Source: Lachnospiraceae bacterium
GTDB lineage: Bacteria; Bacillota; Clostridia; Lachnospirales; Lachnospiraceae
Direction: 5' to 3'
NCBI GenBank assembly: GCA_015057585.1
Contig: SVEF01000013.1
Span: forward strand, 27,054-91,053
Length of the DNA: 64,000 nucleotides
Shown: positions 1 through 64,000 of the stretch, one piece after another
Layout of the letters: the number at the start of each line of letters is the position of its first letter
Position numbering within the stretch: the stretch's first letter is position 1
The notes under the pieces: model-generated
What the model was told of the DNA's origin: nothing
The model's input: only the letters and a program-made list of their open reading frames with translations
Database searches by the model: none
Program-made: the position numbers and the translations under genes

Positions 1-1
1 T

Positions 2-568
2 GCATTTGAGTATGCGAAGGCAAATAAAAAGACCAGAGTGACTGCAGTGACCAAGGCAAATATTATTAAGACAACCGATGGAAAGTTCTTAGATACGTTC
101 CGTGAGATTGCAAAGGAGTATCCGGAGATATTCGCAGACGACTGGTACATCGATATTATGACTGCGAAGTTAATCGATGAAAAGAGAAGACGTGATTTTC
201 AGGTAATGGTGCTTCCGAATCTGTATGGCGACATTATTACGGATGAAGCGGCAGAATTCCAGGGTGGCGTAGGTACTGCGGGCAGTGCCAATATCGGTAA
301 GAGATATGCGATGTTTGAAGCAATTCATGGTTCCGCGCCAAGAATGGTAACCGAAGGCAGAGATAAGTATGCAGATCCATGCAGTGTCATCCGTGCCGGC
401 GCAATGCTCCTTGCACACATCGGATATACAGAGCAGTCGGATAAATTATACCGTGCACTGGATGTTTGTACCGTAACGGAAAAGAAGTATGTGATTACTG
501 GTCGGGATACCGGCGTTACAGGTGCACAGTTTGCGGATTATATCATGGAAACCATCGAAAAAATGTAG
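2..568 (+). CDS. Isocitrate/isopropylmalate dehydrogenase family protein, C-terminal part (5' end lies outside the window)
   Basis: The frame is open from the window edge. Motifs NLYGDIITDEAAEFQGG...AIHGSAP...LLAHIGY are typical of the beta-decarboxylating dehydrogenase family. Confidence 0.7.
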   Translation, partial: AFEYAKANKKTRVTAVTKANIIKTTDGKFLDTFREIAKEYPEIFADDWYIDIMTAKLIDEKRRRDFQVMVLPNLYGDIITDEAAEFQGGVGTAGSANIGKRYAMFEAIHGSAPRMVTEGRDKYADPCSVIRAGAMLLAHIGYTEQSDKLYRALDVCTVTEKKYVITGRDTGVTGAQFADYIMETIEKM

Positions 569-592
569 TCTTAGAAAAGGCAAGGGAGAAAA

Positions 593-1273
593 ATGGAAGA
601 GAGTAAAGAGCGTTTTGACGTTCAAAAGGAAGTGACGGATAAATATTCTCTGCGTGGCAGGGTGTTCCACAAGATACGTGAGGATATTTTGTCCGGAAAA
701 TATACGGATAATGAAGAATTAAAGGAAGCAACCATCGGAAAAGAACTGGGTGTCAGCCGTACTCCGGTGCGGGAAGCATTAAGACAACTGGAATTGGAGG
801 GTCTTGTTACGATTATTCCAAACAAGGGAGCGTACGTAACCGGGATTTCCACAAAGGATATCCATGATATTTATGTGATTCGTTCTTACTTAGAAGGACT
901 TGCAGCCAGATGGGCATGTGAGCGGATTACGGAGCAGGAAATCGACGAGATTGAGGAAATCGTGTATCTTTCGGAGTTTCATGCAAAGAAAAAGCACTTT
1001 GACCAGATTGTAGAGCTGGATAACAAGTTCCATGAGAGCATGTACCGGGCTTCCGGCAGCAAGATTTTGGAGCATGAGCTGACGACATTCCATCATTATG
1101 TCGAGCGTATCCGGAAGAAATCGCTTCATAACGAAGAACGTGCGTTAAAATCCAACGAAGAGCATACGGCGATTTTGGAGGCAATCCGGAACCGCGACGG
1201 AGAACTTGCCGAGAAACTTGCGCACGAGCATATTATTCAGACGATTTTAAACATGAACAAACAAGGACTGTAA
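593..1273 (+). CDS. GntR-family transcriptional regulator (FadR/FCD-type C-terminal domain)
   Basis: The N-terminal winged HTH has LGVSRTPVREALRQLELEGLV, followed by an all-alpha C-terminal domain. A GGGAG RBS sits upstream. Confidence 0.75.
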   Translation: MEESKERFDVQKEVTDKYSLRGRVFHKIREDILSGKYTDNEELKEATIGKELGVSRTPVREALRQLELEGLVTIIPNKGAYVTGISTKDIHDIYVIRSYLEGLAARWACERITEQEIDEIEEIVYLSEFHAKKKHFDQIVELDNKFHESMYRASGSKILEHELTTFHHYVERIRKKSLHNEERALKSNEEHTAILEAIRNRDGELAEKLAHEHIIQTILNMNKQGL

Positions 1274-1275
1274 GA

Positions 1276-1305
1276 GTTTTAAGAGGGTGCCAAACGGCAT
1301 CCTCT
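1276..1305 (+). terminator. Rho-independent terminator after the GntR gene
   Basis: Hairpin AGAGGGTGCC-aaac-GGCATCCTCT followed by TTTTT. Confidence 0.6.
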
Positions 1306-1880
1306 TTTTCTCTGCATAGATTTCCCAAAAGACTACGAACAGTCCGCAAATCCTTACACATCACATTTCATCCGCTTTCTGCCGACTGTATTCCCTTTTT
1401 CCGTAACTCGCAGCCGGTGGCGGCAGTAGATATCAAACAGAATTGACCGTAAAAAGCGTTCAAGGAACGCTTTTCTAAAAAACGCAGATTGGCACCTCTG
1501 AACAAACGTGTTTGTTCGAGAGCGCCTTTCTGCGTTTTGAGAAAAAGTGCGTCGCACTTTTTTTAGGTCAATTCTGTAGAGACAGTTTCTTACTCCACCT
1601 TCTGCTCAGACAAACGGCAAAAAGGGAACAGTCGGTGAAAGCGTCTAAAAAGTTCTGTGAGGATTTTGCGGACTGCACGTAATGTCTTTTTGGAAATCCA
1701 TGCATCGAAATAAAAGGAGGATGCCGCTTTGGCACCCGGCTGAAAGCCTGACAACACAGATATCTTACAGTCCGCAAATGAACACGGGGCGGTCGGCTGT
1801 GCCGATTGCCCGATGAACAATCAGTTCATACAGCGACAACTGCTTTGGTGAACAGGTGAATTCAGCTATAGAGGTCGAAA

Positions 1881-1909
1881 TTGCAAGAAGGCTGGAAGGT
1901 GTGTTATAA
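1881..1909 (+). promoter_or_regulatory. Sigma-A-type promoter (TTGCAA, 17 nt spacer, extended -10 TGtTATAAT) for the downstream membrane-protein gene
   Basis: ttgcaagaaggctggaaggtgtgttataatg is visible directly, about 45 nt upstream of the ATG at 1949. Confidence 0.55.
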
Positions 1910-1948
1910 TGAAAATAAAATGACAAAAAATATAGGGGGGAAAAGAAA

Positions 1949-2578
1949 ATGGAATTTAAGTATCCGAAGTTAAAAAAAGGATTAAGTTTGTTTGCTATTG
2001 GATTTCTGTTGAAATCCATCGGGCATGTCCTACATTGGATGTGTAATTTTGCCGTTATCATGTGGGGGGAAAGTTTTGGAATGGACACTATCGGCGGAAT
2101 TGTTATGACGGTTGGTGATATTTTGGTGCTGGTTGGATTGTTTACTGCAGCAAAAGAAAGAAGAAATTACTTGACAGTATTTTTTATGATACTTGGTGGA
2201 TATGCTATATCATTTTGGCACGGGTTATTTTCTGGATTAAATCTTAGGTTATATGCGAATCCAATTGGAATTGTTTCAAAAGTAGTTACATTTACCTATA
2301 TTTGCATAGCGTGTGTGGAAACATCGAGGGTACTGAAAGAAGAAGGGATAACAAAGCTTACCAAACTGTGTTTGCCGGTTTACATCGGTTACGGTATTTT
2401 CTATGGATATTCGGTATTTATGTTGCTGATATCCATGTTTATAAATACGAATCAGACGATATTTGGTATTTTGGGCATTGGTGCGTATGCTGGTGCATTT
2501 GTCGGCGGAGTTACCTGCAACCTGTTTTTCTTTTTAGCCGTTAGTCGTATAAAGAAATTAAATCTGGAAAGTAAATGA
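1949..2578 (+). CDS. Hypothetical integral membrane protein (5-6 TM helices)
   Basis: Hydrophobic helices throughout. An RBS GGGGGGAAAAG precedes it and a terminator hairpin at 2593-2620 follows. Confidence 0.5.
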   Translation: MEFKYPKLKKGLSLFAIGFLLKSIGHVLHWMCNFAVIMWGESFGMDTIGGIVMTVGDILVLVGLFTAAKERRNYLTVFFMILGGYAISFWHGLFSGLNLRLYANPIGIVSKVVTFTYICIACVETSRVLKEEGITKLTKLCLPVYIGYGIFYGYSVFMLLISMFINTNQTIFGILGIGAYAGAFVGGVTCNLFFFLAVSRIKKLNLESK

Positions 2579-2725
2579 ATATCAAACCATCGAGGCGGTC
2601 GAAAGACCGCCTTATTTTTCTCGAGTTTACCGGTAGTAGGGATAGGCAGATAAAGATAACATCTTAGGACTGGTATTTGGCGGAAATTTCTGATATACAT
2701 AGTAATAGATAAAAGAGGGGGAGTG

Positions 2726-3109
2726 ATGGTTACGAAACTTGAAGAAATCGCAAAAGTATTACAGTGTTGTATTGATGATTTTCCATATGCGGATCCGCAA
2801 CGGTTCTTTTGCCTGCATGGTGAAAAGGTAAGTTGTCTGATGCAATTTGTGGAATGTTCGGAAGATGACTCCTACTTCATTTTATTTGGACTATGGAAAC
2901 AGGAGGAGCATCCGGAGGAAATCACAGAGGTTTCCCAGTGTGATTTTGTCGGACATGTCATGATGAGTGGAAAAAAATCTCCGACCGGCGGATTTTACCC
3001 GGAGAAGATGGGGCGGTGGCGCGTCCGTGCTGATATAAAAAAGATGCTGAAACTTGTGATTATACCGATATTACAAAAAGGAGAAATCAACTTTCCAAAT
3101 TTGAAATAA
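2726..3109 (+). CDS. Hypothetical protein
   Basis: ORF with a GGGGGAG RBS. I recognise no domain. Confidence 0.4.
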   Translation: MVTKLEEIAKVLQCCIDDFPYADPQRFFCLHGEKVSCLMQFVECSEDDSYFILFGLWKQEEHPEEITEVSQCDFVGHVMMSGKKSPTGGFYPEKMGRWRVRADIKKMLKLVIIPILQKGEINFPNLK

Positions 3110-3112
3110 GAC

Positions 3113-3146
3113 AAGGCGGTCAGAGAAAATGACCGCCTTGTTTCAT
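3113..3146. terminator. Bidirectional terminator between convergent genes
   Basis: Hairpin CAAGGCGGTCA-gagaaaa-TGACCGCCTTG flanked by T/A runs. Confidence 0.6.
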
Positions 3147-3155
3147 ATCTGTATG

Positions 3156-5867
3156 TTATTCTCTCGGAATCTTTATGATGACCACACTGATGGCAGGAAC
3201 CTCATAGGTGAAGTTTTCGTAAACATCTATCGTGCTTGTGACCGGAGCAACATTTAATTTTGTCGCACTGTTTGTAGAATCTAAGGTTGGTCCTGTCAGG
3301 GTAGTAACTTCACCCGTGTAGGAAATAACACCAAAATTCATCAGGTCAATTTCCAGTTCAATCGGAGCATCGGTTACGTTGACAAGCTTGATGATGATGT
3401 TTCCTGCTTCGTCAAGGCCGGTTACCTGATATAAATCGTCTGCCTGCGGGATGTCATAGTTTACATACTGTACACCGTCGATGTAGCAGTCGATATGACT
3501 GCCGTTCACAACGATTTTTAATTCGTATGTGACGTTGGTTTCTACGGTAAAGCCGCTGACGGTTCCGTCTGTTTGTCCGCTCTTTACATTGTTCACAATG
3601 CTCTCTAAACAGGAGACGGTATTTGCCCATCCGCCGATGTTCCAGTGGTAACAGTTCCGGGCATCCTGTACGGCAAACGGAATGAGGAAACCCTCGGCAC
3701 CGCCGGTTTTGGTAGCCTTTAAGGTAAGGGTATAATTGGTCCAGGTGGTATCACCGATGTAAGTGACATCACCGTTGACAGAGTTGGACGGCCAGCCGGC
3801 AAAGGACTGGGTCATCACGCCGTTTCCGATGGAAAAATCACCGGCTACGGTCTGCCAATCGGACAGGGAAGCATCGGTGAAATCCTCGGAGAACAATACT
3901 TCTCCGGTGTCATTCGAAACTACCTTAATATCATCAAAGATGGCAGAGGTCTGCCAGGTGCCGACACCGATTTTTCCGGTGAGGTCTTCAATTTCATGGA
4001 CATTGCCGGTTAAGGTGGAAGAAACAACACGGTCGGACTTCATGGAACCGAATAACTGCTGTACGTAGTAGTTCGGGGAAGCCCAGGTGGTAGAACTGTT
4101 AAACCAGATTAAGTCAGGTGTCCAATGGTTTTTTGTCAGGTTACTGAACAGAGGAGCGTATGCTGCCAGATGGACAATATCGCCGTTTCTCTCCAATGCT
4201 GTCATGTAAGCTGCTTCGGCAAGGGCGGCACGTAACGTATTGGAACGTGCGGCATATTCGCCTAAGAATACCGGAACACTGTCACGGTCATAAGTATCGT
4301 AACGCTTTGCGTGGGTTAAGAACCAATCCGGCTCTCTGTAATAGTGCTCGTCCACGAGGTCGGCATAACCGGTGCCGTGTTCACGGATTTTATCCCATGC
4401 CCAGGTGTTTTCGGACTGTGGACCGTTGGAGACAATCAGTTCAATGCCGCCGTAAAGTTCAGGATTTTCCTCGGCTGCCTGACGGAACGCGGCTAAAAAT
4501 TCTTCGTAGCGTTCAAAGTAAATCTCATCCCACTGCTCATTGCCGATGCCGACGTAAGTGAGTGCAAACGGCTCCTCGTGTCCCATGGCAATTCGTACGG
4601 AACCCCAGTGGGTCGAAGCATCGCCGCGGCAGAACTCCACTAAATCAAGAGCATCCTGTATGTACTGTTCAAATGCGGCAGAGCCGATGGCAGGACCGGA
4701 TGCATCTCCCTGTGCCTGACAGGAGAGTCCGCAGTTTAAAATCGGAACAGGCTCGCAGCCTAAATCTTCACATAATACGAAAAATTCATAAAAGCCAAAG
4801 CCGTAGGTCATGTAATACGGATTGTTGGCGTCTGCGTATTGTCCCCAAAGGTTAAAACCGAGAGGACGGGTAGCAACATCACCCACCGTTTCGACACCGT
4901 TGATGGTCATCTTCATGCCGTTGCCGACAGAATCCTTCCAGCTGTAGGCATTTTCTAATGTGTTTCCTTCAATGATACAGCCGCCCGGGAAACGTAAAAA
5001 TCCCGGCTTAATATCGGCAAGCATCTGCACCATGTCGGCACGCAGGCCGTTTTCACGTCCTTTGTAGGTATCCTTCGGAAACAGGGAAACCATATCCATG
5101 TGCAGGGTGCCTTCGTCAATCAGCACCGCAAGATAAACGCGCTTTGCCAGGGTTTCTGTTGCGGTGATTGTAACTTCATATTTCCACCATTCATCGGTAA
5201 TTCCGCTGATGGTTGCTTCGCCATAGACTTTGGAACCGCTGTTGTTCTGCAGGCGGATTGTTACGTTGCCCAAATTGCCTTCCGGTGCTTTTAAGAAAGC
5301 AGTAAAACTGTATTCCTTTCCTTCTTCAATTGCCAGACCGGTAAGCCAGCCGGAGTTTCGGATACCGGAGTCCGGGGCATTGGCGGTCATACTCAGGTAG
5401 TGTGGGTTATTGGCATTTAAGTAACTGCCGTCTGTACTTCCGTCCATCAGCTCATGGCTGATATCACCTACGTCGTTCCAAGCATGGAAGTAGCCGTTTC
5501 TGGCATAGGTTTCTTCATATTCAAAGGAGCGGTTTTTGATCATTTCCGCATACATGCCGCCATCTACAGCGTGATTGATGTCTTCTAAAAACAGGCCGTA
5601 TAAGATGTCGCTGATTTCATAGGTCTGTGCTCCGTCCGCAGTCAGTTTAAAACCAACTTCTTCGACTACAGGTGCAGTTGGCACCGGAGTTTCGGTCGGG
5701 GCCGGAGTGTTTGTCGGAGCCGGAACATCCGTAGCCGGTACATCCGTTGGAACGGTAGCCGGTACAGTGACCGTCGGAGAAGGATCCGGGTTCTCCGATG
5801 GATTGTTACCGCATCCGGTGATAGCAACCAGAAGCAGTACGGTAAGAATAGATACTAATTTTTTCAA
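3156..5867 (-). CDS. Large extracellular GH51-type alpha-L-arabinofuranosidase lipoprotein with extra N- and C-terminal beta-sandwich (CBM-like) domains
   Basis: FLRFPGGCIIEGN and GIGNEQW motifs resemble the GH51 RFPGG and GNE signatures. The lipobox LLLVAITGC is followed by a Pro/Thr-rich linker. The likely true start is TTG at 5867 (GAGAGGG RBS 8 nt upstream); the track ORF extends to 5975. Confidence 0.7.
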   Translation of the reverse strand: MKKLVSILTVLLLVAITGCGNNPSENPDPSPTVTVPATVPTDVPATDVPAPTNTPAPTETPVPTAPVVEEVGFKLTADGAQTYEISDILYGLFLEDINHAVDGGMYAEMIKNRSFEYEETYARNGYFHAWNDVGDISHELMDGSTDGSYLNANNPHYLSMTANAPDSGIRNSGWLTGLAIEEGKEYSFTAFLKAPEGNLGNVTIRLQNNSGSKVYGEATISGITDEWWKYEVTITATETLAKRVYLAVLIDEGTLHMDMVSLFPKDTYKGRENGLRADMVQMLADIKPGFLRFPGGCIIEGNTLENAYSWKDSVGNGMKMTINGVETVGDVATRPLGFNLWGQYADANNPYYMTYGFGFYEFFVLCEDLGCEPVPILNCGLSCQAQGDASGPAIGSAAFEQYIQDALDLVEFCRGDASTHWGSVRIAMGHEEPFALTYVGIGNEQWDEIYFERYEEFLAAFRQAAEENPELYGGIELIVSNGPQSENTWAWDKIREHGTGYADLVDEHYYREPDWFLTHAKRYDTYDRDSVPVFLGEYAARSNTLRAALAEAAYMTALERNGDIVHLAAYAPLFSNLTKNHWTPDLIWFNSSTTWASPNYYVQQLFGSMKSDRVVSSTLTGNVHEIEDLTGKIGVGTWQTSAIFDDIKVVSNDTGEVLFSEDFTDASLSDWQTVAGDFSIGNGVMTQSFAGWPSNSVNGDVTYIGDTTWTNYTLTLKATKTGGAEGFLIPFAVQDARNCYHWNIGGWANTVSCLESIVNNVKSGQTDGTVSGFTVETNVTYELKIVVNGSHIDCYIDGVQYVNYDIPQADDLYQVTGLDEAGNIIIKLVNVTDAPIELEIDLMNFGVISYTGEVTTLTGPTLDSTNSATKLNVAPVTSTIDVYENFTYEVPAISVVIIKIPRE

Positions 5868-5988
5868 TGTTGCAACCCTCTCAATCTTAATATTGTATAA
5901 AAGATTATAGAGGTTTGGGAAAAAAGTGTCAATCCGAAAGGGAAAGATTATTCTACAGTGAAGAAAAACTTGCAAGAGGGAAACTGCA

Positions 5989-6939
5989 ATGCTATACTAT
6001 AATGAAGTATGGGAGAAGGAGGAAACAATAGAGAATATGAAAAAAATAGGAAAAGTAATCGGCTGTTTTTTGCCGACAATTGCGGCGTTTGCTACGCAGG
6101 TGTTGGCCGCTTCCGTGATTTCCACAATTTATGTAGTCATTCTTACCTTTTGGGGAGTGAATCAGGGAATTACAGATGACACGGAATTATATGATGCAAT
6201 GATGCAAAAATTGGCGGAGGGCAACTTTCTTTTAATTGTCACGGCAATTGCGACGTTTTATACGTTGATTATCGGATTTTTCTGGTATCGGGGACTTCGG
6301 CCGAAGACAGACTTTAAGTTGAAAGAAGTCATCAATGCAAAATTGCTTGCTGCCATGTTTTTGCTGGGAGTATCGTTGCAACTTTTGATTTCCATGTGCT
6401 TAAATGCGGTGTTCCCGCTTTTGCCGAATGCAACGACAACGGAATATTCGGAACTGATAGAAAGTCTCATCGGAGGAAACATCTGGCTGTCTTTACTTGT
6501 TACGGTGGTGTTGGCACCACTTGCAGAGGAACTTTTGTTCCGGGGAGTGACACTGAAAAAAGCGCAGAAGTTTATGCCGTTTATGGCGGCCAATCTTTTG
6601 CAGGCACTTTTGTTTGGAATTTATCACGGAAATCTGATTCAGGGAACATATGCGTTTGTTCTTGGTCTGATTCTTGGTTTTACAGCGGAATATTTCCATT
6701 CCATCTGGGCATCGGTTCTGTTGCATGCGTTTGTCAACGGTTCGGCGGAATTGCTCGGTCTCTTGCCGGAGAGCATGACTTCGACTCTTGCCGGGGTAAT
6801 TGCCCTGTCGGTTGTTGGTGTTATACTCTTGTTTGTAGCGGCAAAACTTTATCCGGGAGCCCGCCGCGTGCCGGAAACTGTATGTCCGGAACCTAAAGAG
6901 ACTGACGCGGAGTTTACGGAAAATTCATTTGACGAATAA
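5989..6939 (+). CDS. CPBP-family (CAAX-type) intramembrane metalloprotease
   Basis: Motifs EELLFRG, FGIYHGN and HAFVN within a polytopic membrane protein. An alternative start at 6037 (MKKIGK, AGGAGG upstream) is possible. Confidence 0.7.
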   Translation: MLYYNEVWEKEETIENMKKIGKVIGCFLPTIAAFATQVLAASVISTIYVVILTFWGVNQGITDDTELYDAMMQKLAEGNFLLIVTAIATFYTLIIGFFWYRGLRPKTDFKLKEVINAKLLAAMFLLGVSLQLLISMCLNAVFPLLPNATTTEYSELIESLIGGNIWLSLLVTVVLAPLAEELLFRGVTLKKAQKFMPFMAANLLQALLFGIYHGNLIQGTYAFVLGLILGFTAEYFHSIWASVLLHAFVNGSAELLGLLPESMTSTLAGVIALSVVGVILLFVAAKLYPGARRVPETVCPEPKETDAEFTENSFDE

Positions 6940-6955
6940 GTGAGAGAACTTTATA

Positions 6956-7930
6956 ATGACAAACAGGAAGGAGGCGGTTCCTTTGCTCGAAATTTTTAAG
7001 ACAACAGAGGGCAGTGTGCTCGAAAAACAGGAGAGTGTGACCAAAGACTGTTGGATCGCCATGACAGCACCGACAGCACAGGAGATTAAAGAAATTTCCC
7101 GTGCCTGCCATTTGGAAGAAGACGTACTTAGAGCGGCGCTCGATGAAGAAGAGCGTGCACGTATCGAAACCGAGGAGGATTACACACTCATTGTCATTGA
7201 TATTCCCGCGGTAGAAAAAGAGATGGTGGAGAAGCAGGAAAAGGACAGATACATCACCATGCCGTTATCCATTATCAGCATTAAAGATGTGATTATCACC
7301 GTATGTCTGGTGGATACACCGGTATTACAGCATATTAAGATGGGTCGGATGAAAGGATTTTCCACACATAAAAAGACACGTTTGATTTTGCAGATTTTTT
7401 ACCGCGTAGCGACGCAGTTTTTGCAGAATCTTCGTTCCATCAACCGTCAGAGTGAGATGATTGAAGATAAGCTTCATGTCTCGCAGAAAAACAAGGAATT
7501 GTTTGAACTGTTGGAACTGCAGAAGAGCCTTGTGTATTTCACTACCTCGCTCCGTTCCAATGAGGCGGTGTTTGAAAAAATGTTAAAAAACGAAAAGGTA
7601 AAGCGTTATCCGGATGATGAGGATTTGCTGGAGGACGTCATTATTGAGAATAAACAGGCGATGGAGATGGCAAACATATACAGTGGAATCGTAGGCAGCA
7701 TGGTAGATACTTTTGCTTCGGTTATCAGCAACAACCAGAATCTTGTTATGAAGTTTCTGGCCACCGTGACAATTGTAATGTCAATACCGACCATGATTGC
7801 CAGTTTCTACGGAATGAATGTGCCACTTCCGGGACATGATAATCCTTATGGATTTTATATTGTTCTCGGTTTTGCACTTTTGCTTGCCGGTGTTGTGGCA
7901 CTGATTTTCCACAAAAAGGATGTATTTTAG
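6956..7930 (+). CDS. corA: CorA-family magnesium/cobalt transporter
   Basis: C-terminal two TM helices with a YGMNV (GMN) motif and a soluble N-terminal domain. A TTG at 6983 with an AGGAGG RBS is an alternative start. Confidence 0.75.
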   Translation: MTNRKEAVPLLEIFKTTEGSVLEKQESVTKDCWIAMTAPTAQEIKEISRACHLEEDVLRAALDEEERARIETEEDYTLIVIDIPAVEKEMVEKQEKDRYITMPLSIISIKDVIITVCLVDTPVLQHIKMGRMKGFSTHKKTRLILQIFYRVATQFLQNLRSINRQSEMIEDKLHVSQKNKELFELLELQKSLVYFTTSLRSNEAVFEKMLKNEKVKRYPDDEDLLEDVIIENKQAMEMANIYSGIVGSMVDTFASVISNNQNLVMKFLATVTIVMSIPTMIASFYGMNVPLPGHDNPYGFYIVLGFALLLAGVVALIFHKKDVF

Positions 7931-7951
7931 TTCAAGTAAAGGAAGAAAGTA

Positions 7952-8953
7952 ATGGGAAAGTTTTGGTATAAGATGGAATACAAATATGGCAAATATGCCA
8001 TCCGGAATCTGCCGCTGATTTTAATCATATGTTACGGAATCGGCTATGTGATAGAACTTACGATGCCGGAACTGGCAGGGTTTCTGACACTGAATCCGTA
8101 CTATATTTTGAAGGGGCAAATCTGGAGACTGGTTTCCTGGGTGTTGATTCCGCCGGAATCCTTTAGTTTCCTTACCATTATCGTATTATATTTTTACTAT
8201 TCCATCGGTAAGGATTTGGAAAACACATGGGGAGCATTCCGTTTTAACGTCTACATGATTTCCGGTGTATTGTTTACGATTTTGGGAAGTTTTGTCCTTT
8301 ACGGAATTGCAAAGGTACAGTTTGCAGATGTCATAGAAGCTTACGGCGCGGAAACGGTATTTACCAACATGGCAACGGTTTCCAGACTGACGGAAAGCGG
8401 TGCGGCAGAGCATGTGCTGCTACCGGCGGTGTGGTTTGCCGGAATCAGTACGTATTACATCAATCTTGCCTTATTGCTTGCGTTTGCAGCAACGTATCCG
8501 GATGTCCGTTTTTATCTGATGGGACTGTTACCGATTCGTGCGAAAATTCTTGGCATTTTGTACGGTGTCATGGTGGCATATGAGTTTATTTTAGGAACTA
8601 TGGCAAGCAGGATTATTATCTTGGCATCTCTGTTGAATTTTATTATTTTCTTTTTTACGACCAGAGGATACGCCAGAGTTTCTCCAAGTGAAATTAAGCG
8701 GAAACAGGAGTATAAAAAGAAAGTACGCGAAGCAAAGAGAATGGGAAATGAAACCACATATCAGGGTAGAACCGTGATTACCAGACATAAATGTGCCATT
8801 TGCGGCAGAACGGAGTTGGATGATGAAAATTTAGAATTCCGTTATTGCTCCAAATGTGAGGGTAACTATGAATATTGTTCGGACCATTTGTATACACATG
8901 AGCATGTGCGTAAAATTGTGCCGGGCAAAACTCCACCTTTTGAGGAAAAATAA
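7952..8953 (+). CDS. Polytopic membrane protein with a C-terminal Cys4 zinc-ribbon
   Basis: About 7 TM helices, then CAIC...CSKC...C..H.H near the C-terminus. Confidence 0.45.
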   Translation: MGKFWYKMEYKYGKYAIRNLPLILIICYGIGYVIELTMPELAGFLTLNPYYILKGQIWRLVSWVLIPPESFSFLTIIVLYFYYSIGKDLENTWGAFRFNVYMISGVLFTILGSFVLYGIAKVQFADVIEAYGAETVFTNMATVSRLTESGAAEHVLLPAVWFAGISTYYINLALLLAFAATYPDVRFYLMGLLPIRAKILGILYGVMVAYEFILGTMASRIIILASLLNFIIFFFTTRGYARVSPSEIKRKQEYKKKVREAKRMGNETTYQGRTVITRHKCAICGRTELDDENLEFRYCSKCEGNYEYCSDHLYTHEHVRKIVPGKTPPFEEK

Positions 8954-10147
8954 GTGAGACAGATTCTGTTGCTTCTGCAGGCACAGGCTGCAGAATGGAA
9001 AAACAGAAAAAAGACACTGATGTGGATCGGAATCGTGCTTATTATTTGTATGATAAGCACTTTTTCGTATGTAAAGAACCGGGAAAATGAAGAGCCTGCT
9101 ATGGCAGGAAAGTTAACCCTTGGGGTGGCAAATGAGGATGGTTCCGAATATTCCGAATTGTTGATTTCGTATTTTGTAGGTAATGAGAATTTTTCTTCTT
9201 TTGTTGATGTGACAGAGGGAACAGAAGAGGAATTGCGCAGGTTACTGGAAACAGGAAAGCTGGATGCATATCTGTTCATTCCGGAACAGTTTGCACAGAG
9301 TCTGATTGTTATGGAACATGTGCCGGTCCGGGCAGTCGTATCCATGCGTCAGCCAACGAAGGCGCTTTTGTTTCGGCAGGTGTTAGAGGCCTACGAAACG
9401 TATATCAGGCATGTGGAAGTACAGTGTACGGTATTGTATGACCGTATGAAACTGGTGGGATTTTCGGCCTCTGAGTTGAACAAAGCCAATATGGACATTT
9501 CGTTGGATTTGATTTTTACAGCTTTGGGAAAAGATGATTTTTTCAGAATCCGTCAGGTCGAAAGAAAGCAGGAGATTACTCTGGCGGAGCATTATTTCTT
9601 TACCTTATTGTTTTGTGCGGGAGCATTTTTGTTTCTCCCGGCAGGAAACCGGATTTTAAAATGGAAACAGACCGGAATGGTTTCCAGATTTAAGACGATG
9701 AGAATTTCTATGGGGGCGGTGATTGCTGCGGCAGCACTTCCATATCTTGCGGGAATTTTTGTGGCAACCGGAAGTATGCTTTACTTAAGAAGAAGTTTCG
9801 ATGTACGGAATTTTCTTTGTGCGGTGCTGTTGTTTGTAGCGGTGTTGTTGGTAGCCTTAGGACTTGGTGCGGCCCTGCAAAAGAGAAAGGATTATCTGTT
9901 TGCTTACAGTATGGTTCTCTGCGTGATTACCGTGCTTGGCGGCGGAATTGTTCCAAAGCAGTACCTGCCGGATTTGTTTGCACGGATTGCTATGCTGCTT
10001 CCGAATGAGAGGTTTGTTTTACTGATGACCGGAAATGAAACGCAGATAGGGAAGGTGTGTCTGGTTTGTGCGGTAATAACAACCGGCTGTTTCTTCTTTG
10101 GTACCACTTGTTTGGTACGGCGGGGGGAGGCGAAAGAGGATGCGTAA
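8954..10147 (+). CDS. ABC-2-type transporter permease-like membrane protein (paralog 1)
   Basis: N-terminal TM helix, a large extracytoplasmic domain (LTLGVANEDGSEY...AYLFIPEQF) and a C-terminal 5-TM bundle. This is typical ABC-2 topology. Confidence 0.55.
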   Translation: MRQILLLLQAQAAEWKNRKKTLMWIGIVLIICMISTFSYVKNRENEEPAMAGKLTLGVANEDGSEYSELLISYFVGNENFSSFVDVTEGTEEELRRLLETGKLDAYLFIPEQFAQSLIVMEHVPVRAVVSMRQPTKALLFRQVLEAYETYIRHVEVQCTVLYDRMKLVGFSASELNKANMDISLDLIFTALGKDDFFRIRQVERKQEITLAEHYFFTLLFCAGAFLFLPAGNRILKWKQTGMVSRFKTMRISMGAVIAAAALPYLAGIFVATGSMLYLRRSFDVRNFLCAVLLFVAVLLVALGLGAALQKRKDYLFAYSMVLCVITVLGGGIVPKQYLPDLFARIAMLLPNERFVLLMTGNETQIGKVCLVCAVITTGCFFFGTTCLVRRGEAKEDA

Positions 10148-11246
10148 GTGGTGCATGGATTGCAGTCAGATGTTTTTACATACAGGACGGCTTTTGCTCC
10201 GTGGAAAAGAGACCTGGATTTTACTTTTGGCCGGCATGTGTATTCTCTGCGTCATGTTAACAGGCATGGATGAGGTAAAAGTAGAAAAAAGCCAAGTGGC
10301 GGTCGGTGTGACGGATGAAGACGGCACGGACTATTCTGCCCGCGTAATCTCACGTCTTCAGAAACTGGATGGGTACGAAGTGATTACCGGGGAACGTGAA
10401 GACTTAAAGGAGCAACTGGCGGAAGGGCGACTTTCAGCTGTCTGTGTCCTGAGAGAAGGCTATCAGGAAAAGATTTTAGCAGGGGAAAAGGATGATTTGG
10501 TTCTTTTGTATGAAACAGAAGAGAGAACGCTTTTACTTTCCGATGTTCTGGCGGGAGCCATGATACCGGAAATCTGTGGTTCCAAAGGATATCTTTTATT
10601 TCGGGAATATCTTCTTGCAAGAGGAGATATGGTCACAGAAACACCGGAGGAATATGCGGCGTGGGCGCAGGTGTATTTTTCGGATGACATGTTTAACTTT
10701 GCTTTCGATGTGGAATATTTATCAGCAACGGGAGAAATAGGACAGAAGCCGGGGAATGAAGTGATTTACCAGCAGGCGATTTTTGCAATTTTTGCTCTTA
10801 TGTCAGGAATGTTTGCGGTCTATGCCTGTATGCCGTATCACAGGTTGTTGCACGGACGTATGGCAGGAAAGATGAAAACGCTGCCGCTGGTTAAAGGCGC
10901 GGCGGCGATAGGAAACGGCTTAGCGGTTCTTTGCCTGACCGGGGGATTTGCAGTGTTGTTTTTATCTGTTTTTGTGATAAGAAACGGAAGGGGATTTACC
11001 GATTTTTCGGCATTCCTTGTTTGCACTTTGCAGTATCTGTGTGTTATAGTATGTATTATGCTTTTGTGTGCGAGGGGTATTCCTTCGCGGCAGGGGTATC
11101 AGGTCGGAATGATGGCAGTGGTACTTCTTTTGGGCGCCTTTGGTGTGGTTAGTATCGCGGAAGGGCTGCTGATTCCGGAAGGAATGGGCACATGTATACC
11201 GAATGCACGTTATGTCCGACAAATGATGGAATTATATCAGAACTAA
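10140..11246 (+). CDS. ABC-2-type transporter permease-like membrane protein (paralog 2)
   Basis: Same architecture (VAVGVTDEDGTDY...). ATG at 10140 overlaps the upstream stop by 8 nt, with a GGGGGAGG RBS. No ATPase gene is adjacent. Confidence 0.55.
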   Translation: MRKWCMDCSQMFLHTGRLLLRGKETWILLLAGMCILCVMLTGMDEVKVEKSQVAVGVTDEDGTDYSARVISRLQKLDGYEVITGEREDLKEQLAEGRLSAVCVLREGYQEKILAGEKDDLVLLYETEERTLLLSDVLAGAMIPEICGSKGYLLFREYLLARGDMVTETPEEYAAWAQVYFSDDMFNFAFDVEYLSATGEIGQKPGNEVIYQQAIFAIFALMSGMFAVYACMPYHRLLHGRMAGKMKTLPLVKGAAAIGNGLAVLCLTGGFAVLFLSVFVIRNGRGFTDFSAFLVCTLQYLCVIVCIMLLCARGIPSRQGYQVGMMAVVLLLGAFGVVSIAEGLLIPEGMGTCIPNARYVRQMMELYQN

Positions 11247-11265
11247 TAGAAATGAGGATAAAAGG

Positions 11266-12645
11266 ATGGAAAAGACAAATAAGCAGCTGGCTTCCGATAT
11301 TAAGGCAATGCGGGCACCGGAGGTAGCCCTGCCGGAGCTCATGAGCCGTATGGCGTCTGCCTACGGACTGCTTTCTTTTTATAATCTCGCCATGGAGTTT
11401 TCCATGTTTGCGGAATCAAAGGAGGAAGGAAGAATCCGTCCGGACAAGCCGATGACAGAGCTTGAGGATACACTGCGCCGGATAATACAGGAAACGCTGC
11501 TCGCACCGTTTTCACCGGAGGGATATGAACAGGCAATTTTAGAGCTTTCGACTCTCCGCGACAAGGTGATTGCTCGGATGGAGATGCTGACGGCATATAC
11601 GGATTTGTTTATTTTATATGAATATGTGATGAACCGCTTAGAGGCGGTGTTTGAAGAGGCGGAGACGGAGATAATGGATTCTGATGCGGTAGCAAGGGAA
11701 ATCCTGCAGTGGATTTTTTCGGAATCCGAGCCGGCTGCGACAAACGGCAGAATCAGGATGATGCTGTCGTGTCTTCCGGTCCGTATGACAAAGGCAAAAT
11801 TCCTGGAACTCGTAGAGAATGCATTTTCTGTCTATGAGACCTCGGATGCAGGCTCGGTGGCTACCTTTGATTACATGCTCCGTTCTGCCGCAGGTATGTA
11901 TGCGCCAAAGGGAATGGCAAAGACCTACGGTAAACTGGACAAGGTGAAAAAGCTATTTGAAGGAAAGTCGCTTTCGGAGCTGACAAAGGAGGAATATACC
12001 GAACGCAAAGAGGCACTGGCAAAGGGAACGGAATACATTTTAAATGCAACGGAGTGCCTGTCGGCACTTCAGGCAACGGCAAATGCACTTTTGACAGTGC
12101 TGCTGACCAGACAGTATTTTACCCTGTCTGCCGAAAAGGTGGCAAAGCGTCCGGCGGATATTCTCACATCCATGATAGAGGGCGGCGAGGTACATGCCGA
12201 GGCATTGTTTGAAGGAATTGAGATGGATATGGAACGCCTGTCAGAGGAGGTAACGGTATTGGAACCTCTGATGAATCTTGTCAGCGAAAGCATGACAGGA
12301 CAGGTGGAAGGGCTGATGTTATCGACCGTGTACCACCGTATTCTTGTGGCACAGCGCTTGAATTCGGGTAGTGCCTATGCTTCTCTGACCGATGAAACGG
12401 AAAAAGAAAAGGCAGTTTCCGCGTCCAAGGTAAAGCAGGCCTTTTTAGAGGATATAAAGAAAGTGCTGGAGGACGGTTCCAGAGTACGGAACCGTGCCGT
12501 GATGGCTGAGGTATTAAAGGAGCTTCCGGTGTATTTTAACAATCATACGGAAGTGATGAATTATGTCAGAAATTCACTGGATTCCTGCAGGGATGAAGGC
12601 GAAAAGAAGATTTGTGTGGATTTACTGAGAAGTTATTATGAGTAG
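11266..12645 (+). CDS. Hypothetical all-alpha cytoplasmic protein
   Basis: Long ORF with an AAAGGA RBS. No recognisable motif. Confidence 0.45.
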   Translation: MEKTNKQLASDIKAMRAPEVALPELMSRMASAYGLLSFYNLAMEFSMFAESKEEGRIRPDKPMTELEDTLRRIIQETLLAPFSPEGYEQAILELSTLRDKVIARMEMLTAYTDLFILYEYVMNRLEAVFEEAETEIMDSDAVAREILQWIFSESEPAATNGRIRMMLSCLPVRMTKAKFLELVENAFSVYETSDAGSVATFDYMLRSAAGMYAPKGMAKTYGKLDKVKKLFEGKSLSELTKEEYTERKEALAKGTEYILNATECLSALQATANALLTVLLTRQYFTLSAEKVAKRPADILTSMIEGGEVHAEALFEGIEMDMERLSEEVTVLEPLMNLVSESMTGQVEGLMLSTVYHRILVAQRLNSGSAYASLTDETEKEKAVSASKVKQAFLEDIKKVLEDGSRVRNRAVMAEVLKELPVYFNNHTEVMNYVRNSLDSCRDEGEKKICVDLLRSYYE

Positions 12646-12710
12646 TGCCGGGCAGTGCTTTACTTCTTTGTAAAAGTCTGATAAGATAAGAAAGCGAAAG
12701 GAAGAGATTC

Positions 12711-13025
12711 ATGCTGGTCTGGTCGGAAAAGCTGTACATAAGTGAATCACTGCAAAGGAAAAGCGAGGCAATCAAAAAAAAGCTGTCCCGCAGGTTTTTT
12801 CTGCCCGATGTCTTTTTGATTACCGCACCGACCAACGAAGCCAATGTATTTGATGTCTTTGAAGCAAAGGAACTGAGATTTCCGTATCACAGGAAAAGAG
12901 AAATCGTAGTTTACGGATTGGCAAAGGATAAGGCAGAGGCGCTTTCGCTGGTGACAACAATGTTGGAAGAGATGTATCGTAAGACAGGGAACTTTTCCGG
13001 TAAGGAGTATTTTTCAGAGGTATGA
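12711..13025 (+). CDS. Hypothetical small protein
   Basis: ORF with a GGAAGAG RBS, overlapping the next gene by 4 nt. Confidence 0.4.
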   Translation: MLVWSEKLYISESLQRKSEAIKKKLSRRFFLPDVFLITAPTNEANVFDVFEAKELRFPYHRKREIVVYGLAKDKAEALSLVTTMLEEMYRKTGNFSGKEYFSEV

Positions 13026-13828
13026 TACAGGTATTGCTGCTTATTTTAAAAATTATAGGGATAGTGCTTGCAATACTGCTTATCACGGTGCTTGCATTGC
13101 TGGTTATCGTATTATTTGTTCCGGTCTTTTATAAGGTGAAGGTAAAGTATCTTCCGGACAGAAAGGAATGTATCGGAAGGGCAGGCTTTTTGTCTCCGCT
13201 TGTGGTATTTAAGTTCCGGTATTTTGAAAAGGAGTTTTCCTATCGAGGAAGAGCACTCTGGTATGTTTTTGCCGACTCTGGTAAAAATAAGGAGGAAACG
13301 CCGGAGACAGAAACGGAAAAGCCGGAGCAGGAGGAGGCGCCGGACGAAGAGGTCGGGGAAATTCTTGAAAAAATCAAACCGTTTTCTCCGGAAAAGAAAC
13401 CGAAGAAGCCGAAGAAGACAAAGCCCGGTTTTCTCGAAAAGGTCAAGCGTCTGTTCCGTCAGAAGGACGAGGCGTTACGGATTCTTTCAAAGGAAGAGAG
13501 CAAACAGGCGATTTCCTTTGCCTGGGGTAAATTAAAGAAAACGCTGCGTCATATCCTTCCGCGGAAGGTAAAGGGGTACCTTATTTATGGCAGCGGGGAC
13601 CCGGCGACTACAGGTCAGGTATTGGGACTCATCAGTGTGCTGTATGCAGCGATGGGACCGGTGCTTAAAATAGTTCCGGATTTTGAAAACAAACGTCTGG
13701 AATGCGATTTGGAATTTAAGGGAAGACTGCAGGTATTCACACTGCTTGTCATTCTCATAAAGGTATATTTTCATAAAGAATTAAAACAACTGATTGCCGA
13801 ATTAAAAGGAATCGGGGAAATAGAGTAG
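13022..13828 (+). CDS. DUF2953/YtfI-like sporulation membrane protein
   Basis: N-terminal TM helix, a KE/P-rich middle region, and a position directly upstream of the ytfJ homolog, matching the ytfI-ytfJ arrangement in Bacillus. Confidence 0.5.
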   Translation: MIQVLLLILKIIGIVLAILLITVLALLVIVLFVPVFYKVKVKYLPDRKECIGRAGFLSPLVVFKFRYFEKEFSYRGRALWYVFADSGKNKEETPETETEKPEQEEAPDEEVGEILEKIKPFSPEKKPKKPKKTKPGFLEKVKRLFRQKDEALRILSKEESKQAISFAWGKLKKTLRHILPRKVKGYLIYGSGDPATTGQVLGLISVLYAAMGPVLKIVPDFENKRLECDLEFKGRLQVFTLLVILIKVYFHKELKQLIAELKGIGEIE

Positions 13829-13842
13829 AGGAGGAAGCTGAT

Positions 13843-14235
13843 ATGGCAGATAACAAATTTGACAGTACGGTAGAAGCATTATTTAGAGGAATGGATGGCT
13901 TTTTGTCCACAAAGACAGTAGTGGGAGATGCGGTGAAATTTGATGACGGCACCATTATTCTTCCTCTTGTAGATGTTTCCTTTGGTGTCGGTGCGGGTGC
14001 ATGGGCAAAGGAAGCAGGCGGTGCGAGCACCGGCGGCGGTCTTGGCGGAAAGATTACACCGAGCTCCGTTGTGGTATTAAAGGACGGCCATGCAAAGCTT
14101 GTCAATGTAAAGAACCAGGATGCGGTGACGAAGGTGCTTGATATGGTGCCGGATTTGATTGACCGGTTCACAAATAAGTCCGGTCAGAAGGAGATGCAGC
14201 AGAAGGTTGACAGCGTTGTAGAAGACATGGAATAA
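13843..14235 (+). CDS. ytfJ: Sporulation protein YtfJ/GerW family
   Basis: VVGDAVKFDDGTIILPL...GGGLGGKITP...KDGHAKLV matches the conserved YtfJ pattern. GAGGAGG RBS. Confidence 0.7.
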   Translation: MADNKFDSTVEALFRGMDGFLSTKTVVGDAVKFDDGTIILPLVDVSFGVGAGAWAKEAGGASTGGGLGGKITPSSVVVLKDGHAKLVNVKNQDAVTKVLDMVPDLIDRFTNKSGQKEMQQKVDSVVEDME

Positions 14236-14346
14236 AAGAAGGAAAAATTTATTAAATATTTTTCTTGCATTATTTGATGTTTTCTGTTAGAATAATCATG
14301 TTTGTGGGCCATAGCCTTAAATTATTACCTAAGGAGGTGCAATAAA

Positions 14347-14544
14347 ATGGCTAAATGTGCAGTTTGTGATAAGGGTGCTTTATTCGGAAGAACCATCAGC
14401 ATTACCAGAAGCCAGGTTTCCGGTAGAGCAAATAAGATGTGGAAGTCCAACGTTAAGTCTGTCAGAGTAAAGACAGAAGGCGGTGCTAAGAAGATGTACG
14501 TATGTACAGCTTGCTTAAGATCCGGTAAAGTAGAGCGTGCGTAA
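14347..14544 (+). CDS. rpmB: 50S ribosomal protein L28
   Basis: MAKCAVCDKGALFGRTISITRSQVSGRANKMWKSNVKSVRV...YVCTACLRSGK. AAGGAGGTG RBS. The track ORF begins further upstream at 14302. Confidence 0.85.
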   Translation: MAKCAVCDKGALFGRTISITRSQVSGRANKMWKSNVKSVRVKTEGGAKKMYVCTACLRSGKVERA

Positions 14545-14610
14545 TTAAGGAAACACCTTAATTAAATCAGCAGCAGAATTTGAATTGAGCAAAAAGGCTT
14601 GATTGAAAAT

Positions 14611-14648
14611 GGGTGTCAGCATTGCTTGACACCCATTCTTTATTTTAC
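14611..14648 (+). terminator. Rho-independent terminator after rpmB
   Basis: Hairpin GGGTGTCA-gcattgct-TGACACCC followed by ATTCTTTATTTT. Confidence 0.7.
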
Positions 14649-14934
14649 TTACAAAACAGGTGATATCCGCATACCAGACAGAGCAGGATGATGCAGAGAG
14701 CGCAGAGTCCGTTTTTGATGAACAGCATGAGAATCATGCCGAAGGCAATCCAAAACAGACTGAATCCGATGAGGCGTTTCATGACGATGCTCCGATGGTG
14801 TGTTTGATACTAATATATGAGAAAATCAAATAAAATTTCAAAAAAGGTTCCATTTTTTGAAAGAACAAGGTATACTGTTTCTATAGTGCCCGTAATTTGG
14901 GTTGGATTCCAAAAAGCAGATTGGAGGTAAAACT

Positions 14935-15306
14935 ATGAATAGTGCGACAAGTGGAATGATGAATACAAACCTTGGAAATGTTCAGATTGATAACGATGTG
15001 ATTGCAAAATACGCAGGCTCTTCCGCGGTGGAATGTTTCGGTATTGTCGGTATGGCAGCCGTAAATGTAAAGGAAGGCTTTGCGAAATTATTAAAGAGAG
15101 AAAATATCAGACACGGTGTAGGAGTGACCGTATCTTCCGATAATAGAATTACGATTGACCTTCATGTGATTGTTTCCTACGGTGTCAGCATCTCTGCGGT
15201 TACGGATAATTTAATCAGTAACGTGAAATATAAAGTGGAAGAGTTCGCCGGGCTTTCGGTGGAACGCATCAATGTGTACGTAGAAGGCGTGCGCGTGATT
15301 GACTAG
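14935..15306 (+). CDS. Asp23/Gls24 (alkaline shock protein) family protein
   Basis: AVECFGIVGMA...ITIDLHVIVSYGVSI...VNVYVEGV. GGAGGT RBS. It sits in the yloU position upstream of yloV-recG. Confidence 0.75.
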   Translation: MNSATSGMMNTNLGNVQIDNDVIAKYAGSSAVECFGIVGMAAVNVKEGFAKLLKRENIRHGVGVTVSSDNRITIDLHVIVSYGVSISAVTDNLISNVKYKVEEFAGLSVERINVYVEGVRVID

Positions 15307-15336
15307 TCCGCAGGAAGAGAATAGGAGGAAAAATTC

Positions 15337-17022
15337 GTGGCGAATATTACAATAGATGCAAATATGCTATGCAAGGCATTTTTAGCCGGTGCAAAACGGT
15401 TGGATGCAAAAAAAGAATATATCAATGAACTGAATGTATTTCCGGTTCCGGATGGTGATACAGGTACCAATATGACCCTGACTATCATGGCAGCGGCAAA
15501 GGACGTCAGCGCGATGTCAAATCCAAAGATGAAGGATGTGGCAAAGGCGATTTCTTCCGGTTCCCTGCGTGGTGCCAGAGGAAACAGCGGTGTTATTTTA
15601 TCCCAGTTACTTCGCGGACTTTGTAAAGTAGTGGGAGAATATGAGGAAATTACCATTCCGGTTTTGGCAGAAGGCTTCCAGCGTGCGGTAGAAACGGCAT
15701 ATAAGGCAGTTATGAAGCCAAAGGAAGGTACGATTTTAACCGTGGCAAAGGGCGGTGCTGAGCGTGCTTCCCAGTTGGTTGGCGAGACAGAGGACATTGT
15801 TTATTTTGCGGAAGAAGTAATTAAGCATATGGAAGAAGTACTTGCTTATACTCCGGAATTACTTCCGGTATTAAAGGAAGCAGGCGTTGTGGACTCCGGC
15901 GGACAGGGACTTCTTGAAATTGTAAAGGGTGCTTTTGATGCACTTTGCGGAAAAGAAGTAGACTTTGATATTCCGGTAGAAAAGCCGGTGGTAAAAGCAG
16001 TCGGAGCGGCAGCAGATGATATTTCCACAGCAGATATTAAGTTTGGTTATTGTACAGAATTTATTATTATGCTGGAAAAAGAATACACGATGGATACAGA
16101 ACTTCAGTTCAAGGCGTATTTAGAGTCCATCGGTGACTCCATTGTTGTGGTGTCGGATGATGATATCGTAAAGGTGCATGTGCATACCAATGATCCGGGT
16201 CTGGCTATCCAGAGAGCGCTGACCTATGGCTCCCTGACCAGAATGAAGATTGACAACATGCGCGAAGAACACAACGAACGCGTAATTTCCGGTAGCAGTG
16301 AGGCGGCAGCGCCTGCACAGGTACAGGAAGAGGCTCCGGTAAAGAAGCCGGAAGAGCCTAGAAAGAAGGATGGTTTTGTTGCGGTATCCGTAGGTGCCGG
16401 TATCAATGAAATCTTCACGGCACTTGGTGCAGATTGCATTATCGAGGGCGGTCAGACGATGAACCCTAGTACGGAGGATGTGTTAAACGCGATTGAATCC
16501 GTAAATGCAGATAATGTTTACATCCTTCCGAACAATAAGAATATTATTTTGGCAGCAGAGCAGGCAAAGAGCCTGACGGAAGATAAAAATGTAGTGGTAA
16601 TTCCTTCTAAGACCGTGCCACAGGGGATTGCAGCCCTGATTAACTATGGTTATGACATGGACCCGGAAGCAAATGCAGAGCAGATGACGACGGAGATGAA
16701 GAAGGTAAAGACCGGTCAGGTAACGTATGCAGTGCGTGACACCAGTATTGATGGAATGGAAATCAAGCAGGGCAATATTATGGGGCTTGATGACAGTACC
16801 ATCCGTGCGGTAGGTGAAACGGTAGAGGATACGGCATATGAACTGTTGACTAACATGATGGATGAAAATTCGGAGCTGATTACTCTGTACTATGGTGAGG
16901 AAACAAGCGAAGAAGAAGCAGGTGCCCTTGCAACACGTATTACGGAGGCATATCCGGATGCAGAAGTAGAAGTGCATTCCGGAAATCAGCCGATTTATTA
17001 TTACATTATTTCTGTTGAATAA
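15337..17022 (+). CDS. yloV: DAK2-domain fusion protein YloV
   Basis: N-terminal Dak2-like domain (PDGDTGTNM) and a C-terminal DegV-like domain. GTG start with an AGGAGG RBS. Order is conserved with recG. Confidence 0.75.
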   Translation: MANITIDANMLCKAFLAGAKRLDAKKEYINELNVFPVPDGDTGTNMTLTIMAAAKDVSAMSNPKMKDVAKAISSGSLRGARGNSGVILSQLLRGLCKVVGEYEEITIPVLAEGFQRAVETAYKAVMKPKEGTILTVAKGGAERASQLVGETEDIVYFAEEVIKHMEEVLAYTPELLPVLKEAGVVDSGGQGLLEIVKGAFDALCGKEVDFDIPVEKPVVKAVGAAADDISTADIKFGYCTEFIIMLEKEYTMDTELQFKAYLESIGDSIVVVSDDDIVKVHVHTNDPGLAIQRALTYGSLTRMKIDNMREEHNERVISGSSEAAAPAQVQEEAPVKKPEEPRKKDGFVAVSVGAGINEIFTALGADCIIEGGQTMNPSTEDVLNAIESVNADNVYILPNNKNIILAAEQAKSLTEDKNVVVIPSKTVPQGIAALINYGYDMDPEANAEQMTTEMKKVKTGQVTYAVRDTSIDGMEIKQGNIMGLDDSTIRAVGETVEDTAYELLTNMMDENSELITLYYGEETSEEEAGALATRITEAYPDAEVEVHSGNQPIYYYIISVE

Positions 17023-17096
17023 ATACCAAAGGGTCTGTAGGTGAACACTTGCAGGCCTTTTTTGCATATGGGCAAACCGGGAAAGGAGAGAACGTC

Positions 17097-19142
17097 ATGC
17101 GACTGGGAGATTCTGTGGATTCCGTAAAGGGAATCGGGGAAAAGACAAGAGCGTTATTCGAAAAATTGGATATTAGTACAGTGGGGCAACTGTTGACCTG
17201 GTATCCGAGAGATTATGAGACGTTTCGGGAACCCGGAGCGATAGGAGCGTTAAAAGAGGGCGAAACAGGGGTCATAGAAGCTTCGGTTTCAAAAATTACG
17301 GAATCGAGGACAAAGAGCCGGATGACGGTGCTTTCCTGCGAAGCAAAGGACCCTTCCGGAACCATTCTTTTGACGTGGTTTAACCAGCCGTATTTGAAAA
17401 AAAGTCTCAGTATGGGATACCGGTATGTATTTCGCGGAAAAGTGACCAGAAAAAACGGGCGTCTCAGGATGGAACAGCCAAAGATTTATAAACGGGAAGA
17501 GTACCGGCAGTTACAAAATGTTTTGCAACCGGTATATTCCCTGACAAAAGGACTGACGAACAATCTGGTATCAAAGTCCATGAAGCAGGCATTGACATTA
17601 GCGGGTGAGTTGCCGGAGTATATCCCGGCAGAAATCAGAAAACAGTACGGAGTGGCAAAGCGAAAACATACTCTGGAGGAAATCCATTTTCCAAAGAGCA
17701 GGGAAACGATGTTAGAAGCACGAAAATCCCTGGTGTTTGAGGAGTTTTTTCTGTTTTCTGTATTTCTGAGGGAACTGGCAGGACAGAAGGACGAGAGAAT
17801 CAGTGATATTGTAATGGAAAAGGCAGAAGCGTGTACCGCTTTGATGGCTTCACTTCCATATGACCTGACCGGCGATCAAATGAAAGTTTGGAAAGAAATC
17901 GAAACTGATTTGACAGGCGGCAGACTGATGGTGCGCCTGGTACAGGGCGATGTAGGTTCGGGAAAGACAATTCTTGCTTTATTGGCTCTCTTGATGACGG
18001 TGAAGAATGGCTACCAGGGATGTCTTATGGTACCGACCGAAGTATTGGCAAAGCAGCATTATGAATCGGCAGTGAAGATGCTTGGAAACTACGGAGTACG
18101 TGTGACATTTTTAGTAGGCTCCATGACAGCAAAGGAAAAGAGAGTGGCCTACGAAAAAATGGCGGCACATGAGACAGATGTTGTCATCGGAACCCATGCA
18201 CTCATTCAGGAGAAAGCGGAGTATGCGAAACTCGGATTGGTTATTACGGATGAACAGCATCGGTTTGGTGTAAAACAACGGGAACGTCTGGCGGGAAAAG
18301 GCAGTCAGCCGCACATTCTTGTTATGAGTGCGACACCGATTCCGAGAACGCTTGCAATGATGTTATACGGGGATATGGACATTTCTGTGATTAAGGAACT
18401 TCCTGCGGAACGTCTTCCGATCAAGAACTGTGTTGTAGGCACAGAATACAGGGAAACGGCTTACCGTTTTATCGAAAAAGAAGTGGCGGCGGGCCGACAG
18501 GCCTATATTATCTGTGCGATGGTAGAAGAGAGCGAGACATCGGAGCTGGAAAATGTTGTGGACTATACGGAACAGCTGAAGGAACGGTTTGGCGGACGGA
18601 TTTCGGTAGCAGCACTTCACGGTAAGATGAAGCCGGAAGAAAAGAATGAAATTATGGAACGTTTTGCATGTGGGGACATACAGGTGTTGGTTTCCACGAC
18701 CGTAGTTGAAGTGGGAGTCAATGTGCCGAATGCTACGGTGATGATGGTAGAAAATGCGGAGCGGTTCGGACTGGCACAGCTGCATCAGCTGCGCGGCCGT
18801 GTCGGACGAGGCGGGCATCAGTCCTATTGTATTATTGTCAGCAGTGTGACGGATGAGGATACAATGGAGCGTCTGAATATTTTAAAAAATTCCAATGACG
18901 GATTCTTTATAGCGTCGGAAGATCTGCGTCTCAGGGGACCGGGAGATTTGTTCGGAATCCGGCAAAGCGGTGATATGTCTTTTAAAATTGGTGACATTTA
19001 TCAGGATGCAGAACTGTTAAAGGAAGCAAATGAGGCAGTAAATGCCCTGACGGCGGCAAAGCGGGCAGAAATAATGGAGTCAATGTGCCAAAATGGTGCA
19101 AAAGAGGTCTTTATTTTTTTAGACGCTTATAGTACAATCTGA
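17097..19142 (+). CDS. recG: ATP-dependent DNA helicase RecG
   Basis: Wedge domain plus helicase motifs GSGKT, DEQHRFG, SATPIPRT and QLRGRVGRG. The ATG at 17097 has a GGAAAGGAGAG RBS; the track ORF begins at 17049. Confidence 0.9.
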   Translation: MRLGDSVDSVKGIGEKTRALFEKLDISTVGQLLTWYPRDYETFREPGAIGALKEGETGVIEASVSKITESRTKSRMTVLSCEAKDPSGTILLTWFNQPYLKKSLSMGYRYVFRGKVTRKNGRLRMEQPKIYKREEYRQLQNVLQPVYSLTKGLTNNLVSKSMKQALTLAGELPEYIPAEIRKQYGVAKRKHTLEEIHFPKSRETMLEARKSLVFEEFFLFSVFLRELAGQKDERISDIVMEKAEACTALMASLPYDLTGDQMKVWKEIETDLTGGRLMVRLVQGDVGSGKTILALLALLMTVKNGYQGCLMVPTEVLAKQHYESAVKMLGNYGVRVTFLVGSMTAKEKRVAYEKMAAHETDVVIGTHALIQEKAEYAKLGLVITDEQHRFGVKQRERLAGKGSQPHILVMSATPIPRTLAMMLYGDMDISVIKELPAERLPIKNCVVGTEYRETAYRFIEKEVAAGRQAYIICAMVEESETSELENVVDYTEQLKERFGGRISVAALHGKMKPEEKNEIMERFACGDIQVLVSTTVVEVGVNVPNATVMMVENAERFGLAQLHQLRGRVGRGGHQSYCIIVSSVTDEDTMERLNILKNSNDGFFIASEDLRLRGPGDLFGIRQSGDMSFKIGDIYQDAELLKEANEAVNALTAAKRAEIMESMCQNGAKEVFIFLDAYSTI

Positions 19143-19174
19143 TTAGGTATGCTTTTTAGAAGGGAGAGTTTGCC

Positions 19175-20785
19175 ATGCAGGCATTTTCCAATCAACAACT
19201 GAATCATATCGCATCGCAAAATTACCGCACGTTGCTTCGGTTTTGTACGGTACTTGAGGAGGAGGGTTACTGGGAGCAGGCAGAGCAGGTACTGCACTTA
19301 AAGTCCGAGAAAGTACTTGAGATTTACGTGCAGTCGCTTTTGGTGTGCTTTTCTGTCTATTGCAGACATTTTACAGCGCAGGAGAAGGAGTTTATCGCCT
19401 CTCTTTCGGAGAAGAATGAACTGGCCTTTACCGAAGAACGTGAGGACGAAAAGATTGCGCTTGCGGCAGAGCGTTTCCAGAATCATCCGCCGATCTTATA
19501 CCAGCTTTTGTCCCTTCGGGATTTGGAGCACGGCTCCGGTATGGCGGGGCTGTTTTTTGACGGCGTATTAAATATTATGCTTTGCCTGTCCTATTTGGAC
19601 GGAAAGAGAGAAGCCATTGCGACAAAGTATCTTGGCATTTATTTTGACAGAATCAGCATGTTTTTGCAAAATTCCAAACATCCGGGACAAGCCGTGGACA
19701 GCAAATATATTTTTAAGAAATTGTGTAACGGTGAACTGGAAAAGAGTAATGATGAGATCGTAAAGGCAGACGGAAACTTTGAATTATATAAAAGACGGCA
19801 TCTGTTTTACCGTTCCGAACAGATGGAAAGCGTGCAGACGGCTACGGTAAAGCCGATGCAGCCGGCAGAAGCACAGTTATTATCAGAAGCGGAAGAAAGC
19901 CGTGAGGAAGAAGTACAGGTGCAGACAAAGGAACAGGCTGTTTTGGACGCCGTCCAGTCGGCACATCTGGATGCCTTGGTAGAGGAACTGAATGCACTGG
20001 TCGGATTAAAAGAAGTAAAGACGGAAATCCGTTCGTTGATCAATCTGATTAAGGTGCGTAAGATGAGAGAGAAATATTGTCTTCCGGAGATTGAAATGTC
20101 GTATCACATGGTATTTACGGGAAATCCGGGTACCGGAAAGACGACCCTTGCACGTCTGGTTGGCAAAATATATAAAGAACTTGGGATCTTGACACACGGG
20201 GAAATGACAGAGACAGACCGCTCCGGACTGGTTGCCGGATATGTCGGACAGACGGCACTTAAGGTAAAAGAAGTGGTGGAAAAGGCCATTGGTGGTGTGC
20301 TGTTTATTGATGAAGCATATGCGCTTGCCTCCGCCGGAAGTAATGATTTCGGAGGGGAAGCAATAGATACCTTGGTAAAACTGATGGAAGACCACAGGGA
20401 AAATCTTGTGGTTATCGTAGCAGGGTATACCGAAGAAATGAAGCGGTTTTTGAAGTCTAACACGGGGCTTATGTCAAGATTTAACCGTTTTATCCCATTC
20501 CCGGATTATTCGACCGGAGAACTGGTGGAGATTTTAGCGGGAATGGCAAAAAAGGCAGGACTGGTACTGGAAGAAGGCCTGTCCGATAAAATAACTGCTT
20601 ATCTGGAGAAGATGACGGAAAAAGAACGTTATGAATTTGGTAATGCAAGAGGAATACGAAATCTGTTTGAAACGATGGTCGTGAATCAGGCTAACCGTAT
20701 CGTAACGATGGAAAACTGTTCGGTGGAGCAGTTGACATTGATTAAAGGAGAAGACATTTCATGGCTGGAAGAGAAAACGCAGTAA
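19175..20785 (+). CDS. SpoVK/CbxX-family AAA+ ATPase with a 280-aa N-terminal domain of unknown function
   Basis: Walker A GNPGTGKTT and Walker B LFIDEAY, plus the SpoVK-type arrangement VGLKEVKTEIRSLINL. Confidence 0.7.
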   Translation: MQAFSNQQLNHIASQNYRTLLRFCTVLEEEGYWEQAEQVLHLKSEKVLEIYVQSLLVCFSVYCRHFTAQEKEFIASLSEKNELAFTEEREDEKIALAAERFQNHPPILYQLLSLRDLEHGSGMAGLFFDGVLNIMLCLSYLDGKREAIATKYLGIYFDRISMFLQNSKHPGQAVDSKYIFKKLCNGELEKSNDEIVKADGNFELYKRRHLFYRSEQMESVQTATVKPMQPAEAQLLSEAEESREEEVQVQTKEQAVLDAVQSAHLDALVEELNALVGLKEVKTEIRSLINLIKVRKMREKYCLPEIEMSYHMVFTGNPGTGKTTLARLVGKIYKELGILTHGEMTETDRSGLVAGYVGQTALKVKEVVEKAIGGVLFIDEAYALASAGSNDFGGEAIDTLVKLMEDHRENLVVIVAGYTEEMKRFLKSNTGLMSRFNRFIPFPDYSTGELVEILAGMAKKAGLVLEEGLSDKITAYLEKMTEKERYEFGNARGIRNLFETMVVNQANRIVTMENCSVEQLTLIKGEDISWLEEKTQ

Positions 20786-21714
20786 TTTCCATTATCATGC
20801 CGGTATACAACGAGGGAGAACATATCAAGACCTCGGTCGGCAAGGTGGAGCAGTTGCTGAAGGAACATCAGATAGAGTATGAATTTGTGCTGGTGGACGA
20901 TGGTTCCAGGGACAATTCCTGGGCACAGATTTCGGAGCTTGCAAGAGAAAATAAAAAGGTGGTTTCGGTGCGTCTTTCCCGGAATTTTGGAAAAGAAGCA
21001 GCACTTTGTGCGGGCCTTGATGCAGCACGCGGGGATGCAGTGATTGTTATGGACTCGGATTTGCAACACCCGATGGAACTGATTCCGGAGATGGTGGCAG
21101 CCTGGAGGGATGAGCACTATGACGTGGTAGAAGGCGTAAAGTCTTCCAGAGGAAAAGAAGGGCTCATCTATAAGTGTTGTGCGAAGGGATTTTATTCGAT
21201 TTTACTTAAAATGACGGGAATCGATTTGAGAAACGCATCGGATTATAAACTGCTCGACCGAAAGGTAGTGGAAGCGATGCAGACGATGCCGGAAAAGGTG
21301 ACTTTTTTCCGTGGCATGTCGGCATGGGTAGGCTTTGAGCGGAAGAGACTGCCGTTTGAAGTGAAGGAACGTGTCATGGGCACAACCAAATGGTCCGTCA
21401 GACGTCTGGCAGGACTTGCTTTTTCTGCAATTACGTCGTATACTTCGGCACCGCTTCAGCTGGTTACGATTCTTGGAGTGCTGATGTTTTTGGTATCCAT
21501 TGTGCTGGGAGCGCAGACTCTCATCCGTTATCTGATGGGAAATGCGATGGAAGGATTTACGACAGTCATTCTGTTGCAGCTCTTTATCGGAAGTTTACTG
21601 ATGATCAGTCTTGGTATTATCGGTATGTACCTGATGAAAATCTATCATGAAATCAAGGGCAGACCGCGTTATCTGGTGGCTAGAAAAATTAAGGACGGAG
21701 AAGAAGAATGTTAG
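20761..21714 (+). CDS. GT2 polyprenol-phosphate sugar transferase (GtrB/CsbB-like) with C-terminal TM helices
   Basis: ISIIMPVYNE...VLVDDGS...DSDLQHP and two C-terminal TM helices. Overlaps the upstream gene by 25 nt. Confidence 0.7.
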   Translation: MAGRENAVISIIMPVYNEGEHIKTSVGKVEQLLKEHQIEYEFVLVDDGSRDNSWAQISELARENKKVVSVRLSRNFGKEAALCAGLDAARGDAVIVMDSDLQHPMELIPEMVAAWRDEHYDVVEGVKSSRGKEGLIYKCCAKGFYSILLKMTGIDLRNASDYKLLDRKVVEAMQTMPEKVTFFRGMSAWVGFERKRLPFEVKERVMGTTKWSVRRLAGLAFSAITSYTSAPLQLVTILGVLMFLVSIVLGAQTLIRYLMGNAMEGFTTVILLQLFIGSLLMISLGIIGMYLMKIYHEIKGRPRYLVARKIKDGEEEC

Positions 21715-23771
21715 GAGTGCTTTTTATTCTATTATGCGTGATGCTCGGACGCATTTTGTGTGATTATTTTTTGAAGAATCTGGACCGGGTGATTGCAAAG
21801 ACCGAGGTTCCGGCCTTTTTGGTAAAACTTCCGGCGTGGTACCTGACCGGTACGTTGATTGTTACCTGGCTGGTTTATCTGGTTTCGTATCTGTTCCAAA
21901 ATACAAAGAAACCATTATTCTTCGGAAACCTGATTGTCCTTTTGATGGTTGCAGCGGTTATCGCGGTTGTTTTGGTTTTGGAACACAAAAATCAGAAAAG
22001 AACGTTTCAGGCAGAAGAACTGATTGCATTTTTTGACGGCAGGGCAAAAGAGAAAAAGGGAAGTTTGATTCCGTTTTACTTTGCACTGCTTGCATTTGCA
22101 TTTGTAACATACCTGATGTTTTTAACTTTGAAATGGAAGGACGGAAGTCTTTTTGTCGGACATTCGGTATTCAGTGACTTTGCGCCGCATCTTGGGATGA
22201 TTCGTTCATTTTCGGCAAGTAATAACTTCCCGACACAGTATGCACATTTTGCCGGCGAAGACGTAAAATATCATTTCATGTTCCAGTTTATGGTGGGAAA
22301 TCTTGAGTATTTAGGCATGCGGATTGATTTTGCGTTTAACCTGCCGAGTATTTTCGGTATGGCAGCGGTGTATCTGCTTTTGTTTGTACTGGTAGTCCGG
22401 ATTACCAAAAGCAGATTGTGCGGATATCTGACCGCATTGTTTTTTACCTTCCGCAGTTCGTTTTCGGTATTCCGTTTTATGGCGGAGCAGGCCGGAGATA
22501 ATGTATGGAAGGCGTTGAAGGAAAATACGGAGTTTCTTGGTTACACGGATAAGGAAAACTGGGGGCTTTGGAATTTAAATGTGTATTGTAACCAGAGACA
22601 TTTGGCATTTGCGCTGGCTTTCTTGCTTTTGGCAGTTATCATCTTCTATCCTTATGTGGAGAAGATGGCAAAGAAGTTAAACGAAGTGGCAAAAGGAGAG
22701 GATGCCCTGGTATACCGTGTGGAACAGGTGCGGACGTTGTTCTTCTCTAAAAATGCATTTGGAGTGTATAACCTTCGCACGGCGATTGCCATGGGTGTAT
22801 TTTTGGGAGCGTTGGCATTCTGGAACGGCTCGGTTGTTATTGCGACACTTGCCATGCTCTTTTTTATGGCGGCGGTTTCGGATTACCGTCTGGACTATCT
22901 GATTACGGCATTGATTGCGCTTGGAATGTCGTTGCTTCAGTCATCACTGTTCATTACGGGAGCGGCGGTGTCTCCGGAGTTCTTTTTCGGATTTTTGGCA
23001 GAAAATAAGACCTTTTGGGGTGTAGTGATTTACACGGTAGAGCTGACCGGAATTGTGCTGTTTGCAGCGCTTGCCGGTGCATGTCTGATGAAGGGTGTCA
23101 AAAGATACATGCTGTTTGTATTTTTTGTACCGTACATTCTGGCCTTTACCCTGAATCTGATTAAAACAGACATTCCGTCTTATTATATTGCGGTAAATCA
23201 CAAATGGATTATGATGTCACTGATGCTGGTTTCTATGTTTGCAGCTTGGCTGATAGTGGAACTGATTCGTTCGGGCGACTGGATGAAACGGGGAATTGCA
23301 GTCCTGCTTGTTGTGATGCTGACAGCAACCGGAGCCTACGAACTGACGACCGTAGTAAAAAGAAACGAGGGATATCTGGTATTTGCAAAGGATGACCCTG
23401 TGACAAACTGGGTGATGGAGAATGCAACGTGTGACGATATGTTTCTGACACCACCATATGCTTTGAACAATGTGGTAATGGGCGGCGCTATGCTGTATTA
23501 CGGACATTCGTATTATGCGGCATCGGCAGGCTATGATACGTATGAGCGTCATGTAGAGGTTGCCAGAATGTACGAAGCATCTTCTTCGGAAGAGTTGAGA
23601 CAGTTGGTAGAGGAAAACAAAATCCGCTATATCATAGTGGATTTTGACTGCAGGACAAGTTCGGATTATGATGTGCGCGAAGACGTGATTGAAAGCACAT
23701 TCGAAGTGGTATTTGAACAGGATTCCGGAGACTGGGCGTTCCGGATTTTCGATACACAGAAAGTAAAATAA
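21708..23771 (+). CDS. Large polytopic membrane protein, putative GT-C-type glycosyltransferase (YfhO-like partner of the GT2)
   Basis: More than 12 TM helices plus a C-terminal soluble domain. Translationally coupled to the GtrB-like gene. Confidence 0.45.
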   Translation: MLGVLFILLCVMLGRILCDYFLKNLDRVIAKTEVPAFLVKLPAWYLTGTLIVTWLVYLVSYLFQNTKKPLFFGNLIVLLMVAAVIAVVLVLEHKNQKRTFQAEELIAFFDGRAKEKKGSLIPFYFALLAFAFVTYLMFLTLKWKDGSLFVGHSVFSDFAPHLGMIRSFSASNNFPTQYAHFAGEDVKYHFMFQFMVGNLEYLGMRIDFAFNLPSIFGMAAVYLLLFVLVVRITKSRLCGYLTALFFTFRSSFSVFRFMAEQAGDNVWKALKENTEFLGYTDKENWGLWNLNVYCNQRHLAFALAFLLLAVIIFYPYVEKMAKKLNEVAKGEDALVYRVEQVRTLFFSKNAFGVYNLRTAIAMGVFLGALAFWNGSVVIATLAMLFFMAAVSDYRLDYLITALIALGMSLLQSSLFITGAAVSPEFFFGFLAENKTFWGVVIYTVELTGIVLFAALAGACLMKGVKRYMLFVFFVPYILAFTLNLIKTDIPSYYIAVNHKWIMMSLMLVSMFAAWLIVELIRSGDWMKRGIAVLLVVMLTATGAYELTTVVKRNEGYLVFAKDDPVTNWVMENATCDDMFLTPPYALNNVVMGGAMLYYGHSYYAASAGYDTYERHVEVARMYEASSSEELRQLVEENKIRYIIVDFDCRTSSDYDVREDVIESTFEVVFEQDSGDWAFRIFDTQKVK

Positions 23772-23786
23772 AGGAGACAGGAGAAT

Positions 23787-24884
23787 ATGGGAATGAAGTA
23801 TGAATATGTCATTGTCGGTGCGGGAATTGCCGGACTTACGATGGCAGAACGTATTGCAAATGTACTTAACAAAAAGGTCCTTGTAATTGAAAAGAGAAAC
23901 CACATCGGGGGAAACATTTTTGATTCCTATAATGAAGACGGGATTCTGATTCACAATTACGGACCGCATATCTTCCATACCAATGATAAGGGCGTCTATG
24001 ATTACCTGAGTCAGTTTACGGCATGGAGAGACTTCTGGCACAGAGTGCTGACCTGCGTGGACGGCAACATGATTCCGATGCCGATTACGCTAGAGACGAT
24101 TAACCAGCTTTATAATACCAACTTTACCGGCGAAGAAATGGAAGCGTTCTTAAAGGAAAGGGCAGAGGACATTCCGGAGGTAAAGACCAGTAAGGATGTT
24201 GTTTTAAGCAAAGCCGGTGAAGAGATTTATCAAAAGTTTTTTGAAAACTATACGAAGAAGCAGTGGGGGCTTGACCCGGCACTCATTGATACTGCGGTAA
24301 TTTCCAGGATTCCGGTGCGCTTTAACCGGGATACCAGATATTTTGCCGACAAGTATCAGGGAATGCCAAAGCACGGCTATACGAAGATGTGTGAAGCGAT
24401 GGTGGCAAATCCAAACATCAAGTTGCTATTAAACACAGACTATAAAGAAGTCATTGACGATATCGAGTATGATAAGTTAATTTACACCGGACCGACCGAT
24501 TATTTCTATGATTATAAATATGGAAAGATGGCGTACCGCAGTCTCGACTTTGTCTTCGAAACGTATGACGAGGAGGAGTATCAACCGGCACCGGTGGTCA
24601 ACTATCCAAACGATTACGATTATACACGTATTACGGAGTTCAAGAAATTGACAGGGCAGAAGCATGCCAAAACTACAATTATGAAGGAATTCCCAAAGAG
24701 CGAGGGAGAACCATATTATCCGTATCCGACAAAGGAATATAAGGAGCAGTTTGCAAAATACCGTGAGGAAATGGATAAGGAAACCAAAGTGTTTTTCTTG
24801 GGACGTCTGGCAGAGTACCGCTATTACAATATCGATGCCGTAGTCAGAAGTGCACTTGATTTGTTTGAAAGAATCAGTAAATAA
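23787..24884 (+). CDS. glf: UDP-galactopyranose mutase
   Basis: FAD-binding YVIVGAGIAGL...GPHIFHTND and the Glf core. Confidence 0.85.
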   Translation: MGMKYEYVIVGAGIAGLTMAERIANVLNKKVLVIEKRNHIGGNIFDSYNEDGILIHNYGPHIFHTNDKGVYDYLSQFTAWRDFWHRVLTCVDGNMIPMPITLETINQLYNTNFTGEEMEAFLKERAEDIPEVKTSKDVVLSKAGEEIYQKFFENYTKKQWGLDPALIDTAVISRIPVRFNRDTRYFADKYQGMPKHGYTKMCEAMVANPNIKLLLNTDYKEVIDDIEYDKLIYTGPTDYFYDYKYGKMAYRSLDFVFETYDEEEYQPAPVVNYPNDYDYTRITEFKKLTGQKHAKTTIMKEFPKSEGEPYYPYPTKEYKEQFAKYREEMDKETKVFFLGRLAEYRYYNIDAVVRSALDLFERISK

Positions 24885-24896
24885 AGGAGAATCGGA

Positions 24897-25613
24897 ATGG
24901 ATAAGTTATATATTGTGATTCCGGCTTATAATGAGCAGGATAATATTGATGAAGTGGTAAAAGACTGGTATCCGGTTGTGGAAAAGGCAGGTCCGGCCAG
25001 CCGTCTTGTGATTATCGATGACGGAAGTAAGGATGAGACCTATGAAAAACTCCTGGCACTGGCGAAGGACCGCCCGCAGATGGAGCCGGTACATAAGGAA
25101 AACGGTGGACATGGTGCGACAGTGCTGTTCGGTTACAATTATGCGATTGAAAAAGGGGCAGATTATATCTTCCAGACTGACTCTGACGGACAGACCCTTC
25201 CTTCCGAGTTTGATGCATTCTGGAATCTGAGGGAAGATTATGACATGGTAATCGGTCACAGAAAGGGCCGTCAGGACGGATTTTCCAGAGTCTTTGTAAC
25301 GAAGGTATTAAAGGCTGTCTGCTTGATTTGTTTCCATGTCAATGTCCAGGATGCCAATACCCCGTTCCGCCTGATGAAGGCAGAAAGCCTGAAAAAGGAA
25401 ATCGCCTATATTCCGAAGGACTATAACCTGGCAAATGTCATTGTATCCGTGTTGTTTATTAAGAAGGGTTACAAGGTAAAATATCTGCCGATTACATTCC
25501 GTCCGAGACAGGGTGGTGTGAATTCCATTAACTTTAAGAAGATTACGAAAATCGGACAGAAGGCATTAAAGGATTTCATCCGGATTAATAAAATTATTAA
25601 GGCATCAGAATAG
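24897..25613 (+). CDS. GT2 glycosyltransferase (soluble GtrB-like catalytic domain)
   Basis: LYIVIPAYNE...IIDDGSKD...QTDSDGQ. Confidence 0.65.
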   Translation: MDKLYIVIPAYNEQDNIDEVVKDWYPVVEKAGPASRLVIIDDGSKDETYEKLLALAKDRPQMEPVHKENGGHGATVLFGYNYAIEKGADYIFQTDSDGQTLPSEFDAFWNLREDYDMVIGHRKGRQDGFSRVFVTKVLKAVCLICFHVNVQDANTPFRLMKAESLKKEIAYIPKDYNLANVIVSVLFIKKGYKVKYLPITFRPRQGGVNSINFKKITKIGQKALKDFIRINKIIKASE

Positions 25614-25628
25614 TTTGGGAGACAGAGT

Positions 25629-28049
25629 ATGAGTACAAAGCAAAACAAAAGAACGCAGGATATTTCCCTGCCGGTTCTTGAAATTATTATTTTACTGGTG
25701 GCATATGTAACGATCTGTATGCTCGGTTATTTTTTTCTGGGAGCAGAGTTTAAGGCAGTGATGCAATGGTGGGGCACACTGGTTCTCTTGGGACTTTCCT
25801 GTCTTCCTCTTTCGGGGCTCCTGTTTTCCGGGTTCCATGACGGCGGCTGGATGTTTTCCAAAACCATCGGCCTGGCGCTTTCCGGCTGGCTTCTCTGGGT
25901 ATTGTCGTCAATGCATATTTTAAAGTTCACAAAGATGAGTACAATTGTTGTTGTACTTTTCGTATTTTTATTAAATTATGCAGGCATGGCGCTGGCAAAG
26001 AGATCAGATAAAGCATCTGCATGGTTGCAGAAAGTACGTGCAAAATCGCAGACGGATGCTTCGCAAAAACTGGTGCTGGCATTGACGTTTGAATTGTTGT
26101 TCCTTGTGATCTTTATTGTAGCAAGCTACATCAAATGTTACAATCCGCAGGCTTACGGCACAGAAAAGTTCATGGATTACGGTTTTATGACTTCCATGAT
26201 GCGTAGTGACTATATGCCACCGGAAGATTTATGGTATTCCGGTACGACATTAAATTACTATTATCTGGGACAGTATTTTGCTACTTTTGTAACCAAACTT
26301 TCCGGAGTTACGGTAAATGACGGCTACAATCTGGCGCTGATTATGTTGTGCGCATTCTGTTTCATGCTGGTTTACTCCATCCTTTATGAAGTAATGCAGG
26401 TGACCATCCGATTGCGCAATGAAAAGAAAAAGGATGCTGTGGCTGCAGATACAAAGAACTACTGGCTGATTTCAGAGCCGGTTGCGGTTATAATTTCCCA
26501 TGTAGCAGGTATTGTGGGCGGTGTTGCAACAACATTTGCGGGTAATATGCATTATACCGTGTTTGCAAAGGTGGTTCCAGCCGTGCAGAGCATGCTTGGA
26601 CTGGAAGTAGACAATTACTGGTTCCCGGATGCGACACGATATATCGGTTATCATCCGGAGACCAACGATAAGACAATTCATGAATTTCCGTCGTATTCGT
26701 TTGTACTCGGTGATTTGCATGCGCATGTAACAAATATTATGTTTGTACTTACCGTAGTTGGTATTTTGCTTGCGTGGCTGTTGTATCGGGAAGAAAAGAT
26801 GGCAGCGGTCAAAGAAGGAAAACTGATGCCTGCCTGCAAGAAGTGGACGGATGCACTTGATTTGACAGAAATTTTTCATCCGGCGATTTTAATGGTTGGC
26901 TTTTTTATCGGTCTGTTCCAGATGACAAACTTCTGGGATTTCCCGATTTATTATGTGGTTTCGGGTGCAATTATTTTATTCAGTAATGCCGTGATTCACA
27001 GGTTCAAAAAGGAAAGTCTGATACTGACGGCAGCCCATGGTATTTTGGTAGTTGTTCTTGCAATGCTGGTATCGTTGCCGTTTACCATGAACTTTGAATC
27101 CATGTCCAGAGGAATTGCATTGTGTACTGACCATACACCGTTTTATCAGTTAATGATTCTCTGGGGACTGCCGCTTGCAGTGCTTGTGATGTATCTGGTT
27201 TCGCTGATTTACGAAAAGTCAGAGGAGAAGCTGTTTAACCATAAGAAGGGCTCCCTGCCGCTTCTGTTCCAGTTTATCAATAACCTGACCTTGCCGGAAC
27301 TGTTTATTCTGACCATCGGTCTTTGTGCAGCAGGGCTTGTATTGATGCCGGAAATTATTTATGTGGTAGATATTTATGGCGGACACAAGCGTGCCAATAC
27401 CATGTTCAAGTTGACTTATCAGGCGTTTATTTTATTCGGTGTTATGATGGGTTATGTAATTACCAAGTTTCTTCTCATGGCAAAGAATGTGAAGCAGGCA
27501 GTTGGCGGACTCATTACCGGATTTTTACTGCTTGGCACCGTAGGTTACATCGGTACTTCCGTAAACTCCTGGTTTGGTGATATCAAAGATACGACAAGAT
27601 TCCAGGGGCTGGATGCGGCTGCGTTTGTGTGGAATGAAAATGAACACGATGCGGAAGCAATCGATTGGATTAACGAAAATATTGAAGGGTCCGTGGTTAT
27701 GCTGGAGGCAAACGGTGACAGTTATACGTATGCAAACCGCGTTTCCGTTCTGACCGGTCTTCCGACCGTAATGGGTTGGTTTACGCATGAATGGCTGTGG
27801 AAAGACAGTAACGAAAAGGGCTATGAAAGAGCCAATGAACGTGCGGAGATTGTAAAGAGGATGTATACGTCGACGGATGCCGGAGAGATTCGGAAACTGA
27901 TGGAAGAGTACAACGTTTCTTACGTTTACGTCGGAGATCAGGAAAGAATCAAGTTCGCGGATACCGGAATTAATGAGGCTGCCATTTTGGCACTCGGAGA
28001 AATTGTATTCCAAAACGACGGTGTTTATATTGTAAAGGTTGCAAAATAA
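25629..28049 (+). CDS. Large polytopic membrane protein (806 aa), putative GT-C-like glycosyltransferase or polymer-modifying enzyme
   Basis: About 15 TM helices with a C-terminal extracytoplasmic domain. Forms a second GT2 plus giant-membrane-protein module. Confidence 0.4.
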   Translation: MSTKQNKRTQDISLPVLEIIILLVAYVTICMLGYFFLGAEFKAVMQWWGTLVLLGLSCLPLSGLLFSGFHDGGWMFSKTIGLALSGWLLWVLSSMHILKFTKMSTIVVVLFVFLLNYAGMALAKRSDKASAWLQKVRAKSQTDASQKLVLALTFELLFLVIFIVASYIKCYNPQAYGTEKFMDYGFMTSMMRSDYMPPEDLWYSGTTLNYYYLGQYFATFVTKLSGVTVNDGYNLALIMLCAFCFMLVYSILYEVMQVTIRLRNEKKKDAVAADTKNYWLISEPVAVIISHVAGIVGGVATTFAGNMHYTVFAKVVPAVQSMLGLEVDNYWFPDATRYIGYHPETNDKTIHEFPSYSFVLGDLHAHVTNIMFVLTVVGILLAWLLYREEKMAAVKEGKLMPACKKWTDALDLTEIFHPAILMVGFFIGLFQMTNFWDFPIYYVVSGAIILFSNAVIHRFKKESLILTAAHGILVVVLAMLVSLPFTMNFESMSRGIALCTDHTPFYQLMILWGLPLAVLVMYLVSLIYEKSEEKLFNHKKGSLPLLFQFINNLTLPELFILTIGLCAAGLVLMPEIIYVVDIYGGHKRANTMFKLTYQAFILFGVMMGYVITKFLLMAKNVKQAVGGLITGFLLLGTVGYIGTSVNSWFGDIKDTTRFQGLDAAAFVWNENEHDAEAIDWINENIEGSVVMLEANGDSYTYANRVSVLTGLPTVMGWFTHEWLWKDSNEKGYERANERAEIVKRMYTSTDAGEIRKLMEEYNVSYVYVGDQERIKFADTGINEAAILALGEIVFQNDGVYIVKVAK

Positions 28050-28061
28050 ATAGACATAAGA

Positions 28062-28108
28062 AAACCGCTGTATGAAATCCATTTAAGATTTTCATACAGC
28101 GGTTTTTG
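28062..28108. terminator. Bidirectional terminator between convergent genes
   Basis: Long perfect hairpin AACCGCTGTATGAAA...TTTCATACAGCGGTT followed by TTTTTG. Confidence 0.7.
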
Positions 28109-28116
28109 TCTGTTGG

Positions 28117-29040
28117 TTAGGAGGCAGTGTCCTCGTAGTAGGCCTTGATGGAAATGTCCTGACCGTAATCTCCGAAGTACTGTCCGAATAATGTCATACC
28201 GCCGCAGTTCGCTGTGTCTTTCGGGACAGAGAACTTTAAAGTAATGGAACTGTTATAATCGATGTTTAAGTCATCGATGGTATGATCGGATATTTTATGG
28301 GTTCCGTCAATGAAAGAACCTTCTTTGTTAATGATTAAAGTCTTTAATAAACCATACTGGTTTAACAGGTCCGGCCACCAGGACGGGGAAATCATGCCCT
28401 TTCTTGCACCGTAATCGCCCGGGCTGATCCATTTTCCTAAAGAAACCCCATTAATTTCAAAGTAAATATCACTCGGATAATCCTCGTTTACTTCCGGGCA
28501 TTCGGAAGAAATTTCAAAGGAAATCTGAAGCTCGGTCAATTTTTGTCCGGCATGGAGACGGTTTGGTAAGTCATACGTGATGCTGCCCCAGCCAATCCAA
28601 AGGATACCGGCACGGAAACGTTCCGGATAGGAGAACATTTTTGGGTTGTCCAGTTCGCCGATGATGCTGACAGGAGAAGCAAGACCGCAGGTTGGGTGGG
28701 CGTCAATTGCGATGTAGTGTCCGACCGAAATGTCATCCTTGTAGCAAGGACGTTCTGCACCTTGCGGAGCCAAATCTACAATGAGCTTATTATAGACCGG
28801 CTGTACCACTTTGCGGATGCCGCGTTTGCCGGAGGTGGTTTTGATGGTAACGAGTCCGGCTGCCTCTAATTTGCTTACATGCAAAGAGATGGCGCTGTTG
28901 GTTAATTCAAGGGTTTCCGCGAGGTCATTCAAACTTAAGTTGTTGTTTTCGTAAATCAATTCCATAATGCGCAGACGCATTGGCGTGCTGAGCGCTTTGA
29001 AGACTTCTTCTGCGTCTTTTAAGGAACGGAGATAATACAT
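28117..29040 (-). CDS. ArsR-type HTH transcriptional regulator with a ~210-aa C-terminal domain; likely regulator of the arabinan locus
   Basis: PMRLRIMELI...LSLNDLAETLELTNSAISLHVSKLEAAGLV. True start at 29040 (AAGGAG RBS); the track ORF runs to 29142. Divergent from the GH51 gene. Confidence 0.65.
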   Translation of the reverse strand: MYYLRSLKDAEEVFKALSTPMRLRIMELIYENNNLSLNDLAETLELTNSAISLHVSKLEAAGLVTIKTTSGKRGIRKVVQPVYNKLIVDLAPQGAERPCYKDDISVGHYIAIDAHPTCGLASPVSIIGELDNPKMFSYPERFRAGILWIGWGSITYDLPNRLHAGQKLTELQISFEISSECPEVNEDYPSDIYFEINGVSLGKWISPGDYGARKGMISPSWWPDLLNQYGLLKTLIINKEGSFIDGTHKISDHTIDDLNIDYNSSITLKFSVPKDTANCGGMTLFGQYFGDYGQDISIKAYYEDTAS

Positions 29041-29280
29041 AGAAACAGCTCCTTTCTTAAAGGTATATTTAAAAGTGAAATAGTGAAGCTTTTGTTTTAA
29101 AACATATATTTTGATTATATTTGAAAATATTGTTTTAGTCAAGAGTGGAGCAGTAAGGTTTTGAGTGAAAATGGCTTTTGGGCAAATTGCACAAAAAGCA
29201 GCATTGATTTTTTACACTTTGACGGAAAATTAACAAAAAAAGGTGTTGATTTTCTTTGAAAAATGGTATATGTTAAGAGT

Positions 29281-29320
29281 ATAGTCAAGTAAAAACGCTA
29301 ATAGTTAAGTAAAAAGTGAA
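29281..29320. promoter_or_regulatory. Tandem 20-bp direct repeat, candidate operator upstream of abfA
   Basis: ATAGTCAAGTAAAAACGCTA / ATAGTTAAGTAAAAAGTGAA, about 100 nt upstream of the abfA start. A related TAGTCAAG also occurs at about 29137. Confidence 0.4.
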
Positions 29321-29422
29321 ACACAAACAAAAATTCAGGTGAAAATTTGCCAGTATTTCGTAAATGAATGAAATTGATTTTGTTTGTTTTGTACAAAAAA
29401 GGAATGGAGGACACGGAAAATT

Positions 29423-30928
29423 ATGTTCAAATTGTTTGTTAACACAAAAAATCAGGTGGGGCACATCAATCCGGAACTGCAGGGACATTTTTCAGAGCAC
29501 CTGGGCAGATGTATTTATGAAGGACTTTATGTTGGAGAGAATTCAGAAATCCCGAATACCAACGGAATGAGAAATGATGTGGTAGCAGCATTAAAAGAAA
29601 TGAAGATTCCGGTTCTTCGCTGGCCGGGCGGATGTTTTGCAGATGAATATCACTGGAAAGATGGTATCGGCCCGAAAGAGACAAGAAAGAAAATGATTAA
29701 CACACACTGGGGCGGTGTGGTAGAAGATAACAGCTTTGGTACCCATGAGTTCATGGAACTGTGCAGACAGCTTGGATGTAAGACTTATGTCAACGGAAAT
29801 TTAGGAAGCGGTACCGTGCAGGAGATGAGCGAGTGGGTGGAGTATATGACCTTTGACGGAGTTTCTCCGATGGCTTCGCTTCGTGAACAAAACGGAAGCA
29901 AGGATTCCTGGACCGTAGATTACTTTGGTGTAGGAAATGAAAACTGGGGTTGCGGCGGCAATATGACACCGACTCATTACGGAAATGAATATCGCAGATA
30001 TCAGACTTACGTAAGAAACTATCATCACGACCGTCCGATTTATAAAATCGCGTGCGGTGCAAATGTCGATGATTACAACTGGACAGATAAAGTGATGGAA
30101 ACCTGCTTTGCGGGGGCTCCTTGGATGCATGGCTTTATGGATGGAATTTCCCTTCACTATTATACGCATCCGGAAGGTTGGGAGATTAAGGGAAGTGCAA
30201 CCGACTTTGATGAAAAAGTATGGTATAAGACCTTAAAGAAGACCATGTATATGGAAGAACTGATTGAAAAGCATGGGGCTATCATGGATAAGTACGATAA
30301 GGATCACAAGGTTGGCATGATTGTGGATGAATGGGGTACCTGGTTTACCTGTGAACCGGGTACCAATCCGGGCTTCCTTTATCAGCAGAACACCATGCGT
30401 GATGCACTGGTTGCCGGAATTAACTTAAATATCTTTAACAAACACTGTAACAGAGTTAAGATGGCAAACATCGCACAGCTGGTGAATGTATTACAGTCGG
30501 TAATTCTGACCGAAGGTGAAAAGATGATTCTCACACCGACGTATCATGTATTTAAAATGTTCAGTGCACATCAGGATGCAGAACTTTTAGAAAGCCGCGT
30601 AGAGACAGAGACGATTGGTCTGGAAGATGAGTACATGGTTCCTAACGTAACGGAATCCGTATCTCTTGGCAAGGATGGAAAGGTTCATATTACGATGAAC
30701 AATCTTTCCGTTGAGAAAGCGTATGAGATTGAAGGTGAGCTCGCCGGCGCAGAAATTTTAGAAGTAGAGGGTACGATTCTTACCAATGAGATGCATGCGC
30801 ACAATACATTTGATGCGCCGGATACGGTACATACAACAGCATTTAACGATTGTAAGGTTGCGGACGGCAAACTGGTATTTACAATTCCTGCCTGCAGTGT
30901 ACTGCACCTTGCGGTTACGGTGAAATAA
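29423..30928 (+). CDS. abfA: Intracellular GH51 alpha-L-arabinofuranosidase
   Basis: VLRWPGGCFADEYHW and GVGNENWGCGG GH51 signatures. GGAGG RBS. About 500 aa with no signal peptide. Confidence 0.85.
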   Translation: MFKLFVNTKNQVGHINPELQGHFSEHLGRCIYEGLYVGENSEIPNTNGMRNDVVAALKEMKIPVLRWPGGCFADEYHWKDGIGPKETRKKMINTHWGGVVEDNSFGTHEFMELCRQLGCKTYVNGNLGSGTVQEMSEWVEYMTFDGVSPMASLREQNGSKDSWTVDYFGVGNENWGCGGNMTPTHYGNEYRRYQTYVRNYHHDRPIYKIACGANVDDYNWTDKVMETCFAGAPWMHGFMDGISLHYYTHPEGWEIKGSATDFDEKVWYKTLKKTMYMEELIEKHGAIMDKYDKDHKVGMIVDEWGTWFTCEPGTNPGFLYQQNTMRDALVAGINLNIFNKHCNRVKMANIAQLVNVLQSVILTEGEKMILTPTYHVFKMFSAHQDAELLESRVETETIGLEDEYMVPNVTESVSLGKDGKVHITMNNLSVEKAYEIEGELAGAEILEVEGTILTNEMHAHNTFDAPDTVHTTAFNDCKVADGKLVFTIPACSVLHLAVTVK

Positions 30929-30941
30929 AAGGAGGTTCTCC

Positions 30942-33899
30942 ATGTTAAGGAAAAGAGTAAGCAAAGTGCTGGCGCTGATGCTTGCCATGGCCATGGTACT
31001 GCCGTTTGCAGACCCCGCCGGTGCAATCAAAGCATCTGCTGAGACCACAGCACAGAATACGGGAAAAACAGAATATACCGTAGAACGCTTAAGTACCGGA
31101 TACTCCACGGTGAGTCAGTCCTACACTGCCAAGCAGTATACCGGAAAAGAAGTAGAATACCGGATGGATGATATATTGGCAGAGAAGTTCCGTAACCTGT
31201 TGACGGAAGAATCGAAGGGCTATGCAAATGCCGTAGCACAGATTGCAGCAGGCGATACCCTTGAGATGACTATTGAGGTGCCGGAGACAGCTCTCTACTG
31301 GATAGAATTTGATTATCTTTCTTATGATACTTCGATTCTTCCGATTGAACTGTCCTTAAAGGTAGATGGTGCGTTCCCGTTTTACGAAGCACGAAACTTA
31401 AAGTTTGAAACAACCTGGATTACCGACGGAAAAACCGATTTGGACCGCTACGGAAACGAAATTGTGACGTTGCCGGACAAGGATATGTCCTGGGAGAGTA
31501 AGTATCTGATGGATGCCAGTTACCGTTACAGTGAGCCGCTTTTGGTTTCTCTGAAAAAGGGCACTCATACACTTACGGTGGAGATGAGCGAAGGAACGGT
31601 ACTCTTAGGAAATATCCGGTTGGTTGCACCGGAGAGTATTTCAGAATATGAAGGTTCTAAAGCAGCAGAAGGTAAGGAACTGATTGAGATTGAAGCAGAG
31701 GACTTTTATCAGAGAAATGACTCCTCGATTCATGCGGTTGGAGAGTATGATTCTTCCTTAAGCCCGCTGTCGTCGAAGGAAAAGGTGTTAAATATTTTGG
31801 ACGGCGATTCTTTTAAGACAGCCGGACAAACGGTTACATATCAATTTGAAGTGACAAAAGCAGGATATTATAACATCGGAATGAATTATCGTCAGACCGA
31901 TAAAAATAATTTCCCGGTTTACATGGATTTTGCAGTGGACGGCAGTATCCCGAATACTGCATTTCAGTCGTATCCGGTGGCGTATACCACAAAATTTAGG
32001 AATATGACATTAAAGGATACGGATAAGAATCCTTTGAGTGTGTATCTGACGGAAGGAAAACACACGATATCGCTTACCATCAGTGCGGAATATTTACGAC
32101 ATGCACTGGAAGAAGTAGACGACATTATGAACGGCATCAATGATTTATCCTTAGAGGTAACCAAAGTTGCCGGTACAAATAAAGATAAGTACAGAGATTT
32201 GAAACTGACCCGGTACATTCCGGATGTACAGACCAGAATTTACGGTTGGGTAGACCGCCTGAACGCACTGGCAGAGGAAGCGGCAGCGCTGACCGGAGCA
32301 AAGAGTGGGGAAGATGTTGCGGCATTTGCATATCTGCTGATTGCTGCGAAGCAGTTAAAGACGTTGGGGGATGAGCCGGACGAATTGATTTACCGTGTGG
32401 CAGAATTGTCTACCAGTGTGAACTCCATCAATACCCAGATTGCCAACTTTGTAGATATTGTGAATAATAACAGGGTTTCCATTGACCGGATTTATGTTTA
32501 CCAGGAAGATGCAAAGCTTCCGAAGGGCTTAAACTTCTTCCAGTCCATCTGGATGGCAGTACAGCGTTTCTTCTATTCGTTCTTTGGCCAGTCCTATTCG
32601 GCAAGTAATACGAATGAAGAACACATACAGGTCTGGGTGAACCGTCCGCGTCAGTATGTAGAAATCATGCAGAAAATGATTGACGAGCAGTTTACACCGG
32701 CTACCGGAATTGAGGTGGATTTATCCCTCATGACCGATGCCAACAAACTGGTCCTTTCCAATGCTTCCGGAGACACACCGGACATTGCAACCGGTATCAA
32801 TTACGCAATTCCGTTTGAACTCGGTATCCGCGGTGCGCTGGTTGACCTAACAAAGTTTGATAATTACAAAGAAATTTTCGGCAGATACAGCGAAGGTATT
32901 TTAGTGTCCTCCATTATCGGAGACAGCCTGATTTCTCTTCCTGAAACCATGAATTTCTATGTTATGTTCTATCGGAGTGATGTGCTTGAGAAAATCGGAC
33001 TTGAGGTTCCGGAAACGTTAGATGAACTCGTTGCCATCCTTCCGGATTTACAGATGCGAGGTTTAAATGTATATTATCCGACCGCATCCATGCTTGCGAT
33101 GAGAAACTTCCACGGAACGACACCGATTCTGTTCCAGAATCAGGGTAAATTGTACGGACGTACCGCACTTGAGGTTGCGGTGGACAGCGAAGAGACGATT
33201 GAAGGGTTCACGCAGCTGACAGAACTGTTTACGATTTATAACATGCCGGTAGACGTACCAAACTTCTATCAGCATTTCAGAAACGGCGACCTGCCGATCG
33301 GTATCGCGGATTTCGGTGCTTATAACCTGATATTAAATGCAGCACCGGAAATTGCAAACTCCTGGGAAATTGCATTGATTCCGGGTGTTCAGGATGAGGA
33401 AACCGGTGAAATTTACCGTTACATGTCCGGCGGTGCGGAAAGTACGGTAATGTTTGCATCGAATGAGGAAAGAGAACAGCAGGCATGGGAGTTTATGTGC
33501 TGGTGGTCTTCGGCAGAGGTTCAGGCAGAATTCGGACAGATGTTGCAGATTATGTACGGAGATGAATACATCTGGCCGACGGCGAACTTAGAAGCATTCT
33601 CGATGCTGCCGTTTCCAACTTCGGATAAGAATGTCATCATGAAGCAGGCAGAAAATATTTTAGAGGCACCGAGATTACTCGGCAGTTACATGCTGGAACG
33701 TGAAATGAGTAATGCATTTAACGATGTTGTGGTAAACGGAAAAAATCTCCGTTCCAGAATCGATGATGTAGTAAAGGCAGTAGAGCGTGAAACAAAACGC
33801 AAACTGGAAGAGTTCGGATACATTGACAGTGAAGGAAACGTACTGAAGGAATACGAAGTGCCTTCCGTAGAAAAAGTCAGGGAAATCCTCGGCCGTTAG
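30942..33899 (+). CDS. Very large (985 aa) secreted solute-binding protein: N-terminal ~540-aa beta-sandwich/CBM-like region fused to a family-1 sugar ABC binding domain
   Basis: Signal peptide. The C-terminal half resembles SBP_bac_1 ([16 protein letters not shown]...). Followed directly by two permease genes. Confidence 0.6.
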
Positions 33900-33925
33900 T
33901 GGCTGCAATCAGAGAGGGGAAAGAA

Positions 33926-34843
33926 ATGAGCAAACCAAAAATGAGGTCAAGAGTGGCCAGAAAATCACAATTCAATAAAGCAGGATATGTGTTTCTGAGT
34001 CCTTATATGATACTGTTTGCAACCTTTATCCTGGCACCGGTAGTCATGGCGGTTATTTTATCCTTCACAAACTTTGATACCATCCAGTTTCCGAAGTTTG
34101 TCGGATTTTTAAACTACATCAACTTACTTACCAGTGATGAAGTGTTCATGCAGTATGTTTTGCCGAATACGGTAAAATATGCATTGATTGTCGGCGTTGG
34201 CGGGTATGTACTTGCATTTTTACTGGCCTGGGCGCTGGCGAATATGACAAAATGGCCGAGAACCATTTTTTCATTGATTTTATATTCTCCGAGTATGACT
34301 GCAGGTGTTGCAATGTCGGTACTTTGGAAGATTATGTTTACCGGTGACCAGACCGGATATATCAATAGCTGGCTGATGGATATCGGCATCATCAATGAGC
34401 CGATTATCTGGCTGACCAACGCGGATTATCTGCTTCCGATTGTTATTATCATCGGTCTTTGGAGCAGCATGGGTGTCGGTTTCTTATCCATTTTGGCAGG
34501 TCTGCTAAATGTGGATGAAACCCTGTACGAAGCAGCAGCAATTGACGGTGTCAAGAATCGTTTCCAGGAAATGATTTACGTAACGATTCCGAGTATGAAA
34601 CCACAGATGCTGTTCGCAGCGGTAATGCAGATTGTCGGAGCATTCCAAAACGGTTCCGTCAGTGCGATGCTTGCCGGTAATCCGACACCGGGGTATGCGG
34701 CACAGTTGATTGTAAACCATATTGAAGATTACGGATTTATCCGTTATGAAATGGGTTATGCAGCAGCGGTTTCCGTAGCACTTCTGTTGATTGTACAGGT
34801 ATTCTCAAAGATTAGTACAAAACTCTTTGGCGAAAAGGACTAG
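33926..34843 (+). CDS. Sugar ABC transporter permease (LplB/MalF-like)
   Basis: 6 TM helices with the EAA-like motif [18 protein letters not shown] at 33926 with an AGAGAGGGG RBS. Confidence 0.75.
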
Positions 34844-34861
34844 GAAAGGAGGAAATCACAA

Positions 34862-35734
34862 ATGGCAGCATATAAGGGACACAGAATGAACCCGGATAAA
34901 TTTGAAAAAGGTCAGATTAAGTTGTATTTGTTTGTAATTCCTCTGGTTCTTATCACGGGATTGCCGATTATATTCATATTTTTCCATGCATTTAAGCCAA
35001 TGGAAGAGTTGTTCGCATTCCCGCCAAAGTTCATTACAACAAATCCGACGTTGGATAACTTCAGAAAATTGTTTAAAGCTTCCCGTTCTGCGGGAATTCC
35101 GCTCAGCAAATATGTATTTAATACTTTGCTGATTACGGTGAGTGTGGTGTTCTCCTCCGTAGTTCTTTCTTCGGCAGCTGCGTATGCAATGTCAAAGTTA
35201 AAGTTCATCGGAAGAGACCTGTCATTTAAAATTAACCAGCTGGCAATCATGTTTGTGCCGGTTGCAGTTATGATTCCAAGATATCTGGTGGTTGAGGTGC
35301 TTGGGTTGACCGACACCTACTGGTCACAGATTTTACCGCTGATTCCGCTTCCGGTCGCAGTATTCCTGTTAAAACAGTTCGTGGATACGGTTCCGGATTC
35401 GCTGATCGAAGCAGCGTATATGGATGGAGCGACAGAACTTCACGTGTTCACTAAGATAATTATTCCGATGATTAAGCCGGCGCTGGCAACCGCAGTGGTG
35501 CTGGTGTTCCAACAGGTTTGGGGAGCGCTGGAAGCGTCGAATTATTACATTAACGATGAGGGGCTAAAATCCCTTGCATTCTATATGAACACGTTGTCCA
35601 ATGCATCCAACGGCGTTGCCGGTCAGGGTATGCAGGCGGCGGCATCGTTAATCCTGTTTATCCCGAATCTGATTGTGTTCTGTATTTTGCAGAAGAACGT
35701 TATGAACACCATGGCACATTCGGGTATTAAGTAG
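34862..35734 (+). CDS. Sugar ABC transporter permease (LplC/MalG-like)
   Basis: 6 TM helices with EAAYMDGATELHVF. GGAAAGGAGG RBS. Confidence 0.75.
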   Translation: MAAYKGHRMNPDKFEKGQIKLYLFVIPLVLITGLPIIFIFFHAFKPMEELFAFPPKFITTNPTLDNFRKLFKASRSAGIPLSKYVFNTLLITVSVVFSSVVLSSAAAYAMSKLKFIGRDLSFKINQLAIMFVPVAVMIPRYLVVEVLGLTDTYWSQILPLIPLPVAVFLLKQFVDTVPDSLIEAAYMDGATELHVFTKIIIPMIKPALATAVVLVFQQVWGALEASNYYINDEGLKSLAFYMNTLSNASNGVAGQGMQAAASLILFIPNLIVFCILQKNVMNTMAHSGIK

Positions 35735-35750
35735 AAAGAAGGAGCAGCAT

Positions 35751-37802
35751 ATGAAAACAAAGAGAAATCGACTTTTTGTCTCACTGGTTGCACTTCTTCT
35801 TACCGTGGGACTGGGTTCTACTACAATGACAGCCCTTGCCGAGGCTCCGTATAAGACGTATACGGTGGATGGATATGGTTCCGTAACGGAGACGCAGACT
35901 GCGTATCTTCCGTGCGGCACCATCAACAAAATCGGCGATACCTTATTAAAGGCACCGACGGATTTTACGATTCTGTCCGACGGCACCATGTATATCCTTG
36001 ACAGCGGAAATAAAAGAGTTCTGATTACGGATATTGAAGGTAACTATTACGGCGAGTTCGGAAAGGATTACCTGGTCGGACCGCGTGGCATGTATGTGAC
36101 AGAGGACCGAATCTGTTATGTGGCAGACCGTGATGCGAGAACGGTCTGGGTTTTTAACGAAAAGGGAGAATTGATGAACTCCTACGGAAGACCGGATGAA
36201 CCGTTATACGGTGATACGCTGGATTTCCTGCCGCTTAAGGTGGTGGCAAATGATTCGGGTACCATTTATGTTATCTGTGAACAGAATACCAATGGTATTG
36301 TACAAATCAGCCCGACGGAGGGCGGAACGTTCCTTGGATATTTTGGTACCAATGCGACGAATGCGAATCTCTGGACGATTATCTGGCGTTCTTTGCTGAC
36401 AGATGTTGCAAGGGCGAAGATGGTAGGTAATCTGCCTGCGACTCCGGATAATATGGCAATTGATGAAAAAGGCCTGATTTATACGGTAACCAGGGGTGAG
36501 GGTGAGGCATCCTTGAAACGTTTGAACATTGCCGGCGGCAACATGATTGAACCGGACGCCTATGACGAGGTTCCGGCAGCGGTTGCAGTAGGTAATCACG
36601 ATAACGTATATGTACTTTCCCAGCAGGGATACATTTACGAGTATAACAATGATGGCGAATTGTTGTTTGTCTTCAGCGGAAGCGATGACGGACAGCAGAG
36701 AATGGGCCTGAGCATTAAGGCAGAGGCAATTCAGGTGGCAAAGGACGATAAGATTTACGTTCTTGACTCGGATAAGAGACAGATTCTGATCTTTGAACCA
36801 ACCGAGTTTACCAATCATCTGCACAACGCTTTGTACCTGTTTTCCAAAGGTCTTTATACCGAAAGCAAGGAGCCGCTCTTAGAAGTGCTTCGTATGAATA
36901 ACCTGTTTGACTATGCCAACATGGCAATGGGTAAGACCTTATATAAAGAAGGCAATTACGAAGAAGCACTCCGGTATGCAAAGCTTGCCAAAGATGCTGA
37001 CGGATACTCGGATGCATTCTGGGAAATCCGGAATGAGTGGTTAAAGAAGAATCTGGCGACGACATTCATTCTTTTGATCCTGCTTTATGTGGCAGTGAGA
37101 GTGATTGGTGTGTTAGATAAGAAAAAGCACATTTTAGACCCGGCAAGAGGAGCGGTAAATAAAATCCGGCAGAAACGTCTGGTGAAAGAAATCGGATACC
37201 TGTTTTACTTTATGAGACATCCGATTGACGGATGTTACGGAATCCGGAAGGAGCACAAGGTTTCGCTTCTTAGTTCCAACATTCTTCTTGCGGTTGGTAT
37301 TGTATTTTATATTATTAACAAATATTTTGTTGGTTTCCTTCAGAAAAACGTAAGAGAAGGACAATACGACATTTTTTCGGATATCGGTTTTATCCTGCTG
37401 GTACTGTTTTTGGTAGTCGGATGTAACTACCTGATGTGTACCATTAACGATGGTGAAGGTAAGTTAAAGCACATTTACTGTTCCTTCATCTACAGCTTCG
37501 GTCCGTATTTTGTAATACAGCCGGTGTTGTTTGCGTTCTCCCATGTGGTGACGTTTAACGAAGTATTTTTCATTCAGTTCGGTAGTTTGTGTATGCTTGT
37601 CTGGATTGGCGTGTTGGTTTTCATTTCCATAAGGGAAATCAACAACTACACAGTCAAGGAGACAGTAAAGATTATCGGACTGACGGTATTTACGATTTTA
37701 ATCGTTTGTCTGCTGGCATTTATCATTTATGTGTTATGGTCACAGGTATTTGATTTTATCCAGTCGATTTGCGGAGAGGTGGTGTATAAGCTTGGCAACT
37801 AA
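35751..37802 (+). CDS. Secreted NHL-repeat beta-propeller plus TPR protein with a C-terminal multi-TM (Yip1-like) membrane domain
   Basis: Signal peptide. Six repeats of the YVxDxxNxRVxxF type, TPR-like helices (YKEGNYEEALRYAKLAKD), then about 5 TM helices. Confidence 0.45.
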   Translation: MKTKRNRLFVSLVALLLTVGLGSTTMTALAEAPYKTYTVDGYGSVTETQTAYLPCGTINKIGDTLLKAPTDFTILSDGTMYILDSGNKRVLITDIEGNYYGEFGKDYLVGPRGMYVTEDRICYVADRDARTVWVFNEKGELMNSYGRPDEPLYGDTLDFLPLKVVANDSGTIYVICEQNTNGIVQISPTEGGTFLGYFGTNATNANLWTIIWRSLLTDVARAKMVGNLPATPDNMAIDEKGLIYTVTRGEGEASLKRLNIAGGNMIEPDAYDEVPAAVAVGNHDNVYVLSQQGYIYEYNNDGELLFVFSGSDDGQQRMGLSIKAEAIQVAKDDKIYVLDSDKRQILIFEPTEFTNHLHNALYLFSKGLYTESKEPLLEVLRMNNLFDYANMAMGKTLYKEGNYEEALRYAKLAKDADGYSDAFWEIRNEWLKKNLATTFILLILLYVAVRVIGVLDKKKHILDPARGAVNKIRQKRLVKEIGYLFYFMRHPIDGCYGIRKEHKVSLLSSNILLAVGIVFYIINKYFVGFLQKNVREGQYDIFSDIGFILLVLFLVVGCNYLMCTINDGEGKLKHIYCSFIYSFGPYFVIQPVLFAFSHVVTFNEVFFIQFGSLCMLVWIGVLVFISIREINNYTVKETVKIIGLTVFTILIVCLLAFIIYVLWSQVFDFIQSICGEVVYKLGN

Positions 37803-37803
37803 A

Positions 37804-40029
37804 ATGAATAAAGTCCTTTGTTTTCTTTTAGTGCTGACACTTGGTCTTGTGCCTGCCCTGGCACAGGAAAAACCGGTGGCGGAAGCAGCAAAAACCTCTG
37901 CGGAAACAGAAATGGAGACAAATGAAAAAGGATCCTGGAATGACTGGAAGACAACCCATAAGTTTGTAGCGGAAAACGATAAAATCCGTTTGTATGTAAA
38001 CGAAGAGAGCCTGGCACTTGTGGTAGAGGACAAAAAGACCGGCGCATATATGGAATCTTCTCCAAGTTACAACGACGGAAAAAATAACAAGACCTGGACG
38101 GCGTATTTGAATTCTGCTTTGATTCTTACCATGATCCGCGGAAACGATGATACGAAGCAGGCAGATTTGATCCGTGATGCGGTGGATAAAAAGATTACCT
38201 ATACCGAAGACGGATTTGAAGCAAAGGTGTACTGGACCAAGTATAAGTTTGGTATGACTTTAAAGGTAACATTGACAGAACAGGGCGTGACTGCATGGGT
38301 TCCGGATGAATCCATTGTGGAGGATGGCGAGGAGTACATGATCGGTACCGTCAGCATCTACCCATGTATGGGACTTTCCTATCTGGATTATAACGAAGGA
38401 TACATATTAATTCCGGACGGAAACGGAGCACTCATTTACCTGACGGATAAAGAAGGACGCTTTAATACCGGATTTACTTCGGTGGTATACGGAAGCGATG
38501 CAGGTTTTTCGGATACGTCAAGTGCTAACCTCTTATGGAATAAGTACCAGATGATTACCAAGGCAAATCAGATTATTGCACCGGTTTGGGGAATTGCCCA
38601 TACCGACATCGGCATGGCATATCTGGCTGTGATTGAAGAAGGTGCGGGACGGGCTTCCATCGAAGCAAATCCGAACGGTGTAACACTGGATTATAACCGT
38701 GCGTATGCAAAGTTTACACTCCGTAAGCTTTACACACAGCCGACCAGTAACAATACCTCCTCCGGCTCTTTCCACCTGGTGGAAGAAGATCGTAGCCATT
38801 CGGATTTGAAACTCCAGTTTTTATTCTTGACCGGAGACGAAGCAAATTATGCCGGTATGGCAAACGCATACCGCGAGTATCTTCTGGACAACGGTACATT
38901 ACAGAAAACGGAAGATATTTTCCGGACGAGAGTAGACTTTCTCGGAACGGAGAGAGAAGAGTTTATTATCGGTACCAAAGCGGTTGTGATGACAACGGTG
39001 GATGATATCTACAGAATTTATGAAGATTTAAAGGAAGCAGGAGTAACGGATCTTCTTTCCGTTTATAAAGGCTGGCAAAAGGGCGGTTTATGGGATATTC
39101 CGATTACGTCTTACAAGGCGGATAAAAAAATCGGAGGAACCGGGAAACTGACGCAGTTGATCAAAGATGCCAAGGAACAGGGTATTTCGTTTTACCTTTA
39201 TAACGAGGCACTCCGCATCAATCCGGATGAACAGAATGCGACCTTTAACGTAGTAAAGAAAGTAAATAAAAAGAAATATGAAGAATATACCTACAAGGAT
39301 GTCTATGAGAAAATGGCGTATCTGACTCCGGACAGAAGCGGCACTCTGTTAAAGAAATTTGCAGACAGCTACTTAAAGCAGGGAGTGGACGGTGTTTGTA
39401 TTGCGGGCATCACGAATACCATGTTTTCTTACTCCTACGGAGGAAAGTTCTATTCCAGATTTGACTGTGCGGACAGTTATGCGGTCACTTTGGCAGGCTT
39501 ACGTGACAGGCTCTCCCTGGTGCTTGAGCAGCCGTCGGCATACCTTTGGTCAGACATGGAAGCGTTTCTTGATATGCCGATGTATGCGTCGGATTATATT
39601 TACGAGGACGAAAGCGTACCATTCCTTTCGATGGTATTAAAGGGGATTGTTCCGGTATATTCGGAATATGTAAATTTTGAAGCAAACAAAGAAGAGTTTT
39701 TCTTAAAACTGGTGGAAACAGGAACGTATCCGTCCTTCTATGTAACGGAGGCAAGTTCGGCAGACCTGATTTATACCAACTCTTCGGATATATACAGCTC
39801 GCAGTATGATGTGTACAAGAATGAAATTGTAGAGTATACACAGAAACTGAAAGAAGTAAATAAGGCAGTAGAGGGTGCTGTAATTGAGAATCACGAGATA
39901 CTGGAAAACGGGGTACGCGTGGTATCTTACAGTAACGGCGTCCGGATTTATTTGAATTACAGCAGAAACAGCCAGACAGTGGATGGCCATAGCTTAGAAA
40001 GTATGTCCTATAAGGTGGTGAGCGAATGA
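37804..40029 (+). CDS. Large secreted hypothetical protein (741 aa), possibly a carbohydrate-active enzyme
   Basis: Signal peptide MNKVLCFLLVLTLGLVPALA. It sits between two transporter modules in the glycan locus. The family is unrecognised. The start has a weak RBS, which suggests translational coupling. Confidence 0.4.
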   Translation: MNKVLCFLLVLTLGLVPALAQEKPVAEAAKTSAETEMETNEKGSWNDWKTTHKFVAENDKIRLYVNEESLALVVEDKKTGAYMESSPSYNDGKNNKTWTAYLNSALILTMIRGNDDTKQADLIRDAVDKKITYTEDGFEAKVYWTKYKFGMTLKVTLTEQGVTAWVPDESIVEDGEEYMIGTVSIYPCMGLSYLDYNEGYILIPDGNGALIYLTDKEGRFNTGFTSVVYGSDAGFSDTSSANLLWNKYQMITKANQIIAPVWGIAHTDIGMAYLAVIEEGAGRASIEANPNGVTLDYNRAYAKFTLRKLYTQPTSNNTSSGSFHLVEEDRSHSDLKLQFLFLTGDEANYAGMANAYREYLLDNGTLQKTEDIFRTRVDFLGTEREEFIIGTKAVVMTTVDDIYRIYEDLKEAGVTDLLSVYKGWQKGGLWDIPITSYKADKKIGGTGKLTQLIKDAKEQGISFYLYNEALRINPDEQNATFNVVKKVNKKKYEEYTYKDVYEKMAYLTPDRSGTLLKKFADSYLKQGVDGVCIAGITNTMFSYSYGGKFYSRFDCADSYAVTLAGLRDRLSLVLEQPSAYLWSDMEAFLDMPMYASDYIYEDESVPFLSMVLKGIVPVYSEYVNFEANKEEFFLKLVETGTYPSFYVTEASSADLIYTNSSDIYSSQYDVYKNEIVEYTQKLKEVNKAVEGAVIENHEILENGVRVVSYSNGVRIYLNYSRNSQTVDGHSLESMSYKVVSE

Positions 40030-41072
40030 GTAGAAAAACTGAAAAACAGCCAAAGCCGAAGATTAAAATCGGCAAGCTCGAAAAACGGGAAGCCAGGGCC
40101 GGTTATTTCTTCGTCGCTCCGTGGATTATCGGCACGATACTTTTTCTGCTGATTCCGCTGGGACAGTCCTTTTACTATATGTGGTTTAATATCCGCATTA
40201 CGCCGAAGGGCTATGCATTCAATTACATCGGAGCACAGAATTTCTCGCAGATTTGGTTAGAAAATCCGGAGTTTCCGCAGCAATTGGTAACCTACATCTG
40301 GCAGACGCTTCTCGAAGTGCCGATCATTGTAGTATTCGCACTCATGATTGCCATGATGTTAAACGGAAAGATCAAGTGCAGGGCATTGTTCCGTCTGATC
40401 TTTTTCCTGCCGGTTATTATTGTATCCGGTCCGGTTATGAATATGTTGGTCAGTGAAGGCGCGGCAGCAATTCCGGCGATGAATATCCAATCCATCATTT
40501 CGGCGTTTGACCGTGTGCTTCCGACTTCGATAGCACAGTCTGTCGGAGAAATGTTTGCCAACATGATTATGATTTTATGGTATTCCGGCGTCCAGATTTT
40601 GATTTTCCTTTCTGCATTGCAGAAAGTGGACCCGGCACTGTATGAAGCAGCAAAAATTGACGGCGGTTCCAGTTGGGAATGTTTCTGGAAGATCACACTT
40701 CCGACCATGAAACCGATGTTGTTACTTAACGCAGTCTATACCGTAATCTTCTTATCCGGTAATGAGCAGAACACATTGATTACGATGATTGAGTCGGCAA
40801 TGTTTTCGGGAACCGTGGAAAAGGGTTACGGATATGCATCCGCAATGGCATGGATGTATGCAGTAGTCATTACATTGATTGCAGCGTTGTTCTTCCTGTT
40901 GCTTGGTTCTAAAAAGGACGTCTATGACCGCAAGGCAAAGAAGTTCAAACAGGAACAGAAGAAGGAAGAACGTATGAGAAGAAGGGTAAGAAGGAGGGGA
41001 GAACGTCATGCAAAGAAAGTCGCGCGCCACTCACGCAGATACACGACCTATGACGGTAGCGGAGACTATTAA
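40026..41072 (+). CDS. Sugar ABC transporter permease (MalF-like) with an unusual Lys/Arg-rich C-terminal tail
   Basis: 6 TM helices with EAAKIDGGSSWECFWKI, and a tail KKFKQEQKKEERMRRRVRRRGERHAKKVARHSRR. Confidence 0.7.
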   Translation: MSRKTEKQPKPKIKIGKLEKREARAGYFFVAPWIIGTILFLLIPLGQSFYYMWFNIRITPKGYAFNYIGAQNFSQIWLENPEFPQQLVTYIWQTLLEVPIIVVFALMIAMMLNGKIKCRALFRLIFFLPVIIVSGPVMNMLVSEGAAAIPAMNIQSIISAFDRVLPTSIAQSVGEMFANMIMILWYSGVQILIFLSALQKVDPALYEAAKIDGGSSWECFWKITLPTMKPMLLLNAVYTVIFLSGNEQNTLITMIESAMFSGTVEKGYGYASAMAWMYAVVITLIAALFFLLLGSKKDVYDRKAKKFKQEQKKEERMRRRVRRRGERHAKKVARHSRRYTTYDGSGDY

Positions 41073-42009
41073 GTCGAAGCTTACCAGGGAAAAATTACAT
41101 AAGTTTGTGTTCGGTACGAGAGAGAAGCAGGGACTTGGACAGCAACTCGTTGTATACGGTCTCTTAATCTGTATCGGATTCATCTATCTTTACCCGATTT
41201 TAAGCATGGCAAGTACCAGTTTTATGAACCGGGATGACCTGTTGGACAGTTCGGTAAAATGGTTGCCAAGTACGTTCTATTTGCAAAATTACATTGATGC
41301 GGCTAAGTCTATGGACTTTTGGAAAACGTTACTGAAAGGGGTCGTAATTGCGGGAGCGCCGACATTGTGTAACGTAATTATCTGCATGTGTGTCGGCTAC
41401 GGCTTTGCCAGGTATAAGTTTAAAGGAAAAAATCTGCTCATGGGACTTTTGATTTTTGCTTATATCTTACCGAGCCAGGTAACGATGATACCGACTTACG
41501 TGCTCTATAACGATATGAAGATTTTAGGCACACTCTGGACCTTTGTTTTGCCTGCAATCTTCGGAAACGGACTGAACGCACCGATTTTTATCCTGATTTT
41601 TTATCAGTTTTTTAAGCAGGTACCAAAGGTGCTGATGGAAGCGGCCTACATTGATGGGGCAGGACATTTTAAAGCGTTCTATAAAATCGCGATTCCGTCT
41701 GCCATCCCTGCGATAGTGACCGTCGTGTTATTCTCGTTTGTCTGGTACTGGAACGAATCGTACTTAACAGAAATGTATGTACAGGGACTTTCCACGAAGA
41801 GTATCTGGACAAATCTGGTCATCCAGTTAAAGAATTTCGATTCCGCATTTAATTCCAAAGCGGTAGTCGGAGATACGGCAACATCACTAAATGAGTCGGT
41901 ACGAATGGCGGCAACGTCACTCAGTATTTTACCGCTTCTGCTTGTTTATCTGGTATTACAGAAGCAGTTTGTGGAAAGTATCGACCGCGCCGGTATTACC
42001 GGTGAATAA
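41008..42009 (+). CDS. Sugar ABC transporter permease (MalG-like)
   Basis: 6 TM helices with EAAYIDGAGHFKAFYKI. An AAGGAGGGG RBS sits 9 nt upstream. Overlaps the upstream gene by 65 nt. Confidence 0.7.
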   Translation: MQRKSRATHADTRPMTVAETIKSKLTREKLHKFVFGTREKQGLGQQLVVYGLLICIGFIYLYPILSMASTSFMNRDDLLDSSVKWLPSTFYLQNYIDAAKSMDFWKTLLKGVVIAGAPTLCNVIICMCVGYGFARYKFKGKNLLMGLLIFAYILPSQVTMIPTYVLYNDMKILGTLWTFVLPAIFGNGLNAPIFILIFYQFFKQVPKVLMEAAYIDGAGHFKAFYKIAIPSAIPAIVTVVLFSFVWYWNESYLTEMYVQGLSTKSIWTNLVIQLKNFDSAFNSKAVVGDTATSLNESVRMAATSLSILPLLLVYLVLQKQFVESIDRAGITGE

Positions 42010-42086
42010 TAATCCAGTTCTAAATTTTACACCGGGACGAAGTAAGTGGTGTAAAGTTCAGATAAAAAGTTTTAAGGAGGAAAACC

Positions 42087-43691
42087 ATGAAAAGAAAAAA
42101 TTATTTTAAGAAATTGTTTGTTTCCATGGCACTTGTAATGTCTATGCTGGTGAGCATGACAGCTTGTGGCGGAAACAACGAGACACCTGGCGGACAGGAA
42201 GGGGAAGTCACACCGGGTGGTGATGAGAGTACACTGGGACCTCAGTATACTCCGTTTGGTGACTACAAGGTTACCACAGAGGACATCACATTAACCATCT
42301 GGCACTACGAGGATGAGACGACTGCAACAAAGCTTTGTGAAGCTTTCATGAATTTGTATCCGAACATTACTGTAGAGCATAAGATTATTTCTGACATGAG
42401 TACGGACCTTTCCGCAGCAGCTGCTGCACAGACGATGCCGGATGTATTTGAAGGTACTGACTCCGATACTGCTCTTGCAAACGGCTGGTGGGGCGACATT
42501 ACCGAGTACTGGAATGCAGACCCGGATACCAAGAACTTACTGTATACCATTGATGAATACGGCATTGGTTGTTTTGATACCGGCAGAAGATTTGCCGCTC
42601 CGGTACTTTACTGGCCAAGTGCTACCTTCATTGACCGTAACGTAATCGAAACCTTAAACCTTGACATGCCGGATACCGACTGGACCTGGGATGAAATGAT
42701 CCAGTTAATCAAGGATGCAACCAAGTACGATCCGGATATGATGTACTACGGACTCGGCTGGTACAACAGACTGGATTCCTTATACGGAATTGCAGCATGT
42801 ACCAATGCAGAAAGAGCCATCAAGGGTGAATTTGGTTACAACGGTGAAGATTTCGATCTTCAGTACTGGGCAATCGGTGAGCAGCAGTTCTCTGACCTTC
42901 AGTTAGCAGGTTACGTAGCTCCGACTTCCGGCTCCGATGCAATGGAAGACTGGACCGGCGATTACGACGGTTGGTTTGGTGCAACCGGACACGTTGCTGT
43001 ATTCTCCGAAGCATTCTGGACTTATCAGAACATTTGGGCACAGGAAGGCTATCAGGAAGATTTAGGTCTTGATATTGTTCCTTACGTTACTCCAAACGTA
43101 GTAGATGAAAAGGAACACAACGTTATTTCCACCATGTATATGGGCGGTATCTCCAGCTCCACAGAGCATCCTCTGGAAGCTTACCTCTTACTCAGATTCT
43201 TCAGCTGGGGTGTTGATGGCTGGAATGCGCGTATGAGCATCTATGAAGATCCTGCCAACGTAAATGCATCCGGCGTGAAGTTACAGCATTCTTCCATGCC
43301 GGTGCCGATTACTTTGGACGAAGGAGTATGGGCAAGATACAAAGCATTATTCCCACAGGACGAAGAACACAAGCCATACTGGGATGATTTCTTTGACAGT
43401 ATCACCAGACCGGTTCCTTACGGCTGGTACAGCATCGCAGGTTACTGGAACTTCTGTGACCAGTACTTCAACTCCATCGGTATTCACACCCTGGTAGATA
43501 CCGGTAAGGCAAAGGCGGCCGATTATGTAGATGAGGCAACCAGACAGGCAAACTACTATCATGCAAGTGCAATGCTTGCTTACTTCGGACCAAACAGTCC
43601 GTATGCAACAGTAGTTGGTTATAAGGATATTTTAAGTGCAGAGGAAATTGCAAAGTACCAGGCAGTGGTAGATGCATTCACAGCACAGTAA
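42087..43691 (+). CDS. Extracellular solute-binding lipoprotein of a sugar ABC transporter
   Basis: Lipobox MTACGGN and an SBP-like fold of about 500 aa. AAGGAGG RBS. Confidence 0.7.
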   Translation: MKRKNYFKKLFVSMALVMSMLVSMTACGGNNETPGGQEGEVTPGGDESTLGPQYTPFGDYKVTTEDITLTIWHYEDETTATKLCEAFMNLYPNITVEHKIISDMSTDLSAAAAAQTMPDVFEGTDSDTALANGWWGDITEYWNADPDTKNLLYTIDEYGIGCFDTGRRFAAPVLYWPSATFIDRNVIETLNLDMPDTDWTWDEMIQLIKDATKYDPDMMYYGLGWYNRLDSLYGIAACTNAERAIKGEFGYNGEDFDLQYWAIGEQQFSDLQLAGYVAPTSGSDAMEDWTGDYDGWFGATGHVAVFSEAFWTYQNIWAQEGYQEDLGLDIVPYVTPNVVDEKEHNVISTMYMGGISSSTEHPLEAYLLLRFFSWGVDGWNARMSIYEDPANVNASGVKLQHSSMPVPITLDEGVWARYKALFPQDEEHKPYWDDFFDSITRPVPYGWYSIAGYWNFCDQYFNSIGIHTLVDTGKAKAADYVDEATRQANYYHASAMLAYFGPNSPYATVVGYKDILSAEEIAKYQAVVDAFTAQ

Positions 43692-43716
43692 ATATAAATA
43701 AGAGGAGGATATTATC

Positions 43717-46203
43717 ATGAGAAAGAAACTGTTCAGCTTAGTATTAGTATTAAGTTTGGCAGTTGGCATGCTTGCAGGTTGCGGTAACGGAGGCGAACAG
43801 ACTCCGGATCCGACACCGACAGCAGAGCCAACCAAGGAACCGACCAAGGCTCCAGATCCAACAAAGGCACCGGACCCAACAAAGGCTCCTGACCCAACAG
43901 AGGCTCCTGTAGGAGAAGCTCTTCCGGAAGCAAAGTATTACTATCCATTTGAAGATGCAACCGGTCTTACCGTAAAGGTAAATGATTTCACAGGTACAAC
44001 AACAGACACCAGAATTATCAATACCGAAAAGACTATGTACTTTACCAACGGTGTAAAGGGACAGTGTGCATGGTTTGACGGTACCTATGGTGCAGAACTT
44101 GATATTGAACCGCTGGATTCCGATACCTGGACGCTTTCCTTCTGGATTAACGCACAGAGATATTCCACTTACGGTGCAACCGTTCAGTTCGGTTCTGATT
44201 TATACAGTGAAAACACATCGGCAAGATGGTTAAATATCACCAGATCTGAATTTGACGGCGTAACGTTCCCTACTTTCTGGTCCAGAAATGAAGCAGAAAA
44301 CATCTGGCCATGGTTCAACTATGCGGCAGAGACAGAAGCAGGTAAGAAGGAATGGGCACATATTACACTCGTTTCCGATGAAAACGATTGGACAGAAGAC
44401 GGTATCTATATTGATGCAGATCTTTATATCAACGGTGAATACGTAGATAAGGTTTGTCAGTTAACACCTGGACTTTTCGGTGCAGATGAGACCTTCCATT
44501 TCTTACTTGGTATCAACTGCTGGGATGCAATTTACAAGGGCGCTATGGATGAATTATATATCTTTGACCAGGCATTAACCGCTGGTCAGGTAGCAACCTT
44601 ATATGCAGACGGCAATACAAGTGAACAGCCTGTTAACCCGGCCGGCGAGCAGGAAGGCAGAGATCACAGTGATGTAACAACTGCAGGCTATGTCATCGGT
44701 TCTGTAGACTGTTCCACAGCGGCAGGTACTGCTTACACAGATACAAAGGCAGTTCCGGCAGGTGCAACCGTAGAACTTGAGTTCACAAACTATACAAAGG
44801 GTGAAACCTTTGAGGATGTATTCAACCTGATTTTACAGAATGTTGGCAACGCACACAGCACAGCAGACAATGCAGCGTATGCAGAGTATGCAGTAGTAAG
44901 CTCCGCATTGCCTAACAACAGTGCATTGGAAGGTTACTTAGTAAGAAATACATTTAACCAGTTCAATCCAAAGACTTTCGGTGATAACACAGACAGAGCA
45001 AAGTATGTAGTAACCGTTAAGAACAACGGTACAACCGTAGATGTTTTAATGACAGCAAACTGTGCAGACGGTGTAACCCGTTACTTAGAGTACGTTGGTA
45101 TTCCTGTAACAGGTGATGTATTCGTAGCATTAACCGTAGCCGGCGGCTTCCTTGATTATCTCCCGGATATCATGGCAAAGGGAACTTTAGTTGGTAATTC
45201 AGATTTGTCCTCCGGTTGGTGGGGAGCTCACTCTGTGCCTGTTCAGGTTCCGGTAGGTGAAACAGTAACAACACGCCTGATTAACTATAGTGCAGGTAAC
45301 GCCGTATATCAGAACTGGGTAGCAGTTCTTCAGAATGTACCGGCAGCACACAGTGCGGCTGATGATGCAGCATATGTAGAATATGCAGTATTACGTTCCG
45401 ACAACTATGGTTGGGGAGCAATCGGTTACGAAAACAATCCAAACCGTGTGAACGAATTCTCCTGGACATGGGATCTTGGCAATGCTACTGATGCAGCAGC
45501 TTTCATTGAATTCATGAAGGAAGCTACTGTTGATGTGGCTGTAACCAACCATGGTACAACTGCAGATGTAGTGGCTACTATCACAGGTAAGAATGGCGAA
45601 GTTCATACTATGAAGTATTTAAATCTTACCATTACAGGTGATTTATACTACTGCTTCACAACAGACAGTTCCTGCTTGGATATCCTTGGTACATATAAGG
45701 GTACTGCAGTAGGTGCGATGGATTGCTCCACTGCTTTCTGGGGAGCACATTCCGAACCAATCGCAGTTCCAAACGGTGAAACTGTAACTGCCAAGTTAAT
45801 CAACCATACCAATGGTGTTGCAAACTGGAATAACTTCGTTGTTATTTTACAGAATGTACCAACCGGTCACGGCACGGCAGAAAATCCAAACTACGCAGAG
45901 TACGGTGTATTCCGTGCGGATAACTATGCTTGGTGCGGAGCGCTCAATACCGGCGGAAACTTAGCTGACCTTGGATGGCAGTTAGAGTGCAACTGGGATT
46001 GGACCACATTCCTTGCAGATATGGAAGGTGCGTTGGTAGAAGTAGCAGTAACCAATCACGGAACAACTGCAGACATCGTTGCAACAGCAACAACCGTTGA
46101 TGGCAAGGTATTCACACAGAAGTATGCTAACATTGCAGTTGGTGGTGAATTATACTTCTGCTTTACCGTAGACGGCTGCTGGCTGGATGTTCTTACAAAG
46201 TAA
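43717..46203 (+). CDS. Cell-surface lipoprotein: Pro/Thr-rich linker, LamG/ConA-like lectin domain and three tandem ~180-aa repeats of an unrecognised domain
   Basis: Lipobox LAGCGNGG, and the linker PTKAPDPTKAPDPTKAPDPTEAP. The repeats share WWGAHS.P..VP.GETVT..LIN...G.......V.ILQNV...H......YAEY ... VAVTNHGTTAD.VAT. Confidence 0.5.
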   Translation: MRKKLFSLVLVLSLAVGMLAGCGNGGEQTPDPTPTAEPTKEPTKAPDPTKAPDPTKAPDPTEAPVGEALPEAKYYYPFEDATGLTVKVNDFTGTTTDTRIINTEKTMYFTNGVKGQCAWFDGTYGAELDIEPLDSDTWTLSFWINAQRYSTYGATVQFGSDLYSENTSARWLNITRSEFDGVTFPTFWSRNEAENIWPWFNYAAETEAGKKEWAHITLVSDENDWTEDGIYIDADLYINGEYVDKVCQLTPGLFGADETFHFLLGINCWDAIYKGAMDELYIFDQALTAGQVATLYADGNTSEQPVNPAGEQEGRDHSDVTTAGYVIGSVDCSTAAGTAYTDTKAVPAGATVELEFTNYTKGETFEDVFNLILQNVGNAHSTADNAAYAEYAVVSSALPNNSALEGYLVRNTFNQFNPKTFGDNTDRAKYVVTVKNNGTTVDVLMTANCADGVTRYLEYVGIPVTGDVFVALTVAGGFLDYLPDIMAKGTLVGNSDLSSGWWGAHSVPVQVPVGETVTTRLINYSAGNAVYQNWVAVLQNVPAAHSAADDAAYVEYAVLRSDNYGWGAIGYENNPNRVNEFSWTWDLGNATDAAAFIEFMKEATVDVAVTNHGTTADVVATITGKNGEVHTMKYLNLTITGDLYYCFTTDSSCLDILGTYKGTAVGAMDCSTAFWGAHSEPIAVPNGETVTAKLINHTNGVANWNNFVVILQNVPTGHGTAENPNYAEYGVFRADNYAWCGALNTGGNLADLGWQLECNWDWTTFLADMEGALVEVAVTNHGTTADIVATATTVDGKVFTQKYANIAVGGELYFCFTVDGCWLDVLTK

Positions 46204-46243
46204 ATCCGGTCAAAACGGAAAATAGAGAATTTTAATTAAAAAG

Positions 46244-46278
46244 GCACTCCGGATTGCTCATTTCGCAATCCGGAGTGT
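46244..46278. terminator. Terminator hairpin after the lipoprotein gene
   Basis: CACTCCGGATTGC-tcatttc-GCAATCCGGAGTG. Confidence 0.5.
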
Positions 46279-46379
46279 AAAATTAAAAATTAAATCCAGA
46301 TATAATAAACTTATTTGTATATAATTTTGCGTAAACTTATTATATGTGTGTTTAATTGGAATCATAGGAGGAAATGACA

Positions 46380-47363
46380 ATGAATGAGTTGCGAAGAAAC
46401 GGTGTTTTAACGGAGTACAATGTTCCTTTTATTGAGCAGAGAGCTGATCCATATGTATACCGTCATACAGACGGCACATATTATTTTACCGCATCGGTTC
46501 CTGCGTATGATAAAATTGTTTTAAGAAAATCAGAGACGTTGCTCGGACTGAGAGAAGCAGAAGAGACGGTAGTCTGGACAAAGCATGAGTCCGGTGAAAT
46601 GAGCCGACATATTTGGGCGCCGGAACTTCACTTTTTGTTCGGAAAGTGGTATATTTATTTTGCAGCGGGAGAACAGGACGATATGTGGAAAATCCGTCCG
46701 TTCGTTTTAGAATGCCAGAGTGAGGATCCGATGAAAGGCCCTTGGGTCGAAAAAGGAAAGATGAAACGGAGCAATGATGACATTTATTCGTTTGAAGCCT
46801 TTTCGCTGGATGCAACCATTCTGGAGCATAAGGGTGAGTATTATTATGTGTGGGCAGAAAAGGTGAGCGTCGGTATTCAGATTTCCAATCTCTATATTGC
46901 AAGAATGGAGTCTGCTACGAAGCTTGCGACGGCGCAGGTACTTTTAACCACACCGGACTACGATTGGGAAAGAGTAGATATCTGGGTCAACGAAGGGCCG
47001 GCATTTGTTAAAAAAGACGGACGTATTTTTATGGCATATTCGGCAAGTGCGACCGGTGAGTGCTATTGTATGGGTCTGATGAGTATCGGTGAGGATGAGG
47101 ATTTACTGGATCCGAAGCTTTGGAAGAAGGAACGTTACCCGGTACTTCGTTCCGACCGCAGAAAGGGCTTTTACGGTCCGGGACACAATTGCTTTACCAA
47201 GGATGAAAACGGCAGGGACATTTGTGTATTCCATGCAAGGACATACCTTGAAATCGAAGGGGATCCGTTGTACGATCCAAACCGTCACGCCATGTTAATG
47301 GAAGTGAAATGGAACGAACAGGGATATCCTGTATTTGATTATGAAAACATGGTAAAATTTTAA
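46380..47363 (+). CDS. GH43-family glycoside hydrolase (intracellular arabinofuranosidase/xylosidase-like)
   Basis: RADPYVYRHTDGTYYF...WAPELHF...5-bladed propeller pattern with no signal peptide. ATG at 46380 with an AGGAGG RBS. Confidence 0.7.
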   Translation: MNELRRNGVLTEYNVPFIEQRADPYVYRHTDGTYYFTASVPAYDKIVLRKSETLLGLREAEETVVWTKHESGEMSRHIWAPELHFLFGKWYIYFAAGEQDDMWKIRPFVLECQSEDPMKGPWVEKGKMKRSNDDIYSFEAFSLDATILEHKGEYYYVWAEKVSVGIQISNLYIARMESATKLATAQVLLTTPDYDWERVDIWVNEGPAFVKKDGRIFMAYSASATGECYCMGLMSIGEDEDLLDPKLWKKERYPVLRSDRRKGFYGPGHNCFTKDENGRDICVFHARTYLEIEGDPLYDPNRHAMLMEVKWNEQGYPVFDYENMVKF

Positions 47364-47405
47364 GGTTTACCATAAAAATAAGCGATAAGCAGAAAGAGGT
47401 AATTT

Positions 47406-49445
47406 ATGAAAAGAAAATGGTTATGTTTCAGCATGATGATGGTGCTGAGTGTATTTCTTGCAGCATGCGGGAACGCCGGTACGGGAGAGGGGACTCCTAC
47501 GCCTGCTCCAACAGATGGTGCTACCGTGCCGGAGGAACCGACAACGGCTCCGACGGAAGCTCCGGAGGTTACGGAACCGGCAGCAGAAGGTGCATCTCAT
47601 GCCGTATCCGCTTCGAATGTGACAATTACAATGTCGACGGATAAAAAGGAATACCAGGCAGGAGAGACGATCCATTATACGATTAAGATAGAAAATAACC
47701 GTGCGTATTGGGACATTCTTTCTTTTAGCTTTGAATACAGTAACTCTGAGAATTTAACCACAACGGATGGTGCTGCGCTTCCGAATAAGGTAGAAAAGAT
47801 TTTATCCGGGGAAAGCTATGAAATTACCGGAACGCTGATGGGCGGTACGGGAGATACCAAGGGAGTAGCAACAGGCTCTAATGTGGCAGATGCAGAGAAG
47901 GTTGCATTGCGTCCGTATGTAAAGGTAACTTATGCGGGAGAAGAGGTGACGCTCCGTGCAGTTATGGAAATTCCGATGCTGCAGCAGAGAGTAAGAGTGA
48001 AGGTATCCCAGCAGGACACACCAAAGCGGATTACCTGTCATGACCCGTCCATCTTTAAGGACAAGGATGGTACCTATTACATATTCGGTACCCATATTAC
48101 CGGAGGCTATACCAGTGATTTGAGAAACTGGACCAATTTGGAAGCAACCTTCCGTGCAACGCTGTTTTCCCAGAGCGTAAAGGATGAAATCCGGGCTTGG
48201 AACAAGGATTCGACCGTATCCAACTGGTACGATTATCTTTGGGCACCGGATATCATTTACAATGAAACGATGGGCAAGTATTGCATTTACTTAAGTGCAA
48301 ACGGTGATAACTGGGTATCCAATATTGTGCTTTTGACGTCGGATAACGTGAGAGGACCGTATGAGTATGCGGGAAGTGTTGTATACGGCGGCTTTGATGA
48401 AAATACATGGAGCCAGATGGACGGCGAACAAGCAACCGGGGAGAGCGAGCTTCCGGAGCGTTATTATAAGTTCGGTCTGAAAAACGGCAGATGGGGCATC
48501 AAGTGGCCAAACTGCATTGACCCGTGTGTGTTCTACGATGAAGAGGGCAAGCTTTGGATGTCATACGGCTCCTGGTCCGGCGGTATCTTTATTCTGGAAT
48601 TGGATGAGGAAACAGGACTTCGAGATTACAATGTGACATATGAATGCAATGACCATTCGGATGCATATTTTGGTAAGAAAATTTCCGGTGGTGCGTATAC
48701 CTCCGGTGAGGCTTCTTATATCGAGCATATCGGCGACTATTACTGGCTGTTTGTTTCCTACGGTTACCTGGAAGCAGACTCCGGTTATAATGTAAGAGTT
48801 TACCGCAGTGAGAATCCGGACGGACCTTATGTAGATGCACTCGGCAATGATGCATTTTTAGATAAGGGTGGAAATAACTACAATATGGCGAACAAGGGTG
48901 TCCGTTTGTTCGGCGGCTATAAGTGGAGAACCTTCACATATGCCGATGTTGCCCAGGGACATAATTCGGCATTTGTCGACGATGACGGAAGAGCCTATAT
49001 GATTTACCATACCAGAACCAGCAACGGTACGGAAGGACATACGGTTAAAGTGCTGCAGCTGTTTCTGAATAAGGAAGGCTGGCTGTGTGCAGCGCCGTAC
49101 ACGACAAATGGGGAAAAACTGGAACCGGAGCGGCTGAAAACGGAAGAATATGCAGGTCAGTATGAAGTGATTTTACATGAACTGGAAATTGATTACGAAA
49201 ATCTGGATTCCCATAAGCCGGTGTTTGTGCAGCTGAATGCAGACGGAACCATTACCGGTGAAATGACAGGTACCTGGGCATTGGAAGCGGGAACCTCGTA
49301 TATTACGCTGGTGATTGACGGCGTGACCTACAGTGGTGTGGCTCTTCATATGAATGTAGAAAATACAAAGATGGAGACATCGGTATTTACGGCACTCGGA
49401 AAAGAAAACCAGTTAACCATCTGGGGGAGCAAGATGATTGAATAA
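47406..49445 (+). CDS. Extracellular GH43-family lipoprotein (endo-arabinanase/arabinofuranosidase-like) with an N-terminal Ig-like domain
   Basis: Lipobox LAACGNAG, and HDPSIFKDKDGTYYIFGTH...WAPDIIY GH43 motifs. Confidence 0.7.
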   Translation: MKRKWLCFSMMMVLSVFLAACGNAGTGEGTPTPAPTDGATVPEEPTTAPTEAPEVTEPAAEGASHAVSASNVTITMSTDKKEYQAGETIHYTIKIENNRAYWDILSFSFEYSNSENLTTTDGAALPNKVEKILSGESYEITGTLMGGTGDTKGVATGSNVADAEKVALRPYVKVTYAGEEVTLRAVMEIPMLQQRVRVKVSQQDTPKRITCHDPSIFKDKDGTYYIFGTHITGGYTSDLRNWTNLEATFRATLFSQSVKDEIRAWNKDSTVSNWYDYLWAPDIIYNETMGKYCIYLSANGDNWVSNIVLLTSDNVRGPYEYAGSVVYGGFDENTWSQMDGEQATGESELPERYYKFGLKNGRWGIKWPNCIDPCVFYDEEGKLWMSYGSWSGGIFILELDEETGLRDYNVTYECNDHSDAYFGKKISGGAYTSGEASYIEHIGDYYWLFVSYGYLEADSGYNVRVYRSENPDGPYVDALGNDAFLDKGGNNYNMANKGVRLFGGYKWRTFTYADVAQGHNSAFVDDDGRAYMIYHTRTSNGTEGHTVKVLQLFLNKEGWLCAAPYTTNGEKLEPERLKTEEYAGQYEVILHELEIDYENLDSHKPVFVQLNADGTITGEMTGTWALEAGTSYITLVIDGVTYSGVALHMNVENTKMETSVFTALGKENQLTIWGSKMIE

Positions 49446-49521
49446 ATGTAAGGCGGTGCGGTGCAGCAGGCATCGCGCCGTTTTTTATGTGATATTTTGG
49501 AGAAGAGGAGATACATAAAAG

Positions 49522-50856
49522 ATGAAGAAACCGGGTTTTTATTTGAATCTGCATGACAGAGAAAAAAATGTTCCGTTTGAATCGCATGACCCGTCTATGA
49601 TGTATGACGTAAAGAGCGGGTTTTATTATTCCTATTCCACGGATGCAGCCATTACGTCTGAATACCGGCAGGGAATTCCGGTGCGCAGAAGCCGGGATTT
49701 GGTTTCTTTTGAGTTTGTGGGATATGCATTATCCGAAGAGGCAGTCAGAGAAGGACGTGATAACGGAGAGGGGAACCGGCCGACCGGAGGCTTTTGGGCT
49801 CCTTATGCTGAGTGTGTTGAAGGAGAGTACCGGCTGTATTATTCAGCAACAAAGGCATTCGGAAGTTCGGAATCCAGAATCTGGCTTGCGGTAGCAAACC
49901 ATCCGGAGGGACCGTTTGAAAACCGTGGGGTTGTGGTAGATACGTGGGGAACCACGGATGCAGAGCCAAACGCGATTGACCCTCATGTGGTAGACTGTCC
50001 GGACGGAAGGAAGTTTCTGGTGTATGGCTCTTTTTTTGGCGGGATTTACTTAAAAGAACTTTCGGTACAGACAGGACTTTGTATGGACGGTGATATCCAT
50101 GCGCTTGGATGCAGAATTGCCGTGAAGCCGGAAAATTCTTATATAGACGGTCCGGAGGGTGCGGCAGTTATGTACCATCCGGAAAAGAAATTATATTATC
50201 TGTTTTTATCCTACGGATGGTTGGGAGATGATTATGATATCCGTGTCGGAGTCAGCCCGAAGGTGGACGGTCCGTATCTGGACAGAGAGGGAAAATCCCT
50301 GAATGGGGAGAGTCTCGGGCAAAAGGTGGCAGGAAGCTACCGCTTTCCGGCGGAGAAGCCTTACGCGGCAGAAGGAGAGAATTGGAAATTTGCAGGCTTT
50401 CGCGGTCCGGGACACGGCGTGCCATTTTACGCACCGGAAGCAGACCGGTTTTTCTTTGTCCATCATATCAGGGACGGGGCAGAATCGCTTTGTCATAAAC
50501 CAAAGAATCCGTGGAAAAAGCCTTCGTACCGGATGCATTATATGGTCGTCCGTGCCATGTATTTTGCAGGGGACTGGCCGGTATTATGCCCGGAACCGTA
50601 TGCGGAGGAAGATGCGGCGGCACTTCTTGCGACAGAAGCAGGACAAGAGATGCTGTCTGAGATAAAAGAGTGGGAATGGCTGACCTGTTCGAATACCTGC
50701 AATGAAATTGCGGTTTCAAAACAGGGAAATTTGCCGGAATTGCCGGTAGACGGCGTTATCGGAATCTGTTATGATTATGAAAACAGCAGACCGGTGAAGT
50801 TTTTATCGGCCTACACTCATAAAAACGAAATTTTATGGGCCAAAGCGATAGTGTAA
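49522..50856 (+). CDS. GH43-family glycoside hydrolase (intracellular)
   Basis: HDPSMMYDVKSGFYYSYSTD...FWAPYAE...DPHVV propeller motifs. Confidence 0.7.
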   Translation: MKKPGFYLNLHDREKNVPFESHDPSMMYDVKSGFYYSYSTDAAITSEYRQGIPVRRSRDLVSFEFVGYALSEEAVREGRDNGEGNRPTGGFWAPYAECVEGEYRLYYSATKAFGSSESRIWLAVANHPEGPFENRGVVVDTWGTTDAEPNAIDPHVVDCPDGRKFLVYGSFFGGIYLKELSVQTGLCMDGDIHALGCRIAVKPENSYIDGPEGAAVMYHPEKKLYYLFLSYGWLGDDYDIRVGVSPKVDGPYLDREGKSLNGESLGQKVAGSYRFPAEKPYAAEGENWKFAGFRGPGHGVPFYAPEADRFFFVHHIRDGAESLCHKPKNPWKKPSYRMHYMVVRAMYFAGDWPVLCPEPYAEEDAAALLATEAGQEMLSEIKEWEWLTCSNTCNEIAVSKQGNLPELPVDGVIGICYDYENSRPVKFLSAYTHKNEILWAKAIV

Positions 50857-50873
50857 GAATAAGGGGAAGCAGA

Positions 50874-51107
50874 ATGAAAAACTATACCAAATTGGATATT
50901 GTAAAAGATATCATTTTCTTTTTTATCACAGTAGCGGTGGCATATGGATATATTCTGTTACTGCTTTTGATACTTAGTTTTATGACGAGCAGATATCTTC
51001 CGATGAAGTTTGACGATATGCTGGTATATTCCGGCATAGGGACGTTTATCATCGGAGTCTGGTATATTGTAAAAAAGGTAAAGAAATATCAAAATAAGAC
51101 GGAGTAG
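50874..51107 (+). CDS. Small membrane protein (2 TM helices)
   Basis: ATG with an AAGGGGAAG RBS and two hydrophobic helices. The track ORF begins at 50835. Confidence 0.4.
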   Translation: MKNYTKLDIVKDIIFFFITVAVAYGYILLLLLILSFMTSRYLPMKFDDMLVYSGIGTFIIGVWYIVKKVKKYQNKTE

Positions 51108-52030
51108 TGAAAAGAATGGAAGTAAAAGCAGTGCAAAACAACAGAATCGGATGGCTGGATGCATGGAAAGGGTTTGCAACACTTTTGGTGGTGCTCGGAC
51201 ACATTGCGGATGGATATCTGGATGCAGGGATGTTTCCCGGGTATACGGGAGTCTTACAGACAGGCTATGATATTATTTACTCGTTCCATATGCCGTTGTT
51301 TTTTGTCTTAAGCGGATATGCCTTTTACGTTGCTTATGCAAAAAACAGAGAAGTAAAGAAACGGAGCATGTGGCTGCAGATAGGAAATATTGCCGTGGTT
51401 TATATTCTTTTCAGTGTATTGCAATGGTGCTTTAAGATGGTATTTGCCGGACAGGTGAACACGACATACACATGGAAACATTTATGGATGATTCCGGTAA
51501 GGACCATGGCTCCGTACTGGTATCTGTATGTTTTGGTATTGCTGTATATGGTTACATGGTTTATAGAGCGGGTAAAACAGCCGGAATGGCTGAAAGTGTT
51601 TTTTTTTCTCGGTTTATATTTTTTAAGTGATTTGTTGCCGGATAGTATATTATTTGAAATAAAGAGAACTTTATATTATAGTTTCTTCTTTTATTTTGGA
51701 ATTTATCTTGCAAAAGCAGTGGCACCGGTTTTGGCAGAGAAACTGGAACCGCTCATAAAACATTACCGGAAAATACCGAAACCGGGCGTGCTTCGGTGGA
51801 TTGGCACTTACAGCCTGGAGATTTATGTCACTCATTGTTTTATTACTGCGGCAAACCGGAGGATTTTACCGGCAATCGGTATTACAAACTTCTATTGTAA
51901 TATAGTAACTAATTTTATTATGGCGGTTCTTTTGCCGGTAGCGGCAGCCTGTATATTGAAACATTTACGGTTGCATTCGTGGATTTTCCGACCGGTAACG
52001 TCATTAACAAAACATACCAGTGTAAGGTGA
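51107..52030 (+). CDS. Acyltransferase family 3 membrane protein (OatA-like O-acyltransferase)
   Basis: N-terminal GWLDAWKGFATLLVVLGH motif and about 9 TM helices. Confidence 0.65.
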   Translation: MKRMEVKAVQNNRIGWLDAWKGFATLLVVLGHIADGYLDAGMFPGYTGVLQTGYDIIYSFHMPLFFVLSGYAFYVAYAKNREVKKRSMWLQIGNIAVVYILFSVLQWCFKMVFAGQVNTTYTWKHLWMIPVRTMAPYWYLYVLVLLYMVTWFIERVKQPEWLKVFFFLGLYFLSDLLPDSILFEIKRTLYYSFFFYFGIYLAKAVAPVLAEKLEPLIKHYRKIPKPGVLRWIGTYSLEIYVTHCFITAANRRILPAIGITNFYCNIVTNFIMAVLLPVAAACILKHLRLHSWIFRPVTSLTKHTSVR

Positions 52031-52093
52031 GCAAAACTGCAAATACTACTAGCGTAACATCAAAAACAAATTTTATTTTTGGAGGTAAGAGTT

Positions 52094-52258
52094 ATGTCTA
52101 GAAGTAGAAACAGAGTCGAAGTTCCTGAAGCAAAGAGCGCTATGGATCAGTTCAAGATGGAAGTTGCATCTGAACTCGGTGTGCCTTTAACAAACGGTTA
52201 CAATGGTAACCTTACAAGTGCACAGAACGGTTCTGTCGGCGGCGAGATGTACCGTTAG
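52094..52258 (+). CDS. Small acid-soluble spore protein, alpha/beta type (54 aa; absent from the ORF track)
   Basis: MSRSRNRVEVPEAKSAMDQFKMEVASELGVPLTNGYNGNLTSAQNGSVGGEMYR carries the conserved SASP alpha/beta core (EIASELGV ... TSRQNGSVGGEM). The GGAGGTAAG RBS sits 3 nt upstream. Confidence 0.85.
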   Translation: MSRSRNRVEVPEAKSAMDQFKMEVASELGVPLTNGYNGNLTSAQNGSVGGEMYR

Positions 52259-52364
52259 ATTTAAAAGCCTTTATTTATGCGGTTTGTAGCAGTTTTGTTT
52301 TATGTTTTTACACCAAATTTACACCAATTTTTTAAAAGCGTAAAAGAGTATTGCAACTTCCTAA

Positions 52365-52396
52365 AAGCCTATAATTTTTATAGGCTTATATTTTTT
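52365..52396 (+). terminator. Terminator hairpin at the left edge of the AT-rich island
   Basis: AAGCCTATAA-ttt-TTATAGGCTT followed by ATATTTTTT, immediately preceding motif copy 1. Confidence 0.55.
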
Positions 52397-52397
52397 A

Positions 52398-52434
52398 CTC
52401 ATAAACTTAAACACACAATTATCTAATATATAAG
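52398..52434 (+). repeat. Island motif copy 1 (CTCATAAACTTAAACACACAATTATCTAATATATAAG)
   Basis: Member of a 9-copy family with consensus CAYAnrAMTTAAACAnnnnnnnnATCTAATAnrTAGr. Confidence 0.8.
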
Positions 52435-52471
52435 TCAATGTAGTGTATTTTCATATATGGAAGGTTTTTAC

Positions 52472-53029
52472 ATGAATCGCGCATCTCAATTAAAAAAATT
52501 ACTTCAAGCAAAAGAATCTCTAATCCTTTCTAAAAAATCAGATAACCCGTCCTACAGTAGTAAAGATAAATATCATGCAACTTTAAATAATTTTTTACAT
52601 CAAGAAATTCCCTTTATCCGAGATATTATTGACATTATGAACGTTGCACCAAATAATGGTGACGACTTTAGGAATACTCCATATCAGAGAACGCCTATTT
52701 CAGTCATAAACGAAGCTGGTAGCTTTTTTGTAGGATACCTTGGAAAAGGACATCGGATTGATGAGAAATTTGGATTTGCAGTGGGGTTTGATTTTGAAAC
52801 CTCAAAACCTATCGTTAAGAATTTCATTCGAGATAATCGTTGCAGTTATAAAACCTGTCCTCTCGAAGAGTCTTCTAAAACACTCCAAAAAGATTTGGAA
52901 GACTTTATAGAAATGTTTCAAACTTTTAAAGTCGATTTTTATGCCTGTTATGAAAACTTAATGTTAGCTCTTTCTGATGAAATCGATTTGCTTAAAAATG
53001 AATGTACCCCACCCGTAATGAATGTGTAG
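52472..53029 (+). CDS. Hypothetical protein (island cassette 1)
   Basis: AT-rich ORF. ATG at 52472 with GGAAGG 7 nt upstream; the track ORF begins at 52457. Confidence 0.45.
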   Translation: MNRASQLKKLLQAKESLILSKKSDNPSYSSKDKYHATLNNFLHQEIPFIRDIIDIMNVAPNNGDDFRNTPYQRTPISVINEAGSFFVGYLGKGHRIDEKFGFAVGFDFETSKPIVKNFIRDNRCSYKTCPLEESSKTLQKDLEDFIEMFQTFKVDFYACYENLMLALSDEIDLLKNECTPPVMNV

Positions 53030-53214
53030 CCTTGCCGAATTGTTGAAATACCTGTCGATATAAAATTGTTTACATTTTTCCTTTTGAGTGATACTCTCTA
53101 TATAAGGAAAAAGGAGGCTAATAAACAACAATACCCAGTCGAAAAAATCCCCTTTTGTAGGGGACAGACTCCTAAAGATGAATAACAAAAATGATTATGA
53201 ATTAGGAGGTTATT

Positions 53215-53430
53215 ATGGCTAGAGGTAAAAGAAATCTTCCTTTAGAAACACAGCTAGAACAAATTACTCAAAACATTGCAGCTATGGAGGAAAATTTAGT
53301 AGAATTAAAGAAAGCTAAAAATGAAATTGAAGAACAAATCAGAATGAATCAGTTGGCTGAATTAAATGATTTAATTTCTGAAAAAGGATTGAGTTTTGAA
53401 CAAGTGAAAGAGTTATTAAATAAGGAGTAG
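53215..53430 (+). CDS. Small coiled-coil protein (71 aa)
   Basis: AGGAGG RBS. Heptad-rich (LEQITQNIAAMEENLVELKKAKNEIEEQI). Terminator at 53425-53452. Confidence 0.45.
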   Translation: MARGKRNLPLETQLEQITQNIAAMEENLVELKKAKNEIEEQIRMNQLAELNDLISEKGLSFEQVKELLNKE

Positions 53431-53457
53431 TCCCAAGTGACTACTCTTTTTGTTTTA

Positions 53458-53495
53458 CTCACAGACTTAAACAAAATTCTATCTAATAGATAGAG
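53458..53495 (+). repeat. Island motif copy 2
   Basis: CTCACAGACTTAAACAAAATTCTATCTAATAGATAGAG, directly after the terminator. Confidence 0.8.
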
Positions 53496-53518
53496 ACATA
53501 AAATGCAACTCTGGAATA

Positions 53519-53548
53519 TTAGACAATAAGGTAATTTTATTGTATAAT
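53519..53548 (+). promoter_or_regulatory. Sigma-A-type promoter (TTAGAC, 18 nt spacer, extended -10 TGtATAAT) for the HipA-like gene
   Basis: ttagacaataaggtaattttattgtataat, about 25 nt downstream of motif copy 2. Confidence 0.5.
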
Positions 53549-53594
53549 TGAGTTGTAATCCATTTGAAAACATATATCAACAAGGAGAATGTTT

Positions 53595-54800
53595 ATGAAT
53601 GTAAAAAATTTAACACTCATGATGAAAGATACCCCAGTTTTATCCGTAAATTTAGACGAAGGGGAATATATTGTTCTGAATGAAAACTTGCTTCCTTTTG
53701 ATATGAAAGGCCGATTACGCAAACAACCAGAATTAACCGGGAATGTAAGTTATGACGCAAAACAATTAGCAATTTCCGCTATCAAAAATTATGAACAGTT
53801 ACTTGCTTTTTTATCGCATAGAGTATTACCAATTAGTAGAGAAAACGCAAAAAAAATTTATCAGTTATTTGGGGTAGAACAATTACAGGATGAAGTTTCA
53901 AAAGCTAAAATAGCAATCTTGTGCAGAGCCGTGTCTTTGCAAGATAATTACTGGGTGAAATTAGAAGATGAAAAAATAACTTGGAACGACGTTAATCTTA
54001 GAACAAACAGCCTCAGCGAAATTGTTACTCAAGTCTCCTTGCACGGAAGTTCATTATCCCTATCCGGTATGGTTCATACTCCAGAACTTACTGGACAAGG
54101 AGCTTATGCTAAAGCTTGGATAAGAGAAGAGGATGGATTATATCTACACAAAAGAGGGGCGAATGGTTCTTGGGAATCGAAAATTGAAGTTATGGTTTCA
54201 AATTTATTAGATTTTTGTAATGTCCCACATTTGAAATACGAGTCTTCTTCTTCTGTAGATATACAAACTCAAGAGTCCGTTTATACCTGTAAATGTAAAT
54301 GTATGACTACAGAAGATATTTCCATCCTTTCCGGAATGGATTTTACTTCTTGGTGTAATGTTAGAGGTGTAGACCCTTATAAAGAAGCTTTAAAAATTGA
54401 CCCGGAAATGATATATAAAATGTGGATAGTTGACTATTTGATTTCAAATCGAGATAGACATGGATTAAATTGGGGCTTTTTTTATGATTGTAATACTATG
54501 GAGATTTTAGGATGCCACCCTCTCTACGACCACAATAATGCTTTTGATAATGCCTTGATGTATGATAAAGACGCAACTTATTTATACGACCAAAGGATGA
54601 CTATGAGAGAAGCTGCAAAGCGAGCTATGGAACACGTTGATTTTCACTTTACGAAAGAAATCACCAGAGACGATTTTCTTACCGAAAGACAATATAAATC
54701 TTTTATGGACCGAACCCAAGAGCTTGGTATAAAAATTAAATCATCAATGTCAGAGGCCGAATCAGAAGGAATTGTTCCATCGACATTAACGTTTTCGTAA
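53595..54800 (+). CDS. HipA-like Ser/Thr kinase domain protein
   Basis: C-terminal WIVDYLISNRDRHGLNWGFFYD matches the HipA catalytic loop (D-x-H-x-x-N). ATG at 53595 with AAGGAGA 7 nt upstream. Confidence 0.5.
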   Translation: MNVKNLTLMMKDTPVLSVNLDEGEYIVLNENLLPFDMKGRLRKQPELTGNVSYDAKQLAISAIKNYEQLLAFLSHRVLPISRENAKKIYQLFGVEQLQDEVSKAKIAILCRAVSLQDNYWVKLEDEKITWNDVNLRTNSLSEIVTQVSLHGSSLSLSGMVHTPELTGQGAYAKAWIREEDGLYLHKRGANGSWESKIEVMVSNLLDFCNVPHLKYESSSSVDIQTQESVYTCKCKCMTTEDISILSGMDFTSWCNVRGVDPYKEALKIDPEMIYKMWIVDYLISNRDRHGLNWGFFYDCNTMEILGCHPLYDHNNAFDNALMYDKDATYLYDQRMTMREAAKRAMEHVDFHFTKEITRDDFLTERQYKSFMDRTQELGIKIKSSMSEAESEGIVPSTLTFS

Positions 54801-54820
54801 TAATTTAAGAGGTGTTTATA

Positions 54821-55291
54821 ATGATAGCAGGATTTCGAAATGAATATTATTTTTTAAGTAATTTCTATATTTGCAATATCAATTATAACGGTAAAACTTA
54901 TCAAAGTGCTGAGGCTGCATTTCAAGCTCAAAAGTCATTGGATGAAAATATTCAGTGGCAATTTACCGGATTGTCTCCAAGAGATGCCAGAACCCAAGGA
55001 AAAAGAGTTCCACTCAGACCGGATTGGGAAGAGGTGAAAGAAGACATTATGAAAGAAATTCTTATCATCAAATTCTCCAAGCCGGAATTGAAAGAAAAAT
55101 TACTTGAAACCGGAGATGAGTTTTTAGAAGAAACAAATGGATGGCATGATAACCATTGGGGGAATTGTAACTGTGAACGATGCCGGAATATTCCGGGTAA
55201 AAACATGCTTGGTAATTTATTGATGGATGTTCGTAAGAATTTTCAAGAGGAAATATTCAGGAATGAGAACCCTCCATATATGCAATGTTAA
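54821..55291 (+). CDS. NADAR (YbiA/DUF1768) family protein
   Basis: FLSNFY...YQSAEAAFQAQK...W...HWG pattern. ATG at 54821 with an AAGAGGTG RBS. Confidence 0.6.
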   Translation: MIAGFRNEYYFLSNFYICNINYNGKTYQSAEAAFQAQKSLDENIQWQFTGLSPRDARTQGKRVPLRPDWEEVKEDIMKEILIIKFSKPELKEKLLETGDEFLEETNGWHDNHWGNCNCERCRNIPGKNMLGNLLMDVRKNFQEEIFRNENPPYMQC

Positions 55292-55334
55292 TAAATATTT
55301 TTTTGTAATCATTTTATTTAAAATATTTCTTAAT

Positions 55335-55375
55335 ACACATGAACTTAAACAGAAGGCCATCTAATAAGTAGAAAC
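55335..55375 (+). repeat. Island motif copy 3
   Basis: ACACATGAACTTAAACAGAAGGCCATCTAATAAGTAGAAAC. Confidence 0.8.
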
Positions 55376-55458
55376 TGATATTATTTAAAGAAATGAGCTA
55401 TTACCTCATGTTAAAAGAAATTATGTTTGGCAACTGCACCTAAAGGAGAATATGTTTT

Positions 55459-55878
55459 ATGAAAAGTTCGCCTGTTATTCTTGACAATATGGTCTATTAC
55501 AATGGAGCAGAACAATATAAAAACGAAAAATGGGTATTCTTTTCAAACTATCCCCACAGTCATAGTGTTGAAACCGACATTACAATTATACATTCCGGTT
55601 TGATTTGTAGAGTCAATCCCACAACTACTGACCGATTTGGAAAGACTTTACCGGATAACTTTGCGGTAGAACTTCCTGCCGACCTTGGATTGTATGAACA
55701 ATCAGATGCTGTCAACAAAAAATTCGATTTGTGTACTGAACTCAGAGAAGAGTATGAAAAACGATTTTACGAACAAGGTATTGTCCCTGAAGGGTATTTT
55801 AGTTGGGAAAGACCTTGTTATCTTGGATGTGAAAAAGAATATGGTTTAAAAAAGCCGGAAAAAACCAACAAAGCGTAA
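55459..55878 (+). CDS. Hypothetical protein (139 aa)
   Basis: AAAGGAGAA RBS 8 nt upstream. No recognisable domain. Confidence 0.4.
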   Translation: MKSSPVILDNMVYYNGAEQYKNEKWVFFSNYPHSHSVETDITIIHSGLICRVNPTTTDRFGKTLPDNFAVELPADLGLYEQSDAVNKKFDLCTELREEYEKRFYEQGIVPEGYFSWERPCYLGCEKEYGLKKPEKTNKA

Positions 55879-55901
55879 TCACAAATGCAGGAGTTTGTCT
55901 T

Positions 55902-57326
55902 ATGAATAAACACGATTTGGTCTATGAAAAAATGCGAGGAGCATACATTAACCTAATGAACTATCACTCTTATAGTGTTCAAGAATTATATCTAACTTTA
56001 GAAAAAATTTTTGACGAATGTTATAAACAAGGTCTTGTGAAAGAAGGCTACGAGTTTATTTGCGATGTAGGGTGCAATGTAGCGTTACGATTTGTGTTTT
56101 ATAAGGATATTACCGAACTTTATTCGACAAATCTTAAACAAAAAGACGAACCCGAGGGCTGTCTTGTATCGAGGGATATGCCTTTACGCTATGCGGCAAA
56201 TAAAGAAACTTCTACACTTCTTGGGTACGAAAGAGCTCTTAAAGATATGGGGTTACATATAGCAAAAACGGCCGAACGGTCATTTTTTGTAGCATTAAAC
56301 AAATTAAAACCCGGAGTTGTTGTTGCTTTTACGGAAGGCAAAATGTATGTTTGCCGTGAAAATAAAGACTTAAAAATAACACTAGACCGTGTTTTTGACG
56401 GGGACATTAAAAATATCAACCCATCTGCATTCGTTAAAACAGAAACCATTGAATTGGATTTAACGGACTCTATTAGCGTTCAGCGATTTTACAATCAAAA
56501 TGCCAAAAATCTCACATGGTCTTGTGAAGTAGAGTACGCTGTTCTTAGTGACTGTATCAAAGAACTGGAAGGTTTGAAACGAGGAATTTCTCGATTCCAA
56601 TCAAAAGCTTTTCAAGTTGGACCGGTATCGTTCGTCGGGAAAAAATCTGTTTGGTCTAATCATGTAAAATGGTATGACAATACCGGTGCTCAAATTACAG
56701 ATGAACAACTTTCTTACCTAATCGGATTGCTTCATACACAACCAATTACAACAAAATATATCAGAAAAGAGCCGACATTCGAGAAGATTGCTTCTGATGA
56801 AGAATTTCGATTAAAAATCGAACGTTTACTAGACGACAAACAATATGACCTTGCATATCAAGAAATGTTAAAATATTCAAAAACACATACAAACGATTTA
56901 ATCATAAAAACAGATGGCTTTTTAAGAAATAATAAGAACGAATATATTGCCGGGTCTATTGTTTTTAGAGATGGACAAGCATTTCAACTATCTTATGAAG
57001 ATAACGATTTATCTAAAGATGTTGTAAAAACGTCTGAATTAAATAAATCGGATTTTATCGCACTTTGTCAATGTAAATATACCGAAACTTATGAACGGGT
57101 TTTTGCTAAAGCTGCAGAAGAAATTGAAAAAGAATATCATTTAAAATTAGAAGATATGACGGCAACGCAAAAACGAATTGTTAAGCAACAAGTAGAAAAA
57201 GAAATGGATAAAACCTCTGGCATTATATTAAAAAAAGAAAACATAATGTCAGGAACGACTGATGCTTCCGACATTATAAACGAAATGTCAGAAGACAACT
57301 CCATCAATATTTTGTTACAACGTTGA
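55902..57326 (+). CDS. Hypothetical protein (474 aa)
   Basis: Long AT-rich ORF with a GCAGGAG RBS. No recognisable domain. Confidence 0.4.
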   Translation: MNKHDLVYEKMRGAYINLMNYHSYSVQELYLTLEKIFDECYKQGLVKEGYEFICDVGCNVALRFVFYKDITELYSTNLKQKDEPEGCLVSRDMPLRYAANKETSTLLGYERALKDMGLHIAKTAERSFFVALNKLKPGVVVAFTEGKMYVCRENKDLKITLDRVFDGDIKNINPSAFVKTETIELDLTDSISVQRFYNQNAKNLTWSCEVEYAVLSDCIKELEGLKRGISRFQSKAFQVGPVSFVGKKSVWSNHVKWYDNTGAQITDEQLSYLIGLLHTQPITTKYIRKEPTFEKIASDEEFRLKIERLLDDKQYDLAYQEMLKYSKTHTNDLIIKTDGFLRNNKNEYIAGSIVFRDGQAFQLSYEDNDLSKDVVKTSELNKSDFIALCQCKYTETYERVFAKAAEEIEKEYHLKLEDMTATQKRIVKQQVEKEMDKTSGIILKKENIMSGTTDASDIINEMSEDNSINILLQR

Positions 57327-57344
57327 TAGAAAGGATATTTTTTA

Positions 57345-57872
57345 ATGACAGCTTCTTTTTATATTTCTTTTATTTTAGTCGCACTTGTTATTGCTACTTT
57401 ATTTGCAATTTATAGCGGCTATAAAACATCAGTAATAAAAAATAGAAACAACTATATATACATTACTTCTCCACTTATTGAACTATTCGGCCCTTTTGAT
57501 AAGGATATCTGTAATTATTGCTTGTATTTTGTAGATGCTGAATATATTCAAATTGAACACGATGATGAATATTTTTATAAGTCTGTAGAAAAAAATAGAG
57601 AATCACTAACTCAGTGTATTTTAGGATATCAGCAGATTTATGAACGATTAAAATCTGGAGAAACGATGGAACACTTATTTTATGACCCGGATTTATCTCA
57701 AATTGCTCACTCTTGTTTTGACGTCGGACCGAGAATCTTTGGAACCGTTATTAACAACAAAATTGTATTAAATAATGGCCGACATCGTTATGTTATTGCC
57801 AAAGAACTGGGAATAAAATTACCTGTATATATAGCGTCCGAGACGGTAATTAATATTGATTTAAACAAATAA
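57345..57872 (+). CDS. Membrane-anchored protein with a ParB/Srx-like nuclease-fold domain
   Basis: N-terminal TM helix. C-terminal LNNGRHRYVIAKELGIKLPVYI resembles the ParB N-terminal DGxHR motif. Confidence 0.4.
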   Translation: MTASFYISFILVALVIATLFAIYSGYKTSVIKNRNNYIYITSPLIELFGPFDKDICNYCLYFVDAEYIQIEHDDEYFYKSVEKNRESLTQCILGYQQIYERLKSGETMEHLFYDPDLSQIAHSCFDVGPRIFGTVINNKIVLNNGRHRYVIAKELGIKLPVYIASETVINIDLNK

Positions 57873-57936
57873 ACAACCACATAAAAACAAATGACAAAGA
57901 GGGTATTCATAGATACTCTCTTTTTTTTTGTTTGTT

Positions 57937-57974
57937 TCACACAGAATTAAACATATTTTTAACTAATATATAAA
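57937..57974 (+). repeat. Island motif copy 4
   Basis: CACACAGAATTAAACATATTTTTAACTAATATATAAAT, directly after the terminator at 57897-57929. Confidence 0.75.
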
Positions 57975-58035
57975 TAAAGACTATACAAAAGAACGAAGGA
58001 AGGGGAGATTACTCCCCTATTCCCCTCAATAAAAC

Positions 58036-58239
58036 TCAAAATAACGACAATATCGTTAAGCCTGTACTGACAGCGGCTCCGGACAACATGACATTACAGA
58101 ATCGTTTGGCTCTGGAAATTAGTTCGTTTCGTTGGACGAAAATTCCCACCAGAAACACAAATAAACTCAACATAGCCAGAAAAACAAATACTCCGGCAGC
58201 AAACAAAAATATAAATGTAGTTGACTTCATCCTTATCAC
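58036..58239 (-). CDS. Small hydrophobic protein (two TM helices) on the opposite strand
   Basis: AAAGGAGGTGATAAGG RBS on the minus strand. Hairpin AGGGGAGATTACTCCCCT at 57998-58015 acts as its terminator. Confidence 0.45.
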   Translation of the reverse strand: MIRMKSTTFIFLFAAGVFVFLAMLSLFVFLVGIFVQRNELISRAKRFCNVMLSGAAVSTGLTILSLF

Positions 58240-58334
58240 CTCCTTTAAAATAATTATCTGTTCAGAAGCTAGGTCTAAGTCAAGCTGATTTTTTTTATTT
58301 TTTTAGTTGTATTTTTAATAAATAAAATTCTATT

Positions 58335-58372
58335 ACACATAGAATTAAACAGATTTTTAACCAATATGTAGG
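58335..58372 (+). repeat. Island motif copy 5 (diverged 3' half)
   Basis: ACACATAGAATTAAACAGATTTTTAACCAATATGTAGG. Confidence 0.7.
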
Positions 58373-58490
58373 TAAACACAACTTGTTGTCAATCTTTACA
58401 AATTTTAATAATTTTATATTTTTCGACTTATAATACGTAGGAATATAGTCTCGTTTTGTCTGACATTTTAATAAAAGTATGTGTTTTTTA

Positions 58491-58519
58491 TTGACATATT
58501 GAATAATATGATTTATAAT
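58491..58519 (+). promoter_or_regulatory. Consensus sigma-A promoter TTGACA, 17 nt spacer, TATAAT
   Basis: ttgacatattgaataatatgatttataat, which lies inside the track ORF 58481.. and implies the true start is downstream. Confidence 0.55.
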
Positions 58520-58585
58520 GAAACCTGCACTATTATGGATTTTTGTGTCCTATTGGTGACAACACACAAATGGAGAAAATTTAAG

Positions 58586-59080
58586 ATGAATTCAAAAGAT
58601 GATTTTGAGCGATATTCAAGCCTGTATTACTATCAATTATACAAAAGTGCTTATGCTCACAAAAAATTTATATACGGCGCTATCACAACCATAGTAATTC
58701 TTGGAGCACTCGTTCCTTTTGCGGCCCAATTCATTTTGCCGTTTTTCTTTCCTGAATGTAAAATTGCCGGGGCAGAAATTTGGAACCAATATGTAAGTAT
58801 TGTGTTGGGAGTTGTTGCTACTTTAATGAGTATCATATCATTAAAGCTTAGTTTTGACAATATGACCCAATCTTTTGAATCTGAACGAAGAACACGAGAG
58901 TTATTCGCAAAATTAGAAGGACACTTAATTGATATTGAACATAATCAAAACAACTTATTAACAAAAACAGATATTATGTCTCTTTTGAAAAATGGATATC
59001 ATTTTGAAGAAGAGAATGATATAATTTCCCAATGGAACTCACCAAAAGCAACAAGTAAGAGTGAAAGCAATGATATTTAG
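58586..59080 (+). CDS. Hypothetical membrane protein (164 aa, 2 TM helices)
   Basis: ATG at 58586 with a TGGAGAAAAT RBS, downstream of the promoter. Confidence 0.45.
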   Translation: MNSKDDFERYSSLYYYQLYKSAYAHKKFIYGAITTIVILGALVPFAAQFILPFFFPECKIAGAEIWNQYVSIVLGVVATLMSIISLKLSFDNMTQSFESERRTRELFAKLEGHLIDIEHNQNNLLTKTDIMSLLKNGYHFEEENDIISQWNSPKATSKSESNDI

Positions 59081-59094
59081 GAGGTTATGATTTT

Positions 59095-59601
59095 ATGTGT
59101 GTGCAAAATGTAAATGCAACGATTTCATTATTTTCAGACGTAAGAAATGCAGAAGTTCAAGGAGCTCAAGAATTCATAAGACCATTTGATATCATTGTTT
59201 CAAAAACAATCAATGACAACAAATATATTGGAGGTTTTTATATAGTAATAGATATTGTATTATTATCTACCACAAATGAAGGAAAAAAAGAAGACAATGT
59301 TGTTTATAACAAACAAAAAATAGATGTTATTGTTAGATTGACAAAATCTAGTAAAGACTTTCAAAAAAGATTATCTTCAGATATAGATGAATTTACAATA
59401 GATACCTCTAATGAAAACATTATAAAAAGAAATGCATGTGTTGAATATGTTGGATATAAGAAAATTAAAAAAATTGATATTGATGGGATTAAATTAAGTC
59501 CAGAAGCAGGAACAGGAGATTATATTTTCAAAGTATTAGTAAAACGACCATGTGATAACGAGTACCAAGTACAATCTGTTTATAATTTACGAATAGAATA
59601 A
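59095..59601 (+). CDS. Hypothetical protein (168 aa)
   Basis: AGGAGG RBS. Terminator hairpin at 59626-59657. Confidence 0.4.
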   Translation: MCVQNVNATISLFSDVRNAEVQGAQEFIRPFDIIVSKTINDNKYIGGFYIVIDIVLLSTTNEGKKEDNVVYNKQKIDVIVRLTKSSKDFQKRLSSDIDEFTIDTSNENIIKRNACVEYVGYKKIKKIDIDGIKLSPEAGTGDYIFKVLVKRPCDNEYQVQSVYNLRIE

Positions 59602-59921
59602 TAATGAAAAAAAAGAGAGTCAGGGAAATAAATTCCCCGACTCTTTTTATATTATAAATATTGTTTTAATCAATCCACTTAAGGGTTCCATAATGGCTAT
59701 AACTATTGTTGTTGATGTCATTTAAATAAGACGCCTTTATTATAGGCGTCTTTTTTATTCTACCAAAAAAAATGTAAAAACTATCTAAAAGTGTCGTATG
59801 GTGTCGTGTTTTATAATTTGTATTTTTTGCCAGATTCCTTTAACATATAATAGTTACGTTTGGTTATATATGTTGAGGAACTTTTATATTGCTCTTTTTT
59901 TTGTTGTCCTAATAACACCAA

Positions 59922-59961
59922 ACACATGAACTTAAACATAATATTATTTAATATATAGAAA
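59922..59961 (+). repeat. Island motif copy 6 (5' half conserved, 3' half diverged)
   Basis: ACACATGAACTTAAACATAATATTATTTAATATATAGAAA. Sits in tandem with copy 7, 30 nt downstream. Confidence 0.65.
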
Positions 59962-59991
59962 TGAAAGCCAAAATTCTTTCTATTTTTAATT

Positions 59992-60031
59992 ACACATAAA
60001 CTTAAACAGAGAGTTATCTAATAAGTAGAAC
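59992..60031 (+). repeat. Island motif copy 7
   Basis: ACACATAAACTTAAACAGAGAGTTATCTAATAAGTAGAAC, followed by an extended -10 TGGTATACT at 60071-60079. Confidence 0.8.
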
Positions 60032-60107
60032 AAATAATTAAAACGACCAGTATACGAAAACGACAAAATATGGTATACTGAATAAAGATTTGAAAGGAGA
60101 ATACCCT

Positions 60108-61631
60108 ATGAAGAATTTTATTAAAGCACATACAAAATTATGGATTGGTTGTATCGTGGGTGGTATTGCAGTTATAGGAATTATGCTTTTCGTGGTTCCT
60201 CAATTTGTGGAGCAGCCTGATGTAACTCCTACGCCAACTATAGCTCCAACTAATACACAGGCTCCAACAGTAACTATAGAGCCTACAACCGAACCGACTT
60301 CTGAACCAACTGTAAATCCAACAAACACTATAACACCTACAGAAATTCCTGTGGTAACTGTAGAGCCAACTGTAGAACCAACTAAGGCTCCTACCAACAC
60401 ACCTATAGTAACCCCAACATTCACTCCGGTTCCTACACCAACGTTGAGTCCTACTCCGAGTCCTACACCTTTTATTCCTCCTACACCAGTACCTACAAAC
60501 ACACCGACTCCTACACCGAGTCCTACACCTACTAATACTCCTACTCCTACTGTTACTAATACTCCTACACCAAGTCCTACTAATACTCCTACACCAACAC
60601 CAACAGTAGTACCAAGCACATTACGTGCAAATGTACAGATGGGCGATAATGTATATTTTAAATACTATGATGATGGAACATTAGTAGTTACCGGTACGGG
60701 TAGTACATGGGATTTTGCAAACAACGATGATATGTTAAATGTTTTTAGCAAAAACTCTGGTATTGATAAAACTTCTCTTGTGAAAAACAATTACTTAATG
60801 AAAGAAACAACCGTGATTATCATCAATGAGGGAGTTACTCGAATTGGCGATTGTGTTTTTATTACAAACTATCAAAATACAACAGACGTTTATTTACCTA
60901 GTTCTCTCAAATCTGTTGGAAAGTATGGTTTCTACAGAGTTGGTTACATTTATAAAAATACAACTTGGCATAATCTCAATCTTGATAAATTAACATTTAT
61001 GGACACTTCTTTCGGTAAAACCAATGCACTTGATGGTTATACAAAGGAAGAAATTGAAAAAGTTCAGGTAACACCAACACCTACACCAAGTCCAACGGTA
61101 ACACCTACTCCAAACCCGGCAAAACCAAGAGAAATCTTTGTTGTAAAGGGTAGTAGCGAAATAGTAATGACCTATATTGACAACGGAACTTTAGTAGTTA
61201 CCGGTACGGGGACTTTAAATGAATGTTTGAATTTCACTCGTTATTGTCAGCGAAATAATATTCCTCTTACATCTGAAGTGTTAAAGCATTTAGTAATTGA
61301 AGAAGGATTTACTGATTTATATGAAATGTGTCTTGATTATACACATTATAGTGGTCTCCCGGTACTTTTCGAAACAATTACTCTACCAAAGTCTTTAACC
61401 AAAGTGTACAATAGAAAAGACCATTCTTCTTATGGAGCTGGTGGTCAATATTGTGGTTGCATTAAAGTTGGTGGAAAGTTAATTGCTTATGATAAAAATG
61501 GCAATAAATTTCAATTTACTGTAACAAAACTGCCATCAGAAAAACATTATGGAGCTATTGTTCATGAAATTTTCAACTGGCTTAATGATGGAACTTATAG
61601 TCAATACGGTACGCTTAAGTGGATTGATTAA
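60108..61631 (+). CDS. Membrane-anchored surface protein: N-terminal TM helix, ~150-aa Pro/Thr-rich linker and two BspA-like leucine-rich-repeat-type domains
   Basis: PTPTPSPTPTNTPTPT linkers. Domains have the pattern TVIIINEGVTRIGDCVFITNYQNTTDVYLPSSLKSVGKYGF. ATG at 60108 with an AAAGGAGAA RBS. Confidence 0.5.
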   Translation: MKNFIKAHTKLWIGCIVGGIAVIGIMLFVVPQFVEQPDVTPTPTIAPTNTQAPTVTIEPTTEPTSEPTVNPTNTITPTEIPVVTVEPTVEPTKAPTNTPIVTPTFTPVPTPTLSPTPSPTPFIPPTPVPTNTPTPTPSPTPTNTPTPTVTNTPTPSPTNTPTPTPTVVPSTLRANVQMGDNVYFKYYDDGTLVVTGTGSTWDFANNDDMLNVFSKNSGIDKTSLVKNNYLMKETTVIIINEGVTRIGDCVFITNYQNTTDVYLPSSLKSVGKYGFYRVGYIYKNTTWHNLNLDKLTFMDTSFGKTNALDGYTKEEIEKVQVTPTPTPSPTVTPTPNPAKPREIFVVKGSSEIVMTYIDNGTLVVTGTGTLNECLNFTRYCQRNNIPLTSEVLKHLVIEEGFTDLYEMCLDYTHYSGLPVLFETITLPKSLTKVYNRKDHSSYGAGGQYCGCIKVGGKLIAYDKNGNKFQFTVTKLPSEKHYGAIVHEIFNWLNDGTYSQYGTLKWID

Positions 61632-61701
61632 CAACCAAATAAACTTTCCTTTTATAGAGGGAATAGAGAAGGTAGGATTTTTATATCCTACCTTTTTTTC
61701 T

Positions 61702-61740
61702 TCACATAAAATTAAACAGACAGTCATCTAATATATAGGG
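61702..61740 (+). repeat. Island motif copy 8
   Basis: TCACATAAAATTAAACAGACAGTCATCTAATATATAGGG, directly after the terminator at 61670-61700. The downstream reading frame is open from the last base of the motif. Confidence 0.8.
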
Positions 61741-63666
61741 CTTACTTTTGCCTCAGCTCCGGCTACCGGAACTTTAACTCAATCTGTAACAGTTCAACTG
61801 ACTATCGTAAGTCAAGAATATAAAGTTTCTTTAGATGCAAATAACGGAAAAAATAATGCAAATTATGACTCAGACGGCCCGTTTTCTGTGTTTTATAAAG
61901 AAACCACCAACAATAATATTTCTCAGTACACTCCATCAAGAACAGGATATATCTTTTCCGGATGGATGAATTCAATAAATGACAATGACGGTGTGTATGT
62001 TTATGACAAAAATGGCATCTTTGTTAATAATACAGGCTATTGGACAAATGACATATGGACTGCATTAAGCGGAGCCATGCTTTATGCACAATGGTCTCCT
62101 AGAACTTATCTTGTCACGTTCGATGCAAATGGTGGTATTTGTGCGGAACAAACCAAAAGTGTAACTTTTGAAGCAACTTATGGTACACTTCCTACACCAA
62201 CAAGAACAGGATATGTTTTTTCAGGATGGTATACTGCAAAAACAGGTGGAACTCTTGTTACAAGTTCTACAACTGTTTCAACAGCTTCAGACCACACTTT
62301 GTATGCACAGTGGACCCCATCTCCATATACGGTTTCTTTAGACCAGCAGGGTGGTTGGAATGGAACTATTAGCGTTATTGCGGATTACGAACAACCTATG
62401 CCAACTCCAATTACGTTGCCGGAAAAACAATTTACTGTTACTTTTGATGGAACCGGAGGTACTCCGGAGGTTCCTTCGTTACAAGCTGTTTGTACATTTT
62501 TAGGATATTTTGCATCAAGAGGTGGCGTCGGAACTCAGTATTACACAAGTACAGGAGCTTCTGCCCATATTTGGGATGTACCTCAAAATTCAACAATATA
62601 TGCAAACTGGCAAACCTCAGAAATTGTTTTACCAAATGCATCTCGAGATGGATATTCGTTTTCCGGATGGTTTTCTGATAGAGTTAATACCGACTTTATT
62701 GGAAATGCCGGAGAATATTATCAGGTAAATGATAATACAACTCTTTATGCATCGTGGACCGCAAACACATATAATGTCTTTTTTGACGCAAATACAGGAT
62801 ATTGTTATTTAGAAAAAAAAGAAGTTTTATATGACGACCGTTATGGCGAACTTCCTTTAGCAACCGTTAGAAAAGACGGAACATTCTTCGACGTTGATGG
62901 AGAATGGGTAAGACCTCAAGATTCAATCCTTTATGCTCACTGGTCGGCTAATACTTACATCGTTGGCGGTATGGACCTTGACGACACGCTTACTTCCAGA
63001 GATGAAATCAATGCAAAGATGGTTATTGTGCTTGATGAAGCAACAGACCAGTGGGGTATTAAAGTAACTCGTGTAGAAATCAAAAACATTATGCCTCCTC
63101 GTGATATTCAGGAAGCGATGGACAAGCAGATGAAAGCAGAACGCGAAAAGAGACAAACCTTACTGGAAGCTCAGGCACACAGAGAAGCTTCTGTAACAAG
63201 AGCAGAAGGTGACAAACAAGCAGCAATTCTTAAAGCCGAAGCGGAAAGAGATGCGGCTATTGCAAGAGCTACCGGTGAAGCAGAAAGTATTAGACTCGTT
63301 TACGAAGCCGAAGCGAATGGTCTTAAGTTGCTCGCAGAAGCCGGTGTAAATGAAACGGTACTTGCTTTAAAGAAAGTAGAAGCCTTAAAAGAACTCGGTC
63401 ATGGACAGGCAACCAAGATTGTGGTTCCTACAGAAATTGCAAGTTTAGCAGCAGATATGACGATTAAGGGAGAGCTTCTTGACATTGCGGATAAAGCAAA
63501 CATCACTCCAGAAATTCCAATCGTACAAAATCAGGACGATTGTTGTGATGACGACAATCGCACCACAACAACAAAAGATTTAAAAGAACAACAGAAACAA
63601 AACTTCAAATCTATGTCAAAAGAAGAGCGAACAGAACTTTTGGATAAAGTACTACATCGTAAGTAA
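61732..63666 (+). pseudogene. Chimeric, 5'-truncated ORF: Listeria-Bacteroides (Flg_new-type) surface repeats without start codon or signal peptide, fused in frame at about 62950 to the C-terminal half of an SPFH/band-7 domain protein
   Basis: The frame is open from 61732 with no ATG/GTG/TTG until the GTG at 61888. Repeats show YxVxFDANGG...GYxFSGW...LYAxW. From GGMDLDDTLTSRDEINAKMVIVLDEATDQWGIKVTRVEIKNI...AEREKR the sequence is a stomatin/HflK-like SPFH C-terminus. GC rises at the junction. Confidence 0.5.
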
Positions 63667-63673
63667 TTGACAA

Positions 63674-63704
63674 AACCCCCTCTAACATGAGGGGGCTTTT
63701 TTTT
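63674..63704 (+). terminator. Rho-independent terminator
   Basis: CCCCCTC-taacat-GAGGGGG followed by CTTTTTTTT. Confidence 0.7.
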
Positions 63705-63705
63705 A

Positions 63706-63744
63706 CTCATAAAATTAAACAAATTTTTATCTAATAGATAGATA
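63706..63744 (+). repeat. Island motif copy 9
   Basis: CTCATAAAATTAAACAAATTTTTATCTAATAGATAGATA, about 40 nt upstream of the next ATG. Confidence 0.8.
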
Positions 63745-63784
63745 CCTAATTACAAGAAATTTCAAACAGTATAGGAAAAATAAT

Positions 63785-64000
63785 ATGGAAAAGTGCGGTG
63801 TTTTTTTAGCAAGAATGCAACCGGTTCATAATGCTCATCTACATATGGTACGAAGAGCTCTAAAAGAATGTGATAAAGTTTTAGTTGTCCTTACGGAATA
63901 CAAAACAAAGCTTAACGAACTCCATGATTTAATCAAAGAAAATCCCTTTCGTAGAGGATATGAAGCAAATGTAAATTATGGTAAAGGCTATTATAAGCTT
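63785..64000 (+). CDS. Nucleotidyltransferase of the NadM/NMN-adenylyltransferase-like cytidylyltransferase family, N-terminal part (continues beyond the window)
   Basis: GVFLARMQPVHNAHLHMVRRALKECDKVLVVL matches the G-R-F-Q-P-x-H-x-G-H (H/T)xGH motif region of the archaeal-type NMNAT/cytidylyltransferase fold. AGGAAAAA RBS. Confidence 0.45.
   Translation, partial: MEKCGVFLARMQPVHNAHLHMVRRALKECDKVLVVLTEYKTKLNELHDLIKENPFRRGYEANVNYGKGYYKL

What the first reader, a model, noticed from the sequence alone, without database searches (positions are those of the whole stretch)
61732..63666. Mosaic ORF without a start: surface-repeat protein fragment fused to the C-terminal half of an SPFH/band-7 protein
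The reading frame is open from the last base of motif copy 8 (61732), but the first possible start is a GTG 52 codons in, and there is no signal peptide. The first ~400 residues are Listeria-Bacteroides (Flg_new-type) repeats of the kind normally found in secreted proteins. At about 62950 the sequence changes in frame into the C-terminal half of a stomatin/HflK-like SPFH domain (...VTRVEIKNIMPPRDIQEAMDKQMKAEREKR...), and GC composition rises at the same point. This looks like a recombination or insertion scar. Either the island, or one of its cassettes, landed inside an SPFH-family gene, or two gene remnants were spliced together. This fits cassette exchange at the repeated motif.
Basis: seen in the sequence. 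Interest (0 to 1): 0.65.

Follow-up and report, generated by a model that had tools for sequence, protein, structure and literature searches.

The report
Chimeric gene remnant from a deletion
The start-less frame is real: a beheaded surface-repeat gene was later fused in frame, probably by a deletion, to the back half of a membrane-scaffold (SPFH) gene; an unfused version survives in a sister strain, so this is most likely an ordinary dead recombination scar.

Summary
The frame 61732-63666 is open and has no usable start, ribosome-binding site or signal peptide. It carries Flg_new (InlB B-repeat) repeats, then switches in frame to positions 102-175 of the 176-position SPFH/Band_7 profile.

I mapped three junctions.
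- J1, 61738|61739: the last base of boundary motif copy 8 abuts internal Flg_new coding sequence.
- J2, 62957|62958: Flg_new 'WSANTY' is joined to SPFH 'IVGGMDLDD', at about codon 117 of intact 325-350 aa homologues.
- J3, about 63889|63890: a probable junction inside the next ORF.

Public metagenome contigs hold three alleles on near-identical flanks.
- A-type has complete, different genes after motif 8.
- C-type (L035) shares J1, but its Flg_new frame simply continues past 62957.
- B-type is this window, an NCBI Lachnospiraceae MAG and at least 8 contigs.

So J2 is a recent secondary fusion with 0-2 nt of microhomology, most simply a deletion. It is not a misassembly, and the island did not land in an SPFH gene. 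An exhaustive search found no other protein spanning this junction. The SPFH part shows no relaxed constraint, which fits a recent event.

The verdict is a lineage-specific fusion pseudogene in a strain-variable island. The one curious point is that J1 lies exactly at the motif edge.

The parts
61670..61699 (+). Intrinsic terminator of the upstream 507-aa gene: hairpin AGGTAGGAT/ATCCTACCT followed by a T run.
   Evidence: Sequence; fold.
61705..61738 (+). Boundary motif copy 8 (CATAAAATTAAACAGACAGTCATCTAATATATAG). It contains the TAA (61729-61731) that bounds the open frame. Its last base is junction J1.
   Evidence: Pattern search: 9 copies in the window against 0.00 expected. Alleles L005, L006 and L033 match the window exactly up to 61738 and diverge after it.
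61739..62957 (+). Internal fragment of a large Flg_new (InlB B-repeat) surface-protein gene. It lacks a promoter, ribosome-binding site, start codon and signal peptide.
   Evidence: Pfam Flg_new, 3 stretches. Repeat boundaries of the form W..(T/P)YxV at codons 121, 194, 342 and 404. Identical in L035, where the frame continues. No Shine-Dalgarno sequence or good start.
62957..62958 (+). Junction J2, the in-frame join of Flg_new ('WSANTY') to SPFH ('IVGGMDLDD').
   Evidence: L035 reads ...GCTAATACTTA|TGTTATTTCC. The window reads ...GCTAATACTTA|CATCGTTGGCGG. The SPFH homologue L001 reads ...AGAAATATAGTAGGCGG. The blastn homology to SPFH genes starts at 62959.
62958..63666 (+). 3' two-thirds of an SPFH/stomatin-family gene, from about codon 117 to its stop codon. 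The membrane anchor and the first ~100 SPFH profile positions are missing.
   Evidence: Band_7 profile positions 102-175 of 176. Alignment A1 with intact 325-350 aa homologues. Best identity 78%. dN/dS 0.08-0.13.
63676..63704 (+). Intrinsic terminator of the SPFH gene (CCCCCTC...GAGGGGG followed by T8).
   Evidence: L007/L008 carry a 1-nt length difference beginning at 63692 here.
63708..63741 (+). Boundary motif copy 9. It shows that the SPFH gene sits inside the motif-punctuated island.
   Evidence: The motif is essentially unique to this island.
63785..63889 (+). First 35 codons of a cytidylyltransferase-like gene, ending at probable junction J3 (63889|63890).
   Evidence: Pfam CTP_transf_like. 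Homologues continue '..VLVVLGSENK..' where the window reads '..VLVVLTEYKTK..'. Contig-end arithmetic places an assembly-graph branch at 63890. DNA similarity to L021 fades between about 63890 and 63910.
63890..64000 (+). Sequence that also occurs in another context in the same samples. The frame continues open, and its identity is unknown.
   Evidence: All chimera-bearing contigs end at 64002-64016, except the Logan contig at 63919, which is 63890 + 29. No database protein contains this peptide.

Best explanation
The frame 61732-63666 is a lineage-specific chimeric pseudogene. It is the scar of two successive rearrangements in a strain-variable, low-GC island of a Lachnospiraceae bacterium.

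Step 1 is older and is shared by the B- and C-type alleles. A large secreted Flg_new (InlB B-repeat) gene lost its promoter, ribosome-binding site, start codon and signal peptide when an internal position was joined directly to the 3' edge of the 33-34 bp boundary motif, copy 8 (J1).

Step 2 is recent and is found only in the B-type. An illegitimate join with 0-2 nt of microhomology fused nucleotide 62957, six codons into a Flg_new repeat, to about codon 117 of an SPFH/stomatin gene (J2). This is most simply a deletion between two co-oriented genes of the island. The join happened to be in frame, which has a 1-in-3 chance.

The product, if any is made, would lack a secretion signal for the repeat part. 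It would also lack the membrane anchor and first half of the fold for the SPFH part, so it is most likely non-functional. The frame is still open because the events are too recent for decay.

Shown: the three junction positions, the unfused C-type allele, the A-type alternative allele, and the absence of the fusion elsewhere. Inferred: that step 2 was a simple deletion, that an intact SPFH gene lies downstream in the C-type, and that the frame is not expressed.
For: - Domain truncations: Band_7 covers only profile positions 102-175 of 176. The Flg_new part has no N-terminus.
- Intact SPFH homologues are 325-350 aa and align from 'IVGGMDLDD' to their ends.
- The unfused allele L035 is identical to the window from 47902 to 62957, through J1, and then continues as Flg_new coding sequence with one more Pfam repeat.
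- The alternative allele (L005, L006, L033) diverges exactly at 61738|61739. It carries complete genes, including an intact 1096-aa Flg_new protein with a signal peptide.
- Flanks are identical: L006 has 0 differences in 11,631 nt and L033 has 0 in 13,837 nt. The chimera copies are identical, apart from a 1-nt length difference in the SPFH terminator in L007/L008. The events are therefore recent.
- The SPFH part shows dN/dS of 0.08-0.13 against intact homologues, the same as the 0.10 between intact homologues. It was under purifying selection until very recently.
- Neither GTG 61888 nor ATG 61966 has a Shine-Dalgarno sequence, unlike neighbouring genes.
- phmmer of a 121-aa junction peptide against 1.84 billion representative proteins found only this protein (P0121) spanning the junction.
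- The island holds other remnants: a minus-strand 3' end of a 507-aa-like gene at 59666-59716 and a SASP gene cut at Pfam profile position 48 of 59.
Against: - The right-hand parent, an intact SPFH gene downstream in the C-type, was not seen, because the L035 contig ends 738 nt past J2. The nearest intact SPFH is only 78% identical.
- No intact 5' part of this Flg_new gene exists in the databases. The next best hit is 31-35% identical.
- A 644-codon frame is still fully open and J2 is in frame, so translation from an internal or non-canonical start cannot be excluded.
- J1 falling exactly on a motif edge is unlikely for a random breakpoint. My rough estimate is about 0.3-0.5%, taking 8 motif copies in 9.4 kb and a tolerance of 1 nt either side. 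A mechanism beyond random illegitimate recombination may therefore be involved in step 1.
Confidence: 0.78

Rival explanations
1. Site-specific cassette exchange at the repeated motif created the mosaic. In this reading the motif is a recombination site, integron-like, and the segment from 61739 to the end of motif 9 is a mobile cassette.
For: - J1 and the A versus B/C allele divergence lie exactly at the 3' edge of motif 8, where conservation among the motif copies also ends.
- The interval 61739-63741 runs from one motif 3' edge to the next.
- The motif position is fixed relative to the upstream terminator, but it lies 12-121 nt from the downstream sigma-A-like promoters. It therefore behaves like a unit boundary rather than a promoter element.
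Against: - J2, which is the actual mosaic junction, is not at a motif and has an unfused allele.
- No integrase, recombinase or transposase was found in about 22 kb of island across both alleles, or among the eight other window ORFs scanned.
- The motif has no dyad symmetry and no conserved hairpin.
- The motif occurs only in this island, so no cassette has been seen in a second context.
- A cassette that starts inside a gene is not what an ordered cassette system produces.
Confidence: 0.12
2. The chimera is expressed, from GTG 61888, ATG 61966 or a non-canonical start, and has a function. For example, it could be a cytoplasmic protein in which the SPFH C-terminal helical oligomerisation region displays beta-repeat modules.
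For: - The frame is open for 644 codons and J2 is in frame.
- The conserved SPFH residues are all retained.
- The allele is found in at least 8 contigs from several samples.
- NCBI and JGI pipelines both call a gene here, of 592 and 566 aa.
Against: - There is no Shine-Dalgarno sequence and no recognisable promoter after the upstream terminator.
- There is no signal peptide for a repeat type that is normally secreted. The intact island paralogue has one.
- The SPFH fold is missing its first ~100 profile positions and its membrane anchor.
- The identical sequences mean that openness of the frame carries no information about selection.
Confidence: 0.06
3. The island, or one of its cassettes, inserted into a resident chromosomal SPFH gene, leaving its C-terminal half at the right border.
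For: The SPFH fragment has a higher GC content (41.8%) than the island average (32.4%), closer to the flanking chromosome (44.6%).
Against: - Island motif copy 9 and 31%-GC sequence follow the SPFH terminator.
- The island's left border is a SASP gene. No SPFH N-terminal half occurs in the window or in L005; the best tblastn E-values are 0.28 in the window and 0.094 in L005.
- L035 shows that the sequence left of J2 was once continuous Flg_new coding sequence.
Confidence: 0.02
4. The start-less Flg_new fragment is a silent donor cassette for gene conversion into an expressed surface-protein locus, as in antigenic variation. On this reading the SPFH fusion is incidental.
For: - It is a promoterless, start-less partial copy of a surface-repeat gene kept in frame in two alleles.
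- Another Flg_new gene exists in the island of sister strains.
Against: - It is only 34% identical to that paralogue, far too divergent for gene conversion.
- No expression locus with matching flanks is known.
- There is a single copy, not an array.
Confidence: 0.02

Closest known systems
Fusion pseudogenes and gene remnants left by deletions in variable genomic islands or degraded prophages
   Same: - Truncated domains lie on both sides of an illegitimate junction with almost no microhomology.
- Translation signals are lost.
- Intact homologues of the SPFH half exist elsewhere; for the Flg_new half only an unfused (still 5'-truncated) allele and distant relatives exist.
- An unfused allele is present in the same population.
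- Other remnants lie nearby.
   Different: The 5' truncation point coincides exactly with the edge of a repeated 33-34 bp intergenic motif that punctuates the island. An ordinary deletion does not predict this.
SPFH/Band 7 (stomatin, QmcA/YbbK, HflK/C) membrane-scaffold proteins, Pfam PF01145
   Same: The C-terminal 235 residues align end to end with intact family members. Identity is up to 78%, and about 90% over the first ~184 residues, with all invariant residues retained.
   Different: The N-terminal membrane anchor and SPFH profile positions 1-101 are missing. This is not a functional member of the family.
Secreted InlB B-repeat / Listeria-Bacteroides repeat (Flg_new, PF09479, TIGR02543) surface proteins
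   Same: There are three Pfam-detected repeats, and four repeat boundaries of the type W..(T/P)YxV.
   Different: There is no start codon, no signal peptide and no C-terminal part. The closest intact relatives are only 31-35% identical.
Orphan effector/immunity arrays built by sequential displacement (Vibrio cholerae T6SS clusters, PMC5361080), attributed to homology-facilitated illegitimate recombination
   Same: Gene turnover at a fixed locus leaves start-less fragments behind, and alleles differ by replaced segments on identical flanks.
   Different: There is no toxin/immunity logic here and no conserved coding homology block at the junctions. This is an analogy only. The paper was found; I saw only its title and the start of its abstract.
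Integron gene cassettes (attC-bounded)
   Same: Co-oriented units are each followed by a conserved site. Allele divergence lies at the 3' edge of that site.
   Different: - There is no attC-like hairpin and no integrase.
- The units carry their own promoters and terminators.
- The motif is known only from this one island.

Membership tests
SPFH/Band 7 protein (PF01145) | Complete SPFH domain | tested here: not met
   Only profile positions 102-175 of 176 match, at residues 410-483. The alignment with intact homologues starts at their residue ~117.
SPFH/Band 7 protein (PF01145) | N-terminal membrane anchor | tested here: not met
   Homologues begin with a hydrophobic segment (MxxIIxxV...IKIVPQ). 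In the window this region is replaced by Flg_new repeats. No N-terminal half is found elsewhere in the window or in L005.
SPFH/Band 7 protein (PF01145) | C-terminal helical (coiled-coil) region and tail | tested here: met
   It aligns to the end of the homologues, including the CC(D/E) tail motif.
Secreted Flg_new / InlB B-repeat protein (PF09479) | Tandem Flg_new repeats | tested here: met
   E 2.4e-31 with 3 stretches. The unfused allele has 4 stretches.
Secreted Flg_new / InlB B-repeat protein (PF09479) | Start codon with ribosome-binding site, and an N-terminal signal peptide | tested here: not met
   The first start is at codon 53 and has no Shine-Dalgarno sequence. No hydrophobic N-terminus is visible by inspection. 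The intact island paralogue begins MKKKKQIAKLMIFCMLSTMLISPTTNIVYA.
Fusion pseudogene / recombination scar | An allele without the fusion exists, and the junction is absent from other lineages | tested here: met
   L035 continues as Flg_new past 62957. Only P0121 spans the junction among 1.84 billion representative proteins.
Fusion pseudogene / recombination scar | Not expressed, or product non-functional | not testable with these tools
   This needs a transcriptome or proteome. Indirect evidence only: an upstream terminator, no promoter or Shine-Dalgarno sequence, and truncated folds.
Integron-like cassette array | Recombination sites that fold into attC-type hairpins | tested here: not met
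   Folding all 10 motif copies with their flanks gives no conserved structure that involves the motif. Only the upstream terminator hairpins recur.
Integron-like cassette array | Adjacent integrase or site-specific recombinase | tested here: not met
   None was found in the island part of the window or in the 10 kb specific to the A-type allele. The far end of the island was not available.
Integron-like cassette array | The same cassettes found in different orders or contexts | tested here: inconclusive
   Only three alleles are known, and all differ to the right of motif 8. The motif was not found in other genomes.

The most novel reading that the evidence does not exclude
The 33-34 bp motif (CAYRNRMTTAAACA-N7-WWYYAATANNTAG) could be the recombination site of an undescribed cassette system in Lachnospiraceae, with a directional site, no attC-like hairpin, and crossover at the motif's 3' edge. 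On this reading the start-less Flg_new frame directly abutting motif 8, together with the A versus B/C allele switch at the same nucleotide on otherwise identical flanks, would be footprints of that system acting on an imprecisely captured fragment.
Probability: 0.1. Interest if true: 0.75.

Novelty: new member of a known kind. Interest (0 to 1): 0.25.

Why it matters
On its own this matters little, because it is a dead fusion gene. It should be annotated as a pseudogene, not as a 566- or 592-aa 'hypothetical protein' that would add a false Flg_new+Band_7 architecture to domain databases.

It does have some value as a clean natural example. The unfused allele for the Flg_new side, the fused product and an alternative allele all sit on near-identical flanks in public metagenomes. 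That lets the junction be read to the nucleotide and shows how quickly this island turns over.

The part worth following up is the motif. One rearrangement breakpoint and the boundary between alleles coincide with its 3' edge. If that is not chance, the motif marks a recombination-prone boundary of unknown mechanism.

Tried and rejected
- Exact-protein look-ups of the 592-aa call found nothing. The 566-aa call worked.
- My first motif pattern had one N too many and gave false zeros. It was corrected.
- Two metagenome-contig scans were dead ends. An exact 29-mer from 63911-63939 gave 0 hits, even though JGI contigs fetched through another tool contain it. A scan with the A-type UvrD-like fragment returned only relatives at 38-49% identity.
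- Scans of genome contigs and viral contigs for the motif gave only single chance hits, so no comparative series exists for the motif.
- Viral-contig and phage-record searches with either half found nothing closer than 31-54% identity.
- Searching with the 77-aa downstream ORF found only three cytidylyltransferase fragments matching its first ~36-54 residues, and nothing for the remainder.
- The context of the closest SPFH homologue (P0001) is unrelated: a probable transposon-type gene (my reading of the translation, not scanned), a tRNA-like sequence by eye, and no motif.
- Promoter reading of the motif: it does not fit a sigma-70 geometry. Some units have canonical sigma-A-like promoters downstream of the motif. 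I compared it by eye with sporulation-sigma and phage-polymerase consensus sequences, without a convincing fit.
- A 5-nt CTTAC occurs at 61741-61745 and at 63890-63894. I considered it as a target-site duplication of an inserted segment and rejected it. Contig-end arithmetic places the left branch at 61738, not 61745.
- Rejected explanations: misassembly, and insertion of the island into an SPFH gene. The reasons are given under the rival explanations.

Full report
**What is at the coordinates**

The + strand frame is open from 61732 to the TAA at 63664-63666, a run of 644 codons. The stop that bounds it upstream (61729-61731) lies inside copy 8 of a repeated intergenic motif. The first canonical in-frame starts are GTG 61888 (codon 53) and ATG 61966 (codon 79). 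Neither has a Shine-Dalgarno sequence, whereas nearly all neighbouring island genes have a GGAG/GGA-type one.

Pfam finds Flg_new (E 2.4e-31, three stretches) and then Band_7 at residues 410-483. The Band_7 match covers only profile positions 102-175 of 176. The GC content rises only slightly across the switch, from 38.6% to 41.8%.

**Context**

Positions 1 to about 52,000 are ordinary chromosome at 44.6% GC. They encode GH43 enzymes, arabinofuranosidases, ABC-transporter components and regulators.

From about 52,250 a low-GC region (32%) begins, directly after a SASP gene that stops at Pfam profile position 48 of 59. This island is punctuated by nine co-oriented copies of the motif CAYRNRMTTAAACA-N7-WWYYAATANNTA(G), against 0.00 expected by chance. 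About half of the copies sit immediately after an intrinsic terminator. Each lies 40-210 nt upstream of the next gene, except copies 4 and 6, which are followed by another motif copy.

Some units have a canonical sigma-A-type promoter between the motif and the gene. Examples are 53520-53548 and 58491-58519, and TGATATAAT in the A-type allele. The motif is therefore a unit boundary rather than an obvious sigma-A promoter.

The motif is essentially confined to this island. A scan of 185,579 species-representative genomes gave six single hits, and IMG/VR gave one.

The island cargo includes a HipA-like kinase plus a NADAR protein, which match candidate defence models weakly. It also includes a BspA-type LRR surface protein of 507 aa. 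No recombinase was found.

**The SPFH half**

From 'IVGGMDLDD' to the stop, the sequence aligns end to end with intact SPFH proteins of 325-350 aa from Lachnospiraceae-type metagenome contigs. The best identity is 78% overall, and about 90% over the first ~184 residues. Nucleotide homology begins at 62959. About 116 N-terminal residues are missing, which covers the membrane anchor and the first half of the fold.

No SPFH N-terminal half is present in the window or in the alternative allele.

dN/dS against two intact homologues is 0.08-0.13 in the conserved core. The value between those two homologues is 0.10, and the window branch is not longer. The gene was therefore under normal purifying selection until very recently.

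**The repeat half**

Only the protein itself (P0121 = MBE5951829.1, a Lachnospiraceae MAG, 91-kb contig) matches at 100%. Every other Flg_new protein is 26-48% identical, most at about 30-35%.

**Alleles in public data**

Exact-protein look-ups recovered three alleles on near-identical flanks.

- **A-type** (L005, L006, L033, about 18 contigs). It is identical to the window up to 61738, the last base of motif 8, with 0 differences in 11,631-13,837 nt. After that it carries a promoter, four complete genes, another motif copy, an intact 1096-aa Flg_new protein with a signal peptide (only 34% identical to the window fragment), and further genes.
- **B-type** (the window, the MAG, and L007-L012 and L034; at least 8 contigs from JGI and Logan assemblies). 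This is the chimera, identical in sequence across contigs apart from a 1-nt length difference in the SPFH terminator in L007/L008.
- **C-type** (L035, JGI 3300018475). It is identical to the window from 47902 through J1 and the whole Flg_new fragment, up to 62957. The Flg_new frame then simply continues: 'WSANTY|VISFDDRGATS...', one more Pfam repeat, and 246 codons in all past the junction before the contig ends.

**Junctions**

- **J1 = 61738|61739.** The motif edge meets internal Flg_new sequence. It is shared by the B- and C-types, so it is the older event.
- **J2 = 62957|62958.** The left parent reads ...GCTAATACTTA|TGTTATTTCC. The window reads ...GCTAATACTTA|CATCGTTGGCGG. An SPFH homologue reads ...AGAAATATAGTAGGCGG. 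Microhomology is therefore 0-2 nt, the join is in frame, and it is specific to the B-type.
- **J3 at about 63889|63890.** The short contigs carry the chimera alone. They start 30 or 123-127 nt before 61739, and three of the four end the same distance after 63889, for three different k values. This is what assembly-graph branches at those two points would produce. J3 falls after 'DKVLVV' of a cytidylyltransferase-like ORF. Its homologues continue 'LGSENK...', while the window continues 'LTEYKTK...'. I could not determine which allele holds the intact gene there.

None of the short contigs breaks at J2, even at k=31. The C-type was therefore absent or rare in those samples.

**Interpretation**

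The mosaic is real, recent and confined to one lineage. An exhaustive phmmer search with a 121-aa peptide centred on J2, run against 1.84 billion representative proteins, found only this protein spanning the junction. SPFH hits start at the junction and Flg_new hits stop there. The few two-stretch hits are internally duplicated SPFH proteins.

The simplest history has two steps. First, the Flg_new gene was truncated at its 5' end against motif 8. Later, a deletion within the island fused the remnant to a downstream, co-oriented SPFH gene. That SPFH gene belongs to the island, since it is followed by a terminator, motif 9 and low-GC sequence.

The open frame and the in-frame join need no selective explanation. 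The events are too recent for decay, and a join falls in frame one time in three.

The island holds other remnants. A minus-strand 3' end of a paralogue of the 507-aa gene lies at 59666-59716, with its own terminator. The SASP gene is cut. Gene truncation is evidently common in this region.

**What remains odd**

J1 and the A versus B/C divergence fall exactly on the motif's 3' edge, which is also where conservation among the motif copies ends. For a random breakpoint I estimate this at roughly 0.3-0.5% (8 copies in 9.4 kb, tolerance of 1 nt either side). This is a rough figure of my own, not a tool result.

It suggests that the motif edge is recombination-prone or is a genuine unit boundary. 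Three things speak against a classical cassette system: no recombinase, no hairpin, and no second context for any unit. I give that reading about 10%.

**Verdict**

This is a scar from two spliced gene remnants. It is not an island insertion into an SPFH gene, and the Flg_new/SPFH join itself is not motif-mediated. It is an ordinary kind of object, a fusion pseudogene in a hypervariable island, that happens to be unusually well documented by co-existing alleles. Interest is low.

Noticed in passing
window 52094-52258: The alpha/beta-type SASP gene at the island's left edge ends 'GSVGGEMYR*', at Pfam profile position 48 of 59. The GC content drops right after it. The gene looks C-terminally truncated by the island boundary, in all alleles seen. 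Whether the missing 3' end lies at the far end of the island, as in an intervening element, is unknown.
   Followed up: partly
window 63785-64000, plus the L009 tail to 64016: The ORF after motif 9 has about 35 cytidylyltransferase-like codons and then unrelated sequence. Contig-end arithmetic places an assembly branch at 63889|63890. Every chimera-bearing contig stops at 64002-64016. This is a probable third junction, or the right boundary of the strain-variable segment.
   Followed up: partly
window 59602-59760: On the minus strand there is a remnant of the last ~16-20 codons of a paralogue of the 507-aa gene ('..NNNSYSHYGTLKWID*'), with its own terminator (59644-59616). It is 86% complementary to 61595-61631. 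It is another gene remnant in the island.
   Followed up: yes
window 52400-63741 (nine copies); L005 14104-14136: The 33-34 bp directional motif CAYRNRMTTAAACA-N7-WWYYAATANNTA(G) often lies immediately after terminators. It is unique to this island among about 186,000 representative genomes and IMG/VR. Its function is unknown. It does not fit a sigma-70 geometry, and canonical sigma-A-like promoters lie downstream of it in some units.
   Followed up: partly
window 52031-52138: A cluster of differences within about 110 nt (3 substitutions and a small 52066-52070 substitution/indel patch; listed as 6-7 differences), just upstream of and inside the SASP gene, distinguishes L004, L005 and L035 from the window, L006 and L033. 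It segregates independently of the A/B/C allele type, which implies recombination among these strains.
   Followed up: no
L001 (Logan SRR29277926, 48 kb) and L002 (ENA ERZ27227526, 272 kb contig): Among the closest intact SPFH homologues (74-75% identical) are genes in low-GC (35-38%), single-strand gene arrays. These arrays carry dUTPase, dCMP deaminase, ThyX, a DnaG-type zinc ribbon, SmpB, PspA, an NrdR-type zinc ribbon and many small unknown ORFs. The pattern resembles a very large phage or a plasmid.
   Followed up: no
window 53595-55291: An adjacent HipA-like kinase (401 aa) and NADAR-domain protein match PADLOC candidate defence families PDC-M03A and PDC-M42C weakly, and match PHROG families of unknown function.
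   Followed up: no
window 61741-61745 and 63890-63894: The same pentamer, CTTAC, sits 2 nt inside the left end of the B-specific segment and immediately after its right end. I considered it as a target-site duplication, but the assembly branch positions do not fit that, so it is probably chance.
   Followed up: yes
L005 19948-21499: In the A-type allele, the 337-aa GNAT-type ORF runs on into the 3' end of a convergent UvrD-like helicase gene, overlapping it by about 150 nt. This may be another truncation or fusion.
   Followed up: no
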